Of a stretch of 64,000 bases of DNA, positions 1 to 64,000 are shown piece after piece. Positions within the stretch are counted from its first letter, which is position 1; every line of letters starts with the position of its first letter. The translations under genes and the position numbers were made by a program. The notes beneath the pieces were generated by a model. That model was not told where the DNA came from. It made no database searches and worked only from the letters and a program-made list of their open reading frames with translations. This stretch comes from Candidatus Hodarchaeaceae archaeon (lineage in GTDB: Archaea; Hadarchaeota; Hadarchaeia; Hadarchaeales; Hadarchaeaceae), in NCBI GenBank assembly GCA_030018135.1, contig JASEGJ010000002.1:1230-65229 (forward strand), written 5' to 3'.

Positions 1-573
1 GACCGGATCCTCAGGGAGGGGGTAGCCGACGAAGTCGTGCGCATAGACGACTTCCCGATCCTAAAGGAGATAACGGAGCGCGATAAGGACTTTAAAAGAC
101 ACGTGCGCTCGGAGGGCGATTTTTTAATCACGGACCGCTCGGTCTACGACGATGTCTTGAAGGAGATCAACCGCCGAGTTAAGCGGCTTTGGGGGGCGCA
201 CAAAATCGTCTTCATAGAATTTGCGCGAAACAGCTACACCGAGGCCTTTGAGAATTTTGATCGAGAGGTGTTGGACCGCTCGCTGATTGTCTATCTCTAT
301 TGCCCATTTGAGGTCTGCTTCGAGCGCAACATAAGAAGGTTTAAGGAAAAGCCCGAAGGCTTGGACGAGCACATCGTGCCGCGCGATTTGATGGGCGAGT
401 ACTACCGCCGCGACGACTACGAGGAGCTATTTCTGAGGTCCGAGCACGAGCTGAAAAAGCAGGCCCCGGCGCAGATCGTCGTCGTTAAAAATGATACCGA
501 GGGCTTGGAGGGGTTAAAACGAGAGCTGGAGAAGGTGATCGCCGCGTTGGGCGGCACCGATCGCATTTCGTGA
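1..573 (+). CDS. hypothetical protein, 5' end outside the window (possibly kinase/NTPase-like C-terminal part)
   Basis: Frame 1 is open from base 1 into the listed 37..573 ORF. No catalytic motif is visible in the part present. Confidence 0.45.
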   Translation, partial: DRILREGVADEVVRIDDFPILKEITERDKDFKRHVRSEGDFLITDRSVYDDVLKEINRRVKRLWGAHKIVFIEFARNSYTEAFENFDREVLDRSLIVYLYCPFEVCFERNIRRFKEKPEGLDEHIVPRDLMGEYYRRDDYEELFLRSEHELKKQAPAQIVVVKNDTEGLEGLKRELEKVIAALGGTDRIS

Positions 574-603
574 ATTGACTCATCTTTCATGAATCTTACC
601 CGT

Positions 604-1398
604 TCAAACGTCTCCCGGTAATGTGGGTAAGCGGGCGAGCACGGAGACCTTAAATCTACCATGCCCGTCTCGATCCCTTCCGATGAGCTTGGCCGTTTCA
701 CCGACCTCGGCCCCAAATTTTGTTTTGAGCAACGACGCCATTCGCCTCGCCAAGGTGGTTGAGCTGAGGTACAGATCGAGACCCCTTGGCTTCTCCTCGA
801 TTTTTGCTATAAATGCCGCACGATTTCGCTCGTGCGCGTCAGTCGCATACCCCTCGAGCATGCTCTTGATGCCCCTTAAAGTCTCGGCTGGTATTTCCCC
901 CTTCCCCCTAACCTGCAAAATTGCCTCGTGATAGCCCGCGCTCCTAAGGCTACATACGTCGCAGGTGGTCCACTTTGGCTTCACCTCAACCCTAGCTTGT
1001 TCCGCGTGAGGCTCGACCTGTGACTCATGAACCTTACCCCGCGCATGGATGTCCACAAACACGCCCTGTGGCCCGATCTCCGGCTCGATGCGCAGTTCCA
1101 TTCTGTCTGCTTGGCTTGGACGCACGAACCGCATGCCAGATTGGGTAAGCCGGGCCACCCGTAAAGCCGAGAGCGCTGCCGATTTGGCTGCGTTCCCAAG
1201 GGCTGACTCCTTATCAGCTGGCTCACTCCATCTGTTGCCGACGAGGTACGCGTTACATCTGCTGCAAATTTGCACCCGAACCTCGGATGGGGACCTGACA
1301 AGTCGATTCTCCTCCATAAAACAGGGCTGGCATAAACCTTGGATGAGTGGACCCCTCTCCGCCTCAAGCGCGCCGCATTTATAGCAAAATCGTCGCAT
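604..1398 (-). CDS. NMD3-family ribosome biogenesis protein
   Basis: N-terminal Cys clusters (FCYKCG, CQPCF, CSRCN, CDVC) and the overall layout of archaeal NMD3 homologues. Start placed at MRRFCYKCG. Confidence 0.8.
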   Translation of the reverse strand: MRRFCYKCGALEAERGPLIQGLCQPCFMEENRLVRSPSEVRVQICSRCNAYLVGNRWSEPADKESALGNAAKSAALSALRVARLTQSGMRFVRPSQADRMELRIEPEIGPQGVFVDIHARGKVHESQVEPHAEQARVEVKPKWTTCDVCSLRSAGYHEAILQVRGKGEIPAETLRGIKSMLEGYATDAHERNRAAFIAKIEEKPRGLDLYLSSTTLARRMASLLKTKFGAEVGETAKLIGRDRDGHGRFKVSVLARLPTLPGDV

Positions 1399-1466
1399 GT
1401 TCGCCCCATTAACAGTTCGCAACGATTAGAATTAAGAATGTGGTTTGGTTCGTTGACTTTGGGCGC

Positions 1467-1757
1467 TCACATCCTAACCATTTGCGCATGCGGCACATTC
1501 CGAATTTGGATGACGTTTTCGCGGTCCACGAAGCCCTCCTCAATTGCGCGCTCCACGATCGAACCTATCATGTTTGCGATGGTTGCCTCGCGCAGGGCGG
1601 CCAAGCACTCCTCAACGCTTGCCTCCTTGCCGCCGTAAAATGATTTATCGATCTTGAGCTTGAGTTCGCCCTGCCTGAACTCCTTGCCTATCAGCTCCCC
1701 GTCGCAGATTATCACGAGCACCTCCTTGGCGGTGCGCACCACCCTCAGGCGCGGCAA
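1467..1757 (-). CDS. DUF424-family protein
   Basis: 96-aa ORF resembling the conserved archaeal DUF424 family, packed 2 nt from the aIF2-beta gene. Confidence 0.6.
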   Translation of the reverse strand: MPRLRVVRTAKEVLVIICDGELIGKEFRQGELKLKIDKSFYGGKEASVEECLAALREATIANMIGSIVERAIEEGFVDRENVIQIRNVPHAQMVRM

Positions 1758-1758
1758 G

Positions 1759-2169
1759 CTAAACGCTCCTCACGGAGGCGCGGGCACCACATGCCTCGCA
1801 CTTCAGCATATGGATCCTTTCCTTTTTTATCAGCTTTGTATCGGGCTTATTGCATTCGCGACAGAGCACGAACTCCTGCACGTAGCGCTTGATCCGGTCG
1901 GCGACGACAGACTTCACGAACCTGCCCTGAAAAATCGCCTGAGTGCCCTCGAGATTGCCCGCGGCGCCGAGTTCCCGCAAAAGGTATTTTAGCATATGCT
2001 CGGGCTCGCGATTTAAAGCGCTCGCGATGCTCCTGAAATTCCGCAGGGTCGTGCGGTTGCCTATTACGGCGACATCCGCCTCCGGGATCTGAAAGCGCTC
2101 CCGCTCAAAGACCGCCTTTGGAACCTGCTCAAGGGCGCGATTCAACAACTTTTCGTAGTCCTGTGCCAA
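1759..2169 (-). CDS. eif2b: translation initiation factor aIF2 beta subunit
   Basis: eIF2-beta core with C-terminal zinc ribbon CRECNKPDT...CEACG. A TTG start at 2169 gives the usual x-DYEKLLNRA N-terminus and removes the overlap with the upstream gene. The longest ORF runs to 2220. Confidence 0.9.
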   Translation of the reverse strand: MAQDYEKLLNRALEQVPKAVFERERFQIPEADVAVIGNRTTLRNFRSIASALNREPEHMLKYLLRELGAAGNLEGTQAIFQGRFVKSVVADRIKRYVQEFVLCRECNKPDTKLIKKERIHMLKCEACGARASVRSV

Positions 2170-2173
2170 TTGT

Positions 2174-2908
2174 TCACCCCAGGCGCTTAAACCTGTCGAC
2201 CTTCGGCTCGAATATTTCACCGTCCGAGATCAGCACGCGCAGCGCGTCCTCCACTTCCGCTCGAGTCATGTCCAGCTCAGCGGCGATGTCTATCGGCGCG
2301 ACGCCCTCTCCCTTATCCAGTTTGTCGAACGCGAGCAGGACCTTTTTCTTGACATCCTCGGGCACCTCCGGCAACGGTTCCTCCGCCTCCTCTATTGCCT
2401 CGACCGTTGGCTCAGACTCCGGCACAAATGGCATTTCCACCTCTAGCCGCCTAACCTCTGGCTTGAACTTTGGTCGCGGTCGCTCCCCCCGCGCCAGCAT
2501 CTGCCTTCTCGCGCGCAGTATCTCAAGCTCCCGCACCAGTTCCCAATTTGGGTCCTCGACGCGCGCGATCATCTCCGGCACCAGATATATCTCACCCGCG
2601 TACTCACGAACCCGGCCGATGACATCTATGAGCTCGCCGATGTTCAAGTCCGCCAAGGTTCGCACATCTTGCTGCCAAGCCTTCAGCCTAATCGTCTCGC
2701 TACCGTCGTCGATGCGCAGGGTCGCGTAGGTTTGGTCCTCGCTAAGATATTTTTCAACGACGGTCGCCAAGACCCGAGCGCGGGAGATCCGTTGGCCCCA
2801 CGGCGTGAGGAGGTGGCTGGGCTCGGTGCCGTCGGGGGAGCGCACGTACTTACCACCGACGAGGTCCTCGATCTTAACCTTGAAAGCAGTCGATCGCATG
2901 AGCATCAA
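2174..2908 (-). CDS. OB-fold ssDNA-binding protein with C-terminal winged helix (RPA32-like)
   Basis: N-terminal OB-like region, acidic linker (EAIEEAEEPLPEVPED) and a C-terminal wHTH-like segment (DMTRAEVEDALRVLISDGEIFEP). Confidence 0.65.
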   Translation of the reverse strand: MMLMRSTAFKVKIEDLVGGKYVRSPDGTEPSHLLTPWGQRISRARVLATVVEKYLSEDQTYATLRIDDGSETIRLKAWQQDVRTLADLNIGELIDVIGRVREYAGEIYLVPEMIARVEDPNWELVRELEILRARRQMLARGERPRPKFKPEVRRLEVEMPFVPESEPTVEAIEEAEEPLPEVPEDVKKKVLLAFDKLDKGEGVAPIDIAAELDMTRAEVEDALRVLISDGEIFEPKVDRFKRLG

Positions 2909-2975
2909 GGATATGTCAAAGCCGCAACTTTAAAACCTTTACAACGATGGCAAAATGTGCATATTTGGCTCGCGT

Positions 2976-3026
2976 GATGTCACAGGTGTGACATCCGCGG
3001 CGCTGCCCCAACGTCACAGCTGTGAC
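2976..3026. promoter_or_regulatory. two GTCACA-NN-TGTGAC palindromes in a divergent promoter region
   Basis: GATGTCACAGGTGTGACATC (2976-2995) and GTCACAGCTGTGAC (3013-3026), with centres 34 bp apart, between the RPA-like gene and cgi121. Confidence 0.45.
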
Positions 3027-3182
3027 AATCAACGATGTTCCGCCAGCGGGAGAGCCGCGCGCGCCAAATCCTCCCCTAGGATATTTGAGTGCGTAAGGCA
3101 AAACAAAATTTTGGCTGCCATCAAGTTTTCCGACCGAGCCAACAAACAAATATCGGCGATTATCATAGGGTAACAGAGCACC

Positions 3183-3791
3183 ATGTTCGAGCTAACCGGC
3201 ACATTTGGCAAGCGCACGGTCGGTGTGGTCGGCGGTAGAAAGACCGTAGATGATGTCGACGGGGTGCTCACAAAACTTGCAAGCATTGATCGCAAACATG
3301 GCACGGTAAGCCAAGTGTTTGACGCTTCACGCATCGCTGGCAAGGGGCACCTCGTACACGCCGCGCGACTCGCGCTCATGGCGCACGGCACCAACAGGGG
3401 TTTCGCCAGCTCCATGGAGATCGAGCTCGTGTGCTGGGCTGCGGGCCTGCGACAGATAGACCGGGCACTCGAGAGGGTCGGCATCCGTAGCGGTTGCGAG
3501 ACATTGGCAATTTTGACCATCGGAAGGACACGCGCACAAGTGGGGCGCGCACAAGCGGATGCGGTCCACGAGTTAAAAATTGAACGGGACGACGGGGTTG
3601 TGGAACTCACGCCGCAAAAGGTCCTAACGCTGCTGAGGATCTTCTCCATACCAAAGCGAGAGCTGAAGATCGCCGATGTTCAAAAGCTCGTGTTCGAGCG
3701 CATGGCACTGCTCGGCTTGGAAAAGATGTCCGCTCCACCCTTTAAAGGGGGAGGGGCAATAAAGCTATTTGAGGACCATGGAGAGCGATGA
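3183..3791 (+). CDS. cgi121: KEOPS complex subunit Cgi121
   Basis: Characteristic FDASRIAGKGHLVHAARLALMAH...MEIELVCWAAGLRQI block of archaeal Cgi121. Confidence 0.75.
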   Translation: MFELTGTFGKRTVGVVGGRKTVDDVDGVLTKLASIDRKHGTVSQVFDASRIAGKGHLVHAARLALMAHGTNRGFASSMEIELVCWAAGLRQIDRALERVGIRSGCETLAILTIGRTRAQVGRAQADAVHELKIERDDGVVELTPQKVLTLLRIFSIPKRELKIADVQKLVFERMALLGLEKMSAPPFKGGGAIKLFEDHGER

Positions 3792-4077
3792 GAGAGTATT
3801 CGATGAAATTTTTGGCGACTCATCGAGAGCTCGGGTAGTCGGCCTTCTGCTCAGCAAAGGGAGAAGCCATGGAAAGTCGGATATCTTGGCGGCGACCGAG
3901 ATCAGCCCCCGCGACCTAGAAGCCTGTCTGCAGAAGCTTATGGCCCTAGGCATCATAATTGAGGAGAACAGAAAGTTTCGGATAAATACCAAGTCCAAGG
4001 TTGGTCGGGCGCTTCATGTATTCCACCAAGAACTTCTGCTCGCCGAGGCTGAGGCTTTCGGCCACCACGGCGTTTAG
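3778..4077 (+). CDS. small winged-helix DNA-binding protein
   Basis: ~100 aa with an HTH-like segment (SKGRSHGKSDILAATEISPRDLEACLQKLMALGII). Family not identified. Confidence 0.45.
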   Translation: MESDERVFDEIFGDSSRARVVGLLLSKGRSHGKSDILAATEISPRDLEACLQKLMALGIIIEENRKFRINTKSKVGRALHVFHQELLLAEAEAFGHHGV

Positions 4078-4085
4078 GTGGACCG

Positions 4086-4625
4086 ATGGCAAAACTCATC
4101 GTCACAAGCCGCGGGTTATCGAACACCAGACAGACCATCGCCGCGCTCAGGGTCGTCGTGCCGGGGGCGCGCATCCGACGGACCGGCTTCAGGGGCGTCA
4201 CCTCGCTCGAGGCGGATGGCGACGTATTTGAGCTGGCTAAAAATGTAAACCGGGAATGCTTCGCGAGCGTGGGACGGGCGACGGCGGTATTAATGGAAGT
4301 GGAAAGCAGGCCCGAGGCGATAAAAGGGGCGGCGGTCAAAATTGGCGTCGAAAACATCAGAGGTGACGAAAAGTTTTGCTTCAGGCTGCACAAGCGCGGC
4401 TCGCACCGGCTCGAGCAGGAGACACCGAAACTTGAATACGAGATAGGCGGCGCGATCTGGACCGCCGTCCAACGGAAGTACAAAAGGGAGCCGAAGGTGG
4501 ACCTTAAAAATCCGGATGTGATGGTGATCGCCGAAGTCCTTGGGCCGAACACCGCCGTGGGCATCCTGAGGAAGGCTTGGCGAGCGGGCACTACCCAACA
4601 AGCTCCTCAAAGGACTCGTCCTTGA
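4086..4625 (+). CDS. THUMP domain RNA-binding protein
   Basis: Ferredoxin-like N-terminal part followed by a THUMP-like FCFRLHKRG...LKNPDVMVIAEVLG pattern. Confidence 0.7.
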   Translation: MAKLIVTSRGLSNTRQTIAALRVVVPGARIRRTGFRGVTSLEADGDVFELAKNVNRECFASVGRATAVLMEVESRPEAIKGAAVKIGVENIRGDEKFCFRLHKRGSHRLEQETPKLEYEIGGAIWTAVQRKYKREPKVDLKNPDVMVIAEVLGPNTAVGILRKAWRAGTTQQAPQRTRP

Positions 4626-4878
4626 TTATCTCCGTGACGCGGGCACATGCGGGCATTATCGGCCTTTCGGAGCAGGTGAGGTTGCCGTCCTCGTCGATGG
4701 AAACGTACTTGGCCTTCAGCGGCTCCTTCGCCTCCACGGCGATGCATATGAGCTCTGCCTCCGTGCCCGCGTAGACGTAGAAATAATGTCTTCCCTTGTA
4801 ATTGTAGTAGAAAATCCACCCCTGCCCCCTAGCGATGTTCACCACGTCCGCCAGATTCTTGCACCAGTTGATCTTCAT
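4591..4878 (-). CDS. hypothetical protein (95 aa)
   Basis: Clean ORF with plausible composition, convergent with the THUMP gene. No family recognised. Confidence 0.4.
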   Translation of the reverse strand: MKINWCKNLADVVNIARGQGWIFYYNYKGRHYFYVYAGTEAELICIAVEAKEPLKAKYVSIDEDGNLTCSERPIMPACARVTEIIKDESFEELVG

Positions 4879-4931
4879 GTTTTACCCATTCCGTAGCTTT
4901 GCCCGGCGCCCTTAAAACATTTCAATTGCAC

Positions 4932-6107
4932 TCAAGCGGGCGGGGCTTTAACCCCGGCTGCCTCCTTTAATTTCTCGACTCCAAAATAGGATCCCCTCAC
5001 GATCAGGGAGTCCCCTGCCCTGACCCTGACCTTCATGCTCGGGTCGAAGATGTAACATTTGCCCCTCTTTATCATGAGCACGTATGCGCCCATGGTCGCC
5101 CAGAGGTTTAGCTTGCCCAGCGTTTTACTTACCAAAGGGGAACCTTCCGAAACGTCGACCTTGGCTATTCGCTCGTCGGCCTCGGCGATGGCCCGCGCGA
5201 AGACCGGGTGAAGTTCAACCCCGCGAAGGACGACGTCCACGATGGAGTCCGCGGCGTCCGATATCTTCTCCATGCACTTGACTACCTGCAGCACGCTGTT
5301 GAGCCTCGCGACGTCCCGCTCACGTTTCGCCGCCCTGAGCGTTGCAAGCCAGAGCTTGTAGTTGAGCTTGTCGAACTCCTCCTCGAGCTCCCTGACCCAT
5401 TCGGCGATCTCGCGCGAGCCGAGCAAGATCGAGGAGTACGCCATATCGACCATCACGCTGCTCAGGTCGCGCATCTCCGCGAGCGCATCCCTGATCGACG
5501 CGAGGCCCTGCTTGGGAACTAAAGCCATTTTTGGGGCGGCCGCCATCTTGCTCAGGGTATTTATGCCGTCCTGCGGCCCCCGCGCGATGAGCACGTCGCC
5601 CGCCGACGCCTCGGCATCCCTTGTGGGGGGGACGATCCAGGACTTGTCCCTCTTTATGGCCAAAACCCAAACGCCTATGTTCGAGGGGAGCCTGAGCTCC
5701 GAGAACCTTTTGCCGAGCAGCATCGAGCCATCCGCAACTTCTATCTTGGCCACCTTCTCGTCCGCGTTGGCTATGGCCTCGCGCACGACCGGGTGGATGT
5801 CTATGCCCCTGAGGACGAGATCCGCCATGTCGCCAGTTGCGTTGGATATCGCCTCCGCCGCGCTCGCGACCTGGAGGATGCCAGTTATCTTTCGAGCTTC
5901 CCTGACGTTACGCGCGGCAACTGCCGCAATTATCCTGATGCTGTACATGAGCTCGTCCATGCGCGCCTCCAGCTCATGCACCCGCTCCGCTATTTCATCG
6001 TCTTCAAAAAGCAGCGACGCGTATGCGAGATCTATCATCAAGTCCGAGACATCCTTCATCTCGGTCAGGAGCTCTCGTACGCTTTTCGGCTTCCAGATTT
6101 TCGCCAT
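4932..6107 (-). CDS. regulatory protein with duplicated PhoU-like + TrkA-C (RCK_C) modules
   Basis: Internal duplication: each half has a helical PhoU-like segment followed by a TrkA-C-like segment (GKRFSELRLPSNIGVWVLAIKRD... and SKTLGKLNLWATMGAYVLMIKRG...). Start placed at MAKIW. Confidence 0.8.
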   Translation of the reverse strand: MAKIWKPKSVRELLTEMKDVSDLMIDLAYASLLFEDDEIAERVHELEARMDELMYSIRIIAAVAARNVREARKITGILQVASAAEAISNATGDMADLVLRGIDIHPVVREAIANADEKVAKIEVADGSMLLGKRFSELRLPSNIGVWVLAIKRDKSWIVPPTRDAEASAGDVLIARGPQDGINTLSKMAAAPKMALVPKQGLASIRDALAEMRDLSSVMVDMAYSSILLGSREIAEWVRELEEEFDKLNYKLWLATLRAAKRERDVARLNSVLQVVKCMEKISDAADSIVDVVLRGVELHPVFARAIAEADERIAKVDVSEGSPLVSKTLGKLNLWATMGAYVLMIKRGKCYIFDPSMKVRVRAGDSLIVRGSYFGVEKLKEAAGVKAPPA

Positions 6108-6114
6108 TTTTTTC

Positions 6115-6675
6115 TCACACACCTACTATTTTGACCGCTATAAGTAAGCACGTTACGCCGAGCAAATCGACGATGGAGGTGACGATGGGGATGACCACGT
6201 TGTCTGGGTCAAAGCCCTTCGCGAATGAAATAAATGCGGATGCGACGGTTGCGAACACTATTACCGGCACCAGCATCATGCTGGCTATCAAAAATGTGAG
6301 CATAAACCTGACGGAACTCACGAACACCATGCCGAGCATGTACGCGATGGCGAATATCACTAGGCTGACGAATGAGAAGATCCCGACGCTCATGAATACC
6401 GATGCACTGATGTTGCCGCTCAGCACCCTCTGCCCCTTGAACTTGGGCTCGGCTGTACCCATGTGCAGGGCGGATGCCAGCCTGGCACCCAATATGCTGC
6501 CGATGTTGCCGCCTATGCCGTTTATCGGCGGGATCATCAACAGGATTATCGGCGCCTCCTTGATTTTCTCGATCTGAGCGTTGAGCATGTAGCCCGCAAA
6601 AATTCCTATTATCGCGCACGCCAGCAACACGGGATAGCTTTCAAGCACTATTCTGCGCGCGCTGTAGGTCGTCAA
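6115..6675 (-). CDS. MgtE/SLC41-type divalent cation transporter membrane domain protein (copy 2)
   Basis: 186-aa polytopic protein with MgtE-TM-like motifs (PPINGIGGNIGSILGARLASALH, DPDNVVIPIVTSIVDL). Confidence 0.8.
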   Translation of the reverse strand: MTTYSARRIVLESYPVLLACAIIGIFAGYMLNAQIEKIKEAPIILLMIPPINGIGGNIGSILGARLASALHMGTAEPKFKGQRVLSGNISASVFMSVGIFSFVSLVIFAIAYMLGMVFVSSVRFMLTFLIASMMLVPVIVFATVASAFISFAKGFDPDNVVIPIVTSIVDLLGVTCLLIAVKIVGV

Positions 6676-6679
6676 GCTT

Positions 6680-7240
6680 TCACCCCACTAAAAGTAGAGC
6701 TAGAAAAATGCATGCCACGGTCACGAAGTCGCCGATCGTCGCCATCATCGGGCTTGTGATGTTGTCGGGGTCCAGGCCCTTTACGTACGCGGCCACCGCT
6801 ATCGCAAACGTCATCGCGGCCAGGATGACGCCGGAGGTGAAACCAGCTATAACGGCTATGGCCATCAAGCTCAGGATGCCGATCGTCTCGAAGCCCGTCA
6901 AGACGCATGCCATGAACGAGAGCGCACCTATCGTCGCGGACGCGAGGAAGCTGAGGATCAGCGATGAGATTATGTTTGTCTTCACCTCGGCCGTCAAGGC
7001 GAGCCGGGGCTCGAGGATGCCCGTGTGCAGCGCCGTCCCGAGCCTCGACGCTAGGGCACCGCTGATGTTGCCCCTCAAGTCGAGCAGGGGCGGGACCATC
7101 ACGAGCAACCCGGGAAGGAGGGCGAAGCGCTTCTCCATGCCCCTCAGCGTGAAGCCAGCGCCGAGCTCGATGAAGGCGCAGAACAACAGGATCGACAGCC
7201 CTTGAATTACAATGGTTCTAACGTTGACCTCCCTAGCCAT
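6680..7240 (-). CDS. MgtE/SLC41-type divalent cation transporter membrane domain protein (copy 1)
   Basis: Paralog of the downstream 186-aa gene (PPLLDLRGNISGALASRLGTALH, DPDNITSPMMATIGDF). Confidence 0.8.
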   Translation of the reverse strand: MAREVNVRTIVIQGLSILLFCAFIELGAGFTLRGMEKRFALLPGLLVMVPPLLDLRGNISGALASRLGTALHTGILEPRLALTAEVKTNIISSLILSFLASATIGALSFMACVLTGFETIGILSLMAIAVIAGFTSGVILAAMTFAIAVAAYVKGLDPDNITSPMMATIGDFVTVACIFLALLLVG

Positions 7241-7308
7241 CGCCGCACCCGAAGGAGGTTGGCTTGGTTCCTATTTATATTCAAAAATATTCAAAATTGC
7301 ATGTTGTA

Positions 7309-7333
7309 GGGGAGCGCGCCTACTGAAGTAATC
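7309..7333 (-). promoter_or_regulatory. degenerate fourth copy of the GATTACTTTCRGT...CTCCCC element
   Basis: In gene orientation it reads GATTACTTCAGTAGGCGCGCTCCCC, upstream of the MgtE-like/PhoU operon. Only the two flanks match the three good copies. Confidence 0.3.
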
Positions 7334-7410
7334 GATGGTGAAAAAACAAACCGGGCCATACGATAGCTATAGAACATGAACATGGAAAAGGAATAGTTGT
7401 TTGACAATAT

Positions 7411-8680
7411 GTGGGGACAATGAGCTTGAAGCTTGGCAAGACAGGGTCGGACTATCGCTTGTTTCGCTGGGGCGTGTTGGCTACCGGTTTTACCATCAAC
7501 GCTTGCTTGGGCATTCTATATGCTTGGAGCGTGTTCATCCCCACCCTAGAAGAGGCGTTCGGTTGGACTAGGACGGAGGTGGCGCTACCATTTGTGATAG
7601 CGACCCTGTCTTTCTCCTTCGGTATGATTTTTACTGGTCGATTGCAAGACAGGCCAGGCCCGAGGACCATTGCCCTGTGCGGTGCTGCCCTCGCGGGCGG
7701 AGGCTACATGCTCTCCTCACTTGCGGAGAGCTTGCCGCACCTACTTATCACGTACGGTCTGATCGCTGGGTTGGGCAATGCGGCCGGTTATATCGCCGCG
7801 GTATCCGCTGGGCTCAAGTGGTTTCCGGACAAAAGAGGCCTTGCTTCGGGCATAGTCGTCGGCGGGTACGGCCTTGGAGCATTTGTTTTTGCGCCGGTGG
7901 CGACGCACATGATCGCCGTAGCGGGTTGGAGGATGACATTCACGATTCTTGGATTACTATCTATTTTTGACAATAATGGGCATTTGTTCCCTCGTTTTGA
8001 AAAATCCACCGATGGGATGGATGCCAGCTGGCTGGAAGGTCACACGAACCAGCTCATCCTCAAGCTCAACTTTTTCGGCAGATCTCGATTCATGGGGGAT
8101 GTTAAAAACGGCCCGATTTTACATGCTGTGGGCGATTTTCTTCCTTTCCTGCCTTACCGGGCTCATGGTGATAGCAAATTTGAAACCCATCGCCATTGCC
8201 TTTGCTGGCCTCGACCCGATGGAAGCGGCCATCGCCGTAAGCGTACTGTCGGCGTTCAACTTTATGGGCAGAATAGCGCTGGGCTGGGTTTCAGACGTTG
8301 TCGGGAGGATAAGGACGCTGGCCATGATATCTGCCATGATAGCGGCGAACATGCTTTTGTTTCCGATGTATGGTACGATGGTTTTGATCTACATGGGGGC
8401 GGCGATAGTTGGGCTCTGTTTTGGAACGAATCTTGGATTGTTTCCAGCGATAACAGCCGATAACTGGGGGACGAAGCACCTGGGCGTAAACTACGGAATC
8501 ATGTTGACGGCTTGGGGGGTCGGCGGCTTGGCTGGGCCGGTCATCGGAGGATATGTGCACGATGCAACTGGCAGTTACACGTACGCATTCTGGATTGGGT
8601 CAATACTTGCCATCGTTACATTAATGCTCATGTTTATCGTGACGCGCAAGCGCTTCGGATACCGTAAATATGTGCCGTGA
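7411..8680 (+). pseudogene. MFS transporter (oxalate/formate antiporter-like), frameshifted
   Basis: Two ORFs (7411..8463 and 7949..8680) together make one 12-TM MFS protein. The frames switch inside a T5 run at 7964-7968, and shortening the run by one T gives ...ILGLLSILTIMGICSLVLKNPPMGW. May be an assembly error. Confidence 0.75.
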
Positions 8681-8908
8681 AAAACGGCTTAAAAGATTAG
8701 GGCGTGATATTGCAGTACTCCCGCAGGCAACTAAAAACTAGCGGCTCTTCGATTTTTTTGTCCTCTCCAAAAATTTTCCGGTATTGTTACGGCTCCTTTC
8801 CGGAAAACCTCCTTTAAATATAGCTACGTGATGTTGTTCGACCACCATTTCGATACTGTAAAGGGTATAGACGAATTTTCTTTTATCGAGCGGATCCGCT
8901 GAACTTCG

Positions 8909-9148
8909 CTACCCAAAGAGCTCCTCCTCGTCTTCATCGACATCCTTTTTCTGTTTCGCCTTCGTCCCTTCGACTTCTGCGTATTTCTGTTCAGGCCCCG
9001 GCAACCCGCTGCGGTTTTTATCGGAATTCAGAAGCAGCTCCAGCGCATCCCTGAGAACATTTGCTGGATATTTGTTGACCTTCGCGCAGTATTGCAGAAA
9101 CTCGACATATTTTGCTTGGTCTACTTTGGTAGAAATCACCCTTTTCAT
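8909..9148 (-). CDS. small ribbon-helix-helix-like protein
   Basis: 79 aa. The N-terminus (KRVISTKVDQAKYVEFLQYCAKVNKYPANVLRDALELLL) fits a CopG/Arc-type RHH. The tail is acidic. It lies directly downstream of the integrase. Confidence 0.45.
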   Translation of the reverse strand: MKRVISTKVDQAKYVEFLQYCAKVNKYPANVLRDALELLLNSDKNRSGLPGPEQKYAEVEGTKAKQKKDVDEDEEELFG

Positions 9149-9286
9149 ACTTTGCTCACCTCCTTTTCATTTTTGCAGGATTGTCTACCACGGTTTTCCA
9201 GAGTATACCCGAAGTAGACGGTTTTTGATCATGAAAATGAAAAAACAACCAGCGAAACTTTCGATTGACATAAGCCATCACCCCAA

Positions 9287-10471
9287 CTAAGAAATTTCTG
9301 CCATCTTCTTTGCTAGCAGTTCCCTAACTTCTGGATCCTCCAAAACCTTCATCAGCTTGGATTTCTTCTGTTCGAATTCCCCGCGCTCCTCCTCGATCTT
9401 CAGGGCCGAACCCAAATCCAACGGCATGCCACACTCCAAGCAAAATTTGGATCCTTCTTTCGCCCGGTTTTCGCACCTTGGGCATGTTGTAAACCCATCT
9501 TCCTCTTTTTCTCCAATCACGCCGTGAATCCGCAGGAGCGCCTCGTCGACATCCCGCCCGGAGAGGTGGACGTAAGTAGACGGCATGTTCGAGCCTTGGA
9601 CCCAACCCATGAATGCGTTCATCTGTGCCTCGGTGAGCTTGTTCGCTAGGTGGGTTGCCCGTGCGTGTCTGAAGGAGTGGGGATTCACCCGCTTCTTCAC
9701 TCCTGCTTTTTCCGCCGCCGCCCGTAACCGTTTAACCACGGTTGGATAGCGCATCCGACTTCCCTTCTGCTTGGTCCCTATGTTGACCCAAAGGGGCGCC
9801 TCGGGGTCTTTTCGGAGGGGATGACTGGCGAGCCAAGTAGCGAGATGATTGACCGATGCGATCAGCCTCACCCGCCTCATGCCGGTCTTGCCGCTCACGA
9901 TGAGCTGTGCACCGTACTTGTCAAAGGTAACGTGCTTTATCTTCAAAGTGGCGGGTTCGCCGACCCTGCAACCGCTCTCATAGAGGACCGAGATCAGCGC
10001 CTTGTCCCTCGGGTGCTCCGCCGCCTCGATGAGCCTTCTGACCTCCTCTTTTGTCAGCAGCTCCTCTGGCAGCCTGCGGCCCCCTCTGCCAGAGGTTTTT
10101 ATCCACCTTACTGTGGCCGGATAATCTTCGCCGCCGCCTAGCCACTTGTAGAACTTCTTAAGAGCAACCTTGAAGCCACGTTTTGTCCACTCCGCATAAT
10201 TCATGCGCTCTAGCTTTCCAACCACCGCCTCAATGTCCTCGCGTGTGGCCCGCCTGAAATCCTTTTTCAGCATGACCGCCAGTTTGGGCAACTTCCGCAT
10301 ATAGAAAAGGACCCGAGGTAGACTCAAACCCTCGGAGAAACAGTGATCGTGGAATTTGAGTATCAGCTCCTTGTTCTCCGCCGACACATTCCTGGCCTTG
10401 CGTAACCTGATCAGGGCACGCTCAAGCCCACGCTTCATGCCATGGATTTCGTACCTCGGCTCGTCTTCCAT
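9287..10471 (-). CDS. tyrosine recombinase / phage-type integrase with C-terminal zinc ribbon
   Basis: Catalytic-domain signatures (RVGEPATLK..., HSFRHARATHL, MGWVQGSNMPSTYVHLS) plus a CPRC...CLEC ribbon. It is adjacent to tRNA-Thr. Confidence 0.9.
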   Translation of the reverse strand: MEDEPRYEIHGMKRGLERALIRLRKARNVSAENKELILKFHDHCFSEGLSLPRVLFYMRKLPKLAVMLKKDFRRATREDIEAVVGKLERMNYAEWTKRGFKVALKKFYKWLGGGEDYPATVRWIKTSGRGGRRLPEELLTKEEVRRLIEAAEHPRDKALISVLYESGCRVGEPATLKIKHVTFDKYGAQLIVSGKTGMRRVRLIASVNHLATWLASHPLRKDPEAPLWVNIGTKQKGSRMRYPTVVKRLRAAAEKAGVKKRVNPHSFRHARATHLANKLTEAQMNAFMGWVQGSNMPSTYVHLSGRDVDEALLRIHGVIGEKEEDGFTTCPRCENRAKEGSKFCLECGMPLDLGSALKIEEERGEFEQKKSKLMKVLEDPEVRELLAKKMAEIS

Positions 10472-10550
10472 CTTATCTTCCTTGAAGGACTATATACCTT
10501 AAAGGTATAATCCTCCTCTTTTGGGTGTGGGCTTTAGCACTCAAAGCGAG

Positions 10551-10642
10551 GAGCCGCCGGTGGGTCATGATCCCACGACCTATCGCTTACGAGGCGATCG
10601 CTTTTGGCGTGCCGAAGCACCCTGCCAGCTGAGCTACGGCGG
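10551..10642 (-). tRNA. tRNA-Thr (anticodon CGU) with a putative ~19-nt non-canonical intron in the D-arm
   Basis: Hand fold: acceptor GCCGCCG/CGGCGGC, anticodon arm ATCGC-CTCGTAA-GCGAT, T arm GTGGG-ATCATGA-CCCAC. A canonical D arm (GCTC...GAGC) appears only after removing GGTGCTTCGGCACGCCAAA (10602-10620). No CCA is encoded. Confidence 0.65.
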
Positions 10643-10726
10643 CCCAATTAACATTTGCCGAAACTTAACTTAACCATTTTCCCAAAGCAATCTTCAGTAA
10701 GGCGCTGCTAAAACAGTTTATTTGCC

Positions 10727-10815
10727 ATGGCGCCGGGGCAGGGATTTGAACCCTGGCGACCCGAAGGGTCAACAGATCTCGAGTCTGCCGCCTTACCTGG
10801 CTTGGCTACCCCGGC
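10727..10815 (-). tRNA. tRNA-Ser (anticodon CGA), class II, CCA encoded
   Basis: Hand fold: acceptor GCCGGGG/CCCCGGC, 3-bp D stem, anticodon loop CTCGAGA, long variable arm ACCC-TTCG-GGT, T stem CAGGG/CCCTG. As assembled the T loop is 8 nt (TTCAAATC). Confidence 0.85.
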
Positions 10816-10849
10816 CCATACTAGATGTGTCGCTCGGCCCTTAAATCGG

Positions 10850-13800
10850 CTATAGGAAATCAGCAAGGCTGAGCTGTCTATGGGCATCGCTCTCGAAGAC
10901 CGAGCGGATGTCGCGCTGCGTCAACTTCAGGCGCTGCTTTGTGTAATCGCTCACGCTATACTCTTGGGCGATCTGCATCGCCACCTGAAGGTACTTCTCC
11001 ACCCCTCCCCTCGTCACCGTCAGCACGAGCTTACCCCCGCACTTGCCGCAGACCCCGCTGAGGGGCACCCGGCGATGCTTGGCGTTGCAGGCGACGCACC
11101 TGAACTGCTGGCTCGAGAACGCGCGAAGGTTGCCTTTGAGGTCCGGGATGAAGTGGTGTTCGATTAGCCGCTCGGCCACATCGCGTTCATCCACGGCCCT
11201 GATTTTTCGCGCGAGGGAGAGCTGGGCGGCCGTCTTCTCGATCATCGTCTCAAGCGTCTTGTATCGGCTCGAGCGAGGCCCGCTCGAGATGTCGCTGGTA
11301 TCGTAAGAAAATTTTAATCCTTCATATTGGGCCCTCGTACCCAACCTCCGCTTCACCGTTTCCATCGTCGCCAGCAGCTCGCTCGGACTGGCAGATCGGA
11401 GCGTTGCCTCATAGAACTCAAGCGGATAGGCCATCATGACATCCATGTTGTGTGCCTCCTCGTCTATCTCGGCAGGATCGAGGCGCGTGGTGAGCACCAA
11501 GGGCGCGTCCATCGTGCCCCCCCTTGTGGAGGGCAAGAAGCGTTTGCTGAAGTTAAGTAAGGCGTCCAACAATAACATCACTGCATCTTCATCCCCATCT
11601 GCGTTCCTTCTTTTGGCCGCATGGAAGTAGGGATGTGCATAGCCGACATTTGCGTCCGTGAAGCCTACCACGCGCCCGACTATGCCGGCCGAAGTATGGG
11701 GTGCCAGCCCGATGACCAAATGGCCAACCAAATCCCCGGGCCAGGTCGCATTGTAGAAAGGCGGCAGACCATAGAACTTTTGAAGGAGCTCGTCGATGAA
11801 CTTCGAGGCCCGCAACAGATAATCGGCACAAGCCCTCGAGAGGAGAACGTCCTGCACCTTGAGCTCTACCAATTGATCGTCGCGCTCAAGGGGTCTACCA
11901 TCGCAGTCGTTGATATAACCCAGCTCGCGCAATCGCTCGATCGGGGTGCCTATCTCCCGCGGTCGGAAATGCGTCAGCGGGAGATCGGTGGCATCGAACC
12001 TGACCGTGCCATCCTTAAAAACGTATATCCCGCGCTTCGCCCGCAGGATGCCCTTCTCCAGGGGTTCCGGAATTTTGTATGCGCTCGTCATCCCCCTGAC
12101 GCCCTTAAGCTCGTCCGGCGGGGCCTCCCCTAGCCTCCTCAATGCGCCCTCCAAAAGGGACTTGACATTAATCCTTCTTTGGTCGAAGTAGGCGGTTGGG
12201 GCATTGCACGCCAGACATCGATCCTCGCCCGAGGGTCGCCCGCAGCGCGTGCAGATGCGCGAGTAGTTTGTGATGGCCCCGCACTTCGGACATTTTCGTG
12301 AGAAGGTAACTTCGCCGCATTCGGGGCACTCCAACCTCGCCACCTCGACGAAAACTTCGCCGCCCTCCGCCGCCTTTATCACGCTACGGGTCGCTCCCCC
12401 GGCCAGGCCCACGCCGAAAAGCAGGTGCACTGGTGGCGACATGACCCTTGGGTTCGCCTTCTCCGGTCTGCCCATCCTGCAACCGATCCTCGTAGGCGCC
12501 TTCCATCTGACTGGGAAACCCGCTAACGCTTGAACAAGGACCATGACTTCCTTCGTTGGGTGGGAACTCAAGGTCGAGTTTAGCTTTTCATCCGTTAACA
12601 TGTTTCCGTCGAGCAGCCCGAGGCATCTGCACAGGGGAAGCGCTGGGTCTTCGATGATGACGTGACCATCTCCAACCATATGAGGCACCCCTAGGACCTC
12701 GAGCAAGCGCTTGGGCCCTGGGTCGATTTTTACCCTGATGCGCTTGAGGCGCCCAGCTTCGAACTCTGGCTCGCCCTTTGAAAGCCAGCTGCCGAGTTCC
12801 TTGAGCTCCTCGACGCTGATGTCGTGAAAGTGATACGTGTAAGCTGGGTGTAGTGGCACACCGAGCTTTTCGGATATCTCGACGGCCAAGTCGGGCGGGG
12901 GCCTTTGGTAGGGCGATGTCACATAAGGCGTTGCGTCGATCTCGAGTTCCCTTTGCGCCAAGGCTTTTTTGACCTCCTGACTCCACCACGTTTCGCAATA
13001 TCCCGCCGGCATAAGCGGGTGGTTGTTCTCCAGAAATTCCCCGAACCCGAGCAGGATGTCCCCCAAAAAGAGAATTTCGCTGATCCCATCCCTGAGCTCG
13101 ATCGCCTGCTCAACCGAATTCACCTGCACGACGGAGCCGTCGATGAGTTTGACAATTGGTCCCTCGATCGAGTTCACGGGCGCTACCGCGGCCCCCTTGC
13201 CCGGGCGCTCGATCTTGAGCTGGGTGCCAACCGCAAGGAAATCATCGAGTACCGCCATCGTTGCGGGATGGATGCCAGCCGCTGCGATTCCGGTGTTTCG
13301 AGCCCGGCCGTATCTGAGCCTGAAGCCTCCTGCGCGATCGGGGTGAGCGAGAACGGGCCTGCCGGCGATGATCTCCTCGAGGTACTTCCCCCCCTTTGGA
13401 TAAACTGGTCCCGTTTCCTCCGCGGAGGGCGCCCTGGCCACGAGATCCGACAGCCAATCCCAGCCGTCGATATTGAGTCTTCTCACGTGCTTCAGGATTT
13501 TCGGTGCCTTCTGGAGCACGCCTTCGACGAGGGCAAGAACCGCGCCCCCCCTGACCATATTGTGCCCTATGCGCTTGATGTCACGATAGCCGGTCACGGT
13601 CACCCCGCGCTCGGTCGGCTCTCCAGTTATCTCCACAGGAATATTGCGCACCGCGGCCCGGATGTCATCGGGCGATGGAGGGGTGTACTGCAGGTGGGCA
13701 ACATCTGTCGCGTAGAGGTCCACCTCTTCAATGAAGCGCTCTATCTCATCGTCCGTCGGCTTATAGGGACCGAGGTAAAACTTCCTGCGCACGAAGTCCC

Positions 13801-14281
13801 CGGTGAGGACGGCTAAGGCCGCGGCCGTTCCGCCTGCGGATCTGATCGGCCCGGCGAAGTAGATGGCGAGGTAAGGGGAATCATCGAAGTTTCTCCTTAT
13901 CTCCACATGGGTTATGCCCTCGATGGGGGCCGCCGCTGCTATGCCCTCGGTTATGATCGCCAAGGAAGTTCGGATTGCCTGCTCGGCCGCTTGCTTATCC
14001 TCAAATTCGCCGAAGTGCCCATCGACTATCATCTCCGCAACTTTAAGCGCGAGTTCTTCTCGCGGTAGCCCCTTCTCGAGTTCGCGGATGGCCCCGGCTA
14101 CGCCGGGCGGCCCGACCAGCTTCTCGACGCGAGCGGCCAAGTCCTCGGCTCTGGGGATCTCCGGCTCCAGTTCCGGATCTAGGCCAAGCGAGCGGGCTTT
14201 CCTAGCTATCTCGTACGCTTCTTCCACCTTGCCCTCAAGGCTTCTGAAGTAGACCATCATATCCGGGCTTGCAACGATCAT
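10850..14281 (-). CDS. polC: DNA polymerase II (PolD) large subunit DP2
   Basis: 1143-aa protein with typical DP2 blocks and the Cys clusters CPECGE...CPKCG and CVACN...CGKCGG. Confidence 0.97.
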   Translation of the reverse strand: MIVASPDMMVYFRSLEGKVEEAYEIARKARSLGLDPELEPEIPRAEDLAARVEKLVGPPGVAGAIRELEKGLPREELALKVAEMIVDGHFGEFEDKQAAEQAIRTSLAIITEGIAAAAPIEGITHVEIRRNFDDSPYLAIYFAGPIRSAGGTAAALAVLTGDFVRRKFYLGPYKPTDDEIERFIEEVDLYATDVAHLQYTPPSPDDIRAAVRNIPVEITGEPTERGVTVTGYRDIKRIGHNMVRGGAVLALVEGVLQKAPKILKHVRRLNIDGWDWLSDLVARAPSAEETGPVYPKGGKYLEEIIAGRPVLAHPDRAGGFRLRYGRARNTGIAAAGIHPATMAVLDDFLAVGTQLKIERPGKGAAVAPVNSIEGPIVKLIDGSVVQVNSVEQAIELRDGISEILFLGDILLGFGEFLENNHPLMPAGYCETWWSQEVKKALAQRELEIDATPYVTSPYQRPPPDLAVEISEKLGVPLHPAYTYHFHDISVEELKELGSWLSKGEPEFEAGRLKRIRVKIDPGPKRLLEVLGVPHMVGDGHVIIEDPALPLCRCLGLLDGNMLTDEKLNSTLSSHPTKEVMVLVQALAGFPVRWKAPTRIGCRMGRPEKANPRVMSPPVHLLFGVGLAGGATRSVIKAAEGGEVFVEVARLECPECGEVTFSRKCPKCGAITNYSRICTRCGRPSGEDRCLACNAPTAYFDQRRINVKSLLEGALRRLGEAPPDELKGVRGMTSAYKIPEPLEKGILRAKRGIYVFKDGTVRFDATDLPLTHFRPREIGTPIERLRELGYINDCDGRPLERDDQLVELKVQDVLLSRACADYLLRASKFIDELLQKFYGLPPFYNATWPGDLVGHLVIGLAPHTSAGIVGRVVGFTDANVGYAHPYFHAAKRRNADGDEDAVMLLLDALLNFSKRFLPSTRGGTMDAPLVLTTRLDPAEIDEEAHNMDVMMAYPLEFYEATLRSASPSELLATMETVKRRLGTRAQYEGLKFSYDTSDISSGPRSSRYKTLETMIEKTAAQLSLARKIRAVDERDVAERLIEHHFIPDLKGNLRAFSSQQFRCVACNAKHRRVPLSGVCGKCGGKLVLTVTRGGVEKYLQVAMQIAQEYSVSDYTKQRLKLTQRDIRSVFESDAHRQLSLADFL

Positions 14282-15093
14282 CGGCTCACCACCAAGTGCT
14301 TAATATTCGGGATGACGAAATCTGGGGCCATCCTCGTACCTCTAACCCGCCTGACATCGCCCTCCGTGCTCACGCCGCTCAAAACCAATATCGTCGTGAG
14401 CCCGGCCCTCTTACCCGCCCTTACATCAGTATCAAGCCTATCTCCAACTATCGCCGTCTCGCTGGGCATCGAGCCAAGTAAATCGAGCAAAAATTTTATC
14501 ATGTGCTGTGAGGGCTTGCCTATTACCACCCTCGGCCGCTTGCCGGACGCGCCGGTCAACGCACCCACCATCGCGCCTGCGCCCGGACAAAGGCCCGTCT
14601 CAGTTGGGTATGCGCCATCCACATTTGTCGCTATTAGCTCCGCGCCAGCGAGGAGAGCTCGCAAACCAGCCGTCAATCTTTCATAATTCAGGGTTCGGTC
14701 CATGCCCACCACCACATGCGTGGCCTCCGCGGCGCGATCGTCCGCCAAGAGCTCCAAGCCTGCCCGCCTCAGCTCCTGTTTTAGCCCTGGCTCCCCAATT
14801 ACATGGATTCTCGCGCGGGGTGCGCGTCTGCGCAGGTAGAGCGAGGTCACATGTGCGGAAGTTACCACCTCAGACTCACGTGCGGCTATGCCCATGCGCG
14901 CGAGTTTGCGTACGTACGCACTCCGTGTGTAGGCCGAATTATTGGTTGAAAATACCAACTTTTTACCCATCGCTCGAAGGCGCTCCACCGCTTCGGCTGC
15001 GCCCTCTATTGGAGTATCGCCGATGTAGAGCACGCCATCCATGTCGAGGATGAACGCTGAAAGCCTGTCCACGACAGCCGCGAGCTTATGCAA
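14278..15093 (-). CDS. HAD-IIA family phosphatase (NagD/PNPPase-like)
   Basis: Motif I FILDMDGVLY, then STNNS and the C-terminal GDRLDTD motif. Overlaps DP2 by 4 nt and DP1 by 8 nt. Confidence 0.85.
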   Translation of the reverse strand: MHKLAAVVDRLSAFILDMDGVLYIGDTPIEGAAEAVERLRAMGKKLVFSTNNSAYTRSAYVRKLARMGIAARESEVVTSAHVTSLYLRRRAPRARIHVIGEPGLKQELRRAGLELLADDRAAEATHVVVGMDRTLNYERLTAGLRALLAGAELIATNVDGAYPTETGLCPGAGAMVGALTGASGKRPRVVIGKPSQHMIKFLLDLLGSMPSETAIVGDRLDTDVRAGKRAGLTTILVLSGVSTEGDVRRVRGTRMAPDFVIPNIKHLVVSR

Positions 15094-16654
15094 AGTATAT
15101 CGCCCTGGTTTGACCCGTCTGCAAATCTATAATCGGCACTATCCCTGGCGTCGGCTTTACGCCCAAGCGCTTCATGTAGCTAGTCATCTCCTGGAAGGTG
15201 CCAGAGTTCACGACGGTAATATCGCGATATTTCTCGTAACCATAAACATGCATGTGACCGCAGTGAAAAACATCGGGCACATCCTCGATCACCAAATAAT
15301 CCTTGTCCTCTGGCGCTATTGCGGTGCGACCGCCGTATATCGGAGCGAGATGCCTTTTTTGGAGCATCTTGATCATCGATGAGGTCGGCTTCTCACGATT
15401 TAATCCCGGCACCATTGCCACTAGATCGTCGAAGCTTCTGCCGTGATACACGAGAAATCTGACCCCATGTATCAGTAGCCATGCCGGGTTGCCGACCATC
15501 AAGGAATTTAAATCATAAAGGGCTGATGTGACATCCCTTGGCAGGGCTGGCTGTGGCTCGGATGGGCGGACCGCATCGTGGTTGCCGGGGGCTATTATTA
15601 GCGTTATGTGGTCGGGAATCTGAGCGAGTAGTTCGGTTGCTGCCTCATATTGCCTGAAAATATCGTGGATGAGGAGCTCCTCCTCCTGTTGAGGGTAGAC
15701 GCCGACTCCGTCAACGAGGTCGCCAGCAATAACAACATACTTGACCCGCCCGGCAAGCTCACGTTGCTCGGGGTTGCCGACCTCGCCCCGTAACCACTTC
15801 AAAAACTTCATGAACGCGTCCTCCAGAAACATCTCGCTGCCCACATGGAGATCAGATAACAACGCCGCGCACACGGGATCTGCCGCACAGGAGGGCTCCC
15901 GCGGGGTTGGCACATCCGGCCAAATGATGTCAATCGCGATCAAACGCGGCGCGGCGTCGCCCTTGCGCAGCATTGCCTCGATTCCTATTACCTCATCTGT
16001 GACCACCTCGGCCGCCTTTCGCATGAGTTCGCGGCGCCCTTTGAATATCCAAGCCGTTGCCCTCCCGCTCAGATCCTCGAGTTCCAACACGATGTGGCCG
16101 CTTCTTGTTTCGCGCTTGTCCGCAACTATCCCAATGACCCTAACCGCGTCGCCATCGTCATAAGCGGTTAAGCTACTGATCGGCACTGCCTCGTGCAGGT
16201 CCACCCTCTTTCGTAGCATATTGCTTAGCCTGTCGTAACGATCCTTAAACAGCTTCACAAAATCCTTTAGCTCCCCCTCGCTGTAGCTGTGTCCAGTTAT
16301 GTCCTTCAACAACTCGATGCGGGGTTCGACATCGGCCGCTTGAGGCTTAAATTTCAAGTGAACCAGTTCTGGTACGGTTCTGGTCGGCCCCTCAACCACC
16401 GCAGTCTCTTGTCTTTCGATGGCCAGATAGCTACTTGACGGTGGCTGATGCCTGGTCTCGATGTCAACCTCCAAAATTTTTGTAACGAGGCCCTCCGTGA
16501 GCACCGGAGGTTTATCCACCATTTCCCTGAGATAAGTCAATACTCGCTCAACCGCCGATTGGCTATCCGTTTGTTTGCGCAGGGTATCTAGGGCGCCCGG
16601 CGTGATGTGAATGTCCGTATCCATAAGCCTGCGGATTATTGAAACCTCGTCCAT
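15086..16654 (-). CDS. polB: DNA polymerase II (PolD) small subunit DP1
   Basis: OB and calcineurin-like phosphoesterase domains (VIAGDLVDGVG, APGNHD, FHCGHMHV). Confidence 0.95.
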   Translation of the reverse strand: MDEVSIIRRLMDTDIHITPGALDTLRKQTDSQSAVERVLTYLREMVDKPPVLTEGLVTKILEVDIETRHQPPSSSYLAIERQETAVVEGPTRTVPELVHLKFKPQAADVEPRIELLKDITGHSYSEGELKDFVKLFKDRYDRLSNMLRKRVDLHEAVPISSLTAYDDGDAVRVIGIVADKRETRSGHIVLELEDLSGRATAWIFKGRRELMRKAAEVVTDEVIGIEAMLRKGDAAPRLIAIDIIWPDVPTPREPSCAADPVCAALLSDLHVGSEMFLEDAFMKFLKWLRGEVGNPEQRELAGRVKYVVIAGDLVDGVGVYPQQEEELLIHDIFRQYEAATELLAQIPDHITLIIAPGNHDAVRPSEPQPALPRDVTSALYDLNSLMVGNPAWLLIHGVRFLVYHGRSFDDLVAMVPGLNREKPTSSMIKMLQKRHLAPIYGGRTAIAPEDKDYLVIEDVPDVFHCGHMHVYGYEKYRDITVVNSGTFQEMTSYMKRLGVKPTPGIVPIIDLQTGQTRAIYFA

Positions 16655-16663
16655 ATCTACACC

Positions 16664-17950
16664 TTACATAAGCGTGAGCTGGCGCGGCAGCGTGAGTGCC
16701 TCCAAACCGCTGATGGAATAATCCTCTTGAATTGCCGCCCTTGCCTGTATCGCTTGGATATTCATGGTAATCTCTTTGGTTCTGCCGTACCGCCCCTTAC
16801 TGATGATACAAGCATTTATTATCCCCATCATGTCAAGCTCTGAAATCAAATCGCTGACGCGGCGGGAGGTCAGGATATCCAGACCGCTCTGACGGCATAG
16901 CATGCAGTAAACGCTGTAAACGTCCCCAGTGACGATCCTGCGGGCCCCGCGCTCCCCGAGGAGTATGATGCTGTATAGGACGAGCTTGGATTGCGTCGGC
17001 AGCGTGCGGATGACCTCCAGCATTTTGTCCTGTTCGATCTTCTGGAATGCGCGCCTGACATGTTCAACTGTAATCATTTCGGCCCCCTCTCGCTCTCCAA
17101 GTTCACCTGCGACGCGTAGCAAGTCAAGCGCCCGCCGCGCGTCTCCATGCTCTCTAGCTGCATGGGCCGCGCAAAGCCCTATCACCCCATTGTCCAAAAC
17201 GCCGTCGATGAAGCTCATCGCTGCTCGCTTCTCCAAGATGTCCTTGAGCTGCAGCGCGTTATAAGGCGGAAACACAAGTTCCTCCTCGCTGAGGCTGCTC
17301 CTTACGCGGGGGTCAAGGTATCCCATGAAGTTTAAATCGTTTGAGATGCCGACGATGCTGACCTTAGCGTTCTTGAGGTCTGAATTCATGCGGGTTAGGT
17401 TGTAGAGGACCCCATCGCCGCTCTTTAAGACCAGCTTATCTATTTCATCTAATACGATCACTGCAAGCTGTCTATCATGATCTATCGCATCGAAAAAGCA
17501 TCGATAAACCTGGTCCGTTGGCCATCCGGTCATCGGAACTTGTTGGGGCATGCCAAACGAGCTTAGGCATCCGTGGCCATACCTTTCGCGCGCCTTCTCG
17601 AGGAAGACATTTGCCAGCGTCGCGAGGATGCGATACTGCGTATTAACGATCTCGCAATTCAGGTAAACCACCTCAACTTTGCGTGGCGAACGGTCACTAA
17701 CCCTCTCAAGTTCCTTCGTCACGTATCTCACGGTTGCTGTTTTGCCCGTGCCCGTCTTGCCGTAGATAAACAAATTTGATGGTGTCTCCCCGCGCAGGGG
17801 TGCGGCGAGTATCCGCGCAAGCTGATGGATTTGCTCCTCACGGTGTGGTAGTTCCTCTGGTGTATAAGTTGGGCGCAGGTACTCCCTGTTTTTGAATATT
17901 GGTTTCGTTTCCAACAACATCTCGAATATTCCCTCCGAACTCTTCGTCAT
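16664..17950 (-). CDS. cdc6: Orc1/Cdc6 replication initiator
   Basis: AAA+ Walker A (GKTGTGKT), Walker B (VLDEID), C-terminal winged helix. Start placed at MTKSSEG; the longest ORF runs to 17983. Confidence 0.95.
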   Translation of the reverse strand: MTKSSEGIFEMLLETKPIFKNREYLRPTYTPEELPHREEQIHQLARILAAPLRGETPSNLFIYGKTGTGKTATVRYVTKELERVSDRSPRKVEVVYLNCEIVNTQYRILATLANVFLEKARERYGHGCLSSFGMPQQVPMTGWPTDQVYRCFFDAIDHDRQLAVIVLDEIDKLVLKSGDGVLYNLTRMNSDLKNAKVSIVGISNDLNFMGYLDPRVRSSLSEEELVFPPYNALQLKDILEKRAAMSFIDGVLDNGVIGLCAAHAAREHGDARRALDLLRVAGELGEREGAEMITVEHVRRAFQKIEQDKMLEVIRTLPTQSKLVLYSIILLGERGARRIVTGDVYSVYCMLCRQSGLDILTSRRVSDLISELDMMGIINACIISKGRYGRTKEITMNIQAIQARAAIQEDYSISGLEALTLPRQLTLM

Positions 17951-18443
17951 GTTTACCAGCCTCCTCTCCAGCTTTCTTTTCAAACAGCTTACTTAGCCAC
18001 TGGCTCCAGCCCTCCAGAGCGATAGCTAAACGATTGACCAAAAATTTCTCCTCTGGTGGCAGATTTTCCGCGCTCGCGGGCGAAAGCGCCGACTGCAAGA
18101 GTTTCTGAACCCGCACCTCCAGCAGGGCATCCACCGCTGATTGAAACTCCTCAACTTTGTCCTGCTGACCAGTAGCCCGCAGGTACGCGATTTGTTGTGC
18201 AATTGAACTGTAAAAGTCAGGGGGCAGGGGTTCTAGCTGGTGAGATCGTTCCTCGACCAGCACCAGCTTCCGCAGCTCTATCGTCGTAAGCCTTTGAATT
18301 GGCTCGATATAACCATGTCGCTCAAGTACGCCAGCTTCCCATGGCTCGAACTCGGCCTCCTGTCCAGCCACGAGCGGGCCTATCTGCCTACCCACCAATT
18401 TTATCGCCGGCAAATCCTTGATAACCCGAACGCGTTGTCCCAT
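17838..18443 (-). CDS. GINS subunit (beta-domain first, Gins23-like order)
   Basis: N-terminal small beta domain (VRVIKDLPAIKLVGRQIGPLVAGQEAEFEPWEAGVLERHGYIEPI), then a helical domain with LPPDFY. It sits between mcm and cdc6. The 3' end overlaps cdc6 by about 110 nt. Confidence 0.6.
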   Translation of the reverse strand: MGQRVRVIKDLPAIKLVGRQIGPLVAGQEAEFEPWEAGVLERHGYIEPIQRLTTIELRKLVLVEERSHQLEPLPPDFYSSIAQQIAYLRATGQQDKVEEFQSAVDALLEVRVQKLLQSALSPASAENLPPEEKFLVNRLAIALEGWSQWLSKLFEKKAGEEAGKHDEEFGGNIRDVVGNETNIQKQGVPAPNLYTRGTTTP

Positions 18444-18447
18444 GAAC

Positions 18448-20454
18448 TCACCTCACCGCGCGGCTGATCATGCCCGGCTTTGGCTCGTAAAGATGGCCCC
18501 TCATTTTCTCCTTGTCGATCATCTCATCGACGAAGGACTCCTTGATGCCCTCCAGCGAGGCGAGGCGCTTTATTTCACCGACGGGGGCTGCGCCACCATA
18601 TTCGCCCTCGAGGTCCTTGATTATATCCAGCACGCGCTCCAGCTTCTCACGCTGCGACCTGCTTTTCCCCGTCATCAAGACATCGATGTCCACCCTGCCC
18701 GTCTCCGGGTCTATACCCGCCTCGTGTAGCGATATCTTCACCAACTTAATCGCCCGGTTCGCGTCCTCGACAGTTATGCGGTCGCTCAAGCGCATCCTGG
18801 CATTGGCTTTTGTCAAACGCACGAGTGCCTCAAGTTGCCTAGCGGTGATTGGAAGCGGCATGTCTCCCTTTTCAGCGACTTTCCTCCACTCCACGAAGAA
18901 ATCCTCGATTGCTTTCAACGGCTCCTTACCCTCGAACTTTGGGTCGATGTACTTGCGTGCGTAAATGATTATCTTCCGCAAGGTGTCCATGTCGAGCGGG
19001 GGTTTAACAACTCGCGTTGGCTCGTGATGTAACTCGAGGATGTGGCGTGCGACGACGCGGTCCCGCTCAGCGAACGGCTCATCACGCATGATAAAGATCA
19101 GGTCGAAGCGAGAGAGGATCATCGGTGGCAAATTGATCTGTTCTGCGAGGGGTCTATACTTGTCGAATCTGCCGAGTGCTGGGTTCGCGGCGGCTAAAAT
19201 TGCGGTGCGGGTGTTAAGCGTTGCGACGATGCCTGCCTTGGCCACGCTGACCGTTTGCTGCTCCATCGACTCAAGAATGGCGCTGGCATCCTCTTCGCTC
19301 ATCTTGTCAAATTCATCTATGGCTGCAAGTCCTCCGTCGGATATCACCAGCGCCCCCGCCTCAAGTGCCCAACCGCCGCCTATCTCGTCCCGGACAGCTG
19401 CTGCCGTGAGCCCGGCTCCCGTCGCCTTCTTACCCGAAGTGTAAAGGCCCCGCGGCGCGACCAGCGACGCCCATTTTAGGACCTCCGACTTAGCTGTCCC
19501 CGGGTCACCGGTCAAAAGAATATGGGTATCGCCCCGTTTACGAGTGCCGTCCGGCAGATCTATCGCCGGGCACCCGAAGAGCTGTAGCGCTATGGCCTCT
19601 TTGATGGGCTCGTAACCGTATATGCTGGGTGCGATTGATTGAATGATTAAATTGCGGAGCCACTGATCCTTCGCCAGTTCTTTAATTCTTGCCTCGTCCT
19701 CTGGGCTGAGCTCCGCCTCCTCCACGCCCTTTTGTACGACCTCGATGTGGTTGACAAAAAGTATCTTGCGGAATGTCGTCTTACGTTGCCGTGGCATGCC
19801 CTCTTGAAATACGCGCAGGATTCCGGATATTATCACATGATTTCCGGGCACCGCTTTGTCGACGAAGTCGTCCTTTATAATTCCGTCAAGTTGGCGCGGC
19901 ATCCGCCCGCCGCGCAGTTCCTCCGGGCGCTCTTGAACTCGAATGCTCTGCCAATCCCTGAACTCAGAGCTTTCGATCTCAAGTTTGAACGGTCCTTTTC
20001 TTGAGCAATTCGGGTTCTCACAAATCAACGGTTCCCTGAATACCTCGTCAATCTGCATCACCCGATTTTCCTCACCACAACGCAAACACTTGAACACGGA
20101 TTCCTTGATTTCGGGCTTAACTTCGCTTACGCGCGTTATGATTCCCTCAACTTGGATGAACTTGCCGACCTGCGACGCGCGGATATCGCGTATGAGAGTG
20201 GCCTTATCTATGTTCTTAATGCGAAGATGCGCGCTAGGTAACTTGGTTATCTCCACCAAGATCGCGTCGGCTGTATCGAGGAAGTCGTTCGGGTGCTCCA
20301 GTAGGGCCTTAGCGAGTTCCATATCAAACTCGAGCAACCGCTCAAATTCGATGACGAGGGATTTTTGCCCCTTCGCCGCCAGCCTGCGGAGCTCCTTCAG
20401 AATCCCCCTGGCGTGTAGGAATTCCCCGAGCTTCTCTTTGACTGATGAATCCAA
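18448..20454 (-). CDS. mcm: MCM replicative helicase
   Basis: Zinc motif CLRCG...CENPNC, Walker A GDPGTAKS, Walker B AIDEFDKM, arginine finger SRFDLIF, C-terminal wHTH. A TTG start at 20454 is preceded by GGGGGT and gives about 668 aa. The longest ORF (to 20619) runs through AT-rich promoter-like DNA. Confidence 0.95.
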   Translation of the reverse strand: MDSSVKEKLGEFLHARGILKELRRLAAKGQKSLVIEFERLLEFDMELAKALLEHPNDFLDTADAILVEITKLPSAHLRIKNIDKATLIRDIRASQVGKFIQVEGIITRVSEVKPEIKESVFKCLRCGEENRVMQIDEVFREPLICENPNCSRKGPFKLEIESSEFRDWQSIRVQERPEELRGGRMPRQLDGIIKDDFVDKAVPGNHVIISGILRVFQEGMPRQRKTTFRKILFVNHIEVVQKGVEEAELSPEDEARIKELAKDQWLRNLIIQSIAPSIYGYEPIKEAIALQLFGCPAIDLPDGTRKRGDTHILLTGDPGTAKSEVLKWASLVAPRGLYTSGKKATGAGLTAAAVRDEIGGGWALEAGALVISDGGLAAIDEFDKMSEEDASAILESMEQQTVSVAKAGIVATLNTRTAILAAANPALGRFDKYRPLAEQINLPPMILSRFDLIFIMRDEPFAERDRVVARHILELHHEPTRVVKPPLDMDTLRKIIIYARKYIDPKFEGKEPLKAIEDFFVEWRKVAEKGDMPLPITARQLEALVRLTKANARMRLSDRITVEDANRAIKLVKISLHEAGIDPETGRVDIDVLMTGKSRSQREKLERVLDIIKDLEGEYGGAAPVGEIKRLASLEGIKESFVDEMIDKEKMRGHLYEPKPGMISRAVR

Positions 20455-20690
20455 GTTCGTTACCCCCAAGTGGCAATTGTCGAAAGGGATCCGATCCGGC
20501 TTATAGGAGTTGTCGTGCAAAAATTGAAGTTTATGTTTAAAAGAAAGGAAATTTTTAGATGCGGTTTGCTTATAGATGTGTAAATTTTTTTGATTGTCAA
20601 ATGCAATGCCCCTCCGCACTGAAACGGTCTAATTGGAAGCCCTATCCATCGAAGCCCCGTTGGTATCCCATAAAAATCCTTGAAAGCTGA

Positions 20691-20729
20691 TTTTAAAGCG
20701 TCTTTTGGGAGAGGTCACCGAAAGTAATC
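20691..20729 (-). promoter_or_regulatory. copy A of the GATTACTTTCGGTGACCTCTC..CCAAAAGACGCTTTAAAA promoter element
   Basis: Near-identical to the copies at 39615-39657 and 53051-53092. It ends in a TTTAAA TATA-like box pointing towards mcm. Confidence 0.55.
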
Positions 20730-20989
20730 CCAATTTCCATTTATGGGGGTTTTAAAATTCCTTTCAAAAATAACTTGATTTGGCCGAGATTTTCTATAAA
20801 ACAAGTTCAAATCTCTGAGTTCCAGACGAAGCACTTGAAATAACAGGAAATTTAGGTTTGAAAGCTTCGAGTTTTGACTTAAGCTTCCGATTTTAAATCG
20901 CTCCGAATCTTGATATGCTGCAAGCACGAGCCCCTCAAAGCCCCTGATGTGAAAAATGTTTGACTTTTGCCTAAAAGGGATGATTGGGC

Positions 20990-22288
20990 TCAATGAACCT
21001 TTATGTATTCATAAGCTTGAGTTGCAGACTCGAATGCATAGTGAACCTTCTGATAATCCCTTCTGAACTCTGTTACATCAGCCGCAACTCGTTCCGGGTT
21101 CTCACCGTCTATAACAACACGCTTAATGAACTCTGCTATATCTCCCATCTCCCCCTCCTTCATGCCAAGCCTCGTGACCTCAGATGTCCCGAGCCTTATT
21201 CCGCCCGGATTTTTGTAGTGCCTGCCCTCACGTATGTCCCAAGGTAGTAGGTTGCGATTGAGCACGATGTTCGCCTTCTCGAGTCGTTGCTCCAGCGTGC
21301 CTCCATCACCATACTTGGTGATATCGACGACCAAGGTATGCGAAGCGGTGAAACCGAGGTCAGGACATAAAACGGAGAAACCTCGCTCGTAAAGTGCTTG
21401 GCCGAGGGCCCTCGCATTTTTAATTATTTGGGCCGCGTACTCCTTACCGAACTCGAACATCTCCGCCAATGTTATCGCCAACGCCGCGACCGCATGCAGG
21501 TGGTGATTGCTCACTATGCCGGGGAAGACGGCTTTGTTTACGGGCTCCGCCAGCTCCTTCTTGCACAAGATCATGCCGTGCTGGGGGCCGGGCAGAGTTT
21601 TGTGCGTGCTGCAGGTCATCAACTCGGCTCCTTCCCTGAGCGGGTCTTGAAACTGCCCACCTGCGATCAGCCCCGCGACGTGGGCAGCATCGTACATCAC
21701 GCGAGTGCCGTGTTCTTTCGCTACCTCGCTCAGTTCCTTGACCGGGTGAGGAAACAGGAACACACTCCCCCCGAATGTCAAGAGCTTTGGCTTGACCTCG
21801 GCGATCTTCTTCGCTGTCGCGTCGACATCTATGTTCATGCGCCTCTCGTTGAATGGGAAGTACTCGACTCCCAGCCCGTGAACTGCTCCGGCCGTTCCCC
21901 CGAACTTCTTTTTCCCCATGCTGATGTGACCGCCCGATGCGATTGATAAGCACATCATGGTGTCGCCAGGTTCAGCTAGAGCTGTGTAAGCTGCGAGGTT
22001 GGCGGTTAGCCCAGAGACCGGCTGGACGTTCGCATGCTCCGCCTTAAAAAGCTCCCGGGCTAGCTCCATCGCGAGCAGCTCGACTTGATCGATGTAAATG
22101 CAACCCGCATACACGCGCTCGCCCGGCCAGCCTTCGGCATAGCGGTTACCTAGGTCCGCCGTGAGGGCCTCCCGGACCGCAGGAGAGGGCACGTTCTCGC
22201 TCGCAATTAAATTGATGGTCGTCTTCATCCACTCATGGTGTTTCCTCAATAACTCCAAGGTGCGATCGAATGCCTCCCTAGGGAGCAT
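20990..22288 (-). CDS. glyA: serine hydroxymethyltransferase
   Basis: Typical SHMT blocks (NLIASEN, THKTLPGPQHG with the PLP lysine). Confidence 0.95.
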   Translation of the reverse strand: MLPREAFDRTLELLRKHHEWMKTTINLIASENVPSPAVREALTADLGNRYAEGWPGERVYAGCIYIDQVELLAMELARELFKAEHANVQPVSGLTANLAAYTALAEPGDTMMCLSIASGGHISMGKKKFGGTAGAVHGLGVEYFPFNERRMNIDVDATAKKIAEVKPKLLTFGGSVFLFPHPVKELSEVAKEHGTRVMYDAAHVAGLIAGGQFQDPLREGAELMTCSTHKTLPGPQHGMILCKKELAEPVNKAVFPGIVSNHHLHAVAALAITLAEMFEFGKEYAAQIIKNARALGQALYERGFSVLCPDLGFTASHTLVVDITKYGDGGTLEQRLEKANIVLNRNLLPWDIREGRHYKNPGGIRLGTSEVTRLGMKEGEMGDIAEFIKRVVIDGENPERVAADVTEFRRDYQKVHYAFESATQAYEYIKVH

Positions 22289-23510
22289 GTTGCCACCTCA
22301 ATAACTTTTTGACTTCCTCATATATGGCTGGCACCTCCAGCGGCCGCTCGGAGACCTCAATCACCTCCTCCGGGTCCTTGAGCATGGCCCCGGTCGCTAC
22401 GCAAACTATGCGCTCATCGCCGTCAATTGCACCCTGCTCGACCAGCTTTCTGAGCCCCGCTACCGTCGAAGCGCTCGCCGGCTCCACCCCAATGCCCTCA
22501 AGTTTGGCCAACAGCTTTTGGGCCGCGATGATCTCCTCATCGCTGACGCATTCGGCCGTGCCGCCAGAGGCGCGGATCGCCCTGATCGCCTTGGGGCCGT
22601 TGACCGGCTTGCCTATGCGTATCGCGGTGGCTATTGTCTCGGGATTTTCCACAGGCAAGAACTCATCCAGCCCGCGCTTTATCGCATCCACAATGGGCAT
22701 GGCTCCTTCGGCTTGAATTCCCGTCATCATAGGCATGCCTCCAGTTATGTCCGTCGCGTCGAACTCCAAAAAGCCCTTATAAATGGCCCATATATTGGCG
22801 CAGTTGCCCATCGGCACGACCACCCGATCGGGCACTTCCCAGCCCAACTGGTCCGCGATCTCAAAAGCAATCGATTTCTGTCCCTGCAATCTGAACGGGT
22901 TCACGGAATTAAGTAAATAAATGTCATCTGCCTCATCGCAGACCCTTCGAATAATCGCTAGCGCCTGATCGAAGTTTCCTCTAATCGACAAAACTCGGGC
23001 GCCGTACATGATCGCCTGTGCAAGCTTGCCGAGGGCCACCTTGCCGCTGGGCAACAATACGACGCACCTCAGACCTGCCTTCGCCGCATATGCGGCCAGC
23101 GAAGCCGAGGTGTTGCCAGTCGACGCGCAAGCGACGGCCTTTACGCCGAACTCGAGCGCCTTGGTGACGCCGACCGTCATGCCCCTATCCTTGAACGAGC
23201 CGGTGGGATTTGCGCCCTCGTATTTAACGTGGAGCTCGCGCACACCCACCTCCTCAGCGAGGCGGTCGCAACGATAGAGCGGGGTACCCCCCTCGTGCAA
23301 GGTGACAATTTTTGAATCGTCGAAGATTGGCATGAGCGTGCGGTACTTCCATACGCCCAGCGGGTCCGTCTTCAATCGCTTCCGGTCGAGCTTTTCCGCC
23401 AGCTCATCCAGATTTAGCTCTATCTCGAGCAAGCCCCCGCACCTTGGGCAGGTGTAGAGCTTCTCATGCGGGTCGAACTTGCTATTGCACTTGATGCACT
23501 CATACCGCAT
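22278..23510 (-). CDS. thrC: threonine synthase
   Basis: N-terminal zinc ribbon (CIKC...CPRCGG) and a PLP-fold core with the FKDRG lysine motif. Confidence 0.93.
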   Translation of the reverse strand: MRYECIKCNSKFDPHEKLYTCPRCGGLLEIELNLDELAEKLDRKRLKTDPLGVWKYRTLMPIFDDSKIVTLHEGGTPLYRCDRLAEEVGVRELHVKYEGANPTGSFKDRGMTVGVTKALEFGVKAVACASTGNTSASLAAYAAKAGLRCVVLLPSGKVALGKLAQAIMYGARVLSIRGNFDQALAIIRRVCDEADDIYLLNSVNPFRLQGQKSIAFEIADQLGWEVPDRVVVPMGNCANIWAIYKGFLEFDATDITGGMPMMTGIQAEGAMPIVDAIKRGLDEFLPVENPETIATAIRIGKPVNGPKAIRAIRASGGTAECVSDEEIIAAQKLLAKLEGIGVEPASASTVAGLRKLVEQGAIDGDERIVCVATGAMLKDPEEVIEVSERPLEVPAIYEEVKKLLRWQHAP

Positions 23511-23512
23511 GG

Positions 23513-24529
23513 CTAGTCCCCAAGAGCCGTGTGGATGTCTATTAAGTCGCCGAGGAGCGCGCTGGAGGTCTCCCGAGGGCCGGCCCCAAAACCCGTGATG
23601 GTGACCTCCCGTGCGAGGTCTGTTTCAAACGTCACAGCATTGAGGGTTCCGCCCACCGCAAGTGGGTGACCGACTGGGACAAGCTTCGGCCCTACCTCGA
23701 GGGAGTCACGCTTTGCGACGCCTATCAGCTTCACAGCGTATCCAGCCTCCTGCGCCAAACGAATCGCCTCCGGCCTTATTCTTCTGATGCCAACTACCTT
23801 GACGTCCTTAAGCTTGGCGCTTATGCCAAGGACGGCGTTTGCTAGTATTGTAATCTTGCATGCGGTATCTGTGCCCTCGATATCCAGCGTTGGGTCCTTC
23901 TCCGCTATCCCCAGCTCCTGCGCCTCGCGCAATACAACATCAAAGGGCGCGCCTTCCTTGCTCATGCGAGTGAGGATGTAGTTCGTCGTGCCGTTCAGGA
24001 CGCCGCGGATGGCGTGGACCATGTTGCCTGCCAACATCTTCTTAGCCAGCCCGATCACCGGAACTGCACCGCCAACCGACCCAGAATAACGGAATTCAAC
24101 GCCTTTCTGCTTGGCTAGCCTATCGAGCTCCCGAAAGGCGACGACCAGCGGGCCTTTGTTCGAGGTTATCACATGCCTGCCTGCCATCATTGCCTTTTTG
24201 ATGTGGGTTAGGCCCGGCTCGCCATTTTTGATGTTTGTCGGCGTGAGCTCGAATACCAAATCTGCCTCCACTTCTTCAATCACTTCTAGGGCCGACCTGC
24301 CCTTCTTTCCCCGCGCGGGATAGTCCGCAACCGTGTTGGCCTTTTCCGCTGTCTTGAGCAACTTCTTGACATCAAGGCCGCCCTCGTCGACGGCTGCACC
24401 GTATTCGTCGACCGCCGCAACTACGCTAGGAGTTAATCCATAGTTTGTGAGCAGGAATTCCTTTTTCTCTAGAAGCGAACGTCCGAATGCCCTGCCGAGG
24501 TTTCCAAAGCCTATCATAATTAGCCGCAC
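23513..24529 (-). CDS. hom: homoserine dehydrogenase
   Basis: NAD-binding GFGNLGR N-terminus and the homoserine DH catalytic domain. Sits inside the thr operon. Confidence 0.9.
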   Translation of the reverse strand: MRLIMIGFGNLGRAFGRSLLEKKEFLLTNYGLTPSVVAAVDEYGAAVDEGGLDVKKLLKTAEKANTVADYPARGKKGRSALEVIEEVEADLVFELTPTNIKNGEPGLTHIKKAMMAGRHVITSNKGPLVVAFRELDRLAKQKGVEFRYSGSVGGAVPVIGLAKKMLAGNMVHAIRGVLNGTTNYILTRMSKEGAPFDVVLREAQELGIAEKDPTLDIEGTDTACKITILANAVLGISAKLKDVKVVGIRRIRPEAIRLAQEAGYAVKLIGVAKRDSLEVGPKLVPVGHPLAVGGTLNAVTFETDLAREVTITGFGAGPRETSSALLGDLIDIHTALGD

Positions 24530-25032
24530 TACATCCCCTCTAGCGATGTTATCATCAACAACTTTTTTTCACCCGCTATTTTCTCAAGGCGGGAGAGGGC
24601 CGCTCGGGCACGCTTTTCATCGCTTGCCATAATTGTCGCCCTCGCGGCCGATTCTTCGCCCACCGCCCCCATTGCCAAACTCAGATCCGATACCATAACG
24701 CCGCGAATGACATTGACGCGGTCGATTGTATCGCGAATATCTGTATGGATGATGTGGCCTATCATCAGAACTATGCTCTTCACCATGCCCTCGCGCTCAC
24801 CGATGCGCGTGATGCGGATGCCCATGTTACGAAGCGCGGCAATTATCCGGTTAAGCCTAGCCCTTTCGTCCACATCAAAAATTACGGTGACTGGCACGCG
24901 GCCGAGGGGGGTCTTGCGATCGCGCTGATGCACGACATTCTGAATATTGCCGCCGAACCGTGAAATCGGATCCAGCACCTTGACGAGCTGCCCCGGTACG
25001 TCCTCGAGTTCCATTTCTATTCGCACAAGCAT
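24529..25032 (-). CDS. ACT-domain amino-acid-binding regulatory protein
   Basis: N-terminal ACT-like fold (LVRIEMELEDVPGQLVKVLDPISRFGGNIQNVVH), located between thrB and hom. Confidence 0.7.
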   Translation of the reverse strand: MLVRIEMELEDVPGQLVKVLDPISRFGGNIQNVVHQRDRKTPLGRVPVTVIFDVDERARLNRIIAALRNMGIRITRIGEREGMVKSIVLMIGHIIHTDIRDTIDRVNVIRGVMVSDLSLAMGAVGEESAARATIMASDEKRARAALSRLEKIAGEKKLLMITSLEGM

Positions 25033-25036
25033 CTAA

Positions 25037-25972
25037 TCACTCCTTTGCCACCACCCGAACTCCTAGTCCGGGCGTGGTGATAACTGTTTCGCATCCCACG
25101 CCCGCGCGCTTAAATGCCCTGCGCATCGCGCCCGCAATCTCTTCGGCGTCGCTGCCCACGTCTGCTATCGCGAATACGCTTGGGCCGGATCCCGCCAATG
25201 CCGCGCCGAGAGCACCGGATTTTAGGGCCGCGCGCTTGACATCGTGAAATCCGGGCACAAGGGGGATGCGAACAGGCTCTGCGATGCTATCCACCATGCA
25301 TCTGCCAAAAAGCTTGAGATCACCGGATTTTAGGGCCGCGACCATCGCGCTCGCTTTTCCCACGTTCGCAACGGCATCATGTAATGACACCTCCTTGGGT
25401 ACGAGTTGCCTACCCAACTTTGTGGGCAGCTCCATCGCCGGTTGAGCAACTACTATTTTCATCCGCGGTGGCTCAAGCCTGACGTACTCGAGCGGCTTGA
25501 TCGAGGTTATAATCGTGAACCCCCCCACTAAGGCTGGAGTTACGTTATCGTAATGGGCGCTACCGGCGATCTTGCCCTCCGCCTCTGCGGCCGCCTCTAT
25601 CAGCTGCGTATGGGGCAGCCCGCCATCAAAAAGTTCATTTGCGATCACCGCCCCAGCTACCGCCCCCGCTCCGCTGCTACCGATGCCGCTACCTGGTTTG
25701 ATCCCCTTTTTAATGGTAAACTCCAGCCCCTCATCGCGGCCCATCAGTTCCATCGCGCTCGATGCTGCTATGGAAACCGCATTCTTTTTTGGATCCCTTG
25801 AGATGCCCTCCGCCCCGACGCCGCTGATATTGAGTACCCTGATACCCCTCTTTTTTGAGATCCTGCCTTCAACGATGTCCACCGGCTCGGCGAGCGCTAG
25901 CCCGAAAACATCGAAACCCGGGCCTAGATTGGCGATTGTCGAAGGGGACGACACAACAACGCGCGAGACCAT
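25037..25972 (-). CDS. thrB: homoserine kinase
   Basis: GHMP kinase motifs (NLGPGFDVFGLAL, PGSGIGSSGA). Confidence 0.9.
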   Translation of the reverse strand: MVSRVVVSSPSTIANLGPGFDVFGLALAEPVDIVEGRISKKRGIRVLNISGVGAEGISRDPKKNAVSIAASSAMELMGRDEGLEFTIKKGIKPGSGIGSSGAGAVAGAVIANELFDGGLPHTQLIEAAAEAEGKIAGSAHYDNVTPALVGGFTIITSIKPLEYVRLEPPRMKIVVAQPAMELPTKLGRQLVPKEVSLHDAVANVGKASAMVAALKSGDLKLFGRCMVDSIAEPVRIPLVPGFHDVKRAALKSGALGAALAGSGPSVFAIADVGSDAEEIAGAMRRAFKRAGVGCETVITTPGLGVRVVAKE

Positions 25973-25991
25973 CGGATTCCCAGCCGTCTGA

Positions 25992-26564
25992 TCAAGCCCT
26001 AGCCCGCGGGTACCGCCTGCGGCGGGGTACCAATATTATCAGCAAGCCGCCCTTGATCTCAACTGTATACTCGCTCGGCGCCGCATCCGGCGGTAGCTCA
26101 AATGCCGCAAAATAGGCCTCGCCACTACGTTTGCGCGCGATGACCTCCAGCGTATTCCCCAGTTGCCTTACTTCAACGTCATTTTTGCCCACATCGGAAA
26201 CCTGCATCGTCAAAACTACTTCATTCAGCTTTTCGATTTTTCCGACATTAGTCTCAAGCATTTTCGTCACTGGCCTCACCTCGCGAGGTTTGGCCTCGGC
26301 CCCCAGCGGGGCACGTTTGGGCGCGGATGGAATTTCCTCGATAACTGGCGCCACCCTTGCTGGGCGCTCGCGCTCGCCTATTCTCGTTACCTTGACTTCG
26401 GGCTTGCCCTTGCCATCGTCCCTTATTTCTATCTTGAAACCGGAAACGCCCGGCATCCGCTCGAACCCACTTATGTCCACCCTCTCGAACTCGCGGTCGA
26501 AGTCCCTAAACATTCGCCGCATTCGCCTGAAAAACTCATCGAACGGGTCCATTGTCAGCACCAA
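25992..26564 (-). CDS. Hsp20/alpha-crystallin-like protein (divergent)
   Basis: The C-terminal half resembles an ACD (DVEVRQLGNTLEVIARKR...YTVEIKGGLLIILVPRR). The N-terminal part is not recognised. Confidence 0.45.
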   Translation of the reverse strand: MVLTMDPFDEFFRRMRRMFRDFDREFERVDISGFERMPGVSGFKIEIRDDGKGKPEVKVTRIGERERPARVAPVIEEIPSAPKRAPLGAEAKPREVRPVTKMLETNVGKIEKLNEVVLTMQVSDVGKNDVEVRQLGNTLEVIARKRSGEAYFAAFELPPDAAPSEYTVEIKGGLLIILVPRRRRYPRARA

Positions 26565-26610
26565 ACATCATTAAAGTCTTTAATCAGCATTTATATTTAG
26601 GAGTGGTGCC

Positions 26611-29052
26611 GTGATCGAAAAAAACTTTGTTGTCAGGGTCAGGCAGAAACTCGACATGCTGGAGGAAACCGATAAAAATGTGTGTTACATCGGTCGCAAA
26701 CGTGGCGTGTGGCAAAAGTATGGTTCCAAAGCGGCCCTGTTGATCGGACGATTAGCTGAGAAATCAGAAAGTGGCAGAGATAAATATGGTCAACATGCCC
26801 TGTTGGACAGCATAAGCCCACATGTCATCTTCATTTGTGGCGCACGTGGATCTGGAAAATCGTACACATTGGGTGTTATAGCCGAGGAAATTGCGCTGAA
26901 GAACCCGAGTCTAGCTGTAGTCATAATTGACACCCTTGGCGTCTTCTGGAGCATGAAGTACCCAAATAAGGAAAAATCCGAGGTCGAGATTCTCAAGGGT
27001 TGGGAATTCCAGCCAAGGGGCATACAAAATTTGTATGTCTTCATACCTGGTGGCTACGTTGACAGGGTGCCGCGTGAAACCTATGATGCCAGTTTTGCGA
27101 TCAAGCCCGCCGAGCTGAGCGTTGAGGATTGGTGCTTGACGTTTGGCATCGATCGATATAGCCCAGTTGGACTATTGATGGACCGAGCGATTGAAAAAGT
27201 GCGCAATGGGTATGCCAAGGTCGTACAAATATCTGGGAGGCGGGAAATTCGCAGGGTCACGGGAAAGGGGTCAAACTTCAGCATTGATGATCTAGTTGAG
27301 TGCATAGACTCGGACGTTGAATTGACATCGAAAAAAGCTGGCTTTAAGGTAGACTCCAGACGCGCTTTGATTTCAAGGCTAGTTGCCGCGCGGGCTTGGG
27401 GGATATTTGGCGAAGGTGGCACAGATGTCCACGAAATCGCTCGCGAAGGCAGGATCAATGTCGTCGACGTCAGTTTTCTCGAGGAAAATGTGCGTGCGCT
27501 TGTAGTCGGCCTGTTGGCGCGTAAAATAATGGCTGCTAGAATAATATCCACGCGTAAGGAGGCGGTTGAGCGATTGCTTGAAGGCCGCGTGATCGAGGGT
27601 TTGGAGGAAATACCGGCCACTTGGTTGCTCGTGGACGAAGCTCATGTCTTTGTGCCTGCCGGAGGCAAGAAAACGGCTGCCAGCGATTCCCTAATCGAAT
27701 TCGTGAAGCAGGGGCGCCGCCCGGGCCTGACGGCCGTCCTTGCAACTCAACAGCCCAGCGCTTTAAGCTCAAGGGTGGTTTCGCAAGTCGACATGGTGAT
27801 TATCCACAAGCTAATCTTCGAGGACGATATCAAGGCCGCATTTAGGCGAATACCGACTGTGTTGCCGCCCGAGTTCAGGGAGCCCGCATTTGTTAAAATG
27901 CTGCCCATAGGCATCGCTATAATCGGGGACAAGGAAACAAGTCGGGCGTTTGTTGCATCGATTAGACCACGCCTCAGCCAACATGAGGGGCGGGAGGCCA
28001 CCCCACAACTTGAGAGGCCCGCATTTATGGATAAGCGCAAGATCTGGGGAGAAGTCCGGGACGTAGTACTCGCTCGTTTGAGGGGGGCACAGGGACAACT
28101 TGTGGATTTAGCCGAGATCGAAGACATCATTAAAAATGTTTCGGTGAAGTACGGGGTTGAAATCCCCGTTCGCTCGGTTCTCATGGACCTCAAACGAGAT
28201 GGCTTTCTTGATTTTGATGAAAAGGTGGCTTGGGTGCCCACAAAAATGGCTGGGGTAGAGGCTGCGGCAATGGAGAAGGAAATTCAAGCCATCAAATTTA
28301 GCATAGGTCGCGACATTGTCCAACGTGCCGCTGACGGAGATCGCCGAAAGCGATATGGAATTTTTGGGGAGCGAGAAAGACTGGCCTCGCTTGAGCAAAT
28401 TTACTACCCACTTTGGCGCGCGCTGGTGGACTACTCCTCAAAGGAGGGGAAGTACGTCAACTTAAGGATATATGTGGACGCCGTAACTGGTGAAGTCCTG
28501 CTCTTGGAGCGCGGCAAGGTTGTGCGAAGCCACGGTGTTCGTGAGCTGGCCAAACTTGGGCCGGGGTCCCGCAAGGTGCTATTTTACCTCGCGCGGCGCG
28601 GGCGGACAACCAGCACCGAGTTGGCTGCAGCTCTTAAGATGAGTCAAAGGAGTATTGCCGTGCGCCTTGGTGAATTGAAGGCGCTTGGGCTGCTCAATGT
28701 CAAGGAAAAAGGAGGGCTTAGATCGTTCGAGCTGAGTTTTCCGCCCAAGCGACTCCCGGAATGCCTTACCGATGGAAGGATATTGAGCGCTGAAAACCTG
28801 CCAGAGCCTTCGAGTGTAAGAGTCGAAGTTGGTAGATGCACGGTCATCGACGACCAGGTCGACGCCAAGAAATTACAAAAAGTGATAGGGATATGGGAGG
28901 GAGCTGAAATTTCCGGGCATGAACTGGTTTACTATCCCTACTGGCGGGCGACGTTTGCGGATGGGCGAGGCAACACGAGAAACGCGATCTATGATGGCTT
29001 AACCGGAAAACGGGATGTCTACGCCGAGTACGTGCTGAGGCGAAGGATGTAG
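26611..29052 (+). CDS. HerA/FtsK-superfamily (DUF87-like) ATPase with C-terminal repeat + wHTH extension
   Basis: Walker A GARGSGKSY, Walker B WLLVDEAH, ATQQPS block. The C-terminal ~330 aa carry two YYP(L/Y)WRA...(D)xxTG repeats flanking a wHTH (RKVLFYLARRGRTTSTELAAALKMSQRSIAVRLGELKALGLL). Confidence 0.8.
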   Translation: MIEKNFVVRVRQKLDMLEETDKNVCYIGRKRGVWQKYGSKAALLIGRLAEKSESGRDKYGQHALLDSISPHVIFICGARGSGKSYTLGVIAEEIALKNPSLAVVIIDTLGVFWSMKYPNKEKSEVEILKGWEFQPRGIQNLYVFIPGGYVDRVPRETYDASFAIKPAELSVEDWCLTFGIDRYSPVGLLMDRAIEKVRNGYAKVVQISGRREIRRVTGKGSNFSIDDLVECIDSDVELTSKKAGFKVDSRRALISRLVAARAWGIFGEGGTDVHEIAREGRINVVDVSFLEENVRALVVGLLARKIMAARIISTRKEAVERLLEGRVIEGLEEIPATWLLVDEAHVFVPAGGKKTAASDSLIEFVKQGRRPGLTAVLATQQPSALSSRVVSQVDMVIIHKLIFEDDIKAAFRRIPTVLPPEFREPAFVKMLPIGIAIIGDKETSRAFVASIRPRLSQHEGREATPQLERPAFMDKRKIWGEVRDVVLARLRGAQGQLVDLAEIEDIIKNVSVKYGVEIPVRSVLMDLKRDGFLDFDEKVAWVPTKMAGVEAAAMEKEIQAIKFSIGRDIVQRAADGDRRKRYGIFGERERLASLEQIYYPLWRALVDYSSKEGKYVNLRIYVDAVTGEVLLLERGKVVRSHGVRELAKLGPGSRKVLFYLARRGRTTSTELAAALKMSQRSIAVRLGELKALGLLNVKEKGGLRSFELSFPPKRLPECLTDGRILSAENLPEPSSVRVEVGRCTVIDDQVDAKKLQKVIGIWEGAEISGHELVYYPYWRATFADGRGNTRNAIYDGLTGKRDVYAEYVLRRRM

Positions 29053-29064
29053 GGGTTGTGAGCT

Positions 29065-29697
29065 TTGGTAGTGCCACTGATCACCAGCGGCGGCTTGATC
29101 CTGCTCACCATGACGATCGGGCCCATCGGCGCCGTGCCGTATGCAATCGACCGCGGCCTATCCATCGTTCAGGCGACCGTGGTTGTGTGCTCCGTGAACG
29201 TCGCGCTCGTCCCGATGTGGTTCGGCATCATGGAAGTTTTTGGATATAGCAAGAGGTACCACAAATACCTCGCAAACAGGGCATTGAAATACGTCTCGCG
29301 TAGGTCTGCGGAATTTCAAAGGAACCTTCAGGTTTGTGTGGCCGAGTTCGAGCGGCGACTCGGGCACATCGGCTTTTTCATCGGCTTGACCGTCTTCTCC
29401 TTCATCTTCGGGGTCGTTTGGCCCTCGATCGGCGCCTACTTTCTAAACATCAAGAGGGTGCCTGCACTCATCTCGATCTCGATCGGCGCAATCGGTAACG
29501 CCATCCTCTTCGGGTTAGCCGCGGTCGGAATGCTCCAGTTCGTGCCTAGCCCGAGGGCTCTTTACATTGGGCTGATGATGCTGACGGTCGCGTTTTTGTT
29601 CTACGGAAAGCTAAGGGAAATAAGGGTCCTGCGATCTATAGTGCGCAGATTGGAGAGGAGGCGCGGCAGCGATTACTCTTCTTCAAGCTCCTCGTAA
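29065..29697 (+). CDS. integral membrane protein (possibly small-multidrug-export-like)
   Basis: 210 aa, 4-5 hydrophobic segments, 12 nt downstream of the HerA-like gene. Confidence 0.55.
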   Translation: MVVPLITSGGLILLTMTIGPIGAVPYAIDRGLSIVQATVVVCSVNVALVPMWFGIMEVFGYSKRYHKYLANRALKYVSRRSAEFQRNLQVCVAEFERRLGHIGFFIGLTVFSFIFGVVWPSIGAYFLNIKRVPALISISIGAIGNAILFGLAAVGMLQFVPSPRALYIGLMMLTVAFLFYGKLREIRVLRSIVRRLERRRGSDYSSSSSS

Positions 29698-29816
29698 ATT
29701 TTTTCCTCTTCTTCGTAGAGGCAGGTGCCATCCGAGTAGTAGTCGCACTCCGCACAGCACTCATTTTTGTTCTCGCAGTCGTCATACATATAGCACTTGG
29801 AGCAACATTTCGGCAT
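29673..29816 (-). CDS. cysteine-rich acidic micro-protein (47 aa), absent from the ORF track
   Basis: Translates to MPKCCSKCYMYDDCENKNECCAECDYYSDGTCLYEEEEKIYEELEEE. GGAGGT lies 6 nt upstream of the ATG, and a TTAAATAA box lies further upstream. Confidence 0.45.
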   Translation of the reverse strand: MPKCCSKCYMYDDCENKNECCAECDYYSDGTCLYEEEEKIYEELEEE

Positions 29817-29890
29817 TTACAACCTCCAAGAATTTTCGTTTCATCAACGCCAAACCCATTATTTAAGGTTTTCGCGCGCGCGGGGGTTGT

Positions 29891-30027
29891 AGAAAATTCG
29901 TATGTATTAAGCTTGCCGAAAAGAAGCCCGATTTAGCCTCCGTTCAATGCGTTATCCTACAAAACTGATGAAAAGAAGGTCAAAAAAAGCTCCGTTTTAA
30001 AAACAGCTTAATACGTACGAAAATTCT
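29891..30027. repeat. 23-bp imperfect inverted repeat separated by 91 bp
   Basis: AGAAAATTCGTATGTATTAAGCT (29891-29913) against AGCTTAATACGTACGAAAATTCT (30005-30027): 20 of 23 positions complementary. Confidence 0.6.
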
Positions 30028-30138
30028 GATTTTTAAGTGCCTGAATCTGGCCTATAGGGAAGTCGAGGGGGACGGAACGAAGCGATATATTTATAAGCTG
30101 TGCCTACCCTAAAGGCTCAATCAAACTTTGGTGATCAC

Positions 30139-30387
30139 ATGGAATTCTGCCCCAAATGCGGTAGCGTGCTTTTACCCAAAAAGGCGGGGCGCAGCACGAG
30201 GCTCGCCTGTCCGCGTTGCGGTTACAAGGGCAAACTAAAGAAGCCCACGGCTTACAAGATCAGCGAGAAGGGAAAGGAAGCCAAGGAAGTCGCAGTTGTG
30301 GAGGAGAAAGAAACGAAAAAGAAGAAGCGGCCGGAGCCGGAATACGAGCTTGAGCCGATCGAGTACTACGAGGATCTCTACGAGTAG
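30139..30387 (+). CDS. zinc-ribbon protein resembling the N-terminal domain of TFS/RpoM only
   Basis: MEFCPKCGSVLLP...LACPRCGY matches the Rpb9/TFS N-terminal ribbon. The C-terminal TFIIS-type ribbon is replaced by a K/E-rich tail. An ATATATTTATAA box lies upstream. Confidence 0.55.
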   Translation: MEFCPKCGSVLLPKKAGRSTRLACPRCGYKGKLKKPTAYKISEKGKEAKEVAVVEEKETKKKKRPEPEYELEPIEYYEDLYE

Positions 30388-31200
30388 CTAAACCTTGACG
30401 ACCGCCCCCTCCAGGGCCTTTCCGCACGCGCAGGAGCGCGCAGCTGGGATTCGGGAGATTGTGGAGAACAATAGCCTTTTGACCCGCTCTATATTGGTCG
30501 CCATCAGCTCCGCTACTTCTGCATGGGTCAGTTTTGCCCTTGAGATGCCCGCCGCAAAATTTGTGACCACCGCAACCGCCGCATAGCAGAGCTCAAGCTC
30601 GCGCGCCAGCACGCATTCGGGCACATTCGTCATTCCGACGAGATCGCAACCCAGGCGGCGTAGCGCTCTAATTTCGGCCGCCGTCTCGAAGCGTGGGCCA
30701 TCCATGCACGCATAAACTGCGCGGGGGTGGAGCTTGATTTTTAACTCGCGCGCCGCCTCGGTTAGGATGCTGCGAAGCTCAGGGCAGTAGGGTTCCGTTA
30801 CGTCGATGTGCACAACCCCCCTCTCGCCCCCCTCGTAAAACGTCGCAGGGCGCCGCTTGGTGAAGTCCACGAATTGGTCGAGCAATGCAAGTTCGCCCGG
30901 TCGCATCTTAGAGTTAATAGAACCGGACGCCGTCGTCGCCAGCACGCGCTTTACGCCGAGCTCGTGAAGCGCCCATAAATTCGCGCGGTAATTGACCATG
31001 TGCGGCGGCACCGTGTGCCCCTTGCCGTGGCGCGGCAAGAAGGCAACCCGGCGATCGTCAAGCTTACCAACGATCACCTCGGGAGATCTGCCGTACGGCG
31101 TGTCGACGACGGTAGCTTCGACATCCTGGAGAAGGTCTAAAGCGTAGACGCCGGAACCGCCTATGACCGCGATCTCCGCCTTCAGGTCATCACCCCCCAA
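30388..31200 (-). CDS. mtnP: S-methyl-5'-thioadenosine phosphorylase (PNP family)
   Basis: [11 protein letters not shown]-terminus, FLPRHG, and MTNVPE blocks typical of MTAP. Confidence 0.88.
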
Positions 31201-31957
31201 ACCTGCGCTCCCTTCCTTGATAAGTACGTATCGCTCGCAAAAAATCTATCCTCGTGAATTCGGGCCAGTTGGCCTCACAAAAGTAAAGCTCGCTGTACGC
31301 CGACTGCCATAGCAGAAAGCCGCTCAACCTCTCCTCCCCACTTGTCCTTATGATTAAGTCCGGGTCCGGCTCGCCAGCCGTGTAGAGGTGGCTACCGATG
31401 AGCGGTTCATCGATGTCCTCAGGCTTCAGCTCGCCGCCCTTGACGCGCTCGCATATCCTCCTGACGGCCGAGACAATCTCTGCCCTGCCGCCGTAACCTA
31501 TCGCAACGTTGAGGAAATACGCATCGTGATCCCGGGTCGCTTCCTCGGCCTTCTTTATGGCTGCCACCACCCGCTCCGGTAGGCGGCTGAGGTCCCCGAT
31601 CACGCGGATGCGGACCTTGTTTTTATGAACGTCTGTCGCGATCTTCTCGAACCTCTCTGCAAATAGGTCCATTAAGGCCTCGACCTCCTTGCTCGGCCTA
31701 TTAAAGTTCTCGGTGGAAAAGGCGTAAACAGTTCCGTATTTGATGCCAAGCTCCTGACACCAGCCGAGGACCTCCTCGAGCTTTTCGGCGCCGAGGACAT
31801 GACCCCGCCATTCCTCCAAGCCCGCCTCGCGCGCGAAGCGGCGGTTGCCATCCAGAATAATGGCCACGTGCTTTGGCATCTTGTTTTTCCTTACTTCGTC
31901 AAGTAAACGTCGCTCATAGTACCTCGCGGCCAAGCGGTACAACCTATCTAAAATCAT
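31190..31957 (-). CDS. uppS: cis-prenyltransferase (undecaprenyl diphosphate synthase family)
   Basis: [13 protein letters not shown], the [15 protein letters not shown] motif and a C-terminal RRFG. Confidence 0.92.
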
Positions 31958-32013
31958 TTTTATCCAAGGTTGTTTATGCGTGCTACTTTAAACCATTTTC
32001 AATCATACCTTTT

Positions 32014-32568
32014 ATGCGTGGACAAATGCGCGTTGCGGTCGGCTCCACCAACCCGGTGAAAATAAAAGCGGTGCGCAATATCCTCGGGGAACTGTTTCGA
32101 GATTTGAGAGTGGAAGGGATAAACGTGGGTCCGGAAATCCCGCCGCAACCGATCGGTCAGGAGACGGTAATCAAGGGTGCCGTAGACAGGGCCCGACATG
32201 CCATCTCGGCCGGAGGTTTTGATCTCGGAGTTGGCATTGAAGCGGGTTTGGTGCCAATCGAGCAAGCGAACTCTGGTTTTGTGGACATGCAGTGGTGCGC
32301 CATCGTCGATAAATGCGGGCGCGTGACGCTCGGACACAGCGCAGGTTTTGAATACCCGCCGGCGGTGATAGATGAGGTTCTGGAGAAGAACGTCGAAGTT
32401 GGAAAAATTATGGAGCGCTTGACCGGCATAAAACAAATCGGGAAGCGCATGGGCGCAATCGGCTACCTCTCCCACGGCAAGATAGATCGAGTTCGCCTCA
32501 CTGAACAAGCCGTGCTGATGGCGATGTTACCGCGGTTGAATCCTGAATTGTACGGGCTTTCTAGGTAA
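32014..32568 (+). CDS. inosine/xanthosine triphosphatase (YjjX/NTPase family)
   Basis: MRVAVGSTNPVKIKAV N-terminus and the family layout. Start placed at 32014; the longer listed ORF overlaps uppS. Confidence 0.75.
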   Translation: MRGQMRVAVGSTNPVKIKAVRNILGELFRDLRVEGINVGPEIPPQPIGQETVIKGAVDRARHAISAGGFDLGVGIEAGLVPIEQANSGFVDMQWCAIVDKCGRVTLGHSAGFEYPPAVIDEVLEKNVEVGKIMERLTGIKQIGKRMGAIGYLSHGKIDRVRLTEQAVLMAMLPRLNPELYGLSR

Positions 32569-32721
32569 AAATCTTGACTAAAATTAATTAAAATGAGCTT
32601 ATTTTGTTAAATTTAGCCGTATTAATGCTTTAAAAGGAAAAATTTTTATATAAAGGGGCAGAATGAACTTGTGTGGCTGACCGAGAAAAGGTGGGGTGAA
32701 TAATCACATAGGGTAGGAAAA

Positions 32722-35043
32722 GTGGTGCACGTCAGCAAAATAGAGATGCGGGGTTTCAAGTCCTTTGGAAACACAAAAGTGAGCCTTCCCCTCTCTTCGT
32801 GTTTAACGGCGATCGTTGGGCCGAACGGTTCCGGAAAGAGCAACATAATCGAGGCTTTTTGTTTCGTCCTGGGGTGGATGAGCGCCAAGACCATGCGCGC
32901 CGAGAGGTTTTCCGATTTGTTGTTCAACGGCGGCAACGGTCAACGGCCGGCGCCATTCGCGGAGGTTTCGCTTCACTTCGACAACAGCGATGGAGTTTTG
33001 CCCGTTGACTCGAAAACCGTTGTGATAGCGCGGCGCGTGGATCGCAGCGGCAAATGCGTGTATAGACTTAATAAAAAGCGCGCGTCGCGACAGGAGATAG
33101 TCGACCTGCTCTCGAAAGTCATGTCGAGCCCGGGCGGTTACAATTTCATAATGCAGGGAGATGTCGACCGATTTATAAAGATGAATCCCCTCGAGCGCAG
33201 ATCGATCATCGACGACCTCGCGGGAATCGCGGAATACGACGAGAAGAAAGAAAAGTCGCTTGCGGAGCTTCAACGAGTCGAGACAAATCTTCAGAGCATG
33301 GGTGCCATCCTCAACGAGATCGGCATGCAAATGGAAAAGTTGCGCATAGAGAAGGAGGGGGCCATGCGCTACAGGCAACTTAAAAATCAGCTCGAGCAGG
33401 GGCGCGCAATGCTGCTGCTCGCTCAACAAAACATCTGCGGGCGGAAGCTGTCCGAAATTCAGCGCAAGATAAGTGCTAAAAACGGTGAACTCTCAGAGCT
33501 CCGCGATGAATCGCAAAAAATTGCAGACGCAATAAATCAACACGAAAGAAAAATCAAGCAACTTGATAAACTCATCCATGAAAAGCAAAGCGCGGACATC
33601 CTCGCCGCGGCCGAGAATTTGCGCGAGCGCATCCGCACCCTGACCGAGATGATAGCGTCCACAAACGACGAGCAAACCGCGGTTAAAACAAGAATCGCAA
33701 ACGTCCAAGCTGAGATCAAAAAAGTTAGCGGGGAGGCTCAAAGGGTGGCCGGCGAGGGACCCGAGCGATTGCTGAGAGAAATAGAAAAAATCTCAACGAA
33801 ATTTACGGAGCTCCGCGATGAGTTCGATGGCCTGCTCCAAACATTGGATAGGGCCGACCGCAGGTCTTTTACGGATGTGCGCAAGGTGCTTGGCCGAGCA
33901 CAAAAGGTGCTTCACGACATGCGCCCCATAATCAACGATTTCGATGGATGCATCAAGCGGACAACGGAGTTATGGAATAAGTTTCCACAGGTCCCCACAG
34001 GTGATTTACGCAAACCAGAATCTGAACTCCAGGGGCTGCAGGCAGATCTGATATCCCTAGAGGGACAGCACGTTCAGCTCGATAAAAGGTTCGAGGAACT
34101 GCAGCGAAAAGTGCAGGAGGCCAGAGTTGCCCTCGAGACCGCTTCTAAGCGAGGGGATGAGGTACAAAAATCCATCCGGGCAATGTGTGGGGAAAAGGAG
34201 AGCTCGCAGCGCAAGATATCGTCCTTGAGGGGAAGGGCCACGCGCATTCAGGAAGAAATTCAGGCCCTCGAGGGCAAGCTGCAGGAGTACCGCATTGAGG
34301 AAGCTCGCCTGCAGACCCAACTTGATGCGACTGAAAGGGAGTCAAAGCGCATTAAGGTAAGAGTGAAGGAAGTCAAACATGTCGATCCATCCAAGTTGGA
34401 GCGGGAAATAGAAAAGGTGGAGGCCGAACTTGAGACGATTGGGCCAGTTAACGAGCGAGCGATAAGGGACTTCAGAAACACAGAACGCCGTTACAGCGCC
34501 CAGAAGGCACAGTACGACAAGCTGGTGGGCGAAAGGCAGTCCATCCTCGATTTCATGCGGGAAATAGATCAAAAGAAGACCGAGGTCTTCATGAAGACGT
34601 TCAATGAAATATCCAAGAATTTTGGCAAAATCTTCAGCGAGCTCTCCCCGGGCGGCTCGGCGAGGCTGATCCTAGAGAACCCCGAGCACCCGCTCGATGG
34701 GGGGCTGGAGATAGAGGCAAAGCCCGCCGGCAAGGAGGTCGTACATGTCGGCGCCATGTCGGGCGGCGAGCGGGCCCTGACGGCGCTTGCGTTCATCTTC
34801 TCGATCCAGCGGGCGAGGCCGACCGCGCTCTACGTGCTCGACGAGATAGACGCTCACCTAGACGACGAAAACCTGCGACGTGTTGCGGAGATGCTGCACC
34901 GCTCCTCACGGGAAACACAAATAGTAGTCGTCACGCTGAGGGATTCGATGATGTCCGTTGCTGATCGCCTCTTCGGCGTAAGCATGGATAGCAGCGGGGT
35001 TTCGCGCATGGTGTCGGTCGAGCTGGCTGGCTTGGCTGCATGA
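32722..35043 (+). CDS. smc: SMC-type chromosome segregation ATPase, unusually short (773 aa)
   Basis: N-terminal head with GPNGSGKSN, C-terminal head with signature MSGGERALTALAFIF and Walker B LYVLDEIDAHLD. The coiled-coil middle is only about 435 aa. Followed by scpA and scpB. Confidence 0.88.
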   Translation: MVHVSKIEMRGFKSFGNTKVSLPLSSCLTAIVGPNGSGKSNIIEAFCFVLGWMSAKTMRAERFSDLLFNGGNGQRPAPFAEVSLHFDNSDGVLPVDSKTVVIARRVDRSGKCVYRLNKKRASRQEIVDLLSKVMSSPGGYNFIMQGDVDRFIKMNPLERRSIIDDLAGIAEYDEKKEKSLAELQRVETNLQSMGAILNEIGMQMEKLRIEKEGAMRYRQLKNQLEQGRAMLLLAQQNICGRKLSEIQRKISAKNGELSELRDESQKIADAINQHERKIKQLDKLIHEKQSADILAAAENLRERIRTLTEMIASTNDEQTAVKTRIANVQAEIKKVSGEAQRVAGEGPERLLREIEKISTKFTELRDEFDGLLQTLDRADRRSFTDVRKVLGRAQKVLHDMRPIINDFDGCIKRTTELWNKFPQVPTGDLRKPESELQGLQADLISLEGQHVQLDKRFEELQRKVQEARVALETASKRGDEVQKSIRAMCGEKESSQRKISSLRGRATRIQEEIQALEGKLQEYRIEEARLQTQLDATERESKRIKVRVKEVKHVDPSKLEREIEKVEAELETIGPVNERAIRDFRNTERRYSAQKAQYDKLVGERQSILDFMREIDQKKTEVFMKTFNEISKNFGKIFSELSPGGSARLILENPEHPLDGGLEIEAKPAGKEVVHVGAMSGGERALTALAFIFSIQRARPTALYVLDEIDAHLDDENLRRVAEMLHRSSRETQIVVVTLRDSMMSVADRLFGVSMDSSGVSRMVSVELAGLAA

Positions 35044-35044
35044 G

Positions 35045-35713
35045 GTGTTCGCTATGACCGTAGTGGTGGACCAACCGTTTCAAATATTGCTTGAGCTCGT
35101 CCAATCGCACAAGCTTGACCCGTGGGATGTGGATATCGAGAGGCTTGCTGACATCTTCGCGCGGCGCATAAGGGAGATGCGGGAGCTCGACCTCCGCGTG
35201 TCGGGGCGGACGCTGCTGTCGGCGTCGGTGCTGTTGCGCATAAAGTCCGACTACGTGCTAAATGGCAACGGGCATGAGCAATCCAGCGAGGAGGAACTCG
35301 ACGAGGTTTTTGACCTCAACCTGCCTGAGCTGGGCTCCATCATGATGATACAGCGGACACCTCGAAAGATCACGCTTGTGGACCTAATGGACGCGCTCCG
35401 GGGCGCCCTGAAGGAGGCTCCGACGCATGCGCGGCCGTCCAGAGGGGCGATGGAAAAAGTCGTGCGGATGCTGAACGAATACCACATCAACATCGAGAAG
35501 TACCTCGAGAGGCTACATAAACGGGTAGCCGAGCTGGCAGCCGATGGCCGCAGGATCACGATGTCCGAGCTCATCACGGAGCGGACCAGGATAGCCGTGG
35601 CGCGAACTTTGCTCCTCCTCTTGTTCTTGGGCGTGCAGGGGAAGGTGGCGATATGGCAGGATGAGCCCCTCGGCGAGATATTCGTCTCCCTACTAAAGCC
35701 GCCGGGTGCTTAG
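35045..35713 (+). CDS. scpA: segregation and condensation protein A (kleisin)
   Basis: N-terminal LLELVQSHKLDPWDVDI motif typical of ScpA. Sits directly after smc. Confidence 0.85.
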   Translation: MFAMTVVVDQPFQILLELVQSHKLDPWDVDIERLADIFARRIREMRELDLRVSGRTLLSASVLLRIKSDYVLNGNGHEQSSEEELDEVFDLNLPELGSIMMIQRTPRKITLVDLMDALRGALKEAPTHARPSRGAMEKVVRMLNEYHINIEKYLERLHKRVAELAADGRRITMSELITERTRIAVARTLLLLLFLGVQGKVAIWQDEPLGEIFVSLLKPPGA

Positions 35714-36224
35714 CATGGGCATCGAAGAGGATCGCTCGACCATAGAGGCGGCCCTCTACGCCGCCGACCGCCCTTTGACCCTGAGTGAGCTCTGCGGGGT
35801 GCTCGGCACCTCCTCCGAGACCTACGTACGCAAGCTCATCGATGCGCTCATGGCAAACTACAAGAAGCGCGGGGGACCCCTCATGCTATCGGAGACTGCT
35901 AAGGACACGTTCGCGCTCACCCTCAGCGAGGGTTACATGCCGAAGCTCGAGGGCATCATGCCCAAGACCAAGCTCTCCCGTAGCACCCTGAAGACGCTCG
36001 CGCTCGTAGCGTACAAGCAGCCGATCCAGCAGGCGAGGCTCGCGGAGTTTCGCGGGGGGAGGGTGTACGAGCACGTAAAGCAGCTCGCGGCCCTCGGCTT
36101 CGTCGAGTCGAGGCCGTTTGGCCGCACCCGGGTGCTCCGGACATCGAAAAGGTTCGCTGGCTACTTCGGCTTCGAGGACGATATGGACAAGATCCGCGAG
36201 CGGCTTGAGGAGTTAATGCGATAG
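35706..36224 (+). CDS. scpB: segregation and condensation protein B
   Basis: Tandem wHTH layout (IEAALYAADRPLTLSEL..., LKTLALVAYKQPIQQARLAEFRG). Overlaps scpA by 8 nt. Confidence 0.85.
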   Translation: MLSMGIEEDRSTIEAALYAADRPLTLSELCGVLGTSSETYVRKLIDALMANYKKRGGPLMLSETAKDTFALTLSEGYMPKLEGIMPKTKLSRSTLKTLALVAYKQPIQQARLAEFRGGRVYEHVKQLAALGFVESRPFGRTRVLRTSKRFAGYFGFEDDMDKIRERLEELMR

Positions 36225-36305
36225 CTGTTTTTTGCTTTCCCTTCCGCTGCTCCCGGCCAGAACACTTTTAACCGCTGGCGTGAAACAGCAAACGATGTGG
36301 TTTAT

Positions 36306-36737
36306 ATGGCGAGATGGCAGGGCAGGTCGTTGACCAAGCCAAGCGGCGGGCGAATTTGGGCCAAGCGCAAGAAGCGCAAGCGGGAGATGGGCAGCGAGTT
36401 CGTCGAGACCAAATTGGGCGCAACCAAGCGCGTCGCGCACAGGGCGAGGGGCGGGGCCAGCAAGTTCAGGTTATTGGCGGTGGACATCGCAAATGTCACG
36501 GACCCAAAAACTGGGCAGACAAAAAAGGCGAAAATTATAACCGTGGTCGAAAATCAGGCCGACCCGCACTTCGTGCGCCGAAACGTACTCACCAAGGGCG
36601 CGGTGATCGAGACCGAGCTCGGGCGGGCGCGCGTGACCAGCAGGCCCGGGCAACAGGGCGTCATAAGCGCGGTGCTGCTTGAGGGGCCCAAGGCACCGGA
36701 GGGCAAGCCCGCCGAACCTGAACCCGAAAAATCATAG
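36306..36737 (+). CDS. rps8e: 30S ribosomal protein S8e
   Basis: MARWQGRSLTKPSGGR... N-terminus and the S8e core. Confidence 0.9.
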   Translation: MARWQGRSLTKPSGGRIWAKRKKRKREMGSEFVETKLGATKRVAHRARGGASKFRLLAVDIANVTDPKTGQTKKAKIITVVENQADPHFVRRNVLTKGAVIETELGRARVTSRPGQQGVISAVLLEGPKAPEGKPAEPEPEKS

Positions 36738-37160
36738 CGTTTGCTGTTTTCCCTTTCCCACGATGTGCACTACCTCCCAGCCCCGCCTCCGCAGGCGCCG
36801 CGCTATGAAGCGGCGGTGGCAGGCGCTGGGGCTCGACTCAACGCACATGATCGTCGCCACCCTCTCGCGGGCCAGCTGCGTCAGCTTCTCCAGCCCATGT
36901 TTGAAATCTGCGGTGTGCATGTGGGCTTCATATCCTCCCCTGCGATAGCCCCCCAGCTCTCGGAGGTGAACGTAATCTATGCCCCTAGCCGGCAAGGTCT
37001 CCTGCAGATTTTCCTTCACGAACTCCGGCCACTTAGAGGTCGGAAACGAGCGAACGTCGACAACCAGCTCTATGCCGAAGCGCTCGAGCAACGCCAAGAA
37101 ATCGTCGAACTTTCGGTTGCCGTAGCCAATGGTGTAAATCCTCGCCGTGGCGACCCCCAA
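36732..37160 (-). CDS. DUF488-family protein
   Basis: IYTIGYGNR...LVDVRSFPTSK...CVESSPSACHRRFIA pattern of DUF488. Confidence 0.8.
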   Translation of the reverse strand: MGVATARIYTIGYGNRKFDDFLALLERFGIELVVDVRSFPTSKWPEFVKENLQETLPARGIDYVHLRELGGYRRGGYEAHMHTADFKHGLEKLTQLARERVATIMCVESSPSACHRRFIARRLRRRGWEVVHIVGKGKQQTL

Positions 37161-37216
37161 TTTTTTTATCTCCCCAAAACCTTTAAGGTAGCCGAGCGGA
37201 CCTTCGTGGCGGTAAC

Positions 37217-38017
37217 ATGCAACAAATTCAAATCTCGCTCACCCCCGCAGAGTCGAAGCGCCTGATCTCCAAGGCCGTCGTCAAGCTACCAGAGGTTCAA
37301 AGGGCATTTCAGGAGGGCATCGTGGTCATCAACGTTGGCTCGACCAACGCTTGCGTGGCGGAGGAATTGCTCGGACAAAAAGTCGAGCACGAGCGTTTTG
37401 TGGCGGGCGTGGTCCTACCGAAGGGTACCTGCGTCGTGCCGCGCGAAAAGCGCAGGCGCGAGATCGTCGTTCGCAGGGGCGAGGTCATCGAAGCAAGGGC
37501 GGACGACGTGCTCCCCGAGATGGGCCCGGGCGACGTTTTCATAAAGGGCGCAAATGCGCTCGACGCGAGCGGCATCGCGGGCGTCTTGCTGGCGGACCCA
37601 AGGGGTGGCACGATGGGCAGGTCCATCGGGGCACTGCTTTCGAGGGGCGTTAACATAATCGTCCCAGTCGGACTCGAAAAATTCATCCCCGGCAGCGTGA
37701 ATGAAATCGCGGTAATCGCCGGCATGGATAGGATGGCTTTCGCTACCGGTGTGCCCCTCGGCCTCATGCCGGTCGTCGGCAAGGTCATCACGGAGGTAGA
37801 GGCCATTCAAATTCTAACGGGAGGCGAGGCTAAGGTGATGGGCAAGGGCGGCTTATCGGGAGCGGAGGGCAGCGTAACTTTGCTCGTGCGCGGCACGCCG
37901 GAGCAGGTGAAAAAATTCAAGGACATGATGAAATCCATCAAGGGGGAAGGGCCCCCGAAGGTCGAGACCGACTGCAAGGCCTGCGATCGGCAAAACTGCT
38001 GGCTGAGGGCGCGGTAG
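37217..38017 (+). CDS. conserved hypothetical protein (266 aa)
   Basis: Long clean ORF with protein-like composition. No family recognised. C-terminal CKACDRQNC. Confidence 0.5.
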   Translation: MQQIQISLTPAESKRLISKAVVKLPEVQRAFQEGIVVINVGSTNACVAEELLGQKVEHERFVAGVVLPKGTCVVPREKRRREIVVRRGEVIEARADDVLPEMGPGDVFIKGANALDASGIAGVLLADPRGGTMGRSIGALLSRGVNIIVPVGLEKFIPGSVNEIAVIAGMDRMAFATGVPLGLMPVVGKVITEVEAIQILTGGEAKVMGKGGLSGAEGSVTLLVRGTPEQVKKFKDMMKSIKGEGPPKVETDCKACDRQNCWLRAR

Positions 38018-38353
38018 CTAACCCTTGCCCTCGTGGGTCCGGAGCTTGAAGCGGTACTCCACGGGCACGGCCTCCTTGACGACCTTGGAGCCGGCCACGA
38101 CCTCGTCGACGCTGTGGACCACGCCCCCCCACTCCTCTATGGCCGAGCGGATCGTGCCGTAGTCCAGCTCGCCGTCTATCGTCACCTTGATGGTCTCGGT
38201 ATCCTTGTCTATCTCGATCAGCGTCACGTTCACCCCCTCTATGCCCCGCATGGAACTCAACTTCATCGCGAACTCTGGCAGGGTGGGGCTGTGCGGCTTG
38301 AGCACATCGAGCACAAGCCGACGGAGCTTCGGAGAATCTGTCTTCTTTGCCAT
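38018..38353 (-). CDS. DUF211-family protein
   Basis: LRRLVLDVLKPH...GIEGVNVTLIEIDKDTETIKVTIDG pattern of DUF211. Confidence 0.75.
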   Translation of the reverse strand: MAKKTDSPKLRRLVLDVLKPHSPTLPEFAMKLSSMRGIEGVNVTLIEIDKDTETIKVTIDGELDYGTIRSAIEEWGGVVHSVDEVVAGSKVVKEAVPVEYRFKLRTHEGKG

Positions 38354-38419
38354 TAAATTATCACCTTTTATATATTTCGAAATGCTTATTAATTAGTAAT
38401 AAGGGTTTGACCTAAGCTT

Positions 38420-38716
38420 TTGGGGGGAAAATTGCGCAGGCTAGGTAAGGTCATGCATGTTACGAAGCGCGGGCTCGTGCTACGCGTCGAGGGGGTGCCG
38501 GAGCTCGGCAGGGCGGTATACGATGGGGAGCGCAGGCGCGTCGGCAGCGTGCTGGACGTATTTGGGCCCATCGGTAGCCCGTATGCGATGGTAAGGCCGG
38601 CCCAGGGCATGAGCCATGAGGACCTGACCGCGCTGATGGATAGGGAGTTGTTCACCAGAGAGAGGGAGTCGCATGGAAAGGGTGGAAAAGCAAAAGAAAT
38701 GCCCGGAATGCGGTAG
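38420..38716 (+). CDS. gar1: H/ACA RNP protein Gar1
   Basis: [16 protein letters not shown]...[18 protein letters not shown] is the Gar1 signature, and the conserved gar1-tfb gene order is present. Confidence 0.8.
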
Positions 38717-39593
38717 CGGAAAGCTCGTGCGTGATTACGAGCGGGCCGAACTGGTCTGCGCTACCTGCGGCTTCGTCATTTACGACAAGATCATGGACAT
38801 GGGGCCGGAGTGGCGGGCCTTCGACCAGGAGCAGCGGGACAGGCGAGGGCGGGTAGGGGCCCCCATGACCTACACCATCCACGATAAGGGCCTGTCGACC
38901 ATGATCGACTGGCGGGACAGGGACAGCCACGGCAAGAACCTGACACCCAAGCGGAGGGCGCAAATTTACCGCCTTCGCAAGTGGCAGCGCAGGATCCGCG
39001 TTTCGGATGCCACCGAGCGCAACCTAGCCTTCGCGCTGTCCGAACTCGACCGAATGGCGTCGCACCTCGGGCTGCCCCGCAACGTGCGGGAGGCGGCGGC
39101 GGTGATTTACAGGCGGGCGGTTGAGGAGAGGCTGATCCGCGGGCGGTCCATCGAGGGCGTCGCGGCGGCGGCGCTGTACGCGGCCTGCAGGGAGTGCAAG
39201 GTCCCGCGCACGCTCGACGAGATCGCCGAGGTCTCCCGCGTTGGCAAGAAGGAGATCGGGCGCAGCTACCGCTTCATAGCCAGGGAGCTGCTGATCCACC
39301 TGCGCCCGACGAGCCCGATCGACTACGTCCCGCGCTTCGGGAGCGAGCTGGGCCTGTCAGGCGAGGTTCAGTCCAAGGCGGTGGAGCTGCTCAAGGAGGC
39401 CAGCAATAAGGGGCTGACCTCCGGGCGGGGGCCGACGGGAGTCGCTGCGGCTGCGATTTACATAGCCAGCGTGCTCCAGGGCGAGAGGCGGACGCAGCGG
39501 GATGTGGCCGATGTGGCACGGGTTACTGAGGTCACCGTGAGGAACCGATATAAAGAACTCTGCGAAAAGCTCGGATTAGACGTAGAGCTTTAA
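38673..39593 (+). CDS. tfb: transcription initiation factor TFB
   Basis: N-terminal zinc ribbon CPECGS...CATCG, B-reader, and two cyclin repeats. Confidence 0.95.
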
Positions 39594-39614
39594 ATTTTCC
39601 TTCTTTTCATTTAG

Positions 39615-39657
39615 GATTACTTTCAGTGACCTCTCTCCCCAAAAGACGCTTAAAGCG
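39615..39657 (+). promoter_or_regulatory. copy B of the GATTACTTTCAGTGACCTCTCTCCCCAAAAGACGCTTAAAGCG promoter element
   Basis: Same sequence and same orientation relative to the downstream gene as copies A and C. The TTAAA box lies about 30 nt before the ORF start, and GGAGGTG lies just before TTG 39689. Confidence 0.6.
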
Positions 39658-39679
39658 ATGATGAGAGGGCTCCACGGAG

Positions 39680-40855
39680 GTGGTGAGTTTGAAGGAAATC
39701 GTTGGAGATCAGGATGGAGTTATCCTCGATACATTGGAGATGGTGCCGAGCGAAATTTCAGGGCGAAAAGTCGTTGCCAAAAGTTTAAGCAACAAGGTGG
39801 CCTTATATCCTCCCGCATCAGGGAAGTGGGGCGGAGGCAGAGAATCTAAAAAAGTCATCCTCAACAGAATCGTGCTATTGGATAGGCTGTTTTTTGAGGG
39901 ACTTGGGCTATGGCAAGGTGAAGGAAGCAAGGGCAAGGGTATCTATTTTTGTAACTCTAACTTGCAAATCATGCGCCATTTCTTAACGTTCGTCGAAGAA
40001 AAGCTAGGGTTACCAAGAGCTGACTTTAAAGTTACAGTCTGCACACCTCGCTCTAGCGAGCAGGATGAAATCAGAGAGAAATTGTCCGAAGTGCTCGGAG
40101 TTCCGATCAACAATTTCACAGCTGTGTGCGTCGATCCCAGAATCAATAAGGAAAACGTTCAGGTATACATTAACTCGATTGTACTAGTTGAACTGCTAAA
40201 GAATTTACATGAAAAGTTGAAGCCGTTGATCAGATCGAATACAGAGTTCGCGGCAGCTTACCTACGGGGCATATTTGCTGGAGAAGGCTCCGTGTTATTG
40301 AAAAAGTCCGGGGTTTTATTCCACGTTGACTTCGCTACCAAAGATGAAAGCTCAGTTGAGTTCTATAAACAATGCCTCGATCTTCTCGGAATTGCACATG
40401 GCAAATATATGGAACGGAGTCTAAAATTTCAAATCTATGGCCGGCGAAATTTCCAACGCTTCAAGGAGCTCGACATCCACACCCTGCACCCGGAGAAGCA
40501 TGTAAAGTTTGAACAAGGATTCGCAAACTACAAACGCACAAATGTGTTGGATGGTGAGGAAGCCCGATCGCTCATCATACAGCAACTCGCCTCGGGTCCG
40601 AAAACCTACGACGAGCTTGCGGCAGCGTTGGGTAAGGCTAGGACGACGATTCAAGCCCACCACATCCCGATCCTCGAACGCCGAGGCCTCTTGAAATGTG
40701 TCGGGAAGCGTGGTCAAGCTTCGCTCTGGGCCCTTACGGAAGGCAAAATAACTCCACCGCCAAATGTTAATCGAGCCCCATGCGAGGAACCTACGCCCTG
40801 CTCGTGCACGTGCCCTACGACCTCGCCGTCAGCGTGGGCGAGCTCGGCACGCTGA
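39680..40855 (+). CDS. LAGLIDADG-type (double-motif) endonuclease-like protein fused to a C-terminal winged helix
   Basis: Two LAGLIDADG-like motifs (LFFEGLGLWQGEGS and AAAYLRGIFAGEGS). C-terminal wHTH (LIIQQLASGPKTYDELAAALGKARTTIQAHHIPILERRGLL). Visibly AT-richer than its flanks. The last ~25 codons overlap the next gene and may not be real. Confidence 0.6.
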   Translation: MVSLKEIVGDQDGVILDTLEMVPSEISGRKVVAKSLSNKVALYPPASGKWGGGRESKKVILNRIVLLDRLFFEGLGLWQGEGSKGKGIYFCNSNLQIMRHFLTFVEEKLGLPRADFKVTVCTPRSSEQDEIREKLSEVLGVPINNFTAVCVDPRINKENVQVYINSIVLVELLKNLHEKLKPLIRSNTEFAAAYLRGIFAGEGSVLLKKSGVLFHVDFATKDESSVEFYKQCLDLLGIAHGKYMERSLKFQIYGRRNFQRFKELDIHTLHPEKHVKFEQGFANYKRTNVLDGEEARSLIIQQLASGPKTYDELAAALGKARTTIQAHHIPILERRGLLKCVGKRGQASLWALTEGKITPPPNVNRAPCEEPTPCSCTCPTTSPSAWASSAR

Positions 40856-41205
40856 GCTTCAACGCAGGCTACTACGCCTACATCGGCTCGGCGCTGGGCG
40901 GCCTCAAGGCGCGAGTGGGGCGCCACCTCCGAGCTGAGAAGAGGCCCCACTGGCACATCGACTTCCTCCTGGCGAGGAGCAGGGCTGTGGACATCGTCGC
41001 AGCCCCCTCTCGAACGCGAAGGGAGTGCGCGGTCGCGGGGGAGCTGGCAAAAAAACTCCAAAGCGTCAGAGGATTCGGCTCCAGCGATTGTGCCTGCCAG
41101 TCGCACCTTTTCTACAGCCCCGACTTCAACGAGCTCCTCAGGCGGGTGCTGCTGGGCTTCAGGGCGTGCGGGTTGAAGCCCGCCAAGGGTGGTCCGCTTG
41201 GGTAG
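40780..41205 (+). CDS. GIY-YIG superfamily nuclease, DUF123 family
   Basis: GTYALLV...GYYAYIGSALGGLKARVGRHL...HWHIDFL is the DUF123 (URI-like) signature. Confidence 0.8.
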   Translation: MRGTYALLVHVPYDLAVSVGELGTLSFNAGYYAYIGSALGGLKARVGRHLRAEKRPHWHIDFLLARSRAVDIVAAPSRTRRECAVAGELAKKLQSVRGFGSSDCACQSHLFYSPDFNELLRRVLLGFRACGLKPAKGGPLG

Positions 41206-41812
41206 GCGGTGGCAGCTCGAGCGGGGGCGGGACCACTTCTACCGCATGGCCAAGCGCGAGCGCTACAGGTCACGTGCGGCCTTCAAGCTGAAGCAGTTGG
41301 ACGAACGCTACAACCTCCTGCGCCGCGGGCATGTCGTCGTCGATTTGGGCGCCGCACCAGGGGGCTGGCTCCAGGTGGCCCGCGAGCGCGTGGGGGGCGA
41401 GGGCTTCGTGCTGGGCATCGACCTACAGGCGATAGCCGAGCTGCCGCACGAGAACGTCGCCACGCTCGTCGCCGACATCACCGACGCCTCCACGCCCGAG
41501 CTCATCATGGCGAAGTTGCCCAGGGCTGCTGACGTCGTGCTCTCCGACGCCTCACCCAAAATCTCAGGCGTTTGGGACGTCGACCAAGCGAGGTCGGTCG
41601 AGCTCGCCCGCTCCGCGCTGGCGATCGCAGATGCAATCCTAGCTCCCGGAGGAAAGTTGCTCGTCAAGGTCTTTCAGGGAGGGATGTTCGAGGAGCTGGT
41701 CGCCGAGGTGAGGCGGAGGTTCAGCTCCCTCAAGGTCACCAAGCCCGCCGCCTCGCGCAGGGGGAGCGCCGAGGTCTACGTCGTGGCGAAGGGCTTCAGG
41801 CGATCTCGATAG
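41189..41812 (+). CDS. rlmE: 23S rRNA 2'-O-ribose methyltransferase RlmE/FtsJ
   Basis: DHFYRMAKRERYRSRAAFKL, SAM motif VVDLGAAPGGW, and the K-D-K-E family layout. Confidence 0.9.
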   Translation: MVRLGRRWQLERGRDHFYRMAKRERYRSRAAFKLKQLDERYNLLRRGHVVVDLGAAPGGWLQVARERVGGEGFVLGIDLQAIAELPHENVATLVADITDASTPELIMAKLPRAADVVLSDASPKISGVWDVDQARSVELARSALAIADAILAPGGKLLVKVFQGGMFEELVAEVRRRFSSLKVTKPAASRRGSAEVYVVAKGFRRSR

Positions 41813-42187
41813 CCCGCCCCGCGGCCTTCGGCAGGGTTACCTTGAGCACGCCGTTTTCCTGCTTCGTTGCCACCTGCTCGACCCTCACCGCACAGGGCAG
41901 CGCGACCACGCGATAGAAGCGGTCGACCCGCTCCCTCAGCAATGCTTCCTTCGGCGTCTCCCTCTTTGCCCCGAGCTCAAGCGAGTCGCCGAACGCCCTG
42001 AGCTTGACGTCCCCCTCCGCACGCCGGGCAGGTCGGCGTGCACCACCAGCCTTTCTCCCTCGTCGCAGATGTCCACGCGCGGCTCGTACGGGAGTTCGAA
42101 CGGGATGCGCTAGGGCCTCGGGCCGCGAGGGATGAGCGGCGGGCGCGGGTAGCCGAAGTCCCACTCCCATGGGCTAGGGCGCGACAT
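41796..42187 (-). pseudogene. Hsp20/alpha-crystallin small heat-shock protein, disrupted
   Basis: The reconstructed protein MSRPSPWEWDFGYPRPPLIPRGPRP*RIPFELPYEPRVDICDEGERLVVHADLPGVRRG/DVKLRAFGD...GVLKVTLPK needs readthrough of an in-frame TAG (42110-42112) and a frame change in a C5/G5 run (42011-42015). Confidence 0.7.
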
Positions 42188-42224
42188 AGCACCACCGACT
42201 TAAACTATGTACTGAGGACAAAAA

Positions 42225-43388
42225 TCATTTCGCGAGCGAGCGGATCATCTCACCCAGGGGCGCGTCCGTCCGCAGGCCGGTGGGCGAGAAGTGCGTTCTG
42301 GACGCGAAGTAGCCCCGCCCCTTGAGCTCGGCTATGAAATCTGCGATCTTCGGCGGCGGCGCCTTCGCGCGCCTGGCCACCTCGTGGATGTCGTAAAATG
42401 TCGGCGGTCCGTCCGCCTCCTCGACGCAGCGGTTCAACAGCGTTAGGGCGCTATGTCTAAGCTTGAAGTCGCGACTATGAAGGTCGGCGATCACCCTTTG
42501 GACGAACGCCTCGTCCATCAGTTGCCCTAACCAGAGCGGGCCAGCGTGGGTGAGCTTACCCCCGCATTCGCAGGTGCTGGGCAGCTCCGCGGTGATGCCC
42601 CTCGAAATCGCCCGACGCCCGCAGGCGTGGCAATGCGACACGTAGCCCTGCCTTGCCAAGACATCGTCCGAGGCTCTGGCTCCTGCTCCGGCGCGAAGGT
42701 AGACTCTGAAGTAGTGCAGGGTGCTGTGAGCTAAAAGCGGGATGAGCGCGAACTCGTGTCTGCCGCCGACCCGCTGGCAGAAGCTGACGAGGATCCTGAC
42801 TCCAAGCTCGTGGCAGTACTCCGTCCGAAGCGGGCGGGCGCCGTACCTCCGCAGGCATGCCCTCGCGTGCGTGCCGCTGAGGGGTGCCGTATCGGTCGCG
42901 GTCAGCATCAGGACGCCGCGGTTCACGAGCGCGGCGCAGGCGGCGTCCACGAATGGCGCGGGGGAGCCGAATGGATCGAGGTCGACGACGTGAAACCTCG
43001 GCCTGTGGCTCCAGAGCAGGGCGTTCGCGTCCTCGTTTCTGACCTCGACCAGCCTCGCCAGCCCATTGAGCTCGGCGTTCCTGCGGATGAGCTCGAAGGC
43101 CTCGGGGGAGCGGTCGTTGAGCACGACGTTTGAGACGCCCTCCACCTCCTTGGCATAGCGAAGCCCCCTAGCCCCAACTCCCGCGAGCGGGTCGCATATG
43201 CGGAGGCCGCCAACCTCCTTGGCCAAGACTTGCATCGCGGAGACCGAGATGTCTCGGCAGAGCTCCATCAGCGGGTTGTAGAACACTCGCGTGAGCGAGG
43301 GGGCGTAGTCGCCCGCCGGCGTTCGAAACCGCTCGAGCTCTGGGACCTCGAGCCTGGTGGCGCCCTCGGTTATGAACTGCGTCGGCAT
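42225..43388 (-). CDS. trm1: tRNA (guanine26-N2)-dimethyltransferase Trm1
   Basis: FYNPLMELCRDISV, DPLAGVGARGLRYA, DLDPFGSPAPF and a Cys cluster CHACG...CECGG. Start placed at MPTQFITEG. Confidence 0.9.
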   Translation of the reverse strand: MPTQFITEGATRLEVPELERFRTPAGDYAPSLTRVFYNPLMELCRDISVSAMQVLAKEVGGLRICDPLAGVGARGLRYAKEVEGVSNVVLNDRSPEAFELIRRNAELNGLARLVEVRNEDANALLWSHRPRFHVVDLDPFGSPAPFVDAACAALVNRGVLMLTATDTAPLSGTHARACLRRYGARPLRTEYCHELGVRILVSFCQRVGGRHEFALIPLLAHSTLHYFRVYLRAGAGARASDDVLARQGYVSHCHACGRRAISRGITAELPSTCECGGKLTHAGPLWLGQLMDEAFVQRVIADLHSRDFKLRHSALTLLNRCVEEADGPPTFYDIHEVARRAKAPPPKIADFIAELKGRGYFASRTHFSPTGLRTDAPLGEMIRSLAK

Positions 43389-43632
43389 GCTCTCAAAACT
43401 GGTACGTCGGCGGGCGTCTAATCTCTTACGGGCCCGCGGCCAACGGTTCGTCATTATCCCGACTTGGTCACAGATCTAAGGTTGGATGGCGGGTCGTCAG
43501 TTGAGCGGGGGCGGTTTATATGGGAAAAAAACGTCATCGAGATCACAAAGCCATCCTGCTCGCCGAAGAATTGAGCTATAATTCTCCCCCTCCGATATAT
43601 GCTGGGCAAAAAAAAATGGACGGCGGTGGGTT

Positions 43633-44301
43633 ATGGTTCTAAAGGGGGATGCGCTTAGAAGGGCCGCGCTGAGGGCCGTGCTTACCTTGCTGCTCCTCAG
43701 TTTGCCCCTGATGCTCGCGGACCTAATCCAGCGCCTCCGAATTACGTACCTGCCGGAATTGAGGGTGGACGAAATCCTCGCCCTGTCCGGCATGACCTTG
43801 TTCGGGCTGTTCGCGGTCTTGAAGCTGACAGATAGGAGGGCGCTGGTCAGGCCGGGGAAGCGGAACTCCGCCCGGGAATTCGCCGCCGGGACCGCGATCT
43901 TGGCGTGCATGGACGTCCTCGGCCTCCTGGCGGCCAACTTGATACTCTTCGAGGGCGTCGTCTCCACCGGCGCGGGCGTAGGATTGTTCTTCCTTTGGTT
44001 CGCGGTGATAATCGGCCCCCTGGGCGAGGAGTGGATTTTCAGGCACGTCCTCATCAGCGGGTTGAGGCGGGTCGGAAGGGGGCTCAAGCGTTTGCCGCCC
44101 ATCTATGTTTGCGTCGCCGCCTCCGCCCTGATATTCGGCCTCGCGCACCTATTTGATCCGACCATAAAGAGATCGCTCGCGGACATCCCACCCATCGCCT
44201 ACTCCGGCGCCCTCTACGGCGTGGGCTACGTTAAGTACGGCCTGGCGAGCGCGATCCTGCTTCACGCGTTGGGCAACCTCGCGGTCGCACTCCTTTTATG
44301 A
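43633..44301 (+). CDS. CPBP-family (CAAX/Abi) intramembrane protease
   Basis: GPLGEEWIFRHV, FGLAHL and LLHALGNL motifs in a polytopic protein. Confidence 0.8.
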   Translation: MVLKGDALRRAALRAVLTLLLLSLPLMLADLIQRLRITYLPELRVDEILALSGMTLFGLFAVLKLTDRRALVRPGKRNSAREFAAGTAILACMDVLGLLAANLILFEGVVSTGAGVGLFFLWFAVIIGPLGEEWIFRHVLISGLRRVGRGLKRLPPIYVCVAASALIFGLAHLFDPTIKRSLADIPPIAYSGALYGVGYVKYGLASAILLHALGNLAVALLL

Positions 44302-44402
44302 CGGCAAATTTTGCCGATCGGGTAGGTAAAACAACACTGAAGATGTAAAGGCTATATTGTAGACGGCTAGGGTATTTATAAACATCCGAAAAGCTGGGGG
44401 GT

Positions 44403-44923
44403 GAAAACCCACGCCAGAAAATTCAGGGAAGAGCGCCTGGGGGAGGTGAAGAAGCACAGGAATGAAACGAATATCGGGCTGCTCTTTCGCGGTCCCCTCT
44501 ATCGTGGGGGCAGGGAGAACCTCTGTTTCATCCCCTGAACGTCAGCACGAGGGAAAGGGTGGCCTTGGACCCGGAGCGCATGACCATCAGTTCGATGTAC
44601 CGCGAGATCCCGAGCTTCGATGTGTTCTCGATGCGCGCCGAGGAGATGCTGGCCGAAAAGGCGAGGGCAATCTTCACGAGAAACAAGCCCCGGATCTTTA
44701 CGATATGTGGTTCCTGCTCGAGAAGGGAATCCGGCTGGACCTGAAGCTGGTGAACCGAAAACTCGCGGCGTGCGGGATGAAGTTCGACGCGAAAAAATTC
44801 GTTGAGCGGATTGAGGGAATGGCCAAACTCTGGAGGGTCGACCTAAAAAATTTGATCATCGGGGAGCTACCGGAGTTCGAGGCGATAAAAGACAGCGTCA
44901 TCAAAAGTGTTTGGCAGTTGTAA
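44403..44923 (+). pseudogene. AbiEii/AbiGii-type nucleotidyltransferase toxin remnant (N-terminally truncated, frameshifted)
   Basis: C-terminal family block ...RAEEMLAEKARAIFTRNKPR / DLYDMWFLLEKG... is split over two frames at CCCCGG (around 44690). The nucleotidyltransferase N-domain is absent. Confidence 0.55.
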
Positions 44924-45213
44924 TGTGGCGACTTTTAGATGGATGACGGGTACGTCGCCCCCCTCACACCCAGCAGGCTTCCGTACCCCCACACCGCTCT
45001 ACTCCGAAACCGTGCTTCGCTTTGCTGGGAACACGACGAGGAGGATTGCCCGCCGCAGTTAGAGGTCATAGAACTCAAGGTAGTGAAAGGACCAAAAGCT
45101 GAAGTCAGTTGGCGGGGCTGCTGCCCCTGCCCAAGGAGGATGTGGTCGAGTCCGTGATAGCGTCCCACCTGTCGAGGGTGCAGAAACTTATTTTTGGGGA
45201 GACAGGTCTGTTT

Positions 45214-46445
45214 ATGCGCAATTTGAAAAAGGCCCTAGGTGGGGAGCTGGACCTCAAGGGAAATATGGGAACGCTGACGATAATGTCCCTACTTTTTGGG
45301 GCATCCTTCAGCATGTTTCTCGCCGTGTGGCAGCCCTTCGTAATAAGCCTGGGGGTCTCGATGACATTCCTCGGCCTACTTCAAAGTTTATGGGGCTGGT
45401 ATGGCATCGTTCCATCGATTTTCGGGCCCATAGGAGGATGGGCTTCCGATAGGCTCGGCAGAAAGCTACTCATAATGTTGGGGGGGATGTTGACCCTAGC
45501 CGCGCTTTTTACATACTTTTTAGCTTGGATGATGGGCAGTTATCTGATCCTTATTCCGGGCGCGATCGCGATGGGGCTTGGAGCCATATCTTGGGCGGCT
45601 AGAGATTCCGCAATAGCTGAGTCAGTTGAGAGGGAGAGGTGGGGAAGCGCTTATAGCCTGATAATTTTTTTTGGATTGATGCCGGGAATTTTCCTTCCGT
45701 TGACGGGGGGCTACATCGCTGAGAGATTCGGCTTCGGCGCGGTATTCCTCATCACCGTGGCCATCCAGGGCGGATATTTGGCCATGGCTTTCTTCCGACT
45801 GAAGGAGACCGTCCGCAGGTCCGTCAAAGGTGTGACATCGTTTTTTAGGGAGCTCAAATGCTCCCTGCGGAGGATATTCATCCGCCCACGAGCTTGAGGA
45901 CCTTTTACCTTGTGATGGCATTCGATGCATTTTCATGGGGTTTGGGGGCGACGATCCTTTACGGCATGCTCGTGAAAACATATGGCTTCACGACTTTTCA
46001 GATAGGCATCCTTTGGAGCATCTTCAACATCTCGTGGGTGGCGACTCAGTTGCCAATAGGGAGGCTCGTCGACAAGTATGGAAGCAAGGCCCTTTTGCTG
46101 GCCTCTGAAACCATAGGAATCCTAACCATCTCGGGATGGCTCCTGTCAGCGAGGTTCTTGGCCTTCGCGACATTGGCGATATTTCACGGGATCGTGGCGG
46201 CTGGTTGGGTTCCAGCCATGCAGACGATGCTGGCATCGGGCGCGGTTTCAACGGAGCGAGGTGAGGTGATGGGCAGGCTCTCCGCATTTCAAGGAAGTGC
46301 TGGATTTTCGGCCCCACTTATAGGGGGCGCTCTCTACGACAAGTTCGGATTTTGGGCCCCCCTGCTGGCGAACTTGGTTGGAGCTTTGATCGTGCTATTT
46401 TTAATCGCAGTTAAAATTCGCGAACCGAGGGCCCCGCAGCCCTAA
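45214..46445 (+). pseudogene. MFS transporter, frameshifted in the central loop
   Basis: ORFs 45109..45897 (TM1-6) and 45858..46445 (TM7-12) form one MFS protein. The frames switch around 45875-45895. Confidence 0.7.
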
Positions 46446-46617
46446 GATCCTCTCAAGTTTTATTCGGAATGTTGATGCGGGTGAGCTGAGCGATAAGCAG
46501 ATAGGCTTGCTGGCCGACTTTTGACGAACCGGGGCTCCGAAATTCGGTTATGCGTGGGGTGGCCCACCGAAGCGCATACTTTATGCCATGGATAAAAAAG
46601 AAAAGATGTTTCAATGG

Positions 46618-47029
46618 CTACGGACCTAAGCAAGTTCTGAGCGGAACCCGCTCCAGGTCAGGGACGCGATCGAATGCCTCGTCGCTTGAGATTACCTTTC
46701 GATCGAGGAGAGCGCGGCGGCAGCGACCAAGCCGTCGAAATAGCTAAGGCCATACTTTTCCTCGAGCTCGCACCGAAGTGCCAGCAGGCCCGCGCCGAGC
46801 GTCTGCGCCTCCTTTACTTGGTGGCGCCTCAAGACCTCGCGGAGCGCGAGCAATGCAACTTTCACCTGCGCCGGCCTCCTGCCTCTCGCCCGGAGGACGA
46901 CCTGAAACTCCAACACCACCACATCCGGGGCAACCACATCCGAGCGATCCTTGAGGAGCTGCAGTGCCTTAGCATGCTTTGGGTCCCTTGGGTTGACGCG
47001 AATAGGACCCCCGTATCAGCGACCGGCAT
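46618..47029 (-). pseudogene. PIN-domain (VapC-like) toxin, at least two frameshifts
   Basis: MPVADTGVLFA / VNPRDPKHAKALQLLKDRSDVVAPDVVVLEFQ...YFDGLVAAAALSSIE / KVISSDEAFDRVPDLERV is spread over three frames. One break is at an A3 run near 46692. Confidence 0.55.
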
Positions 47030-47158
47030 GCCTCATCACCCACCTCTCGGCCCGTCTTTCCTCCTTGGCCTCGTCGTAGGGCTCCCGTACAACATCCCCC
47101 AAGCGCTCAATTGCGTTAGCCCTTAAGACGTTCTTCGTCACACATCTGAAATGTGTAA

Positions 47159-47707
47159 TCACCGCGTTCGGGGTAATGCCTCCATCACGAGTTCCGCGAG
47201 CATGCTGGGCAGCTTCGCTCGATTGCCCGGCGTGACCTCGAACAACTTGACGTCGGGCCTAGACTTGACCGCGCCTATGAAGCCGCTAGCCGTTCGCTGG
47301 TGGATGACCGCAAGCAGCGGCTTGGGCGAGTCAAGCGCCGCCAGCACAGCGCGCCTGAAGCCCTCGCTGTGCACCTCCATCGGGGCGATCTCGTCTATCA
47401 CCACGAAGTCCGCCTCCCTTAGCGCCCGCCCGATCGAGGCCTCGCTCATCTCGTCCACGTTCGCAACGTTCACGCGGTACTTGCTCACCTGGAGGCCCGA
47501 GGGCTGATCGACATGTGCTAAAATGCGCTCCTCGCCCGTCACGAGGTCGACCATCTTGAAGCCGAGCCTCTCGCCCCGCTCCCTGATCTCCGGGCAGTAA
47601 AGCCCCCCCGCTTTAAAGCCGCGCGCGCGCAGGAGTTCGACCGCGCCCTCGATGACCGATGTCTTGCCGCTGCCGGGGCGCCCGGTGATCAGGAAGTTGT
47701 TCGGCAT
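47159..47707 (-). CDS. nucleoside-triphosphatase THEP1 family
   Basis: FLITGRPGSGKTS Walker A and VVIDEIAPME Walker B in about 180 aa. Start placed at MPNNF. Confidence 0.85.
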   Translation of the reverse strand: MPNNFLITGRPGSGKTSVIEGAVELLRARGFKAGGLYCPEIRERGERLGFKMVDLVTGEERILAHVDQPSGLQVSKYRVNVANVDEMSEASIGRALREADFVVIDEIAPMEVHSEGFRRAVLAALDSPKPLLAVIHQRTASGFIGAVKSRPDVKLFEVTPGNRAKLPSMLAELVMEALPRTR

Positions 47708-47741
47708 TCCACCACATCGCTTGAAATATCCGCGACCAAAC

Positions 47742-48494
47742 TTGTATGAGGGTGATTTGATAATAACGCTGTCGGGGGAGCGGGTGAGCAAGCAGCAACT
47801 GAGGGAGCGGGTGTGGCGGGAGCTGGAGGCCAAGGGCGTCGTCGCGTTTCCTAGGCCGGCTTGCGGGCGCATCCCGAACTTCATAGGCAGCGAGCTCGCC
47901 GCCGAACGCCTGCGCTCGCTTCCGGCCTACGCCTCGGCTAGGACGATCATGGCCAACCCAGATGCCGCGCAGCTTGCCGTTCGAGAACTCGCGCTGCGGG
48001 ACGGCAAGCGCCTGCTGATGGCATCGCCCCGCCTTCGAGCCGGCTTCATCCTGCTCGACCCGAGGACCATCCGGGACCCGAGGCGAGCTGCGACGATCCG
48101 AGGGGCCCTCAAGCACGGGCGCAAAGTAAATGTCAGGCAAGTGAAAGTTGACTTGATCGTCGAAGGATCCGTCGCGGTCGATTTGAAGGGGGGTCGAGTG
48201 GGCAAGGGCGGAGGCTTCGGCGACCTCGAGGTGGCCATCCTCAGGGAGGTCGGCGCGGCGACGGACGACACGCCGATCCTCACAACCGTCCACGAGCTAC
48301 AGATCGTCGAAAGCGTCCCCATGACCGAGCACGACGCGCCGGTCGACTTCATCATCACCCCCGGAAGGACGATCGAGGTAAAACGTGTTCATCGGAAGCC
48401 CAAGGGCATCCTCTGGGAGCTTTTGCCCCCCGATGGATTTAAGCGGATGCCAATCCTTGGCGAGATCAGGGCAAGTCGCCAACAGCCTCCTTAA
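47742..48494 (+). CDS. 5-formyltetrahydrofolate cyclo-ligase family protein
   Basis: GRIPNF..., VDLIVEGSVAVDLKGGRVGKGGGFGDLE and the family layout. The TTG start is provisional. Confidence 0.75.
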   Translation: MYEGDLIITLSGERVSKQQLRERVWRELEAKGVVAFPRPACGRIPNFIGSELAAERLRSLPAYASARTIMANPDAAQLAVRELALRDGKRLLMASPRLRAGFILLDPRTIRDPRRAATIRGALKHGRKVNVRQVKVDLIVEGSVAVDLKGGRVGKGGGFGDLEVAILREVGAATDDTPILTTVHELQIVESVPMTEHDAPVDFIITPGRTIEVKRVHRKPKGILWELLPPDGFKRMPILGEIRASRQQPP

Positions 48495-48544
48495 AATTTG
48501 GCGTTCTAAATTATGGAAGTGTGAATTAAGGCGAGGTCGGAAAG

Positions 48545-48652
48545 TTGAAATGTCCTAGATGCGGGGCCCGTGATGCGCCCCCACACGCCTGCGCGATGGT
48601 CCCAAAGGTCATTTGGGCGTGCTCTAAGTGCGGATACTTCATCGGGGAGTAA
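48545..48652 (+). CDS. possible 35-aa zinc-ribbon micro-protein
   Basis: (M)KCPRCGARDAPPHACAMVPKVIWACSKCGYFIGE has two CxxC pairs. GAGGT lies upstream of a TTG start. Below the ORF-track cutoff. Confidence 0.3.
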   Translation: MKCPRCGARDAPPHACAMVPKVIWACSKCGYFIGE

Positions 48653-48759
48653 TCCTTTCCCCAAAGAAGGGGGTGTTTGCTTTAGGCCTGCCCACCGGAG
48701 GTTAAAAGAGCTAGAAAAACTTGGATTAGTCATAAGAACTCCAAAAAAAAGTGGGAACT

Positions 48760-49526
48760 ATGTGCGAGAAACAAGCGCATAATGCCAACAAACCGCAAGA
48801 AATCGCGGGCGTGGACGAGGCGGGTAGAGTACCGAGGTCATGCTTGGTGCGCCCATAGGCCCAGTGTTTGGCCCGATGGTTCTTTGCGGTGCGATGTTTG
48901 AAAAAAAAGCGCTCGACGAACTCAAAGTTGCCGGCGTCAGGGATTCGAAGCTCCTGAGCCCGAGCAAGCGTGAAGCACTCGCCAAACTGATAGCCAAAAA
49001 GGCGTTGAAAATCGAGGTCGTCGAGCTCTCGCCTGCGGAAATTGACGAGTTGCGGCTCGTAAGAAAAATAAACCTCAACGAGGTTGAGGCCATGAATTTC
49101 GCCCGGATCTTGGATCGCCTGAAGCCGGAGATCGCCTACGTCGACTCCGCGGACCCGGACCCAAAGATGTTTGAGGGGAGGATCAGGCGCCACATGGGGG
49201 GTAAGCCAGAACTTGTGGTGGAAAACTTCGCCGACCGCAAATATCCGGCGGTCGCTGCGGCCTCCATCGTTGCGAAGGTCCGGCGCGACCAGCGCGTCGC
49301 GGAGCTGCGCCAGCGCTACGGCGACTTCGGCTCCGGCTACTCGTCGGACCCGAGGACCATCCGATTCCTCGAGCGATGGGTCCGCGAGCACGGAGAGCTG
49401 CCGGAGTTCTCCCGCCGCTCGTGGGAGACGGCGCGGCGCGTCGGGAAACAGATGAAACAGAAGTCGTGCGGCAAAGCGAAAGGGACTAAAAAATGTGAAA
49501 ATTTTCACGATCGAGGGCGGGCTTGA
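48760..49526 (+). pseudogene. rnhB: ribonuclease HII, N-terminal catalytic motif in a different frame
   Basis: ATG 48760 encodes MCEKQAHNANKPQEIAGVDEAGRVPRS... and then stops. The rest (GAPIGPVFGPMVLCGA...DSKLL...SGYSSDPRT) is in the 48840..49526 frame. The DEAGR motif is needed for activity, so this is a frameshift or an assembly error. Confidence 0.8.
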
Positions 49527-50176
49527 AACCGTTTAAAATTGGCCCCCGATGTCCCCGACACAACTAACAACGAGCTTCATCGACTGTCTTTTCGACGTTC
49601 TTCGCTCGCTAACCCTCGATGGCGGGTTTTCTCGGGAGCCACCCACCTGTTTCACACCAGGGTTGGCTTCAAGGTCATCGTTAGGTGTTTCCGCCAGTTA
49701 CTCCCCGAAGGACCCAATTTTGGTGTGTTTTTCGGTGGGCTTGCTCAGATGTGCCCGCGGTGATGCACCGGTGTTCACGAGTCGCACCAGCTCTCGATTC
49801 CCGCGGATATCCCTTCATCGCGATATAAATTTGGCTTTTGGTGATTATAAGGTTTAGACCATTGGTCCCCCCTTTTATAGGCCGCCTTGTCCAGCCAACC
49901 TGAGCGGGAGTTCCGGGGCGGGCTCCCTGTACAAAATCGTCAACACGGCGAGGAGCGCCCCGACGAGGACAAGCGGGCCAAACTTTAATCACGGCGTAAG
50001 ATAATGCTTTCAACGATATTAGGCGGATTGTAGTAGATACTAGAAATATGTCAAAAATATTCGGTGAAAATCTTATTATTCTTATAAAGTGGCTTGTTCA
50101 AGAAAAATAAGTGCAATTAAAGCTGCATTGAACTAAAAAGCGAAAATTTTATATGGGGCTGAAATGAAGTATTATT

Positions 50177-50466
50177 GCGCCGAGAGGGTGAAACCGGGAA
50201 GGCCTCTAGAACCGACCCCTGTGGATCCCACTGGTAGGAACCCTAAGAGATATAGGCCAGTCTGGAGGGGTTCCGAACAGCAGGCTGTGGAGGTAGGTTC
50301 GAAAACGCTTGACGGGCTACAGCGTGGAAAGCCCGTAAGGGTAATCCGCACGATCCGTGATGGATCGGAACGACGTGGTTCGGCGGGCTGTCTGAAAAGG
50401 CGGTTCGCGCGGGCTACGTCGTCTGCAGCCATCGAGTGGCTGAGGTTTGGGCCTTTATCTCGGCGC
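50177..50466 (+). ncRNA. ~290-nt structured RNA of unassigned class
   Basis: A TTTTATAT box (50147-50154) lies about 27 nt upstream. A terminal 9-bp helix pairs GCGCCGAGA (50177-85) with TCTCGGCGC (50458-66) and is followed by TTTT. Many nested helices are present, including a GAAA-capped 9-bp hairpin (50385-50406). The ORFs on both strands here look non-protein-like. Confidence 0.55.
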
Positions 50467-50537
50467 CTTTTATCCGTCTAATTAACGGAAACTTAAATTT
50501 CGATAAAATTCAAACGAAAATTGATCGTGGTGTCCGC

Positions 50538-51413
50538 GTGAGCGTCATCCGTAGTTTTGATCCGTGGGGGGATCCTCTTTGTACCTGCCCGAAAAAATAC
50601 AGCTTCGACCCCTACACCGGCTGTCCGCATTCCTGTTTGTACTGCTACATCACCTCTTACGTGCCTCGCGCCTTCGATTGTAGACCAAAGGAGAACTTGA
50701 TCAAACGCGTCGAGCGGGACCTGGGTAAGATCGACAAACGTTGCGCCATAAGCATGTCCAACAGCTCCGATCCGTATCCGCCCATGGAGGCGAAGCTAAA
50801 GTTGACTCGATCTTGCCTCGAGCTTTTTGCACGCGAGTGCTGCCGCGTGCTCGTGATAACCAAGTCTGACCTCGTCGCGAGGGACGTTGACCTCCTCGCT
50901 CAAATGTCGGTTGCGGTGAGCGTGACGATCACAACGATGGATGAGGAGTTGAACAGGAAGCTCGAGCCCGGCGCACCGAGTTCAAGACGGCGGCTAACCG
51001 CCATGAGAGAGCTTGCCAACCATCAAGTATCGGTTACCCTGCGCCTCGATCCAATTATCCCATTCGTAAACGATGCTCAGTTCGAGGATGTAATCGAAGC
51101 CGCTGCTGCGTGCGGGATCGAGCACGTGACCTCCTCGACGTTCAAGTTGCGGCCCGACAACTGGCGGCGGATTCGAGATGCCTTTCCCGATGCCGCGGCT
51201 CGCATGGGGCCGCTTTATTTTAAACATGGTGGGCGATATCGCAACAGCTGGTATCTGCCCATTGATCTCAGGCGAAGGTTGATGACCCGAGCAAAGGCAA
51301 CGTGCGATAGACTTGGGCTTACGTTCGCCACATGCCGCGAGGGGATACCCGAGTTGATGTCCGGGATGAGCTGCGATGGCAGCCACCTCGTCCGCATGCC
51401 CAGCTCCAACTAA
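50538..51413 (+). CDS. radical SAM protein, SplB/DNA-repair-photolyase-like
   Basis: CPHSCLYCY CxxxCxxC cluster near the N-terminus and a TIM-barrel-like remainder. The GTG start is provisional. Confidence 0.8.
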   Translation: MSVIRSFDPWGDPLCTCPKKYSFDPYTGCPHSCLYCYITSYVPRAFDCRPKENLIKRVERDLGKIDKRCAISMSNSSDPYPPMEAKLKLTRSCLELFARECCRVLVITKSDLVARDVDLLAQMSVAVSVTITTMDEELNRKLEPGAPSSRRRLTAMRELANHQVSVTLRLDPIIPFVNDAQFEDVIEAAAACGIEHVTSSTFKLRPDNWRRIRDAFPDAAARMGPLYFKHGGRYRNSWYLPIDLRRRLMTRAKATCDRLGLTFATCREGIPELMSGMSCDGSHLVRMPSSN

Positions 51414-51414
51414 G

Positions 51415-52053
51415 CTACTTTAGAACCTCCCCAGTTTTCAAATACCACAGGTAGAGGTCCAACTCAGCTAAGGATATGCCGAGTCTCTTCGCCAGCTTCG
51501 CCAGCTTCCCCTCGATCTCCAAATATTTTTTCCCTGTCAGAGTTTTCGGTGCCCGATCTATCATTCCGTGCTCGTGCATGACCGAGAGGATATGCCTATC
51601 CAAAATTGCTATGTCATCGAAGCCAACGTTCCTCAAAAAATGACTTGCCTCTTTGTAGCCGATGCCTTTTACATTTTTGACCAACCACTCCCTCGCGCTT
51701 TTGGCGTCCGAGAACTTTTTGATGATGTTTTTTATGTTTCTAAACCTTCTCGCCTCGCAGATGAACTCCGCCCTGTTGCTGTAAAATCTATGCCCCATTT
51801 TTCTGAGCCTGTTCATGAGCTCAATTTTTGATAATGTTGAGAACCCTTCGCTGCCCAACTCCCGCTGAATCTTTACTCCCAACTTGGCGGAGGAGTTGGC
51901 GGTTAGGATGCAAAAACAAAGCTCCGAGAACCATTCGTCCGTGCCTCTCCTCCCGAGCCCATTGAACATCCGCATTCTTTCGCCGACTATTCTGCTAACA
52001 TCGCCCGAGCTCAGCGCCTTCACTTGCTCGACAAGCGCGTCTGCGTCCATCAA
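51415..52053 (-). CDS. ogg: N-glycosylase/DNA lyase (archaeal Ogg2-type 8-oxoguanine glycosylase)
   Basis: HhH-GPD layout with VKGIGYKEASHFLRNVG...AILDRH. Confidence 0.82.
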   Translation of the reverse strand: MMDADALVEQVKALSSGDVSRIVGERMRMFNGLGRRGTDEWFSELCFCILTANSSAKLGVKIQRELGSEGFSTLSKIELMNRLRKMGHRFYSNRAEFICEARRFRNIKNIIKKFSDAKSAREWLVKNVKGIGYKEASHFLRNVGFDDIAILDRHILSVMHEHGMIDRAPKTLTGKKYLEIEGKLAKLAKRLGISLAELDLYLWYLKTGEVLK

Positions 52054-52191
52054 ACCACGCTTTAGCCTAAGTTGCTACTTTATCCTCCAAAATTGTTGCT
52101 GGGTAAACCCTTGAGATTCAATCGGACGCATCTATTTTTAACCCTTGATGGGCCCCTTAAAATCATCAAAATCGTGATACCATTGAGCAGC

Positions 52192-53022
52192 CTACGGCGC
52201 GGTCGCTTCCACCGCCGCATCGAGCTGCCCTTGCGTGAATTTTAGCAACTCGTGCGCAGTACATGGGGGTATCTTCCAATCGTGCATCGCTGCATCTACT
52301 GGGCTTGCATCGAGCACTGAAAAGTTTGCCACCTGTTCGGGCGCGAGCGGCAGCGATACCAAGCCCGACTTCGGATTGAGGCTCATCGGTGCCAACAAAA
52401 GACCTCGCCTCAACCGAAGTTCGGAGAGGAGGCAGGTGTCCAATCCCATTTTAACAATAATCTGGGGGCCAGTTGCATCGATGCAAAAACTAGAGCATCG
52501 CTCGATCAAATAGCCCGCAATATATCTCGTTAGCGTTCCCTGAATGTCGCTTAATACTTCCACGTTATCGAACCCCGCGTCGTAGGGGATCGCCTCGAGG
52601 GGGATGATGAGATCGAAGCCGAGTTCGCCGGAGTACTTGACCCATGGCTCGGAAAGCCCACCATCTGATAGCGCATCCAACACGGCGATCGTAACCTTTT
52701 TGGCGAAATTTAATCCGCCATTGGTCGAGCGAATGGTCCAAACCAAATCATGGCCGAGCGAATGGTGTGGCTCCCGCGGCTGCGCGTAGCGCCAGTAGGA
52801 TGCGTAAAAGGCCGTTGCGCCAGCGCGCAAAGCCAACTCTATCGTTGCCTCTGAGTCGAAAACCACCGGGCGCCCGCGCTCGGCATCCTCTGAGGTGAGG
52901 TAACGCTGTACGCTCTTGGTGCGTCGGTTGAAGAATGCGCACTCTCGCACGGCGGTGCCGTTGCCTGCACGCGCGAAATCCAGGATCGCCCGTTTGACGT
53001 CCGATCGTCTGTAGTAGTTCAT
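52192..53022 (-). CDS. PriS-like archaeo-eukaryotic primase (AEP) fold protein lacking catalytic residues
   Basis: Co-linear with PriS blocks: RECAFF (PriS REFGF), AFYASYWRYAQP...GHDLVWTIRS (PriS ...ELVFDIDA), YSGELGFDLIIPL (PriS YSGRGYHI) and LRLRRGLLLAPMSLNPKSGL (PriS LRLPSTLHSKVGL). Start at MNYYRR, preceded by GAGGGGAG. Confidence 0.6.
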   Translation of the reverse strand: MNYYRRSDVKRAILDFARAGNGTAVRECAFFNRRTKSVQRYLTSEDAERGRPVVFDSEATIELALRAGATAFYASYWRYAQPREPHHSLGHDLVWTIRSTNGGLNFAKKVTIAVLDALSDGGLSEPWVKYSGELGFDLIIPLEAIPYDAGFDNVEVLSDIQGTLTRYIAGYLIERCSSFCIDATGPQIIVKMGLDTCLLSELRLRRGLLLAPMSLNPKSGLVSLPLAPEQVANFSVLDASPVDAAMHDWKIPPCTAHELLKFTQGQLDAAVEATAP

Positions 53023-53050
53023 TCCGCTCCCCTCGAACGGTTGGAGGGTG

Positions 53051-53092
53051 CTTTTAAGCGGTTTTGGGGGAGAGAGGTCACCGAAAGTAATC
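53051..53092 (-). promoter_or_regulatory. copy C of the GATTACTTTCGGTGACCTCTCTCCCCCAAAACCGCTTAAAAG promoter element
   Basis: Same element and same orientation as copies A and B. The TTAAAA box lies about 35 nt before the ATG at 53022. Confidence 0.6.
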
Positions 53093-53126
53093 GTTTTTTT
53101 ATACATATGCAACAAAAAAATAAGGA

Positions 53127-53693
53127 TTAAACGGATTTTCTCAATATCGCAAGCTGAGTCTCGAGCTTGTTCGAGAATTCCTGATCATCAGACCAATCGA
53201 GGCGCACCAGTTCCTCCGCCGCCCGAAGTGTGCGATGGATGCGCTCGGTGACCTCTGGGCTAAGCCCGCCCCGCCCCGCAAGGCCGCAAAGTTCGGCGAT
53301 CTCGCTGGTGAGCGAGGTCTGCTCCCCATGTCCCACCAATATAGACCTGCCCAGCGCTTCTTCCATCGCCCTCAACCTCAGATCCGCTGGCAGTATTGCA
53401 TCAAAGCTATGGAGTTCCATCGGTTGCCAAGCCGGGCTTGAGAAGAATGAACTGAGCTTGGGTGCGGCTGCTGCTGGAACCGCTATGACGCTTTTTCCGA
53501 GCTTGAGGTGGGGGATGCCCGTGAGCAAGCCCGGGCTGATGTGCTGGTAAGTCTTCGTCGAGCCATCCCTGCCGAGGTACCTCACTCGGGTGGAAAAGCC
53601 GAAGAGTTTACGGTAAAACGATGTCCGCCTAGTGCCCGTGAACTTGATGTCAAAACTAAATACGTGGGCAAGGGTTTGGAGCCTTTTCGACAT
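53127..53693 (-). CDS. hypothetical protein (188 aa)
   Basis: Clean ORF with an apparently leaderless start about 25 nt after a GTTAAATTTT box. No family recognised. Confidence 0.5.
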   Translation of the reverse strand: MSKRLQTLAHVFSFDIKFTGTRRTSFYRKLFGFSTRVRYLGRDGSTKTYQHISPGLLTGIPHLKLGKSVIAVPAAAAPKLSSFFSSPAWQPMELHSFDAILPADLRLRAMEEALGRSILVGHGEQTSLTSEIAELCGLAGRGGLSPEVTERIHRTLRAAEELVRLDWSDDQEFSNKLETQLAILRKSV

Positions 53694-53733
53694 GTTTGAT
53701 ACATATGTAGCACAAAATTTAACTCTTCTCCTA

Positions 53734-53947
53734 CCCCTTTATTTCCAGTGGAAGTTTATTGTAAAACTATAACTCTTTTTTGATACATGTGTACAATAAT
53801 AACTATCTACTCAAAAATTAATTAAAAGTCCTCCAGAGGAAATGAAGGGTGGAGAATGACTCGATCTTAAAATGTGGTCGAATCCAAGATTGATGATGTC
53901 ATGCTCACAAAGCTTTTAGCGTTTTAACCCCCCTTCTCCAGTGGTGG
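53734..53947. other. candidate replication origin: three ORB-like boxes around an AT-rich unwinding stretch
   Basis: ORB-like boxes at 53734-53754 (minus: CTTCCACTGGAAATAAAGGGG), 53831-53852 (plus: CTCCAGAGGAAATGAAGGGTGG) and 53928-53947 (minus: CCACCACTGGAGAAGGGGGG). A ~76-bp AT-rich spacer lies at 53755-53830. Confidence 0.6.
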
Positions 53948-53999
53948 TTGCACGCCCCTTGGCGAAAAGCTCGAGCCCGCGACGCGCGGCACGAGCGAG

Positions 54000-54956
54000 G
54001 TGGTGACGGAACAAGAGCTACGCGACCTGCTCGAGCGGAAGGTCCCGACAGTTTATTGCGGCTATGAGCCTTCCGGCAAGATCCACTTCGGCCATGCGTT
54101 GACGGTACGAAAGCTCATAGATTTCCAGGAGCTTGGGGCTCGGGTGATAGTCCTGCTAGCGGACCTGCACGCGTACCTAAACGACAAGGGCACGCTGGAC
54201 GAGATCCGCCGCATAGCCGACTACAACCGTCACTGCTTCATCGCCCTCGGACTCGACCCCAAACGCACCGAGTTCGTGGTGGGCTCCGACTTCCAGCTTC
54301 AGCCCAAGTATTTCATGGACGTTTTGCGGATGGCGGTCGACACCACGTTGCTCCGCGCGAGGCGGTCCATGGACATGATCGCGCGGCACCTCGAAAACCC
54401 GGATGTCGCGCAGGTGCTGTATCCCCTGATGCAGGCCGTCGACATGGCTTGGCTGGGCGTCGATGTCGCGGTCGGGGGGATCGACCAGCGAAAGGTTCAC
54501 ATGGTGGCGCGGGAGAAGCTCCCAGCCTTGGGCTATAAAAAGCCCGTCTGCGTGCACATGCCGCTGCTCCACGGCTTGGACGGCGCGGTGAAGATGTCCT
54601 CGAGCAAGGGGAACTTCATCGCGGTCGACGATGAGCCGGCAACAATCGAGGAGAAAATCGAGAAGGCCTTTTGTCCGCCGAAGCAGGTGAGGGACAATCC
54701 CGTCATCGAGTACGCGGAGCACGTCGCGCTCCCCGCCCTAGGTCACCTCGAGGTAAAAAGGTCGCCGCGCCATGGCGGACCGATTGAGCTCAAGGATTCG
54801 AGCGAGCTTGAAAGGCTGTACGCCGCAGGCGGGCTTCATCCAGCCGACCTGAAGGCGGCTCTCTCCGAGGCGCTCATCGAACTCTTGGCGCCGGTCAGGC
54901 GATATTTTAAAGAACACCCCAACGCTCGGCCGCCGGGGCCATCACGGGTGCTCTGA
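54000..54956 (+). CDS. tyrS: tyrosine--tRNA ligase (archaeal type)
   Basis: YCGYEPSGKIHFGH (HIGH) and KMSSSKG (KMSKS). The in-frame upstream peptide PLGEKLEPATRGTSEVV looks coding but has no start codon. GTG 53941 becomes in-frame if the C4 run at 53955-58 is one base longer. Confidence 0.92.
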   Translation: MVTEQELRDLLERKVPTVYCGYEPSGKIHFGHALTVRKLIDFQELGARVIVLLADLHAYLNDKGTLDEIRRIADYNRHCFIALGLDPKRTEFVVGSDFQLQPKYFMDVLRMAVDTTLLRARRSMDMIARHLENPDVAQVLYPLMQAVDMAWLGVDVAVGGIDQRKVHMVAREKLPALGYKKPVCVHMPLLHGLDGAVKMSSSKGNFIAVDDEPATIEEKIEKAFCPPKQVRDNPVIEYAEHVALPALGHLEVKRSPRHGGPIELKDSSELERLYAAGGLHPADLKAALSEALIELLAPVRRYFKEHPNARPPGPSRVL

Positions 54957-55015
54957 ACCGACATTTGCAATGTTTTTAAGAGGAGGCGCCCCAACCAAGG
55001 TGAGGAGGCTGAGAA

Positions 55016-55836
55016 ATGAGAGCCAAGCCGCGCTCGATAAGCATCACCTCCGGCAAAGGAGGAACCGGCAAGACCACGCTGACCGCGAACCTCGGCATCG
55101 CCCTCGCCAGCCTCGGCCGCGAAACCACCATTTTGGACGGCGACTTGGCGATGGCGAACCTCGCCCTAGTTCTTGGGATGCACAAATATGAGATGTCGTT
55201 TCTCGATGTGTTGGCGGGCAGGGCAGATGTCGCCGACGCGATATACGAGAATTACGGCGTCAAGGTCGTCCCGACGGGATTTCGCTTCGAAGATATCCAC
55301 GATGCGCTCTCGAAGGTCAAGCGCGAGCGCGTTGAGGAGGTCGTCAGCGAACTCCTGCGGCAGACCGAGTTTTTGCTCATAGACGCGCCGGCAGGAATTG
55401 CCGACTCGACGATAATATCCATAGCAGCTGCTCGGGAGATGCTGCCCGTGACGAACCCGACTTACGCCAGCTTGGTGGACTGCTACAAGACGATCAGGCT
55501 TGCCAACGTGCTCGGTGCTTGGACCCGGGGTCTAGTGGTGAACCGCACGGGAAGATCAGCCGATCTTTCGCTCGCCGATGTGGAGCACTTAATGGGTAGG
55601 ACCTTGGGGGCAATGCCCATCTTGGCAGCCCCGACGATCAAAAGGTGCTCGAAGCTGAGCGCGAGAGCGTGCCAGTTGTGGTGTACGAGCCTGAGTGCCC
55701 AGCTTCCGTCGCCATAAACGGGCTTGCCAAGATCATCGCGGGCGACGGCGACCTGCCATACGCGCCATCCGCCGAGGATGAGGTCAGCGAGACCGTCCGG
55801 AGGCTGACGCGCGCCCTCACCGGCCGACGCGCCTGA
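55016..55836 (+). pseudogene. minD: MinD/ParA-family ATPase, frameshifted near the C-terminus
   Basis: Deviant Walker A SGKGGTGKT. The C-terminal conserved part (PDDQKVLEAERESVPVVVYEP...) is in the 55645..55836 frame. The switch maps to a G5 run at 55606-55610. Confidence 0.8.
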
Positions 55837-56554
55837 TTCCACCGGCGAACCAAAGCAGCATCAGCGAGAAAAGTGCGGCAGATAGAGCGAGCTTCACGTA
55901 CTCAATGCCGGTCCCTCCAGCCGGGCTAATGAAGCCTTCGACGAAACCGGCGATGACCAAGAGCATCAACGAGGCCGGCAGCAGGTTCTTCACATCGCGC
56001 CCGGCGGCCTTCAGGTCGATAAGATTACCTCGCTTGATCAGGGCTTTGGCAGCGCCTAGACCCAACCTTATCCCGCAGGTTGCTGCGACCAAGATCGCCG
56101 ATAGCTCGATGAGCCCGTGGGGCAAGATCAACGAGAAGAACTCGAGCGAAGAGAAGTCCGTCGCTCTCCCCGCTAGATAAAACGGAAGATAGCCGAGCGC
56201 CAACCCATTTACGATGAGGACGAAGACCGGGAATATCCCGAATACCAACCCGAGCCCCACGATTTCTACGGTTATCGAGACGTTGTTCGCGATGACATGC
56301 GCCGCCAGCTCGAGTCCATTGGATATTCCAGACGCTTCGTTTTCCATCCTCTCCAGCTTTGGCTCGACCTCCCCCCTTATGACCCGGCCAGCAGCGCTCT
56401 CCCCGTAGATGCCCGCAAGAGCGCCGACCGCGATAGCGCACGCGAACGCGACCGTCACCAACGCAAGCAGGTGAAAGTTTCGGTGAAGCGACTTGATAAA
56501 ATCCACCGCCAAATAGCGCCCAAGCCGCCTGCCCAGCGACATTTTGACAGGCAT
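55817..56554 (-). CDS. SpoIIM/DUF95-family membrane protein
   Basis: Polytopic, with the ILPHGLIELSAI motif typical of the family. Confidence 0.65.
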   Translation of the reverse strand: MPVKMSLGRRLGRYLAVDFIKSLHRNFHLLALVTVAFACAIAVGALAGIYGESAAGRVIRGEVEPKLERMENEASGISNGLELAAHVIANNVSITVEIVGLGLVFGIFPVFVLIVNGLALGYLPFYLAGRATDFSSLEFFSLILPHGLIELSAILVAATCGIRLGLGAAKALIKRGNLIDLKAAGRDVKNLLPASLMLLVIAGFVEGFISPAGGTGIEYVKLALSAALFSLMLLWFAGGIRRVGR

Positions 56555-56563
56555 GTAAAGCCC

Positions 56564-56911
56564 CTAATTCATGAACTCATTTTTTGTCATGGTGGCGGCC
56601 AGTGAAATGAAGATAATACTCGCCACTAGGAAAGCCCTGTAAAGACCAAACTTGGGTAGGCAGAGGTACAGCGCCATGGCGAAACCAACGTTTGCTATCA
56701 TGGCGAGAACGGCGCCCCGCGCCACCTGCGTTGCGAACTCCTCGCCCCGGTGGAGGCCGGCGAGAAATATTGTGCCACCCGCCCTGATCGGCGCCCCCGC
56801 GATCAAGCCGCCGTACAATGGGCCTAGCAAGGAGGCCATCAGTAGAGCCCCGGCCACGATGATGCCGCCGAAGATGAAGTCGAATGCGATTGTTTTTATT
56901 CTCGAGTCCAT
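56564..56911 (-). CDS. small membrane protein (DUF3147-like)
   Basis: 115 aa with four hydrophobic segments. The family call is tentative. Confidence 0.45.
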   Translation of the reverse strand: MDSRIKTIAFDFIFGGIIVAGALLMASLLGPLYGGLIAGAPIRAGGTIFLAGLHRGEEFATQVARGAVLAMIANVGFAMALYLCLPKFGLYRAFLVASIIFISLAATMTKNEFMN

Positions 56912-57028
56912 GGTTTGACCCCACTTCTTTTTACTTTCAGGACATTAAACTGTTGTCATAACTTCGTAACCACCGCGGCAACCCCTTTTGTACACCACTT
57001 GAGGGCCCAGCGAGCGAGCATATCCGAC

Positions 57029-57586
57029 TTAGCGCAGATAAATATTGCCACCGTGCAGGTCGACGGCCACGACGAGGGGCCCGAAGTCACGAACTCGCAA
57101 CACCCAAATCGCCTCCGCCGTCCCGAGGTCCTGCCATAACATCTTCTCGACTCCTTTGATGGCCCGTGCAGCTAGGACACCGGCACCGCCCGTGAAAGCG
57201 AGATATATGCAGCCCAATCGCCTAAGCTCCGACGCAACGTCCTCCCCAACTCCCCCCTTGCCGATCAGCGCGCGCACGCCAGTCAATTCGACAAATTCTG
57301 CCTGCATGCTATCGAGGCGGGCGCTGGTGGTGGGCCCGGCGGACAAAACTTGCCAGCCCCCCCTCGTTTTCATCGCCAAAGGCCCACAATGATAAATCGC
57401 CGCGCCGCGTAGGTCGAGCGGCAACCGTTTACCCGAGCGGAGGGACTCCAGCGCTCGGGCGTACGCTTTATCGCGAGCAGTGATGATCCGCTCGCTGATG
57501 CTGACGAAGTCGCCAACTCGAAGTCGCTTTATCTGTCGCTCATCAAGCGGCGGTCTCAGTTTTGTAGCATGGGGGACGAAAATCAC
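57029..57586 (-). CDS. class I fumarate hydratase, beta (C-terminal domain) subunit
   Basis: Fe-S hydro-lyase beta-type blocks (YHCGP, GPTTSARLD, LIGKGG). Overlaps the alpha subunit gene by 4 nt. Confidence 0.88.
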   Translation of the reverse strand: MIFVPHATKLRPPLDERQIKRLRVGDFVSISERIITARDKAYARALESLRSGKRLPLDLRGAAIYHCGPLAMKTRGGWQVLSAGPTTSARLDSMQAEFVELTGVRALIGKGGVGEDVASELRRLGCIYLAFTGGAGVLAARAIKGVEKMLWQDLGTAEAIWVLRVRDFGPLVVAVDLHGGNIYLR

Positions 57587-58440
57587 GGAACTTCCACCAC
57601 CAGTCGATCGTCGACAAGCCTAGCTGATGCCCGGCGCGCGGCCCAGCATTGAAAGTTGATCGCGACTGGCAGGCTGGCCATATGGCATGCTGCCTTCTCG
57701 ACGTGGACCCCAAGGACCGTCGTCCTGCCGCCTAGACCCATGGGTCCAATGCCGAACTCGTTGGCCGCGTCAGCGAGGCGGAGCTCAAGGTCGGCGAGCC
57801 CCCGATCTCTGTTCGAGGTGCCCAACGGGCGCAGGAGCGCCCTTTTGGCGAGCAGGCAGGCAACGTCCGCGGAGCCCCCCACGCCGACCCCCACAATCGT
57901 AGGCGGACAGGGCTTGCCCCCGGATTCAGCGACGGCGAACAAGACGGCGCGCTTAATTGCCGCTTGGCCGTCGGTGGGTCTGAGCATATAGAGCCTGCTC
58001 CAGTTTTCGCTACCGGCGCCCTTGATAAGGATGTCGATTTGTAAGTGTTTGCCGCGGATTAGGTCAATATGGACGATCGGCTGGCCCGCATTAGATTTTT
58101 TTCCGGTGAGTGGATCGACTGCATTCTGACGAAGTGGCACAGCCCGTGCCGCCCTTTTGATGGCATCCGATAACGCCCGAACTAAATCGAAGCCGAGATC
58201 GAGCTCCGAGCCCAGTTTGACGAAGAAAATTGGGATGCCGGTGTCTTGGCAAATCGGCACCCCGAGTTTTCGCGCGAGTTCTAGGTTCTTGAGCATGCAG
58301 TCGAATTGCACCGTGGCAATTTTATTTCGCTCACGTTTTCTTGATCGCTCAATCGCATCAACGATGTCTTTTGGTAGCGTCGTCGCGGCTCGCTGAAGCA
58401 TCTCGACTACGACATCACGGAACTCGTTTTTAAGTGGCAT
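57583..58440 (-). CDS. class I fumarate hydratase, alpha (N-terminal domain) subunit
   Basis: CQDTGIPIFFVKLG and the cluster-ligand-containing core. Start placed at MPLKNEF. Confidence 0.88.
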   Translation of the reverse strand: MPLKNEFRDVVVEMLQRAATTLPKDIVDAIERSRKRERNKIATVQFDCMLKNLELARKLGVPICQDTGIPIFFVKLGSELDLGFDLVRALSDAIKRAARAVPLRQNAVDPLTGKKSNAGQPIVHIDLIRGKHLQIDILIKGAGSENWSRLYMLRPTDGQAAIKRAVLFAVAESGGKPCPPTIVGVGVGGSADVACLLAKRALLRPLGTSNRDRGLADLELRLADAANEFGIGPMGLGGRTTVLGVHVEKAACHMASLPVAINFQCWAARRASARLVDDRLVVEVP

Positions 58441-58517
58441 GCGATCGACTCCAAATAGGTTTGATAACATTAAAACACCTTCGCGAGAATGCTTTTTGTT
58501 TGAGATGTGGGCCTACC

Positions 58518-58886
58518 ATGCTCCTAGTCGACTTAACAACTGGCAAAACCTTGGCGAACGAGGTCAAATTAGCGGGCACAATTTGGCAGATGTTTCTCGG
58601 TCTGATGTTTAAGGGCGGATTTCCAGCCGACCGAGCTTTGCTTTTTAAGCTGCCGAGGCCCGGCAAATACAGCGTTCACACATTTTTTGTCGCGGTTCCG
58701 ATCGACTTGATATATCTCGACTCCGGTTTCACTGTTGTTGAGCTTCGCGCGCATCTTAAGCCTTGGCGCATCTACAGACCGAAATCTATCGCAAATTATA
58801 TCATCGAGCTTCCAGTGGGCAGCATCGCACGTGCAGGCGCTGAGATCGGGCATAAGGTGGCTCTGAAGGAGGACACCGATGCATAA
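58518..58886 (+). CDS. DUF192-family protein
   Basis: GLMF...ALLF...HTFFVAVPIDLIYLD...IIELPVG pattern of DUF192. Confidence 0.72.
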   Translation: MLLVDLTTGKTLANEVKLAGTIWQMFLGLMFKGGFPADRALLFKLPRPGKYSVHTFFVAVPIDLIYLDSGFTVVELRAHLKPWRIYRPKSIANYIIELPVGSIARAGAEIGHKVALKEDTDA

Positions 58887-58989
58887 AAAATTTCATGCCT
58901 CATAGGAATGCTGGTGCATAACAGCCCAATAGTAACACATAAATTATAGGAAAAACGACAAAAAATGGGCTGGCCGAGCTGGCGAGGGG

Positions 58990-59916
58990 GTGACATCAGG
59001 CGGTGAGCAGGTGGAAATCCCCGAAGCGCTGGCGGCGGCAGCGGCATACTTGGCTTCTGAAATAAATGCCGATGCGATGCTTGCATTGATGGAAGATGGG
59101 AGGGCATACAACCCGACATTTCAGGAGATTTTCGACAGATTCATGATCCGAAATACGACAAATTCTCACAAAAAGAGGATCAAATTTGTTATAGCAACGT
59201 CAGATCAGGAAACTTACGAAAAGCTAAGTACTCGCTCACAGACCAAAGTTATTAAACTCGCTTTGCAGCCCCCAGGCAGGATTAGCAAAATTCAACACGC
59301 GATATGCAGTGGCGTACAAAAGGGTGTTTTCTGGCCAGGCGAGCTCATAGTATGTTTAACTGGAGACGGTTTCTTGGGTGGAATCGATACACTTTTTGTT
59401 CATCGAGTCGTGGGGTCCGAGTCAACGTTTGCAGAAATGATCGAATCAGATCCGGTACTATGCGCGGTCGTCGAGATAGCGATGGAACTGGGCCGAGATG
59501 GTTACCACGGCCAACCGATAGGCACGGCATTCATGGTAGGCGACAGCAAGGCGGTTCTGAGACTCTCAAATCAACTCATGTTAAACCCGTTTAGGGGCCA
59601 TCCTCCAGCAATAGTCACGGATAGGAAAGACAAGGAAATCATTAAGAAGTATGCAGTATTCGATGGCGCATTTATCGTGAACGATGATGGGCGAGTTTTG
59701 GCGGCGGGACGATATCTAAGCGCGAACGCCAAGGTTGACATCCCTCGCGGCCTCGGAACCCGCCACACAGCGGTAGCGGCGATGACCGCGGCGACAAATG
59801 CCAAAGGGGTCACAGTTTCCGGGGAGGATGGCGCAGTGAGGATTTTCGAGCACGGCGAACTCAAGGCGAAGATCAATCCCAAGAGCAAGACATTAACCGA
59901 GATATTGATAGAGTAG
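58990..59916 (+). CDS. dacZ: diadenylate cyclase (DisA_N/DAC domain, archaeal DacZ-like)
   Basis: C-terminal DAC domain with DGAFIV...GRYL and GLGTRHTAVAAMT motifs. Confidence 0.82.
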   Translation: MTSGGEQVEIPEALAAAAAYLASEINADAMLALMEDGRAYNPTFQEIFDRFMIRNTTNSHKKRIKFVIATSDQETYEKLSTRSQTKVIKLALQPPGRISKIQHAICSGVQKGVFWPGELIVCLTGDGFLGGIDTLFVHRVVGSESTFAEMIESDPVLCAVVEIAMELGRDGYHGQPIGTAFMVGDSKAVLRLSNQLMLNPFRGHPPAIVTDRKDKEIIKKYAVFDGAFIVNDDGRVLAAGRYLSANAKVDIPRGLGTRHTAVAAMTAATNAKGVTVSGEDGAVRIFEHGELKAKINPKSKTLTEILIE

Positions 59917-59920
59917 GCCG

Positions 59921-60784
59921 CTAGCCAGTTACATATTCAAGCGTTTGCGGAAGGCCCCACTTTAGCTTGAATTTACGCCGGAAATATTTCAGGACATTTT
60001 CGACATCGCGCCCCAACAGCTCTTTTGCATTACGATGGCTGGTCGGTACCCATTGGGGCCAATCTATGATCAACACTTCACCGCTGGGCTTGACGACGAT
60101 ATTATGTTCGCTAAGGTCTGCGTGCACGATGCCCAGTTGATATGCTCGCTTAACGTTTTCGATTACATCCTCGAGCACGATACCGGGCTCGGTTATACCT
60201 GCAACGTTTGCAAGCTCCACACCATCTATTAGCCCCATCACCACGACGTGACGATCAATTGCGATCGGTTTCGGCACCGAGACATGTGGGTGAAGCCTTT
60301 GTAGCGCGTCGAACTCGCGTTTAGCAGCCGATCGCGAGGCGTAAACCCAACTGCAACTGGGTGCATAAGGGCGAAGTTTTTTGACACGGGTAAAGCTCGT
60401 CCGCCCCAGGCGATTAAACTTAACCGCAACTTTTGTACCATCCGGCATGAGCGCATCGTAAATGTCGGCTTCCTTGCCTATGCCGAGTGGGTTACCAAAG
60501 GCCTCGAGCACGCTTCTTTCGACCAGTGCCCTAAGCGCTAGTGCATCGTATCCAGCTGGCAGAAGCCTATAGCCGACATAGCCGGTCGTTCGGCGCACTA
60601 TCAGCTTGAACTTGCTTAGTCTGTCGAGTAGGTAATCCACATCTTTTGATGCAAGCCCGCTTAATACGGACAGTTTGTCAACTGGGACGAACTCATAGTG
60701 GCGCATCCCTCGCTCCATTACGGCGAGCATTTTGAAGTCATCAGGCCGCAGCTGCTTGAACACATTGATTGCTTGCAGGATCAT
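59921..60784 (-). CDS. rio2: RIO-type serine/threonine kinase Rio2
   Basis: N-terminal wHTH followed by a RIO kinase domain (GKEADIY, VHADLSEHNIVV, IDWPQ). Confidence 0.9.
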   Translation of the reverse strand: MILQAINVFKQLRPDDFKMLAVMERGMRHYEFVPVDKLSVLSGLASKDVDYLLDRLSKFKLIVRRTTGYVGYRLLPAGYDALALRALVERSVLEAFGNPLGIGKEADIYDALMPDGTKVAVKFNRLGRTSFTRVKKLRPYAPSCSWVYASRSAAKREFDALQRLHPHVSVPKPIAIDRHVVVMGLIDGVELANVAGITEPGIVLEDVIENVKRAYQLGIVHADLSEHNIVVKPSGEVLIIDWPQWVPTSHRNAKELLGRDVENVLKYFRRKFKLKWGLPQTLEYVTG

Positions 60785-60837
60785 TTTCTCAAAAAGCTAT
60801 ATTTGTTCAGCGGCTAAAACAGTTTGAGGGGACATCG

Positions 60838-62550
60838 GTGCGTTATGCGACCTTGGCCGAGGCCTTTGAGAAGCTCGAGAAAACCTCAGCGTATCTTGAG
60901 AAGAATGCCATTATCGCAGATCTGTTGAGGAAGACACCTGCCAAAGACATGGAGATGGTCGTCTCACTTTTGTTGGGCAAAACATACCCAACCTATGTGT
61001 CTAAGGAGACGGGCGTTGGTCCGCAGCAGCTAAAAAAGGCGTTGGCCCAAGCCTCGGGCTACTCATCCGCGGATATAGATAGGCTTTTGAAAAAAGTCGG
61101 CGATTTGGGCGAAGTTGCCCGACAGCTGCAGGAGAAGAAAAAACAGGTGACATTGTTCGCGGGACACTTAACAGTAGAGAAAGTTTTCAATAACATCAAG
61201 GCGCTGCCTGAGATCGCAGGCGAGGGCTCAGTTGATAAGAAGATATCCGCGATCGCTGAACTCTTGGCCAGCGCGTCTCCGCTTGAGGCTAAGTACGTGG
61301 TTCGCACAGTGTTGGGGGACCTCAGAATAGGCGTGGCAGAGGGGCGTCTCCGCGATGCAATAGCCAGCGCATTCAACGTTTCCCCAGATGTTGTTGAACA
61401 TGCATACATGCTGACAACAGATTATGCCGTTGTTGCTAAAGCCGCCGCAGCTCGAGGCGAGCGGGGTTTGGAGGAACTTGGGTTAGAGGTCGGTCACCCA
61501 GTCAATCCGATGCTGGCGCAGCGCGCTGAAACTCTGGAGGAGATACTCGAACGCATGGGTGGCAAAGCTGCATTTGAGATCAAGCTCGATGGTATTAGGA
61601 TTCAAGCCCATAAGGACGGAGATCAGATAAGTTTGTTCACACGCCGTATGGAGGATTACACGTCCATGTTCCCAGACTTGATAGAACCGCTGCGTCAAGC
61701 GCTGAAGCCCAAACGCGTGATCGTCGATGGGGAACTCGTCGCGATCGACAAGCGGACGGGCAAGCCAATGCCGTTTCAGGAGGTCCTAAAGCGGCGCCGT
61801 AAGTACGAGATCAAGGAAGCCATAGAGCAACTCCCAATCGAGATGCACATATTTGATGTGATGTTTTGCGAAAAGGAGTCCATGCTCGACCGACCGTACA
61901 CCGAGCGCAGAACGGTACTCGAGAAAATCGTCGAACCGATAGCCGGCAAGGTTCTAGTGGTCGAACAGATAGTCAGCGGTGATCCAGACGAAATTAAGAC
62001 CTTCATGAACAAGTCCATCGGCATGGGACATGAGGGGCTGTTAGCAAAGGATTTAAAGGCAAATTATCGCGCCGGCAGACGCGAGTTCGTCTGGTTGAAG
62101 TTAAAGCCGACAGTTGAAACCCTTGATCTTGCGGTAGTTGGTTCGTTCGCGGGCAGGGGCAAGCGCGCCGGCACGTTTGGCAGCTATTTACTTGCTGCCC
62201 GCGATTCAAAGACCGATAAGCTTTACACGGTGACGAAGCTTGGTAGCGGGTTCACCGATGAGCAACTTGAAGAGTTTACGAAAGAATTTAAACCACTAAT
62301 AGTAGATAAGAAACCCGCGAACGTAGTCGCCGAAATTGAGCCAGACCTTTGGCTAAAACCCAAAATCGTTTTTGAGATTATATACGAGGAAATCCAGAAG
62401 TCGCCGGCAGAAAAACATACGAGCGGATTCGGCCTGAGATTTCCGAGGTTTGTGAAGTTGCGCGAGGACAAAAGCGCCGACGAGGTAAACACGGTCGAGG
62501 AGATAGAACATCTTTACCTTGAGCAGCAAAAAAGAAAAACGAGGAAATAA
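60838..62550 (+). CDS. lig: ATP-dependent DNA ligase
   Basis: Adenylation motif EIKLDGIRIQ, then EGLLAK, WLKLK and an OB domain. A GTG start at 60838 avoids the overlap with rio2. Confidence 0.95.
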   Translation: MRYATLAEAFEKLEKTSAYLEKNAIIADLLRKTPAKDMEMVVSLLLGKTYPTYVSKETGVGPQQLKKALAQASGYSSADIDRLLKKVGDLGEVARQLQEKKKQVTLFAGHLTVEKVFNNIKALPEIAGEGSVDKKISAIAELLASASPLEAKYVVRTVLGDLRIGVAEGRLRDAIASAFNVSPDVVEHAYMLTTDYAVVAKAAAARGERGLEELGLEVGHPVNPMLAQRAETLEEILERMGGKAAFEIKLDGIRIQAHKDGDQISLFTRRMEDYTSMFPDLIEPLRQALKPKRVIVDGELVAIDKRTGKPMPFQEVLKRRRKYEIKEAIEQLPIEMHIFDVMFCEKESMLDRPYTERRTVLEKIVEPIAGKVLVVEQIVSGDPDEIKTFMNKSIGMGHEGLLAKDLKANYRAGRREFVWLKLKPTVETLDLAVVGSFAGRGKRAGTFGSYLLAARDSKTDKLYTVTKLGSGFTDEQLEEFTKEFKPLIVDKKPANVVAEIEPDLWLKPKIVFEIIYEEIQKSPAEKHTSGFGLRFPRFVKLREDKSADEVNTVEEIEHLYLEQQKRKTRK

Positions 62551-62562
62551 AGATCGGATTCA

Positions 62563-63963
62563 TCAGCCAACGAGTTCGGCGAATACATGGTTCTCGAACT
62601 CTTCTAAAAATTTTTGTAATTTGCTTTCCTCAACTTGTGCGCCGCAAGCAACGGCGTGTCCGCCGCCCTCGCCCCCCACGGCTTTGGCTGCTTTACGGAT
62701 GGCTTGTGCCATGTCCAAACCCTTTAGAAATAAGAGCTTTGAACATCGCGCCGAAATCCTTGCCACGCCTTGGCTTCGAACGATGCCCAAAATCGGTTTA
62801 TACGGGTCACATGCGCGATGTCCAAGTGCCATACTAGCTACTGTTCCGATGAACGTATCCTTTAGTACGCCAGTAGCATCAAAGTACTGCAAATAGCCGC
62901 GGGGCGTTTTCATGAGCCCTTCTTGTTCGACGAATTCCATGCCTTCAGCTATGCATCGCCTATAATACCTGATTAGGTTTAGCATCGCTCTGTAGTAAAC
63001 CTTACGGTCTCCTCTGGCAACCTCAAAACCGATCAACGGTTGCTCATGGCGCGCAGTCGAGTTAATGCACGTTGCAAATTCATCAGCACCCCTGAGCATC
63101 GACCGCTCGTTTTCCTTTAAGAGGGTGTGGGCTTCTCCTATTATCAACCCTGGTACGTAAGCGACTAGCTCCTCCGGTACGTGCATGAAGGCCCTTGTGA
63201 TGAGTTCGGTCGCCAGCCGCCGTTTCTCCTCATCGGTAAGGTCAACGGGGCGCCTCCAACCATACTCGCCTTTGATTGGAATGTTCAGATCCTTGAGCAA
63301 CGTTATGCAGCCAGCAGCCGAGTTGCTTACGCCGGGTATAGGGGGATCGGTGAGGGTTTCAAGCGCCTTGAAAATCGGTCTAGTATGGCGGCCATAGAGT
63401 AACAGGTCAGTTTTGTGCATCAAAACTCCAGCTTTGACCCCATCTTGCGCAATCTGGCGGTTGTAGCCCTTTAACTTACCCCATGCATTTTGGATGTCAC
63501 CGATCGCCCCGACGATGGCAAGCGCAGAAAGATCAGTGTTAGCAGGATCTAGTTCGCAAGCGATCGTGTACGCTACGCCAGCCCCACTTATCTCCTGAAC
63601 GCCATCAAGGCCGCAGCTATGCGCGTTTATATGGATGAGTTCAGGCCAGTCATCCGCCTTTTCTGGCTCATGGTGATCAGCAACGATGACATCGTGCCCC
63701 CTGAACTTCTCTCCGACATTTCGTAATTGTGAACTACCGAGATCGGTAAATACGGTTAGATCAGCGGGGTCAAGTTGATCAGTAACGTCGCGGTATAGCA
63801 TGTGGACGAATTTTGTATGATGTTCGATATTCATACGTTTGAGTGCAGTTGAGATAATTGCGGCGGCACAAACGCCGTCCGCATCCATATGCGAAATTAC
63901 GGCCACGGAATCATTGCGGTGAGCGCGAATTAATCGAGCGGCATCCCTTGCTAAATTAAGCAT
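62563..63963 (-). CDS. DHH-family RecJ-like nuclease (GAN/Cdc45 homologue)
   Basis: DHH motifs (ISHMDADGV, VADHH) and a DHHA1-like C-terminus (GGGHAVACG). Confidence 0.85.
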   Translation of the reverse strand: MLNLARDAARLIRAHRNDSVAVISHMDADGVCAAAIISTALKRMNIEHHTKFVHMLYRDVTDQLDPADLTVFTDLGSSQLRNVGEKFRGHDVIVADHHEPEKADDWPELIHINAHSCGLDGVQEISGAGVAYTIACELDPANTDLSALAIVGAIGDIQNAWGKLKGYNRQIAQDGVKAGVLMHKTDLLLYGRHTRPIFKALETLTDPPIPGVSNSAAGCITLLKDLNIPIKGEYGWRRPVDLTDEEKRRLATELITRAFMHVPEELVAYVPGLIIGEAHTLLKENERSMLRGADEFATCINSTARHEQPLIGFEVARGDRKVYYRAMLNLIRYYRRCIAEGMEFVEQEGLMKTPRGYLQYFDATGVLKDTFIGTVASMALGHRACDPYKPILGIVRSQGVARISARCSKLLFLKGLDMAQAIRKAAKAVGGEGGGHAVACGAQVEESKLQKFLEEFENHVFAELVG

Positions 63964-64000
63964 CCACGACCCTCAATCGTAAACTTTTATGATGCTTGTC

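Follow-up and report, generated by a model that had tools for sequence, protein, structure and literature searches.

Archaea have been reported to be without an FtsK homologue, with HerA proposed as its analogue, and what moves or clears archaeal chromosomes at division is unresolved (PMC2958812). HerA, known from archaea and Deinococcus together with its partner NurA (PDB 4D2I, 9X1M), comprises a RecA-like core with a HerA-type helical insertion and is matched by DUF87. The same core, insertion and DUF87 match were found in an 813-aa ATPase encoded in the window analysed here, a stretch of 64,000 nucleotides from a Candidatus Hodarchaeaceae archaeon, and a hexameric ring is presumed for it as well. 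We assign a probability of about 0.5 to the reading that this protein represents a stand-alone, vertically inherited HerA-clade family, probably a hexameric DNA translocase complete in itself, with a DNA-binding and regulatory module of its own, that would serve chromosome maintenance. The gene and its parts are as follows.

26611..29052, forward strand: ATPase gene of the HerA clade, whole open reading frame from the ORF list, 813 aa, GTG start
26611..27996, forward strand: ATPase core, residues 1-462, by DUF87 and the structural match to HerA
28033..28245, forward strand: putative winged-helix-like domain 1, residues 475-545, by topology in the AlphaFold model
28273..28536, forward strand: repeat 1, residues 555-642, with YYPLW and DAVTGE, by hhalign against repeat 2
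28537..28746, forward strand: winged helix 2, residues 643-712, MarR/ArsR-like, by Pfam HTH_24
28810..29010, forward strand: repeat 2, residues 734-800, with YYPYW and DGLTGK, by hhalign against repeat 1

The 813-aa protein is a HerA-clade P-loop ATPase with intact catalytic motifs. Its GTG start aligned with the ATG at which homologues of 63-65% identity begin, full-length homologues covered 97-100% of it, and a genome-wide search detected one copy of the gene. In the core a short N-terminal beta region is followed by Walker A (GARGSGKSY, residues 77-85, with GARGSGKS at 77-84), Walker B (WLLVDEAH, residues 338-345, with DE at 342-343), the ATQQP motif (ATQQPS, residues 378-383) and an RPRxSQHEGR signature (residues 452-461). 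This signature was invariant among 79 sequences, and Walker A (GxxGSGKS), Walker B (DEAH) and the QQP motif were invariant in 79/79 homologues. Pfam DUF87 matched the protein at E 1.6e-13. The DUF87/HerA-type core described in the first-pass annotation of this DNA was thereby confirmed, including its motifs.

The AlphaFold model of the whole protein had a pLDDT of 89 and a pTM of 0.60, the latter meaning that the placement of the domains relative to one another is uncertain. The best structural match of the core by VIA-align was Sulfolobus HerA (4d2i_B) with a Z of 32.4 and an rmsd of 3.3 Å over 336 residues at 23% identity (model 10-463 against chain 81-472); Thermococcus HerA reached a Z of 28.8, VirB4 25.4, FtsK 18.7 and TrwB 18.5. 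Foldseek matched the model to HerA at E 3.8e-19. Within the family the core was the most conserved part by far (0.69 versus about 0.37-0.46 for the other parts). From fold and domain types we infer hexamer formation, DNA binding and DNA translocation: the ATPase would form a hexameric ring and pump dsDNA through its pore driven by ATP, as HerA, FtsK and VirB4 do.

After a flexible linker the C-terminal module follows in the order winged helix, alpha/beta repeat, winged helix, alpha/beta repeat. The module is kept at full length in Hadarchaeota, Methanofastidiosia, Theionarchaea and DPANN, and a compact 527-aa sister form contains repeat, winged helix and repeat in equal order. The first domain was modelled as helix, strand, helix, helix and two strands with a pLDDT of about 84-91 and had no match in Pfam; by its topology alone it would be classed as winged-helix-like. 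Winged helix 2 was matched by HTH_24 at residues 654-694 (E 2.2e-5, 24.4 bits versus a cut-off of 21.9). It carries a net charge of +9 in the 813-aa protein, compared to a family median of +2. Its sequence is little conserved among members (mean top-residue frequency 0.36), and it may contact protein and not DNA.

The two related segments that had been noticed around the wHTH proved to be homologous when family alignments of each were compared with hhalign (96.6% probability, E 6.6e-10). Their YYP motifs lie at residues 598 and 774. E628 and G642 of repeat 1 were invariant in the family (79 sequences), and in repeat 2, modelled with a pLDDT of about 90, Y774 and P776 were invariant across 30 aligned sequences and reached at least 90% conservation across the 79. 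A search with the repeat profile resulted in 321 representatives, and all seven inspected matches of 500-700 aa (7/7) carried an N-terminal DUF87. The exhaustive profile search also listed matches of 71-270 aa, which could be fragments of genes or domains that stand free; in at least one cluster a representative of 263 aa is accompanied by a 1048-aa member. No stand-alone repeat protein of 47-163 aa was detected in a word-seeded search. We concluded that the repeat, so far found fused to DUF87-type ATPases only, is a new accessory domain.

Repeat 1 folded alone had a pLDDT of 86; its first helix was extended relative to the full-length model, and the lone model may therefore be imperfect. Compared to the PDB, this lone model gave a best E of 0.25 with Foldseek (cystatins) and a best Z of 3.0 in a wide VIA-align search, neither of them a usable match, with no PepSY structure among the matches. 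Profiles of both repeats matched no PDB sequence below E 0.1, and repeat 1 retrieved nothing informative from the ESM Atlas (best score 0.82). The sole recurrent Pfam signal was PepSY (PF03413), which was detected below threshold in 9/64 repeat-1 sequences with a best E of 0.012, and in the repeat 1 studied here at 15.6 bits versus the Pfam cut-off of 24. Like the repeats, PepSY, which occurs in YpeB, YkoI and protease propeptides, has a helix on a small antiparallel sheet that closes in a D-x-x-T-G-E/K hairpin, and a fragment of the compact sister family was named YkoI by JGI. The likeness is limited, however, by scores that all lie under the Pfam cut-off and by a PDB without a match in sequence or fold. 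Classical PepSY domains are extracytoplasmic, whereas the repeats are fused to an ATPase in a protein with no predicted membrane anchor or signal-like segment. Above threshold no well-characterised domain matches the C-terminal module, and the first-pass annotation, in which the repeat had not been recognised, was borne out by Pfam as well as by fold and profile searches of the PDB.

A module of this kind raises the question whether the protein is an ATP-dependent regulator or remodeller that pumps no DNA at all. It could be a transcription factor, with the winged helices on specific operators and ATP-controlled oligomerisation, or a protein-substrate motor, with the PepSY-like repeats binding or inhibiting a protein partner. 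The two MarR/ArsR-type winged helices and their fast evolution are in line with this, as is the label 'predicted transcriptional regulator' that some database entries give to homologues; PepSY-type domains, weakly indicated here, classically bind proteins or act as inhibitors. Nevertheless the strongest conservation falls on the core, the core is nearest to bona fide dsDNA translocases, and no conserved target gene adjoins, and we regard a regulator or remodeller as rather unlikely. If the protein is instead a self-contained DNA translocase, the C-terminal module would be placed on one face of the ring, where the basic winged helix could engage or select DNA and the two PepSY-like repeats could work as a gate or offer a surface on which a partner or adjoining subunits dock. 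Such a layout of motor and C-terminal winged helix would parallel FtsK with its gamma domain.

The ATPase family is an uncharacterised core gene in several uncultured archaeal lineages. Full-length members were present in 168/171 genomes of the archaeon AR10 phylum and in 24/25 genomes of a Micrarchaeota-labelled phylum, both DPANN, and in 32 of the first 34 genomes listed around Methanofastidiosum; in these three groups the gene is mostly single-copy. In Hadarchaeota its occurrence was patchy (10/66 genomes). Since it was found neither in the other 56/66 Hadarchaeota nor in the Thermococcales-like part of the gene's class, close relatives can do without the ATPase, an unusual trait in a segregation motor. 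The gene tree resolved three lineage-coherent clades (support 92, 100 and 92), and because it tracks taxonomy the gene looks vertically inherited with losses. The Hadarchaeota copies form one clade, making a recent transfer into Hadarchaeota from another phylum unlikely. Searches with the family gave no match among phages and no full-length match among plasmids.

Patchiness in Hadarchaeota would also fit a role of the ATPase as the motor of a HerA-type defence against viruses or plasmids, with a C-terminal module that would sense invader DNA or hold an effector. The best PADLOC match of the ATPase was indeed mad8 (E 1.8e-18, 65 bits), followed by several defence HerA models, and the structures of defence HerAs (Sir2-HerA, DUF4297-HerA, MADS mad8), which share the DUF87 core, gave a Z of 25-28. 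Furthermore, a Haloplanus plasmid carries an ATPase-only relative (32% identity, E 2e-57) inside a BREX-like island that also encodes a PD-(D/E)XK nuclease and a protein with a BREX ATPase domain. Canonical HerA, however, scored above the defence HerAs structurally, and no neighbour of the ATPase was matched by the PADLOC partner models. With a gene that is near-universal in two DPANN phyla and Methanofastidiosum-like archaea, a tree that follows taxonomy, and phage and plasmid searches as described above, we consider a defence function unlikely.

The gene neighbourhood was surveyed by clustering all neighbours at 80 loci encoding the family, and neither a conserved partner nor a conserved effector gene was found at these loci. 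The neighbours were lineage-specific and mostly convergent housekeeping genes (GlmS, GlmU-like, PGM, CofD, L44e, SMC). A core gene in tiny DPANN genomes with housekeeping neighbours argues for chromosome maintenance over defence, and the role could be segregation, decatenation or dimer clearing, or repair. There was no NurA in the neighbourhood and no adjoining Mre11 or Rad50. The earlier statement that the ATPase has no NurA partner thus held at the locus. In the genome the sole NurA match lies on another contig (C42), directly upstream of a different HerA-like gene of 507 aa. Rfam detected nothing over positions 25500-31000. Downstream of the ATPase gene the window contains the following features.

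29065..29697, forward strand: polytopic membrane protein, 210 aa, PF06695, by Pfam Sm_multidrug_ex
29673..29816, reverse strand: conserved micro-ORF, 47 aa, 8 Cys, acidic tail, convergent with the membrane gene
29822..29872, reverse strand: putative micro-ORF expression signals, by conservation, GGAGGT at 29822-29827 and the BRE/TATA-like box AAAACCTTAAATAA at 29859-29872

The membrane ORF begins, as had been annotated, 12 nt past the ATPase stop codon and encodes about five hydrophobic segments; it passed the cut-off of PF06695 with 32.6 versus 30.7 bits (residues 22-144). In the first-pass annotation the ATPase, tethered to this protein, was proposed as a possible device for DNA segregation, uptake or secretion, which would mean that the ATPase docks on the membrane protein, with or without the Cys-rich peptide, in a machine of the Ced or VirB4/VirD4 type. 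The core is structurally related to VirB4 and TrwB, and in genomes G000 and G009 co-transcription of the two genes is likely because the 12-nt gap contains no obvious promoter. Outside the window, however, the membrane gene adjoins the ATPase in 1/80 loci, that of a close Hadarchaeales relative, and the neighbourhood is not conserved in relatives. The two genes also failed to co-occur: the PF06695 protein was present in 36/66 Hadarchaeota genomes, most of them without the ATPase, both were found in G000 and G009 only, and genus g14 has the ATPase in every genome (7/7) but the membrane protein in none (0/7). In G027 a GHMP kinase, an Hsp20-like gene, the membrane gene and the micro-ORF occur in the same order without the ATPase, the membrane gene directly adjoining the Hsp20-like gene. 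PF06695 moreover is a family of small export proteins, and the CedD and VirB4 models reached 19-20 bits versus cut-offs of 590-600. A membrane-docked machine is therefore highly improbable; the membrane gene and the micro-ORF each stand on their own and lie downstream by chance in two Hadarchaeales genera.

The micro-ORF shares 25 nt with the 3' end of the membrane gene and keeps company with this gene, not with the ATPase. Its length, its eight Cys and its acidic tail were as annotated; the GGAGGT is present but lies 5 nt before the ATG and not 6. Copies were found in G009 (91% identical) and G027 (72%), and homologues in public data formed five protein clusters; the ESM Atlas gave nothing informative (best score 0.90, unnamed clusters). 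All eight Cys are kept in the full-length copies, and the five Cys within two shorter entries are invariant. Compared to G009 there were 17 synonymous and 4 non-synonymous codon differences, and the GGAGGT and the BRE/TATA-like box are equally spaced in G000, G009 and G027. The micro-ORF is a real, separate small-protein gene under purifying selection.

For the window itself the result is mostly corrective: what had been taken for a machine of three genes reflects a chance order of genes. Beyond it, the family is a concrete candidate for a chromosome-handling activity that is still without an assigned protein in Archaea. It is retained in nearly all genomes of two DPANN phyla with genome sizes of 0.5-1.5 Mb and has no studied member; the cultured Methanomicrobium sp. 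W14 encodes a compact relative, WP_209689813.1, that offers a route to biochemistry. A more speculative and on balance doubtful extension is that the family represents the long-sought functional counterpart of FtsK for some of the Archaea. It would be a soluble chromosome translocase derived from HerA, its C-terminal module would read DNA polarity or dock on the division or SMC machinery, and the repeat would be a new ATPase-specific regulatory domain. If true, this would account for the retention of the gene in minimal DPANN genomes.

In comparison with HerA, only about 65 residues lie ahead of Walker A in the ATPase, modelled as a few short strands, and the structural alignment starts at HerA residue 81 (Sulfolobus) or 143 (Thermococcus), so a full HAS barrel looks truncated or missing. 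The C-terminal module of 340 residues is absent from HerA, and the NCBIfam HerA models stayed under their cut-offs (NF040819 with 49.4 bits versus 970, NF040937 with 45.9 versus 800). From the defence HerAs the ATPase differs by the missing effector partner and by being a vertical core gene in a housekeeping context. The comparison with Ced, VirB4 and FtsK, to which the first-pass annotation had pointed, revealed structural kinship with VirB4 and FtsK, but the family models lay far under cut-off (NCBIfam CedD 18.9 bits versus 600, VirB4_plasma 19.9 versus 590), and the membrane neighbour is not conserved. FtsK/SpoIIIE belongs to the same superfamily and shares the arrangement of a motor, a flexible linker and a C-terminal winged helix, yet no FtsK_SpoIIIE or Ftsk_gamma Pfam match was found in the ATPase at E <= 0.01. 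In contrast to FtsK the ATPase has no membrane anchor, its N-terminus being without a hydrophobic segment in the sequence, and its core is HerA-like, with a Z to FtsK well under that to HerA. Where FtsK carries one gamma domain, the ATPase carries two winged helices and two alpha/beta repeats.

The ATPase gene lies in a Hadarchaeota genome of 1.1 Mb (completeness 93%), and its product matched DUF87 in Pfam (E 1.6e-13). An AlphaFold model, calculated with 79 homologues as input (pTM 0.60, mean pLDDT 89), provided a new domain map of the protein.

Features of the ATPase and of the genes downstream (residue numbers are those of the ATPase)
26611-29052, + strand: ATPase ORF, 813 residues
Residues 1-462: ATPase core (AlphaFold model)
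Residues 77-85: Walker A, GARGSGKSY
Residues 338-345: Walker B, WLLVDEAH
Residues 378-383: ATQQPS
Residues 452-461 (27964-27993): RPRxSQHEGR
Residues 462-473: disordered linker (AlphaFold model)
Residues 475-545: winged-helix-like unit 1 (topology of the AlphaFold model alone)
Residues 555-642: repeat 1, alpha/beta domain with YYPLW and DAVTGE (AlphaFold model)
Residues 643-712: winged helix 2 (Pfam-detected)
Residues 734-800: repeat 2, alpha/beta domain with YYPYW and DGLTGK (AlphaFold model)
After repeat 2: terminal helix (AlphaFold model)
29065-29697, + strand: membrane protein ORF, 210 aa, 12 nt 3' of the ATPase gene, about five hydrophobic segments, passing the PF06695 cut-off
29673-29816, - strand: micro-ORF, 47 aa, eight Cys, acidic tail, convergent with the membrane gene and overlapping it by 25 nt
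32722-35043, + strand: SMC gene

The modelled core is HerA-like in fold, and the HerA/DUF87-type core with its three motifs, as read by the first-pass annotation, was borne out. The closest structure was Sulfolobus HerA (4d2i_B; Z 32.4, 336 residues aligned, rmsd 3.3 A), followed by Thermococcus HerA (Z 28.8), defence HerAs (Z 25-28), VirB4 (Z 25.4), FtsK (Z 18.7) and TrwB (Z 18.5). The alignments began at residue 81 of the Sulfolobus and residue 143 of the Thermococcus protein, therefore the ATPase appears to lack most of the HAS barrel. The catalytic residues were invariant in 79 sequences, as was RPRxSQHEGR, which closes the core directly before the disordered linker. This is the most distinctive motif of the family, and could be a candidate trans-acting element between subunits. 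Elsewhere in the same genome, on contig C42, a NurA gene (8712-9551) immediately precedes another HerA-like gene, of 507 aa (L082:433-1956). Thus the window's ATPase is a second HerA-superfamily paralogue and not a displaced HerA.

The two related C-terminal segments around a winged helix, noticed earlier in the sequence, proved to be a true internal duplication, since hhalign matched the family alignments of repeat 1 and repeat 2 with E 6.6e-10 and a probability of 96.6%; this proof is new. Between them Pfam detected HTH_24, a MarR/ArsR-type winged helix, at residues 654-694. The link from winged helix 1 to repeat 1 comprises 9 residues (between 546 and 554) in the window's protein, and a strongly acidic stretch of about 40 residues (median charge -9) in most members of the family alignment. 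Long low-complexity N-termini are additionally present in DPANN members, and the window's ATPase is a minimal version of its family.

The repeat itself, unrecognised at first reading, had no significant relative in Pfam, PDB sequences or fold searches. PepSY scored 15.6 bits, below the cut-off of 24, and this sub-threshold signal recurred in 9 of 64 family members. The repeat profiles found no match among PDB sequences, and repeat 1 was folded alone (pLDDT 86), its top Foldseek hits being cystatins at E 0.25 and its top Z score 3.0. For this reason we regard 'PepSY-like or cystatin-like' as a lead and not as an assignment. The two-repeat profile matched 321 proteins among 1.84 billion representatives, and all seven examined hits of 500-700 aa carried an N-terminal DUF87. 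The evidence so far makes the repeat an accessory domain confined to this clade of ATPases; its occurrence on DUF87 ATPases only is a new finding.

A compact sister form, also new, has a minimal DUF87 core without an insertion of roughly 200 residues, followed by repeat, winged helix and repeat (P0200, 527 aa). One member comes from a cultured methanogen, Methanomicrobium sp. W14 (P0173, WP_209689813.1, 598 aa); a fragment of the P0200 cluster was named YkoI (PepSY COG) by JGI. A second match turned up in most Iainarchaeota-type genomes; that in G067 (G067:C1:112954-114273) is an ATPase-only paralogue, about 35% identical, within a 503-aa open frame. On a Haloplanus plasmid, another ATPase-only relative (L129:4962-6131, 32% identity) overlaps a hypothetical gene upstream by 4 nt and is flanked by genes for a BREX ATPase domain and a PD-(D/E)XK nuclease.

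The polytopic membrane protein was present as first described, but its proposed tethering to the ATPase was not supported. Among 80 family loci, the membrane gene and the micro-ORF adjoined the ATPase in the closest Hadarchaeales relative only. The membrane protein occurred in 36 of 66 Hadarchaeota genomes, mostly without the ATPase, and the co-occurrence expected of partners failed, the two sharing only the window's genome and that relative. All seven ATPase-positive genomes of the MSBL1-like genus g14 lacked the membrane protein. The relative G027 (90% complete) retains the window's order of GHMP kinase, Hsp20-like gene, membrane gene and micro-ORF, from which the ATPase is cleanly absent, a further new observation. 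Across the family the ATPase is surrounded by housekeeping genes that differ with the lineage (GlmS, GlmU-like, PGM, CofD-HAD, L44e), most of them on the opposite strand. From this uncoupled distribution, the G027 locus and the varying neighbours we concluded that the tether is unsupported; where the two genes adjoin, their position alone probably leads to co-transcription.

One Hadarchaeota genus has, in three of its genomes, PF06695 orthologues (L102-L104: G024:C31:1171-1752, G013:C62:23582-24163, G016:C91:17863-18444) with a single in-frame TGA each, the possible causes being pseudogenization, recoding or misassembly. In the g14 loci L033 (4018-4752, same strand), L086, L088, L089 and L091 the gene just 5' of the ATPase is GHMP-kinase-like; in the window a GHMP kinase is two genes 5', on the other strand. 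This arrangement may be left over from an ancestral position.

The micro-ORF is a real gene. It was present as first described with its GGAGGT site, except that the spacing to the ATG is 5 nt and not 6 nt. Codon differences from the closest relative were 4 non-synonymous and 17 synonymous, and a GGAGG site with a BRE/TATA-like box was kept upstream in three genera. Public protein data held five clusters; full-length copies retained all eight Cys, and two shorter entries covered five, all invariant. The two CCxxC...C halves suggest putative metal binding. In its occurrence the micro-ORF follows the membrane gene's close orthologues and not the ATPase.

Full-length ATPase homologues (identity 38-65%, coverage 97-100%) were found in Hadarchaeales, MSBL1, Methanofastidiosia, Theionarchaea, Iainarchaeota (alias Diapherotrites) and Micrarchaeota, under database names such as 'DUF87 domain-containing' or 'ATP-binding protein'; a literature search found no paper on the family. 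Whole-genome searches quantified this distribution for the first time. The ATPase occurred in 10 of 66 Hadarchaeota genomes: 3 of 46 in the window's family, its own included, and 7/7 in one genus of another family. The class around Methanofastidiosum had it in 32 of 133 genomes, all 32 being among the first 34 listed (the other members are taken to be Thermococcales-like). It was present in 168 of the 171 genomes with a completeness of 80% or more in the phylum of archaeon AR10, and in 24 of 25 of a Micrarchaeota-labelled phylum. In a maximum-likelihood core tree the sequences fell into three clades that each follow a lineage, with a support of 92 for Hadarchaeota, 100 for Methanofastidiosia-like and 92 for DPANN members; therefore the gene is old and vertically inherited. 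It is a core gene in some lineages and was repeatedly lost in Hadarchaeota. Searches with the ATPase gave no phage match and no full-length plasmid match. Alternatively, the ATPase could be the motor of a defence system, as PADLOC matched it to mad8 of the MADS system and an ATPase-only relative sits in a BREX-like plasmid island; this reading is contradicted by the core-gene pattern.

We concluded that the protein combines an intact HerA-fold ATPase with a conserved, duplicated C-terminal module containing at least one bona fide winged helix, and that it behaves as a stand-alone core gene. It would form a hexameric ring pumping dsDNA, in which winged helix 2, which is basic (net charge +9; family median +2), would engage DNA and the repeats might gate the pore or dock a partner. 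Downstream of the ATPase, at a distance of 3.7 kb and on the same strand, is the SMC gene; in seven DPANN loci (L016, L020, L032, L036, L042, L049, L071), which form one clade in the ATPase tree, SMC likewise follows at 2-4 kb, and the intervening genes differ. This co-location, noticed post hoc, represents two independent events at most and is a weak hint; absence of the ATPase from most Hadarchaeota counts against a universal segregation role. FtsK is reportedly absent from Archaea, with HerA proposed as its analogue (PMC2958812). The architecture of the ATPase parallels that of FtsK with its gamma domain.

Follow-up and report, generated by a model that had tools for sequence, protein, structure and literature searches.

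The window, by which we mean the whole 64-kb stretch of Hadarchaeota DNA that was analysed, carries three copies of an element of about 40 nt, designated A, B and C, each of which faces the gene downstream of it. The existence of the three copies, their positions and strands, their neighbours and their orientation all agree with an earlier note that had been made from the sequence of the window. The element is the strongest repeat within the window, and its 21-nt core occurs three times at one mismatch or fewer, compared with no occurrence in 100 shuffles. Similarity among the three copies is confined to the ~40 nt, with abrupt bounds and unrelated flanks.

20691–20729, minus strand: copy A, comprising the core GATTACTTTCGGTGACCTC (20729–20711), a short tract TCCC, AAAAGACGC and TTTAAAA (20697–20691)
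39615–39657, plus strand: copy B, comprising the core (39615–39633; R position = A), the tract TCTCCCC, AAAAGACGC and TTAAAG (39650–39655)
53051–53092, minus strand: copy C, comprising the core (53092–53074), the tract TCTCCCCC, AAAACCGC and TTAAAAG (53057–53051)

Genes behind the three copies

The genes that adjoin the copies were assigned from Pfam matches, synteny and structure models.

10850–20454, minus strand: replisome operon behind copy A (Pfam matches)
18448 to about 20454, minus strand: MCM, replisome operon
17838–18443, minus strand: GINS, replisome operon
16664–17983, minus strand: Orc1-1-type Cdc6, replisome operon
15086–16654, minus strand: PolD small subunit, replisome operon
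10850–14281, minus strand: PolD large subunit, replisome operon
38673–39593: TFB gene, directly upstream of copy B
39680–41812, plus strand: gene set behind copy B (Pfam matches, synteny)
39680–40855, plus strand: LAGLIDADG_3 + wHTH (HTH_5) protein, first gene behind copy B
40780–41205, plus strand: DUF123, behind copy B
41189–41812, plus strand: RlmE/FtsJ, behind copy B
51415–53022, minus strand: gene pair behind copy C (predicted AEP-fold PriS-like protein and Ogg)
52192–53022, minus strand: PriS-like protein of 276 aa, AEP fold in the model
51415–52053, minus strand: Ogg 8-oxoguanine glycosylase (Ogg-HhH Pfam match)

Copy A stands ~275 nt before the probable start of MCM (TTG near 20454), and the Pfam matches confirm that it faces the MCM–GINS–Cdc6–PolD order proposed for it; the best match of the Cdc6 of this operon is S. 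solfataricus Cdc6-1 (2QBY_A, 4e-106). The genes named for copy B, LAGLIDADG_3+HTH_5, DUF123 and FtsJ, were likewise recovered by Pfam. Copy B is followed by an SD-like GGAGGTG (39676–39682) and a start codon at either GTG 39680 or TTG 39689 (+65/+74). The structure model of the LAGLIDADG-wHTH protein (pLDDT 88) matches intein and I-DmoI endonucleases as well as WhiA. Copy C is followed at +70 by the ATG (53022) of the PriS-like gene, whose 276-aa product gave no match in a Pfam search. Its AF2 model (pLDDT 85), however, matches LigD-Pol, Prim-PolC and PriS in Foldseek at E ~1e-5 and shows, as modelled, the AEP (primase) fold. The PriS-like/Ogg pair is kept across Hadarchaeota, and neither it nor the LAGLIDADG-wHTH gene is the orphan cassette envisaged earlier; both are syntenic, vertically inherited Hadarchaeota genes. 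The window was assigned to the phylum by way of named homologues of the PriS-like and LAGLIDADG-wHTH families.

A degenerate fourth copy had been suggested at 7309–7333. This segment does face the MgtE-like gene (6680–7240, minus strand), but its alignment score of 11 falls at the chance level given by the best scores in shuffled windows (11–14), and it is not reported by the module HMM at E ≤ 10.

Anatomy of the module

The complete module spans ~42 bp and comprises, in order, the core GATTACTTTCRGTGACCTC, a (TC)nC4-5 tract, AAAAnCGC and TTAAAA. Its upstream half is a non-palindromic stretch of 26 nt, in which TACTTTCG is followed by G-N-GACC and then by the (TC)nC4-5 tract. TACTTTCG is invariant or nearly so in 18 copies that were chosen without the use of the motif, and position 0 forms a sharp left edge, with zero information content further upstream.

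The downstream half resembles a core promoter. The TTAAAA-like box begins at +33, +35 or +37 in ~90 non-redundant instances, with a single consistent A/T peak at +34, and is preceded by the purine-rich AAAAnCGC. Most of the 108 module-bearing instances are followed by a same-strand ORF starting between +44 and +125, the large majority between +60 and +75, a spacing common to unrelated gene families that places most start codons 25–40 nt past the box. The exceptions are a few contigs with truncated ends and the MCM loci (~+250 to +280), where the module stands 256–280 nt from the start codon, compared with ~70 nt elsewhere. SD-like G-runs begin almost exactly at the predicted transcription start site (TSS), a tight geometry. 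The fixed position of the box and the start-codon spacing support the assignment of the 3′ end as BRE/TATA, as had been proposed; since the 3′ end behaves in this way, the 26 nt in front of it would form a site ahead of the core promoter, which was also part of that proposal. We infer that the element is an archaeal promoter module in which a regulator site is fused to BRE/TATA, the TSS position and the binding of a protein being predicted from sequence.

Conservation in Hadarchaeota

More than 100 further instances of the module were recovered across Hadarchaeota; those from metagenomes were picked by the exact 19-mer, which inflates their apparent identity and over-represents multi-copy genes. 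A scan of representative genomes found the exact core in two Hadarchaeota contigs, and the core 19-mer is also present in Asgard contigs. The reading of the element as the probable mark of a regulon is retained, but the module is phylum-wide rather than limited to the small set of three cassettes conceived from the window.

Each of the three window loci has orthologues (designated by L numbers) that keep the element. It lies 256–280 nt upstream of MCM orthologues in L037, L053, L081, L091, L092, L119, L133, L136 and L137. The element of copy B is kept in the syntenic loci L026, L051, L057, L069 and L086, in which the adjacent intergenic DNA has diverged. PriS-like orthologues are preceded by it at no fewer than 17 loci that were selected by the motif, and at each of the five selected by protein (L133–L137). 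At 70–80% nucleotide identity the element is kept in the orthologous position while the flanking intergenic DNA is randomised, and in protein-selected loci at 45–64% identity it is found before PriS-like in five of five and before MCM in all three that cover that region. Over this range of orthologous loci (45–80% identity), the alignments indicate purifying selection on the site independent of the neighbouring sequence. Conservation in front of orthologous mcm operons, on which the earlier note had let its proposal stand or fall, is therefore found.

In L137 both copies carry the identical four-substitution variant GAATACTTTCGCCTACC, suggesting that one trans-acting factor serves both. A MITE or other dispersed repeat was rejected because the instances, rather than being scattered irrespective of genes, always lie upstream of genes and face them in a fixed orientation, lack inverted termini and have a sharp left boundary without a repeat. 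A cassette boundary, suggested by homology between contigs that seemed to begin exactly at GATTAC, was also rejected, loci A, B and C being syntenic orthologues with diverged intergenic DNA. A literature search for the sequence of the element found no papers.

Downstream genes, mobile elements and the probable origin

The genes downstream of the module include MCM, PriS-like/Ogg, MPG-Tmk-Ham1, 24 TnpB and ~40 LAGLIDADG genes, together with ParB-N, Dcm, N4/N6 methylase and PLD nuclease. Selfish genes stand behind approximately two-thirds of the instances recovered. The module lies inside TnpB IS units, 50–65 nt from the left-end hairpin, in at least two TnpB IS families. The suggestion that mobile genes share the promoter thus applies to the TnpB IS elements and the free-standing LAGLIDADG genes, but not to the PriS-like and LAGLIDADG-wHTH loci for which it had been made. 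A single, putatively regulatory host signal is thus common to the TnpB IS elements and to many LAGLIDADG genes that stand free, a point of relevance to the timing of RNA-guided and homing nuclease activity.

A probable replication origin is situated ~640 nt upstream of copy C.

53733–53947: probable replication origin
53754–53733, minus strand: ORB CTTCCACTGGAAATAAAGGGGT
between CTTCCACTGGAAATAAAGGGGT and CCTCCAGAGGAAATGAAGGGT: AT-rich stretch of ~75 nt
53830–53850, plus strand: inverted ORB CCTCCAGAGGAAATGAAGGGT
53947–53927, minus strand: third ORB-like box

In L134, L136 and L137 the element in front of the PriS-like gene is directly adjoined by a canonical ORB with an AT-rich stretch. The element shares several features with the Orc1-1-bound ORB: it adjoins ORBs at oriC, sits upstream of the orc1-containing operon and has a short dyad (GGTGACC) and a C/G string. 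However, the order and strand polarity of its dyad, TTTC and G-string differ from those of TCCAGTGGAAAC-N3-GGGG. Identity of the element with an ORB was rejected, since it lacks the arrangement of the TCCAGTGGAAAC dyad followed by a 3′ G-string and since genuine ORBs are separately present nearby in the same regions.

Proposed role and the candidate binders

On balance, we consider it probable that the module consists of a regulator site upstream of BRE/TATA which defines a replication/repair regulon joined by selfish nucleases, and that its likely binder is a non-initiator Orc1/Cdc6 paralogue. A sequence-specific protein would bind the 26-nt upstream site beside TFB/TBP and control initiation, by activation or repression, and transcription would begin ~25 nt past the TATA box, roughly at the G-run/SD that immediately precedes the start codon. 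The module would mark a Hadarchaeota-wide regulon comprising the mcm-gins-orc1-polD operon, the oriC-adjacent AEP-like/Ogg pair and MPG-Tmk-Ham1. The same module would have been taken up by selfish DNA-cutting genes (TnpB IS, free-standing LAGLIDADG and methylase/nuclease genes), which would presumably gain expression together with replication or repair. The choice of the paralogue as the most likely binder is suggested by analogy with Orc1-2 and its DNA-damage-responsive element (DDRE) in Sulfolobus.

In Sulfolobales, the DDRE (5′-A(N)TTTC-3′) is bound by the non-initiator Orc1-2 (PMC5817253, PMC6061795, PMC9738581), for which the footprint consensus in S. islandicus is AATAGTTTCRGWDTACTCWS (PMC6061795). 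In S. acidocaldarius the upsE/upsA hexamer ACTTTC is upstream of BRE and essential for promoter activity, and the hexamer lies directly upstream of BRE in Sulfolobus, at −44 to −39 from the TSS (PMC5817253). All variants of the Hadarchaeota element match AATAGTTTCRGWDTACTCWS at 14–17 of 20 positions in one register, and the best copies match at 16–17 of 20 in one register on one strand; shuffling gives p = 1e-4 to 3e-4 for the latter, to be discounted several-fold as several motifs were compared informally. ACTTTC itself is present in all copies, within the invariant TACTTTCG. Both sites are non-palindromic, lie upstream of BRE/TATA and are tied to DNA repair/replication genes, and the identical hexamer falls in the most conserved part of the Hadarchaeota element. 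The geometry differs: the end of ACTTTC is separated from the BRE-like AAAA by 17 nt and from TATA by ~25 nt, which places the hexamer at about −57 to −52 from the predicted TSS. Its distance from the TATA box exceeds that in Sulfolobus by ~13 nt, and part of the similarity over the 20-mer could therefore be coincidental. The Hadarchaeota site is also much longer and far more strictly conserved, and its gene set lacks ups, ced and tfb3 and comprises instead the replisome operon, genes of base excision and numerous selfish nucleases.

Like the Sulfolobus hosts of the DDRE, Hadarchaeota possess, besides the initiator, a second conserved Orc1/Cdc6 paralogue, encoded outside the replisome operon. 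Among PDB matches it resembles A. pernix ORC1 (4e-50) better than ORC2 (7e-20) and is not clearly of the Orc1-2 class. Its gene is not preceded by the element in L031, L142 or L143, unlike orc1-2 in Sulfolobus. The analogy nevertheless makes this second paralogue a candidate binder at least as good as the LAGLIDADG-wHTH protein.

Alternative explanations

The same promoter architecture could be read by the LAGLIDADG-wHTH protein behind copy B, as a domesticated WhiA-like factor, built on a homing-endonuclease scaffold with a winged helix, that would recognise the long asymmetric 26-nt site and work with the adjacent TFB; we consider this unlikely, although it is the strongest of the alternatives. 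The family is restricted to Hadarchaeota, as is the element, and with ~98 cluster representatives at 44–93% identity it looks vertically inherited and roughly single-copy. At all loci inspected, inverted ones included, its gene adjoins a TFB gene, and it is preceded by the element in the clade of the window and in its 56%-identity orthologue L140. Besides nucleases, the modelled fold also matches full-length WhiA (3HYI, 3e-5), and asymmetric sites of ~20 bp are typical for LAGLIDADG scaffolds (review PMC3384342). The wHTH named in the earlier note keeps a place among the candidates, although none of the three most distant loci has the element in front of this gene. The protein, unlike WhiA, keeps the acidic residues in both motifs (GEGS) and may therefore still be a nuclease; it evolves faster than its neighbours (58% identity versus 94% for TFB), and the family was not found in the Asgard contigs that have the core 19-mer. 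The adjacency could instead mean that TFB is a homing target; the TFB of L140 carries a LAGLIDADG intein.

A less probable reading, which we regard as doubtful, dispenses with a dedicated regulator for the 26 nt and takes the module as a generic strong promoter spread by IS200/IS605-type TnpB and free-standing homing-endonuclease genes and left by them before host genes. The presence of the module inside at least two TnpB IS families, the share of instances before selfish genes and the near-identical sequence in unrelated contexts would be explained in this way. Such a promoter would not need the non-TATA half, yet this half is the most conserved; moreover, the element is old and has kept its position before MCM and PriS-like/Ogg throughout the phylum, down to 45% protein identity, its copies co-vary within the L137 genome, only three of ~60 genes in the window use it, and a search of viral contigs for the element gave no matches. 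That the 26-mer is itself a DNA target, recognised or used for insertion by LAGLIDADG or TnpB nucleases homing in behind it, would fit the strong association with these genes and the length and asymmetry of homing-endonuclease targets. We judge this very improbable: the element is found before core genes with no adjacent nuclease gene (MCM, MPG-Tmk-Ham1), is always coupled to BRE/TATA and mostly stands 60–75 nt from the start codon in unrelated families, and lies inside the IS units rather than at their junctions, while loci B and C are syntenic orthologues and therefore not insertions.

An action as RNA, either as a conserved 5′ leader, in which the pyrimidine tract would pair with the SD, or as a small RNA, seems the least credible of all. 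An A/T box near −30 accompanies all three window copies (~22% overall versus ~9% background) and could start transcription at GATTAC, and the CCUCUCCCC tract is complementary to GGGGAG/GGAGG before start codons. There is, however, no conserved promoter further upstream, and RNAalifold gives −1.4 kcal/mol with 0 compensatory pairs. A TTTAAATA box ~30 nt upstream of the Asgard copies and of the three window copies had suggested a transcribed 5′ end. As a general feature this was rejected, since upstream positional information is absent and the A/T box at −30 is present in only 22% of copies. Pairing of the tract with the SD was rejected as well, since the tract variant TCTGTGGG keeps the same SD region and there is thus no covariation. 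An Rfam search of the window found no matches except two tRNAs elsewhere. E2F-like (TTTSGCGC) and Thermococcales motifs gave no convincing match.

Comparison with other regulatory systems

The preferred reading, a regulator site upstream of BRE/TATA, has parallels among archaeal activators. Ptr2 is one such activator, with a site that abuts a weak BRE. Activator sites beside weak BREs are also documented for TFB-RF1/PF1088 in Pyrococcus (PMC5937170) and for EarA at the fla promoter (PMC5512572). Like these sites, the 26-nt site is directly upstream of BRE/TATA, the position at which those activators recruit TFB or TBP, and like that of TFB-RF1 it is non-palindromic. Whereas those sites are confined to one or few operons in one genus, the module recurs more than 100 times throughout a phylum, and mobile elements carry it. 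The LAGLIDADG-wHTH protein follows the same domain logic as WhiA, a bacterial transcription factor with a LAGLIDADG scaffold and an HTH, and its model matches WhiA structures, but it retains the catalytic acidic residues and has no sequence-level relationship to WhiA.

In the bacterial LexA/SOS system, selfish elements put nuclease or recombinase genes under a host regulator of DNA damage or replication. The placement of selfish nuclease genes under a putative host regulatory module in Hadarchaeota is similar, although the domain of life and the regulator are different and the link to damage is suggested only by the similarity to the DDRE. It is conceivable, though we hold it only tentatively and as less likely than not to be correct in full, that Hadarchaeota possess a damage- or replication-coupled transcription programme in which an extended DDRE-like operator is read by the Orc1/Cdc6 paralogue or by LAGLIDADG-wHTH with TFB, and into which TnpB and homing nucleases have been wired. 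If true, this would be an archaeal counterpart of SOS-controlled mobile DNA; within archaea such a programme has otherwise been shown only for Sulfolobales. Mechanistic detail on the transcriptional control of archaeal replication and repair likewise comes only from Sulfolobales (Orc1-2/DDRE and aCcr factors), and those who did this work expressly raise the question of whether regulation of the Orc1-2 type occurs elsewhere. The module offers a sharply defined, synthesisable 26-nt site in an uncultured phylum with two candidate binders, and a list of candidate targets made up of the replisome operon, the AEP-like/Ogg pair beside the origin, and genes of base excision and nucleotide sanitation. 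Because this core is also present in Asgard contigs, the recognition code may predate the phylum. The motif, together with the adjacent ORBs, also serves to locate the replication origin in Hadarchaeota genomes.

Three copies of the element in the window

Sequence search located three copies of a ~42-bp element at the positions proposed in the earlier note, and Pfam annotation agrees with the downstream genes that it had named. The element consists of an upstream core box, a (TC)nC4-5 tract, a BRE-like AAAAnCGC and a TATA-like TTAAAA.

20691-20729, minus strand: copy A, before genes for MCM, GINS, Cdc6 and PolD (Pfam)
39615-39657, plus strand: copy B, before genes for LAGLIDADG_3+HTH_5, DUF123 and FtsJ/RlmE proteins (Pfam)
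53051-53092, minus strand: copy C, before the PriS-like gene, encoding a 276-aa protein without a Pfam match

At ≤1 mismatch the window contains three occurrences of the 21-nt core GATTACTTTCGGTGACCTCTC, and 100 dinucleotide-preserving shuffles contain none. The copies are the strongest repeat of the window; in a three-way alignment their similarity spans ~40 nt, with sharp limits and unrelated flanks. A 'degenerate' fourth copy had been suggested at 7309-7333. This stretch does face the MgtE-like gene (minus strand), but its similarity is at the level of shuffled windows (score 11, versus best scores of 11-14) and it was not reported in a search with an HMM of the module.

Distribution and anatomy of the module

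When one genome per species was scanned for the exact 19-mer core, six of the 20 matches were archaeal (two Hadarchaeota, three Hermodarchaeota and one Promethearchaeota), far above chance for so small a share of the collection. In L004, a Hadarchaeota contig, the element precedes genes for methylpurine glycosylase, thymidylate kinase and Ham1. A metagenome scan with the core returned 112 stretches, about 100 of which bear the whole module beyond the queried core, with the consensus GATTACTTTCRGTGACCTC / (TC)nC4-5 (sometimes TCTGTGGG) / AAAAnCGC / TTAAAA. No publication containing the element sequence was found in a literature search. The element is a predicted phylum-wide promoter module, and its upstream box is very probably the binding site of a regulator. 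The finding of the earlier note is real.

The exact 19-mer core is also present in the Asgard (Hermod- and Promethearchaeota) contigs L009, L010, L017, L062 and L099, flanked by a TTTAAATA box and by a conserved hairpin with a CCTAAAAAAG box, and followed by a conserved ~330-aa protein of no known family. In contig L002, convergent radical-SAM and YcaO genes flank it. These cores may reflect a shared recognition code, transfer or chance.

The anatomy of the module was measured on 87-90 non-redundant instances, counting from the G of GATTAC. The left edge is sharp, since information content is zero at all positions upstream of this G. The TATA-like box begins at +33, +35 or +37 (mode +35), its position changing in steps of 2 as the TC repeat number changes, and the sole consistent A/T-rich peak lies at +34. 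An A/T box near -30 is found in 22% of instances versus about 9% in the background; all three window copies have one, yet it is not a general feature. In most instances the first long same-strand ORF begins at +60 to +75, irrespective of gene family. About 25 nt past the TATA-like box, a pyrimidine precedes a G-run (in many cases GGAGGTG or GGGGAG), where transcription would be expected to start, giving short leaders that begin at the SD. The exact 19-mer had not been used to ascertain 18 of the copies; in these, TACTTTCG varies little or not at all, and the same holds for A14, C15-16, C18 and C20.

The pyrimidine tract (+19 to +26 in all loci) varies by whole TC units (TCCCC, TCTCCCC, TCTCTCCCC), each unit moving the core-TATA spacing by 2 nt (33/35/37), a pattern that resembles replication slippage. 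GTGGG replaces the C-run in a subset of instances. In L140 the good copy before the LAGLIDADG-wHTH gene has a second, degenerate copy, CACTTTCGGTGATTTCTTCTCCACAAATTCGTTAAAC (9841-9880), ~85 nt upstream of it, a tandem arrangement seen nowhere else.

Core-gene loci

All three window loci have syntenic counterparts in metagenome relatives at 70-80% nucleotide identity; these keep the element, and their adjoining intergenic DNA has diverged. The suggestion that the window loci are mobile cassettes does not hold: copies A, B and C sit in syntenic core chromosome. Five loci picked by protein similarity (45-64% identity), and hence unbiased toward the DNA motif, share the synteny ParA, tRNA synthetase, small LAGLIDADG gene, PriS-like, Ogg ... 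SHMT, MCM-GINS-Cdc6. The element precedes the PriS-like gene in all five, with an exact copy in L133 and diverged forms in the other four.

Diverged elements before the PriS-like gene
L135: CAATACTTTCGGAGACC
L134: GAATACTTTCGGCGACC
L136: GAATACTTCCGGTGACC
L137: GAATACTTTCGCCTACC

Conservation before orthologous mcm operons, the lack of which would have counted against the reading of the earlier note, was found in L133, L136 and L137, constantly 256-280 nt from the MCM start. Both L137 copies (PriS-like and MCM) have the same four substitutions, a pattern to be expected if they co-evolve with one trans-acting partner.

The long MCM ORF from GTG 20619 is probably over-extended; orthologs start at MDQALKEKLEKFL, corresponding to TTG near 20454, which leaves a ~235-nt untranslated gap from the module TATA box. 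The length of this gap, and not its sequence, is kept phylum-wide. Between SHMT and copy A, an 82-nt block (~20817-20898) retains 73-82% identity in relatives, with the surrounding intergenic DNA unconserved; possible identities are a small RNA, a terminator region and an Orc-binding site, and the equivalent region of L136 and L137 holds TTCCACTGGAAAA sequences resembling the origin recognition box (ORB). Just downstream of the PolD large-subunit gene are two tRNA genes (10552-10643 and 10731-10815, minus strand), which at 85-92 nt are longer than a standard tRNA and so possibly contain introns.

The PriS-like family has 160 matches, every named one being Hadesarchaea or Hadarchaeum, and by these matches is restricted to Hadarchaeota, which also assigns the window to this phylum. 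Its structure model (pLDDT 85) matches LigD-Pol, Prim-PolC and PriS at E of about 1e-5, which predicts an archaeo-eukaryotic primase (AEP) fold. The protein (52192-53022, minus strand) is constantly paired with Ogg. The single aspartates D92 and D137 alone are invariant at its AEP motif I site, normally DxD, and it may be catalytically altered.

Mobile elements and rival functions

Downstream ORFs of module instances were clustered and then annotated with Pfam.

Genes downstream of module instances
TnpB-like (Cas12f1-like TNB domain), at least two families: 24 instances
PriS-like: 17 instances
LAGLIDADG proteins, several unrelated families (LAGLIDADG_1/2/3, some with HTH): about 40 instances
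MCM orthologs: 5 instances
ParB-N nuclease-like, Dcm, N4/N6 methylase, PLD-family nuclease, DUF763, HNH-like protein, MPG: 1 instance each

Through the module, many selfish nucleases are tied to the replisome operon, to base-excision genes and to the AEP-like/Ogg pair next to the origin. Homology between TnpB paralogs in different contexts extends from about -50/-65, left-end hairpin included, to about +1392, and the module is therefore internal to IS200/IS605-like units ~1.45 kb long. This position does not fit a nuclease target or insertion site; nor do the coupling of the element to BRE/TATA, its start-codon spacing in most instances and its occurrence ahead of genes that have no neighbouring nuclease. 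A purely 'mobile promoter' fits no better, as the copies before core genes are ancient and positionally stable and the non-TATA half is the most constrained part. Action as an RNA is unsupported: an Rfam search of the window gave no match at the element, covariation analysis detected none, and the information content and A/T-box profile of the instances revealed no upstream promoter.

In L142 (11213-11300), from the same genome as L136, a third copy directly follows the second orc1/cdc6 gene. An uncalled and apparently decayed LAGLIDADG ORF, MFEQLSSEQCNKLLAVMLMTDGCL, begins exactly 70 nt downstream of it.

Candidate regulators

The closest known system is the Sulfolobales DNA-damage-responsive element (DDRE), bound by the non-initiator Orc1-2, with which the module has the core hexamer and a large part of the extended consensus in common. 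The Orc1-2 footprint consensus of S. islandicus is AATAGTTTCRGWDTACTCWS (PMC6061795); the core matches it at 16/20 positions (17/20 in L135), in one register and strand for every variant (shuffle p 1e-4 to 3e-4). In S. acidocaldarius the essential hexamer A(N)TTTC is exactly ACTTTC in upsE and upsA, upstream of BRE at -44 to -39 (PMC5817253). By this analogy an Orc1/Cdc6 paralog is a candidate regulator. The Cdc6 of the replisome operon is an Orc1-1-type initiator and hence not an obvious binder. A second Hadarchaeota paralog, 29% identical to the operon Cdc6 and with its own synteny, is kept phylum-wide at 54-97% identity; it is the putative binder, and by its PDB matches it does not fall clearly into the Orc1-2 class. 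Against it, its gene has no element of its own upstream, and the Hadarchaeota hexamer lies ~13 nt farther from the TATA box than its Sulfolobus counterpart. Because this spacing differs and binding is proposed by analogy, the module is described as one that may work like a DDRE-type upstream site and is not filed as a member.

The LAGLIDADG-wHTH protein encoded downstream of copy B is a second, less likely candidate. Its family is confined to Hadarchaeota, where each lineage has roughly one representative (44-93% identity), its gene adjoins a TFB gene, in tandem or convergently, in every Hadarchaeota locus examined (window 38673-40855; L138-L141), and its structure model (pLDDT 88) gives matches to full-length WhiA as well as to homing endonucleases. 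However, both catalytic acidic residues are kept, the gene evolves faster than its neighbours, and in the three most distant loci its upstream region lacks the element. The TFB gene of L140 itself bears an intein with a LAGLIDADG domain, so the adjacency may mean homing and not partnership; it suggests one or the other.

Probable replication origin

The element before the PriS-like gene is directly preceded, in L134, L136 and L137, by a canonical ORB (TTCCAGTGGAAAC-AAA-GGGGT) and an AT-rich stretch; L136 and L137 also have ORB-like sequences ahead of their MCM copy. The element itself was rejected as an ORB, since its parts differ in order and polarity. The window contains the following boxes.

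53754-53733, minus strand: ORB CTTCCACTGGAAATAAAGGGGT
53830-53850, plus strand: inverted ORB CCTCCAGAGGAAATGAAGGGT
53947-53927: third ORB-like box

The two inverted ORBs flank an AT-rich stretch of ~75 nt, with the third box beyond, and 53733-53947 is a probable oriC. The region has the Trp/Tyr-tRNA synthetase gene (54000-54956) on one side and the PriS-like locus on the other, which therefore places the probable Hadarchaeota origin beside an AEP-like gene, not orc1/cdc6. In the window clade a 188-aa ORF (53127-53693, minus strand; no Pfam match) separates the origin from copy C. This ORF is present in some relatives only (L027, L049, L108 and L125), and where it is absent the origin region is ~320 nt closer. 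Similar short sequences, GCTACATATGTATCAAA and TTGCATATGTATAAAAA, at its two ends suggest that it may be an insertion.

What the first reader, a model, noticed from the sequence alone, without database searches (positions are those of the whole stretch)
39680..41205. Free-standing LAGLIDADG-like protein fused to a winged helix, coupled to a DUF123 GIY-YIG nuclease
Between tfb and rlmE lie two nuclease-family genes. The first has two LAGLIDADG-type motifs (GLGLWQGEGS and GIFAGEGS, both ending in Glu) and then a wHTH. That architecture is not the usual intein or intron-borne homing endonuclease. Its coding DNA is visibly AT-richer than the flanks, which suggests horizontal acquisition. The second is a DUF123 URI/GIY-YIG protein whose start lies inside the last ~25 codons of the first ORF. 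Both are driven by copy B of the shared promoter element and seem co-transcribed with rlmE. This may be a domesticated homing endonuclease acting as a DNA-binding regulator, or a two-nuclease repair or defence module.
Basis: partly seen in the sequence, partly recalled or inferred. Interest (0 to 1): 0.62.

Follow-up and report, generated by a model that had tools for sequence, protein, structure and literature searches.

The report
Selfish LAGLIDADG-wHTH nuclease gene beside tfb
The gene after tfb is most likely a free-standing, mobile homing-endonuclease gene of a so far uncharacterised LAGLIDADG plus winged-helix type that always parks at the 3' end of the archaeal transcription factor B gene. 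Its neighbour DUF123 is an ordinary core gene that only happens to sit next to it.

Summary
ORF 39680-40855 has two LAGLIDADG motifs, both ending in Glu, followed by an ArsR-type winged helix. The fold model matches I-DmoI, E-DreI and WhiA. The gene is AT-rich (47% GC against 64-67% in its neighbours) and runs 76 nt into DUF123.

DUF123 is a single-copy core gene in 39 of 41 relatives and is always paired with rlmE. It stays with rlmE even where tfb-LAGL lies elsewhere, and it appears to have its own promoter inside the LAGL 3' end.

The LAGL gene behaves like a selfish element:
- It is intact in about 9 of 41 relatives and is a pseudogene in 2.
- It is reduced to a 17-45-codon 3' remnant in at least 8 lineages.
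- It is absent from 33-nt tfb-DUF123 spacers in a sister family.
- Two contigs with 97% identical flanks and identical TFB carry LAGL alleles only 59% identical.
- It abuts the tfb 3' end co-directionally in Hadarchaeota and convergently (0-2 nt gap or a 17-nt overlap) in Aenigmatarchaeota. One relative sits between rpl4 and rpl23.

Both catalytic acids are kept family-wide and dN/dS is about 0.1.

Best reading: a free-standing homing endonuclease gene targeting the tfb 3' region. Cleavage itself is inferred and was not shown.

The parts
38673..39593 (+). tfb (transcription factor B), uninterrupted here. Its 3' end is the constant neighbour of the LAGL gene and is the proposed homing target region.
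   Evidence: Pfam TFIIB 1.4e-52 and Zn_Ribbon_TF. LAGL abuts the tfb 3' end in every locus examined.
39618..39655 (+). Promoter module of the LAGL gene. The shared box TACTTTCAGTGACCTCTCTCCCCAAAAG spans 39618-39645 and the TATA-like GCTTAAAG spans 39648-39655, about 25 nt before the start codon.
   Evidence: There are two copies in the window and none in shuffles. The genome holds about 16 copies, placed before MCM, RadA, NurA, Top6B, an OB-fold gene, a radical-SAM gene and four LAGLIDADG genes. The box is conserved upstream of LAGL in relatives.
39680..40855 (+). LAGLIDADG-wHTH ORF, 391 aa. A database entry uses a start 3 codons later, giving 388 aa. The parts are an N-terminal beta domain (aa 1-67), a LAGLIDADG pseudo-dimer (aa 68-283) and a wHTH (aa 292-352). 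The tail (aa about 356-391) is a read-through over the DUF123 promoter and 5' coding region.
   Evidence: A cluster member of 388 aa lies on a 95,308-nt contig. The tail matches the out-of-frame DUF123 5' end in LAGL-less genomes.
39899..39928 (+). LAGLIDADG motif 1, GLGLWQGEGS. E81 is the putative metal-binding acid.
   Evidence: E81 is nearly invariant in 45 homologues (one has D), and distant relatives have D.
40262..40291 (+). LAGLIDADG motif 2, LRGIFAGEGS. E202 is the putative metal-binding acid.
   Evidence: E202 is invariant in 45 homologues, and distant relatives have E or D.
40553..40735 (+). ArsR/SmtB-type winged helix-turn-helix, the most conserved part of the protein.
   Evidence: Pfam HTH_5. 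Foldseek hits SmtB, NolR and ZitR. Many invariant residues lie here: K308, T309, K319, R321, Q325.
40733..40779 (+). Conserved block inside the LAGL 3' end. It holds ACGGAAGGCAAAATAA at 40736-40751 and TTAATCGAGCCCC at 40767-40779. It is the putative BRE/TATA and short leader of the DUF123-rlmE operon.
   Evidence: The block is kept in occupied alleles and in at least 8 independent deletion alleles. It is absent from 33-nt virgin spacers and from the relocated DUF123 of G009. Its promoter function is inferred.
40780..41205 (+). DUF123 gene, a core gene translationally coupled to rlmE. It is not part of the mobile unit.
   Evidence: PF01986 1.2e-28. It is single copy in 39 of 41 relatives. The DUF123-rlmE adjacency holds everywhere examined.
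41189..41812 (+). rlmE (FtsJ-type rRNA methyltransferase). It overlaps the end of DUF123 by 17 nt.
   Evidence: Pfam FtsJ 1e-55.

Best explanation
ORF 39680-40855 is a free-standing homing endonuclease gene (HEG) of an uncharacterised archaeal family. The family has an intein-type (LAGLIDADG_3) single-chain pseudo-dimeric LAGLIDADG nuclease, a small N-terminal beta domain and a C-terminal ArsR-type winged helix that probably extends DNA recognition.

Inferred mechanism. The gene is transcribed from its own promoter, which carries the Hadarchaeota replication/repair box, so the enzyme would be made together with RadA, NurA and MCM. The enzyme cuts LAGL-less chromosomes at a long site in or next to the conserved 3' end of tfb. 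Recombinational repair from a LAGL-bearing copy then copies the gene, and some flanking DNA, into the cut chromosome.

Once fixed in a lineage the gene decays and is deleted. In Hadarchaeales the last 17-45 codons cannot be lost, because they have become the promoter of the downstream core operon DUF123-rlmE.

Shown here: the architecture and fold, the kept catalytic acids, purifying selection, patchy presence, pseudogenes, graded deletions, a virgin site, allele replacement in near-identical backgrounds, and constant adjacency to the tfb 3' end in two orientations and two phyla.

Inferred only: nuclease activity, the position of the target, the homing event itself, and the promoter role of the 3' end.
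For: Fold and active site:
- LAGLIDADG_3 plus HTH_5.
- AF2 pLDDT 88.8 with matches to I-DmoI, E-DreI and PI-SceI.
- E81 and E202 are conserved in 44-45 of 45 homologues, and as D or E in distant relatives.
- Lys residues follow both motifs.

Selection:
- dN/dS is 0.07-0.2. For own against L032, dS is 1.23 and dN is 0.139.

Selfish-element dynamics:
- The gene is single copy in its own genome.
- It is intact in about 9 of 41 relatives. The G024 copy has 8 stops and the G001 copy is in 3 pieces.
- 3' remnants that translate to ...GQAWLWAPAEGK... occur in G003, G013, G006, G019, G026, G021, G005 and G040.
- G031 and G028 have 33-nt tfb-DUF123 spacers with no remnant.

Horizontal replacement:
- L032 and L036 are 97.2% identical over 4,971 nt of upstream flank.
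- Their TFB and DUF211 proteins are 100% identical and RlmE is 91% identical.
- Their LAGL proteins are only 58.7% identical. The break starts in the last 60 nt of tfb, and the two alleles fall in the two deepest Hadarchaeota subclades.

Target-site fidelity:
- LAGL follows tfb in every Hadarchaeota locus, including those where DUF123-rlmE has moved away.
- In Aenigmatarchaeota and allied contigs it is convergent to tfb. The gaps are 0 nt (L040) and 2 nt (L039), and L055 has a 17-nt overlap. L067 shows the same arrangement, and L072 keeps only a wHTH remnant there.
- TFB is about 55% identical between the two phyla and 84-95% identical within Hadarchaeales. LAGL is 47-50% identical between them and 43-60% within.
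- A relative sits between rpl4 and rpl23.

Composition:
- LAGL is 10-20 GC points below tfb in every relative.
- At least seven of the genome's low-GC islands coincide with LAGLIDADG elements, both inteins and free-standing genes.
Against: - No cleavage, target site or homing event has been observed.
- Strong purifying selection over dS above 1, and an almost invariant wHTH, are more than a purely parasitic gene needs. They would also fit a host function.
- The gene uses a host replication/repair regulon promoter, which could mean recruitment by the host.
- All LAGL-less alleles within the family are imprecise deletions rather than clean empty sites, so ongoing re-invasion is not demonstrated.
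- No systematic immunising substitutions were seen in tfb.
- The LAGL tree separates the two phyla cleanly, so inter-phylum transfer rests on relative rates and not on nesting.
- No viral carrier was found.
Confidence: 0.66

Rival explanations
1. Domesticated LAGLIDADG scaffold acting as a sequence-specific DNA-binding regulator, an archaeal analogue of WhiA. It might autoregulate, or act on tfb or on the replication/repair box.
For: The architecture matches WhiA (LAGLIDADG plus a C-terminal HTH), and WhiA structure 3hyi is Foldseek hit 2. The wHTH is the best conserved part. dN/dS is about 0.1. The gene sits behind a regulon promoter. I-TevI shows that a homing endonuclease can also repress its own promoter (PMC3384342).
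Against: Both metal-binding acids are conserved family-wide, whereas WhiA has lost them (PMC3384342). The WhiA models score below cut-off: PF14527 gives 17.6 against 23.2, and TIGR00647 gives 14.8 against 44.1. The gene is deleted or pseudogenised in most relatives. Genomes without it keep many copies of the shared box: G004 has 13, G026 has 14 and G021 has 11. Adjacency is to the 3' end of tfb, in both orientations, and not to a promoter.
Confidence: 0.1
2. Two-nuclease repair or defence module in which LAGL-wHTH and DUF123 work together.
For: The ORFs are adjacent and overlap. In L032 against L036 the divergent tract also covers DUF123, which is 79% identical at the protein level against 91-100% for the flanks. 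LAGL carries a DNA-repair-type promoter.
Against: DUF123 is universal and single copy whether or not LAGL is present. It is linked to rlmE and not to LAGL. In four genera the two genes are on different contigs. Aenigmatarchaeota LAGL genes have no DUF123 neighbour. The divergence of DUF123 is explained by co-conversion of a flanking marker.
Confidence: 0.05
3. Partner of the tfb intein. The free-standing enzyme would cut intein-less tfb, or be co-converted with the intein 0.7 kb away, so that the two selfish elements spread together. This would be trans or collaborative homing, as for T4 mobE with I-TevIII. It refines the main explanation and does not replace it.
For: tfb carries a Ser1/Thr+1 intein of 340-515 aa after GAPMT(Y/L/F) in 8 of 15 loci with intact LAGL, but in only 4 of about 26 without (odds ratio 6.3, Fisher p 0.015, not corrected for phylogeny). 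The distance from the intein site to the tfb stop is only about 715 nt. There is a precedent in PMC2790892.
Against: The intein has its own LAGLIDADG domain with intact E and D in most copies. Seven intact LAGL loci, including this window, have no intein. Four genomes have the intein without LAGL. There is no profile similarity between the two nucleases (hhalign probability 7%). No immunising pattern appears at the intein site.
Confidence: 0.15

Closest known systems
Free-standing homing endonuclease genes of T-even phages and cyanophages (seg genes, mobE, F-CphI; 'intronless homing')
   Same: It is an intergenic, promoter-bearing nuclease gene parked next to a conserved target gene. Its presence is patchy and alleles are exchanged, with the break at the gene border. 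It neighbours an intervening element in the target gene (mobE with the nrdB intron, F-CphI with the psbA intron; PMC2790892, PMC6083498).
   Different: Those enzymes are GIY-YIG, HNH or EndoVII-type and live in phage genomes. This one is a LAGLIDADG enzyme with a wHTH in archaeal chromosomes, and the neighbouring element is an intein. No cleavage data exist for it.
Archaeal single-chain LAGLIDADG homing endonucleases (I-DmoI, I-Tsp061I) and intein endonuclease domains (PI-SceI, Tli VMA)
   Same: The pseudo-dimeric fold is shared (TM about 0.6 to I-DmoI) and there is an acidic residue at the end of each LAGLIDADG helix. The Pfam family LAGLIDADG_3 is the intein-type family.
   Different: It is not inside an intron or intein. 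It has an extra N-terminal beta domain and a C-terminal wHTH. It shows no specific similarity to the tfb intein next door.
HO endonuclease (F-SceII) of yeast
   Same: It is a free-standing LAGLIDADG enzyme of intein-type ancestry with an added C-terminal DNA-binding domain (PMC3384342; the domain details are from my own knowledge).
   Different: HO is domesticated, fixed and essential for mating-type switching, and its extra domain is a zinc finger. The gene here is repeatedly lost.
WhiA/DUF199 of Gram-positive bacteria
   Same: The domain order is the same, a LAGLIDADG pseudo-dimer followed by a C-terminal HTH. It is a top structural hit.
   Different: WhiA lacks the catalytic acids and lysines and is universally and vertically conserved (PMC3384342). 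Here the acids are kept and the gene is patchy. The WhiA profile scores are below cut-off.

Membership tests
LAGLIDADG homing endonucleases | [quoted passage not shown] | tested here: met
   PF14528 at E 5.4e-10. AF2 pLDDT 88.8. Foldseek hits E-DreI, I-DmoI, PI-SceI and I-Tsp061I.
LAGLIDADG homing endonucleases | Acidic metal-binding residue at the C-terminal end of each LAGLIDADG helix | tested here: met
   E81 is present in 44 of 45 homologues (one has D) and E202 in 45 of 45. Distant relatives have D or E.
LAGLIDADG homing endonucleases | Conserved active-site lysines (I-DmoI K42/43 and K120/130) | tested here: inconclusive
   Conserved Lys residues follow both motifs (K84/K86 and K208/K209). 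Their structural equivalence was not checked.
LAGLIDADG homing endonucleases | Site-specific cleavage of a long target in the allele that lacks the gene | not testable with these tools
   This needs purified protein and substrates.
LAGLIDADG homing endonucleases | Mobility: presence/absence polymorphism at one site, decay and horizontal replacement | tested here: met
   Patchy presence, pseudogenes, remnants and a virgin site were found. The L032/L036 allele swap shows replacement.
Intron- or intein-borne homing endonucleases | The ORF is embedded in a self-splicing intron or intein | tested here: not met
   It is a separate ORF with its own promoter, lying between tfb and DUF123.
WhiA/DUF199 | Profile membership (PF14527, TIGR00647) | tested here: not met
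   PF14527 gives 17.6 bits against a cut-off of 23.2, and TIGR00647 gives 14.8 against 44.1.
WhiA/DUF199 | Loss of the catalytic acids, and universal vertical conservation | tested here: not met
   The acids are kept. The gene is intact in about 9 of 41 relatives.
ArsR/SmtB winged-helix proteins | HTH_5-type wHTH domain | tested here: met
   PF01022 gives 23.6 bits against a cut-off of 22. Foldseek hits SmtB, NolR, ZitR and YodB on the C-terminus.
ArsR/SmtB winged-helix proteins | Stand-alone dimeric, metal- or redox-sensing repressor | tested here: not met
   The wHTH is a 60-aa C-terminal appendage of a 350-aa nuclease-fold protein.
DUF123 (PF01986) / GIY-YIG superfamily (the neighbouring gene) | Profile match to DUF123 | tested here: met
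   99.9 bits against a cut-off of 25.
DUF123 (PF01986) / GIY-YIG superfamily (the neighbouring gene) | GIY-YIG alpha/beta fold with the conserved Tyr, Arg and Glu | tested here: inconclusive
   AF2 pLDDT 87.4. Slx1 and HIGLE are among the top Foldseek hits, but at E 0.7-1.4 and TM about 0.4. Y5, Y32, Y34, R45 and E82 are invariant.

The most novel reading that the evidence does not exclude
LAGLIDADG-wHTH genes are a chromosomal, cross-phylum family of archaeal free-standing homing endonucleases. They target the 3' ends of universally conserved information genes: tfb in Hadarchaeota and Aenigmatarchaeota, and the rpl4-rpl23 junction elsewhere. They have wired themselves into the host in two ways. 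They borrow the replication/repair regulon promoter, so they are expressed together with the recombination machinery. They also donate their own 3' end as the promoter of a downstream essential operon, which prevents clean excision. Together with the tfb intein they would make tfb a hotspot of gene conversion, and a natural marker of DNA exchange in uncultivated archaea.
Probability: 0.35. Interest if true: 0.7.

Novelty: new variant of a known kind. Interest (0 to 1): 0.56.

Why it matters
Free-standing homing endonuclease genes are well studied in phages but hardly at all in archaeal chromosomes. To my knowledge no LAGLIDADG enzyme with a fused winged helix has been characterised, and a full-text search for Hadarchaeota plus LAGLIDADG found nothing.

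If the enzyme is active, several things follow:
- It is a new scaffold for long-site recognition, a LAGLIDADG core extended by a wHTH.
- It gives direct evidence that uncultivated, small-genome Hadarchaeota exchange and recombine chromosomal DNA.
- It is a clear case of a selfish gene whose remnant became an indispensable promoter for a core operon.

The analysis also corrects the likely annotation of this family as 'ArsR family transcriptional regulator'.

Tried and rejected
- Paralogues of the whole protein in the own genome: there is only one copy.
- Sequence search of PDB with LAGL: only weak wHTH hits, to RuvB and NmtR.
- Sequence search of PDB with DUF123: nothing.
- Descent from the tfb intein: rejected, hhalign probability 7%.
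- LAGL-wHTH as the factor that binds the shared promoter box: rejected, because genomes that lost LAGL keep 11-14 copies of the box.
- Immunising substitutions at the intein insertion site or in the last 60 nt of tfb, comparing LAGL-bearing and LAGL-less alleles: no clear pattern. All five deletion alleles first examined end in TAG.
- RNA data for transcription start sites: no RNA runs were listed. DNA metagenome contigs only show a relative about 97-98% identical over the longest pieces, and assemblies break at the repeated box. One low-confidence joint, 39624 to 40767 with a side of 22 nt, was not trusted.
- Viral carriers: none in IMG/VR.
- Literature: nothing on DUF123 plus GIY-YIG.
- Tree test for nesting of Aenigmatarchaeota inside Hadarchaeota: not nested. 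Inter-phylum transfer therefore rests only on the compressed ratio of between-phylum to within-phylum divergence.
Full report
**1. What is there**

ORF 39680-40855 (+) encodes 391 aa.
- Pfam finds LAGLIDADG_3 (E 5.4e-10, aa 189-263) and the ArsR-type HTH_5 (23.6 bits against a cut-off of 22, aa 294-338). The WhiA-specific models stay below their cut-offs.
- An AlphaFold2 model built on 45 homologues has pLDDT 88.8 and pTM 0.77. [quoted passage not shown]
- Foldseek against the PDB returns E-DreI, WhiA, I-DmoI (TM about 0.6 on the target), PI-SceI and the Tli VMA intein. For the C-terminus it returns SmtB, NolR and ZitR.
- In the alignment, E81 is present in 44 of 45 sequences (one has D) and E202 in all 45. 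The wHTH is the most conserved segment. Distant relatives keep D or E at both positions.

The LAGLIDADG fold and an apparently complete pair of metal-binding acids are therefore confirmed. This is the feature that WhiA has lost (PMC3384342).

**2. Composition**

The gene has 47.2% GC in a genome of 55.5 +/- 4.6%, which is the 4th percentile of 1080-nt windows. The eye-catching contrast is partly due to the neighbours tfb, DUF123, rlmE and trm1, which at 64.5-66.8% lie in the top 0.3-3%. In every relative the LAGL gene is 10-20 GC points below tfb. The own genome has 12 LAGLIDADG_3 matches: five in inteins inside long ORFs and four in free-standing genes. At least seven of the genome's low-GC islands lie on these elements. 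The gene therefore shares the composition of the genome's undoubted selfish elements.

**3. DUF123 is not its partner**

DUF123 (PF01986, E 1.2e-28) occurs once in 39 of 41 genomes of the order. It is always followed, with overlapping stop and start, by rlmE. In G009, G023, G012 and G022 the DUF123-rlmE pair lies on another contig, while LAGL stays with tfb.

The 76-nt overlap exists because the LAGL frame has no stop until it has run over the DUF123 start. Several relatives have the same tail (...NRAPCAEP...). The tail also appears as an out-of-frame match in genomes that have no LAGL at all. It is a read-through tail and not a sequencing error.

**4. The 'empty' sites**

tfb and DUF123 are directly adjacent in many relatives. 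Within the family these sites are not virgin. Between the tfb stop and the DUF123 ATG they keep 55-146 nt that translate to the LAGL C-terminus. Examples are IPILEREGEVKRVGK..AWFWILAESK in G006 and GQAWLWAPAEGT in G021.
- Eight lineages show deletions of different extent: G003, G013, G006, G019, G026, G021, G005 and G040. G004 looks alike.
- G024 has a copy with 8 stops and G001 a copy in three pieces.
- In a sister family (G031, G028) the spacer is only 33 nt and has no remnant. This is the never-occupied or fully cleaned state.
- All remnants keep the block GCGGAAGGCAAAA(T/G)A at -45 to -31 and TTAATCGAG at -13 of the DUF123 ATG (window 40733-40779).

I infer that this block is the BRE/TATA and short leader of DUF123-rlmE. 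On that view the 3' end of the LAGL gene became the promoter of the downstream core operon, which explains why every loss is partial. Six of the eight deletion alleles have also lost the shared upstream box. No RNA data were available to test transcription.

**5. Mobility**

- *Allele replacement.* Two metagenome contigs with the same gene order, L032 and L036, are 97.2% identical over 4,971 nt upstream. Their TFB and DUF211 proteins are 100% identical, and downstream they are 92% identical (RlmE 91%). Yet their LAGL proteins are only 58.7% identical and DUF123 is 79% identical. Identity starts to fall in the last 60 nt of tfb. The two alleles belong to the two deepest Hadarchaeota subclades of the family tree. 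This is replacement of the LAGL segment, with co-conversion of the neighbour, in an otherwise almost identical chromosome.
- *Selection.* Intact copies are under purifying selection, with dN/dS of 0.07-0.2 where dS is not saturated.
- *Position.* In all Hadarchaeota loci the gene follows tfb co-directionally.
- *Second phylum.* In contigs of Candidatus Aenigmatarchaeota and allied contigs it is convergent to tfb. L040 has a 0-nt gap, L039 a 2-nt gap and L055 a 17-nt overlap. L067 shows the same arrangement, L038 has a copy split by an insertion, and L072 keeps only a wHTH remnant.
- *Relative divergence.* TFB is about 55% identical between the two groups and 84-95% within Hadarchaeales. LAGL is 47-50% identical between them and 43-60% within. 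The LAGL history is therefore much more compressed than that of its host gene, although the two phyla are not nested in the tree.
- *Other sites.* A more distant relative with the same architecture sits between rpl4 and rpl23.

Constant contact with the 3' end of a highly conserved gene, in both orientations, is what a target-site-specific free-standing HEG produces. It is not what a regulator or an operon partner would show.

**6. Promoter**

The box at 39618-39645 plus GCTTAAAG at 39648-39655 lies about 25 nt before the start codon. The box has about 16 copies in the genome. They stand in front of MCM, RadA, NurA, Top6B, an OB-fold protein, a radical-SAM protein, a primase-like ORF and four free-standing LAGLIDADG genes. 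The box is abundant in genomes that have lost the tfb-linked LAGL, so this protein is not the factor that binds it. Expression together with the recombination machinery would suit a homing endonuclease, but this link is an inference.

**7. The tfb intein**

In many relatives tfb carries a Ser1/Thr+1 intein of 340-515 aa after GAPMT(Y/L/F). It has its own LAGLIDADG domain, which is intact in most copies and degenerate in G030 and G018. The window's tfb has none.

The intein is found in 8 of 15 loci with intact LAGL and in 4 of about 26 without. The odds ratio is 6.3 and Fisher p is 0.015, not corrected for phylogeny. The two nucleases are unrelated at profile level. The simplest reading is hitch-hiking by co-conversion of two selfish elements that lie 0.7 kb apart. 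A T4 mobE-like trans-homing relation (PMC2790892) is possible but not needed.

**8. Verdict**

The best explanation is a free-standing LAGLIDADG-wHTH homing endonuclease gene targeting the tfb 3' region (confidence about 0.66). Nuclease activity, target and homing are inferred. The alternatives are:
- a WhiA-like regulator (about 0.10);
- a two-nuclease module with DUF123 (about 0.05);
- a cooperative relation with the intein, as a refinement of the main explanation (about 0.15).

It is a new variant of a known kind and is of moderate interest.

Noticed in passing
Related loci L021, L024/L037, L025, L026, L027, L031, L035, L049, L050, L066 (not in the window, whose tfb 38673-39593 is uninterrupted): tfb of many Hadarchaeales carries an intein of 340-515 aa, inserted after GAPMT(Y/L/F) and before TIHDKG. 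It has Ser1 and Thr+1 and ends in Asn or Asp. Its own LAGLIDADG domain is degenerate in G030 (catalytic E to K, D to N) and half deleted in G018.
   Followed up: partly
window 39618-39645 (+), 53062-53089 (-), about 20704 (-); own genome, about 16 copies: The shared box TTACTTTCGGTGACCTCTCTCCCCAAAA, fused to a TATA-like GCTTAAA, precedes MCM, RadA, NurA, Top6B, an OB-fold gene, a radical-SAM gene, a 276-aa primase-like ORF and four free-standing LAGLIDADG genes. Relatives have 0-14 copies each, and the reversed-pattern control gives 0-1.
   Followed up: partly
own genome C11:68226-72669 (outside the window): The gene order is archease, then the shared box, then a free-standing 191-aa LAGLIDADG gene, then a 118-aa low-GC ORF, then an RtcB-like ORF with an intein at GYDIN|C. 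The RtcB N-extein was not found in frame upstream. This is a second case of a free-standing LAGLIDADG gene beside an intein-bearing core gene.
   Followed up: no
own genome C4:14669, C5:6411, C17:1795-4431, C11:69810, C45:19941: At least five intein-type LAGLIDADG domains lie inside long ORFs (766-1671 aa) in a 1.1-Mb genome. At least four of them lie in low-GC islands.
   Followed up: no
L032:6410-7287 (also L033, L034): An extra segment of about 800 nt, with a 205-aa ORF on the minus strand and no Pfam hit, lies between DUF123 and rlmE. It is absent from the otherwise 92-97% identical L036, and DUF123 is annotated as N-terminally shorter there.
   Followed up: no
L048 (G014:C31:1700-2800): A 756-nt segment of other sequence replaces the LAGL gene between tfb and DUF123. 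Only the last roughly 45 nt (AGAAAAGCAAAAGTAGC...TTAATCGAG) of the usual remnant is kept.
   Followed up: no
L054:2445-3560: A distant LAGLIDADG-wHTH relative (P0100) is inserted between rpl4 and rpl23 of a ribosomal protein operon in an unidentified archaeal contig.
   Followed up: no
L037:7973-8421: In G023 the genes after LAGL are an ABC_ATPase-family gene and a ParE toxin with a small upstream ORF, not DUF123-rlmE. The tfb-LAGL pair was separated from DUF123-rlmE by rearrangement in several genera.
   Followed up: no
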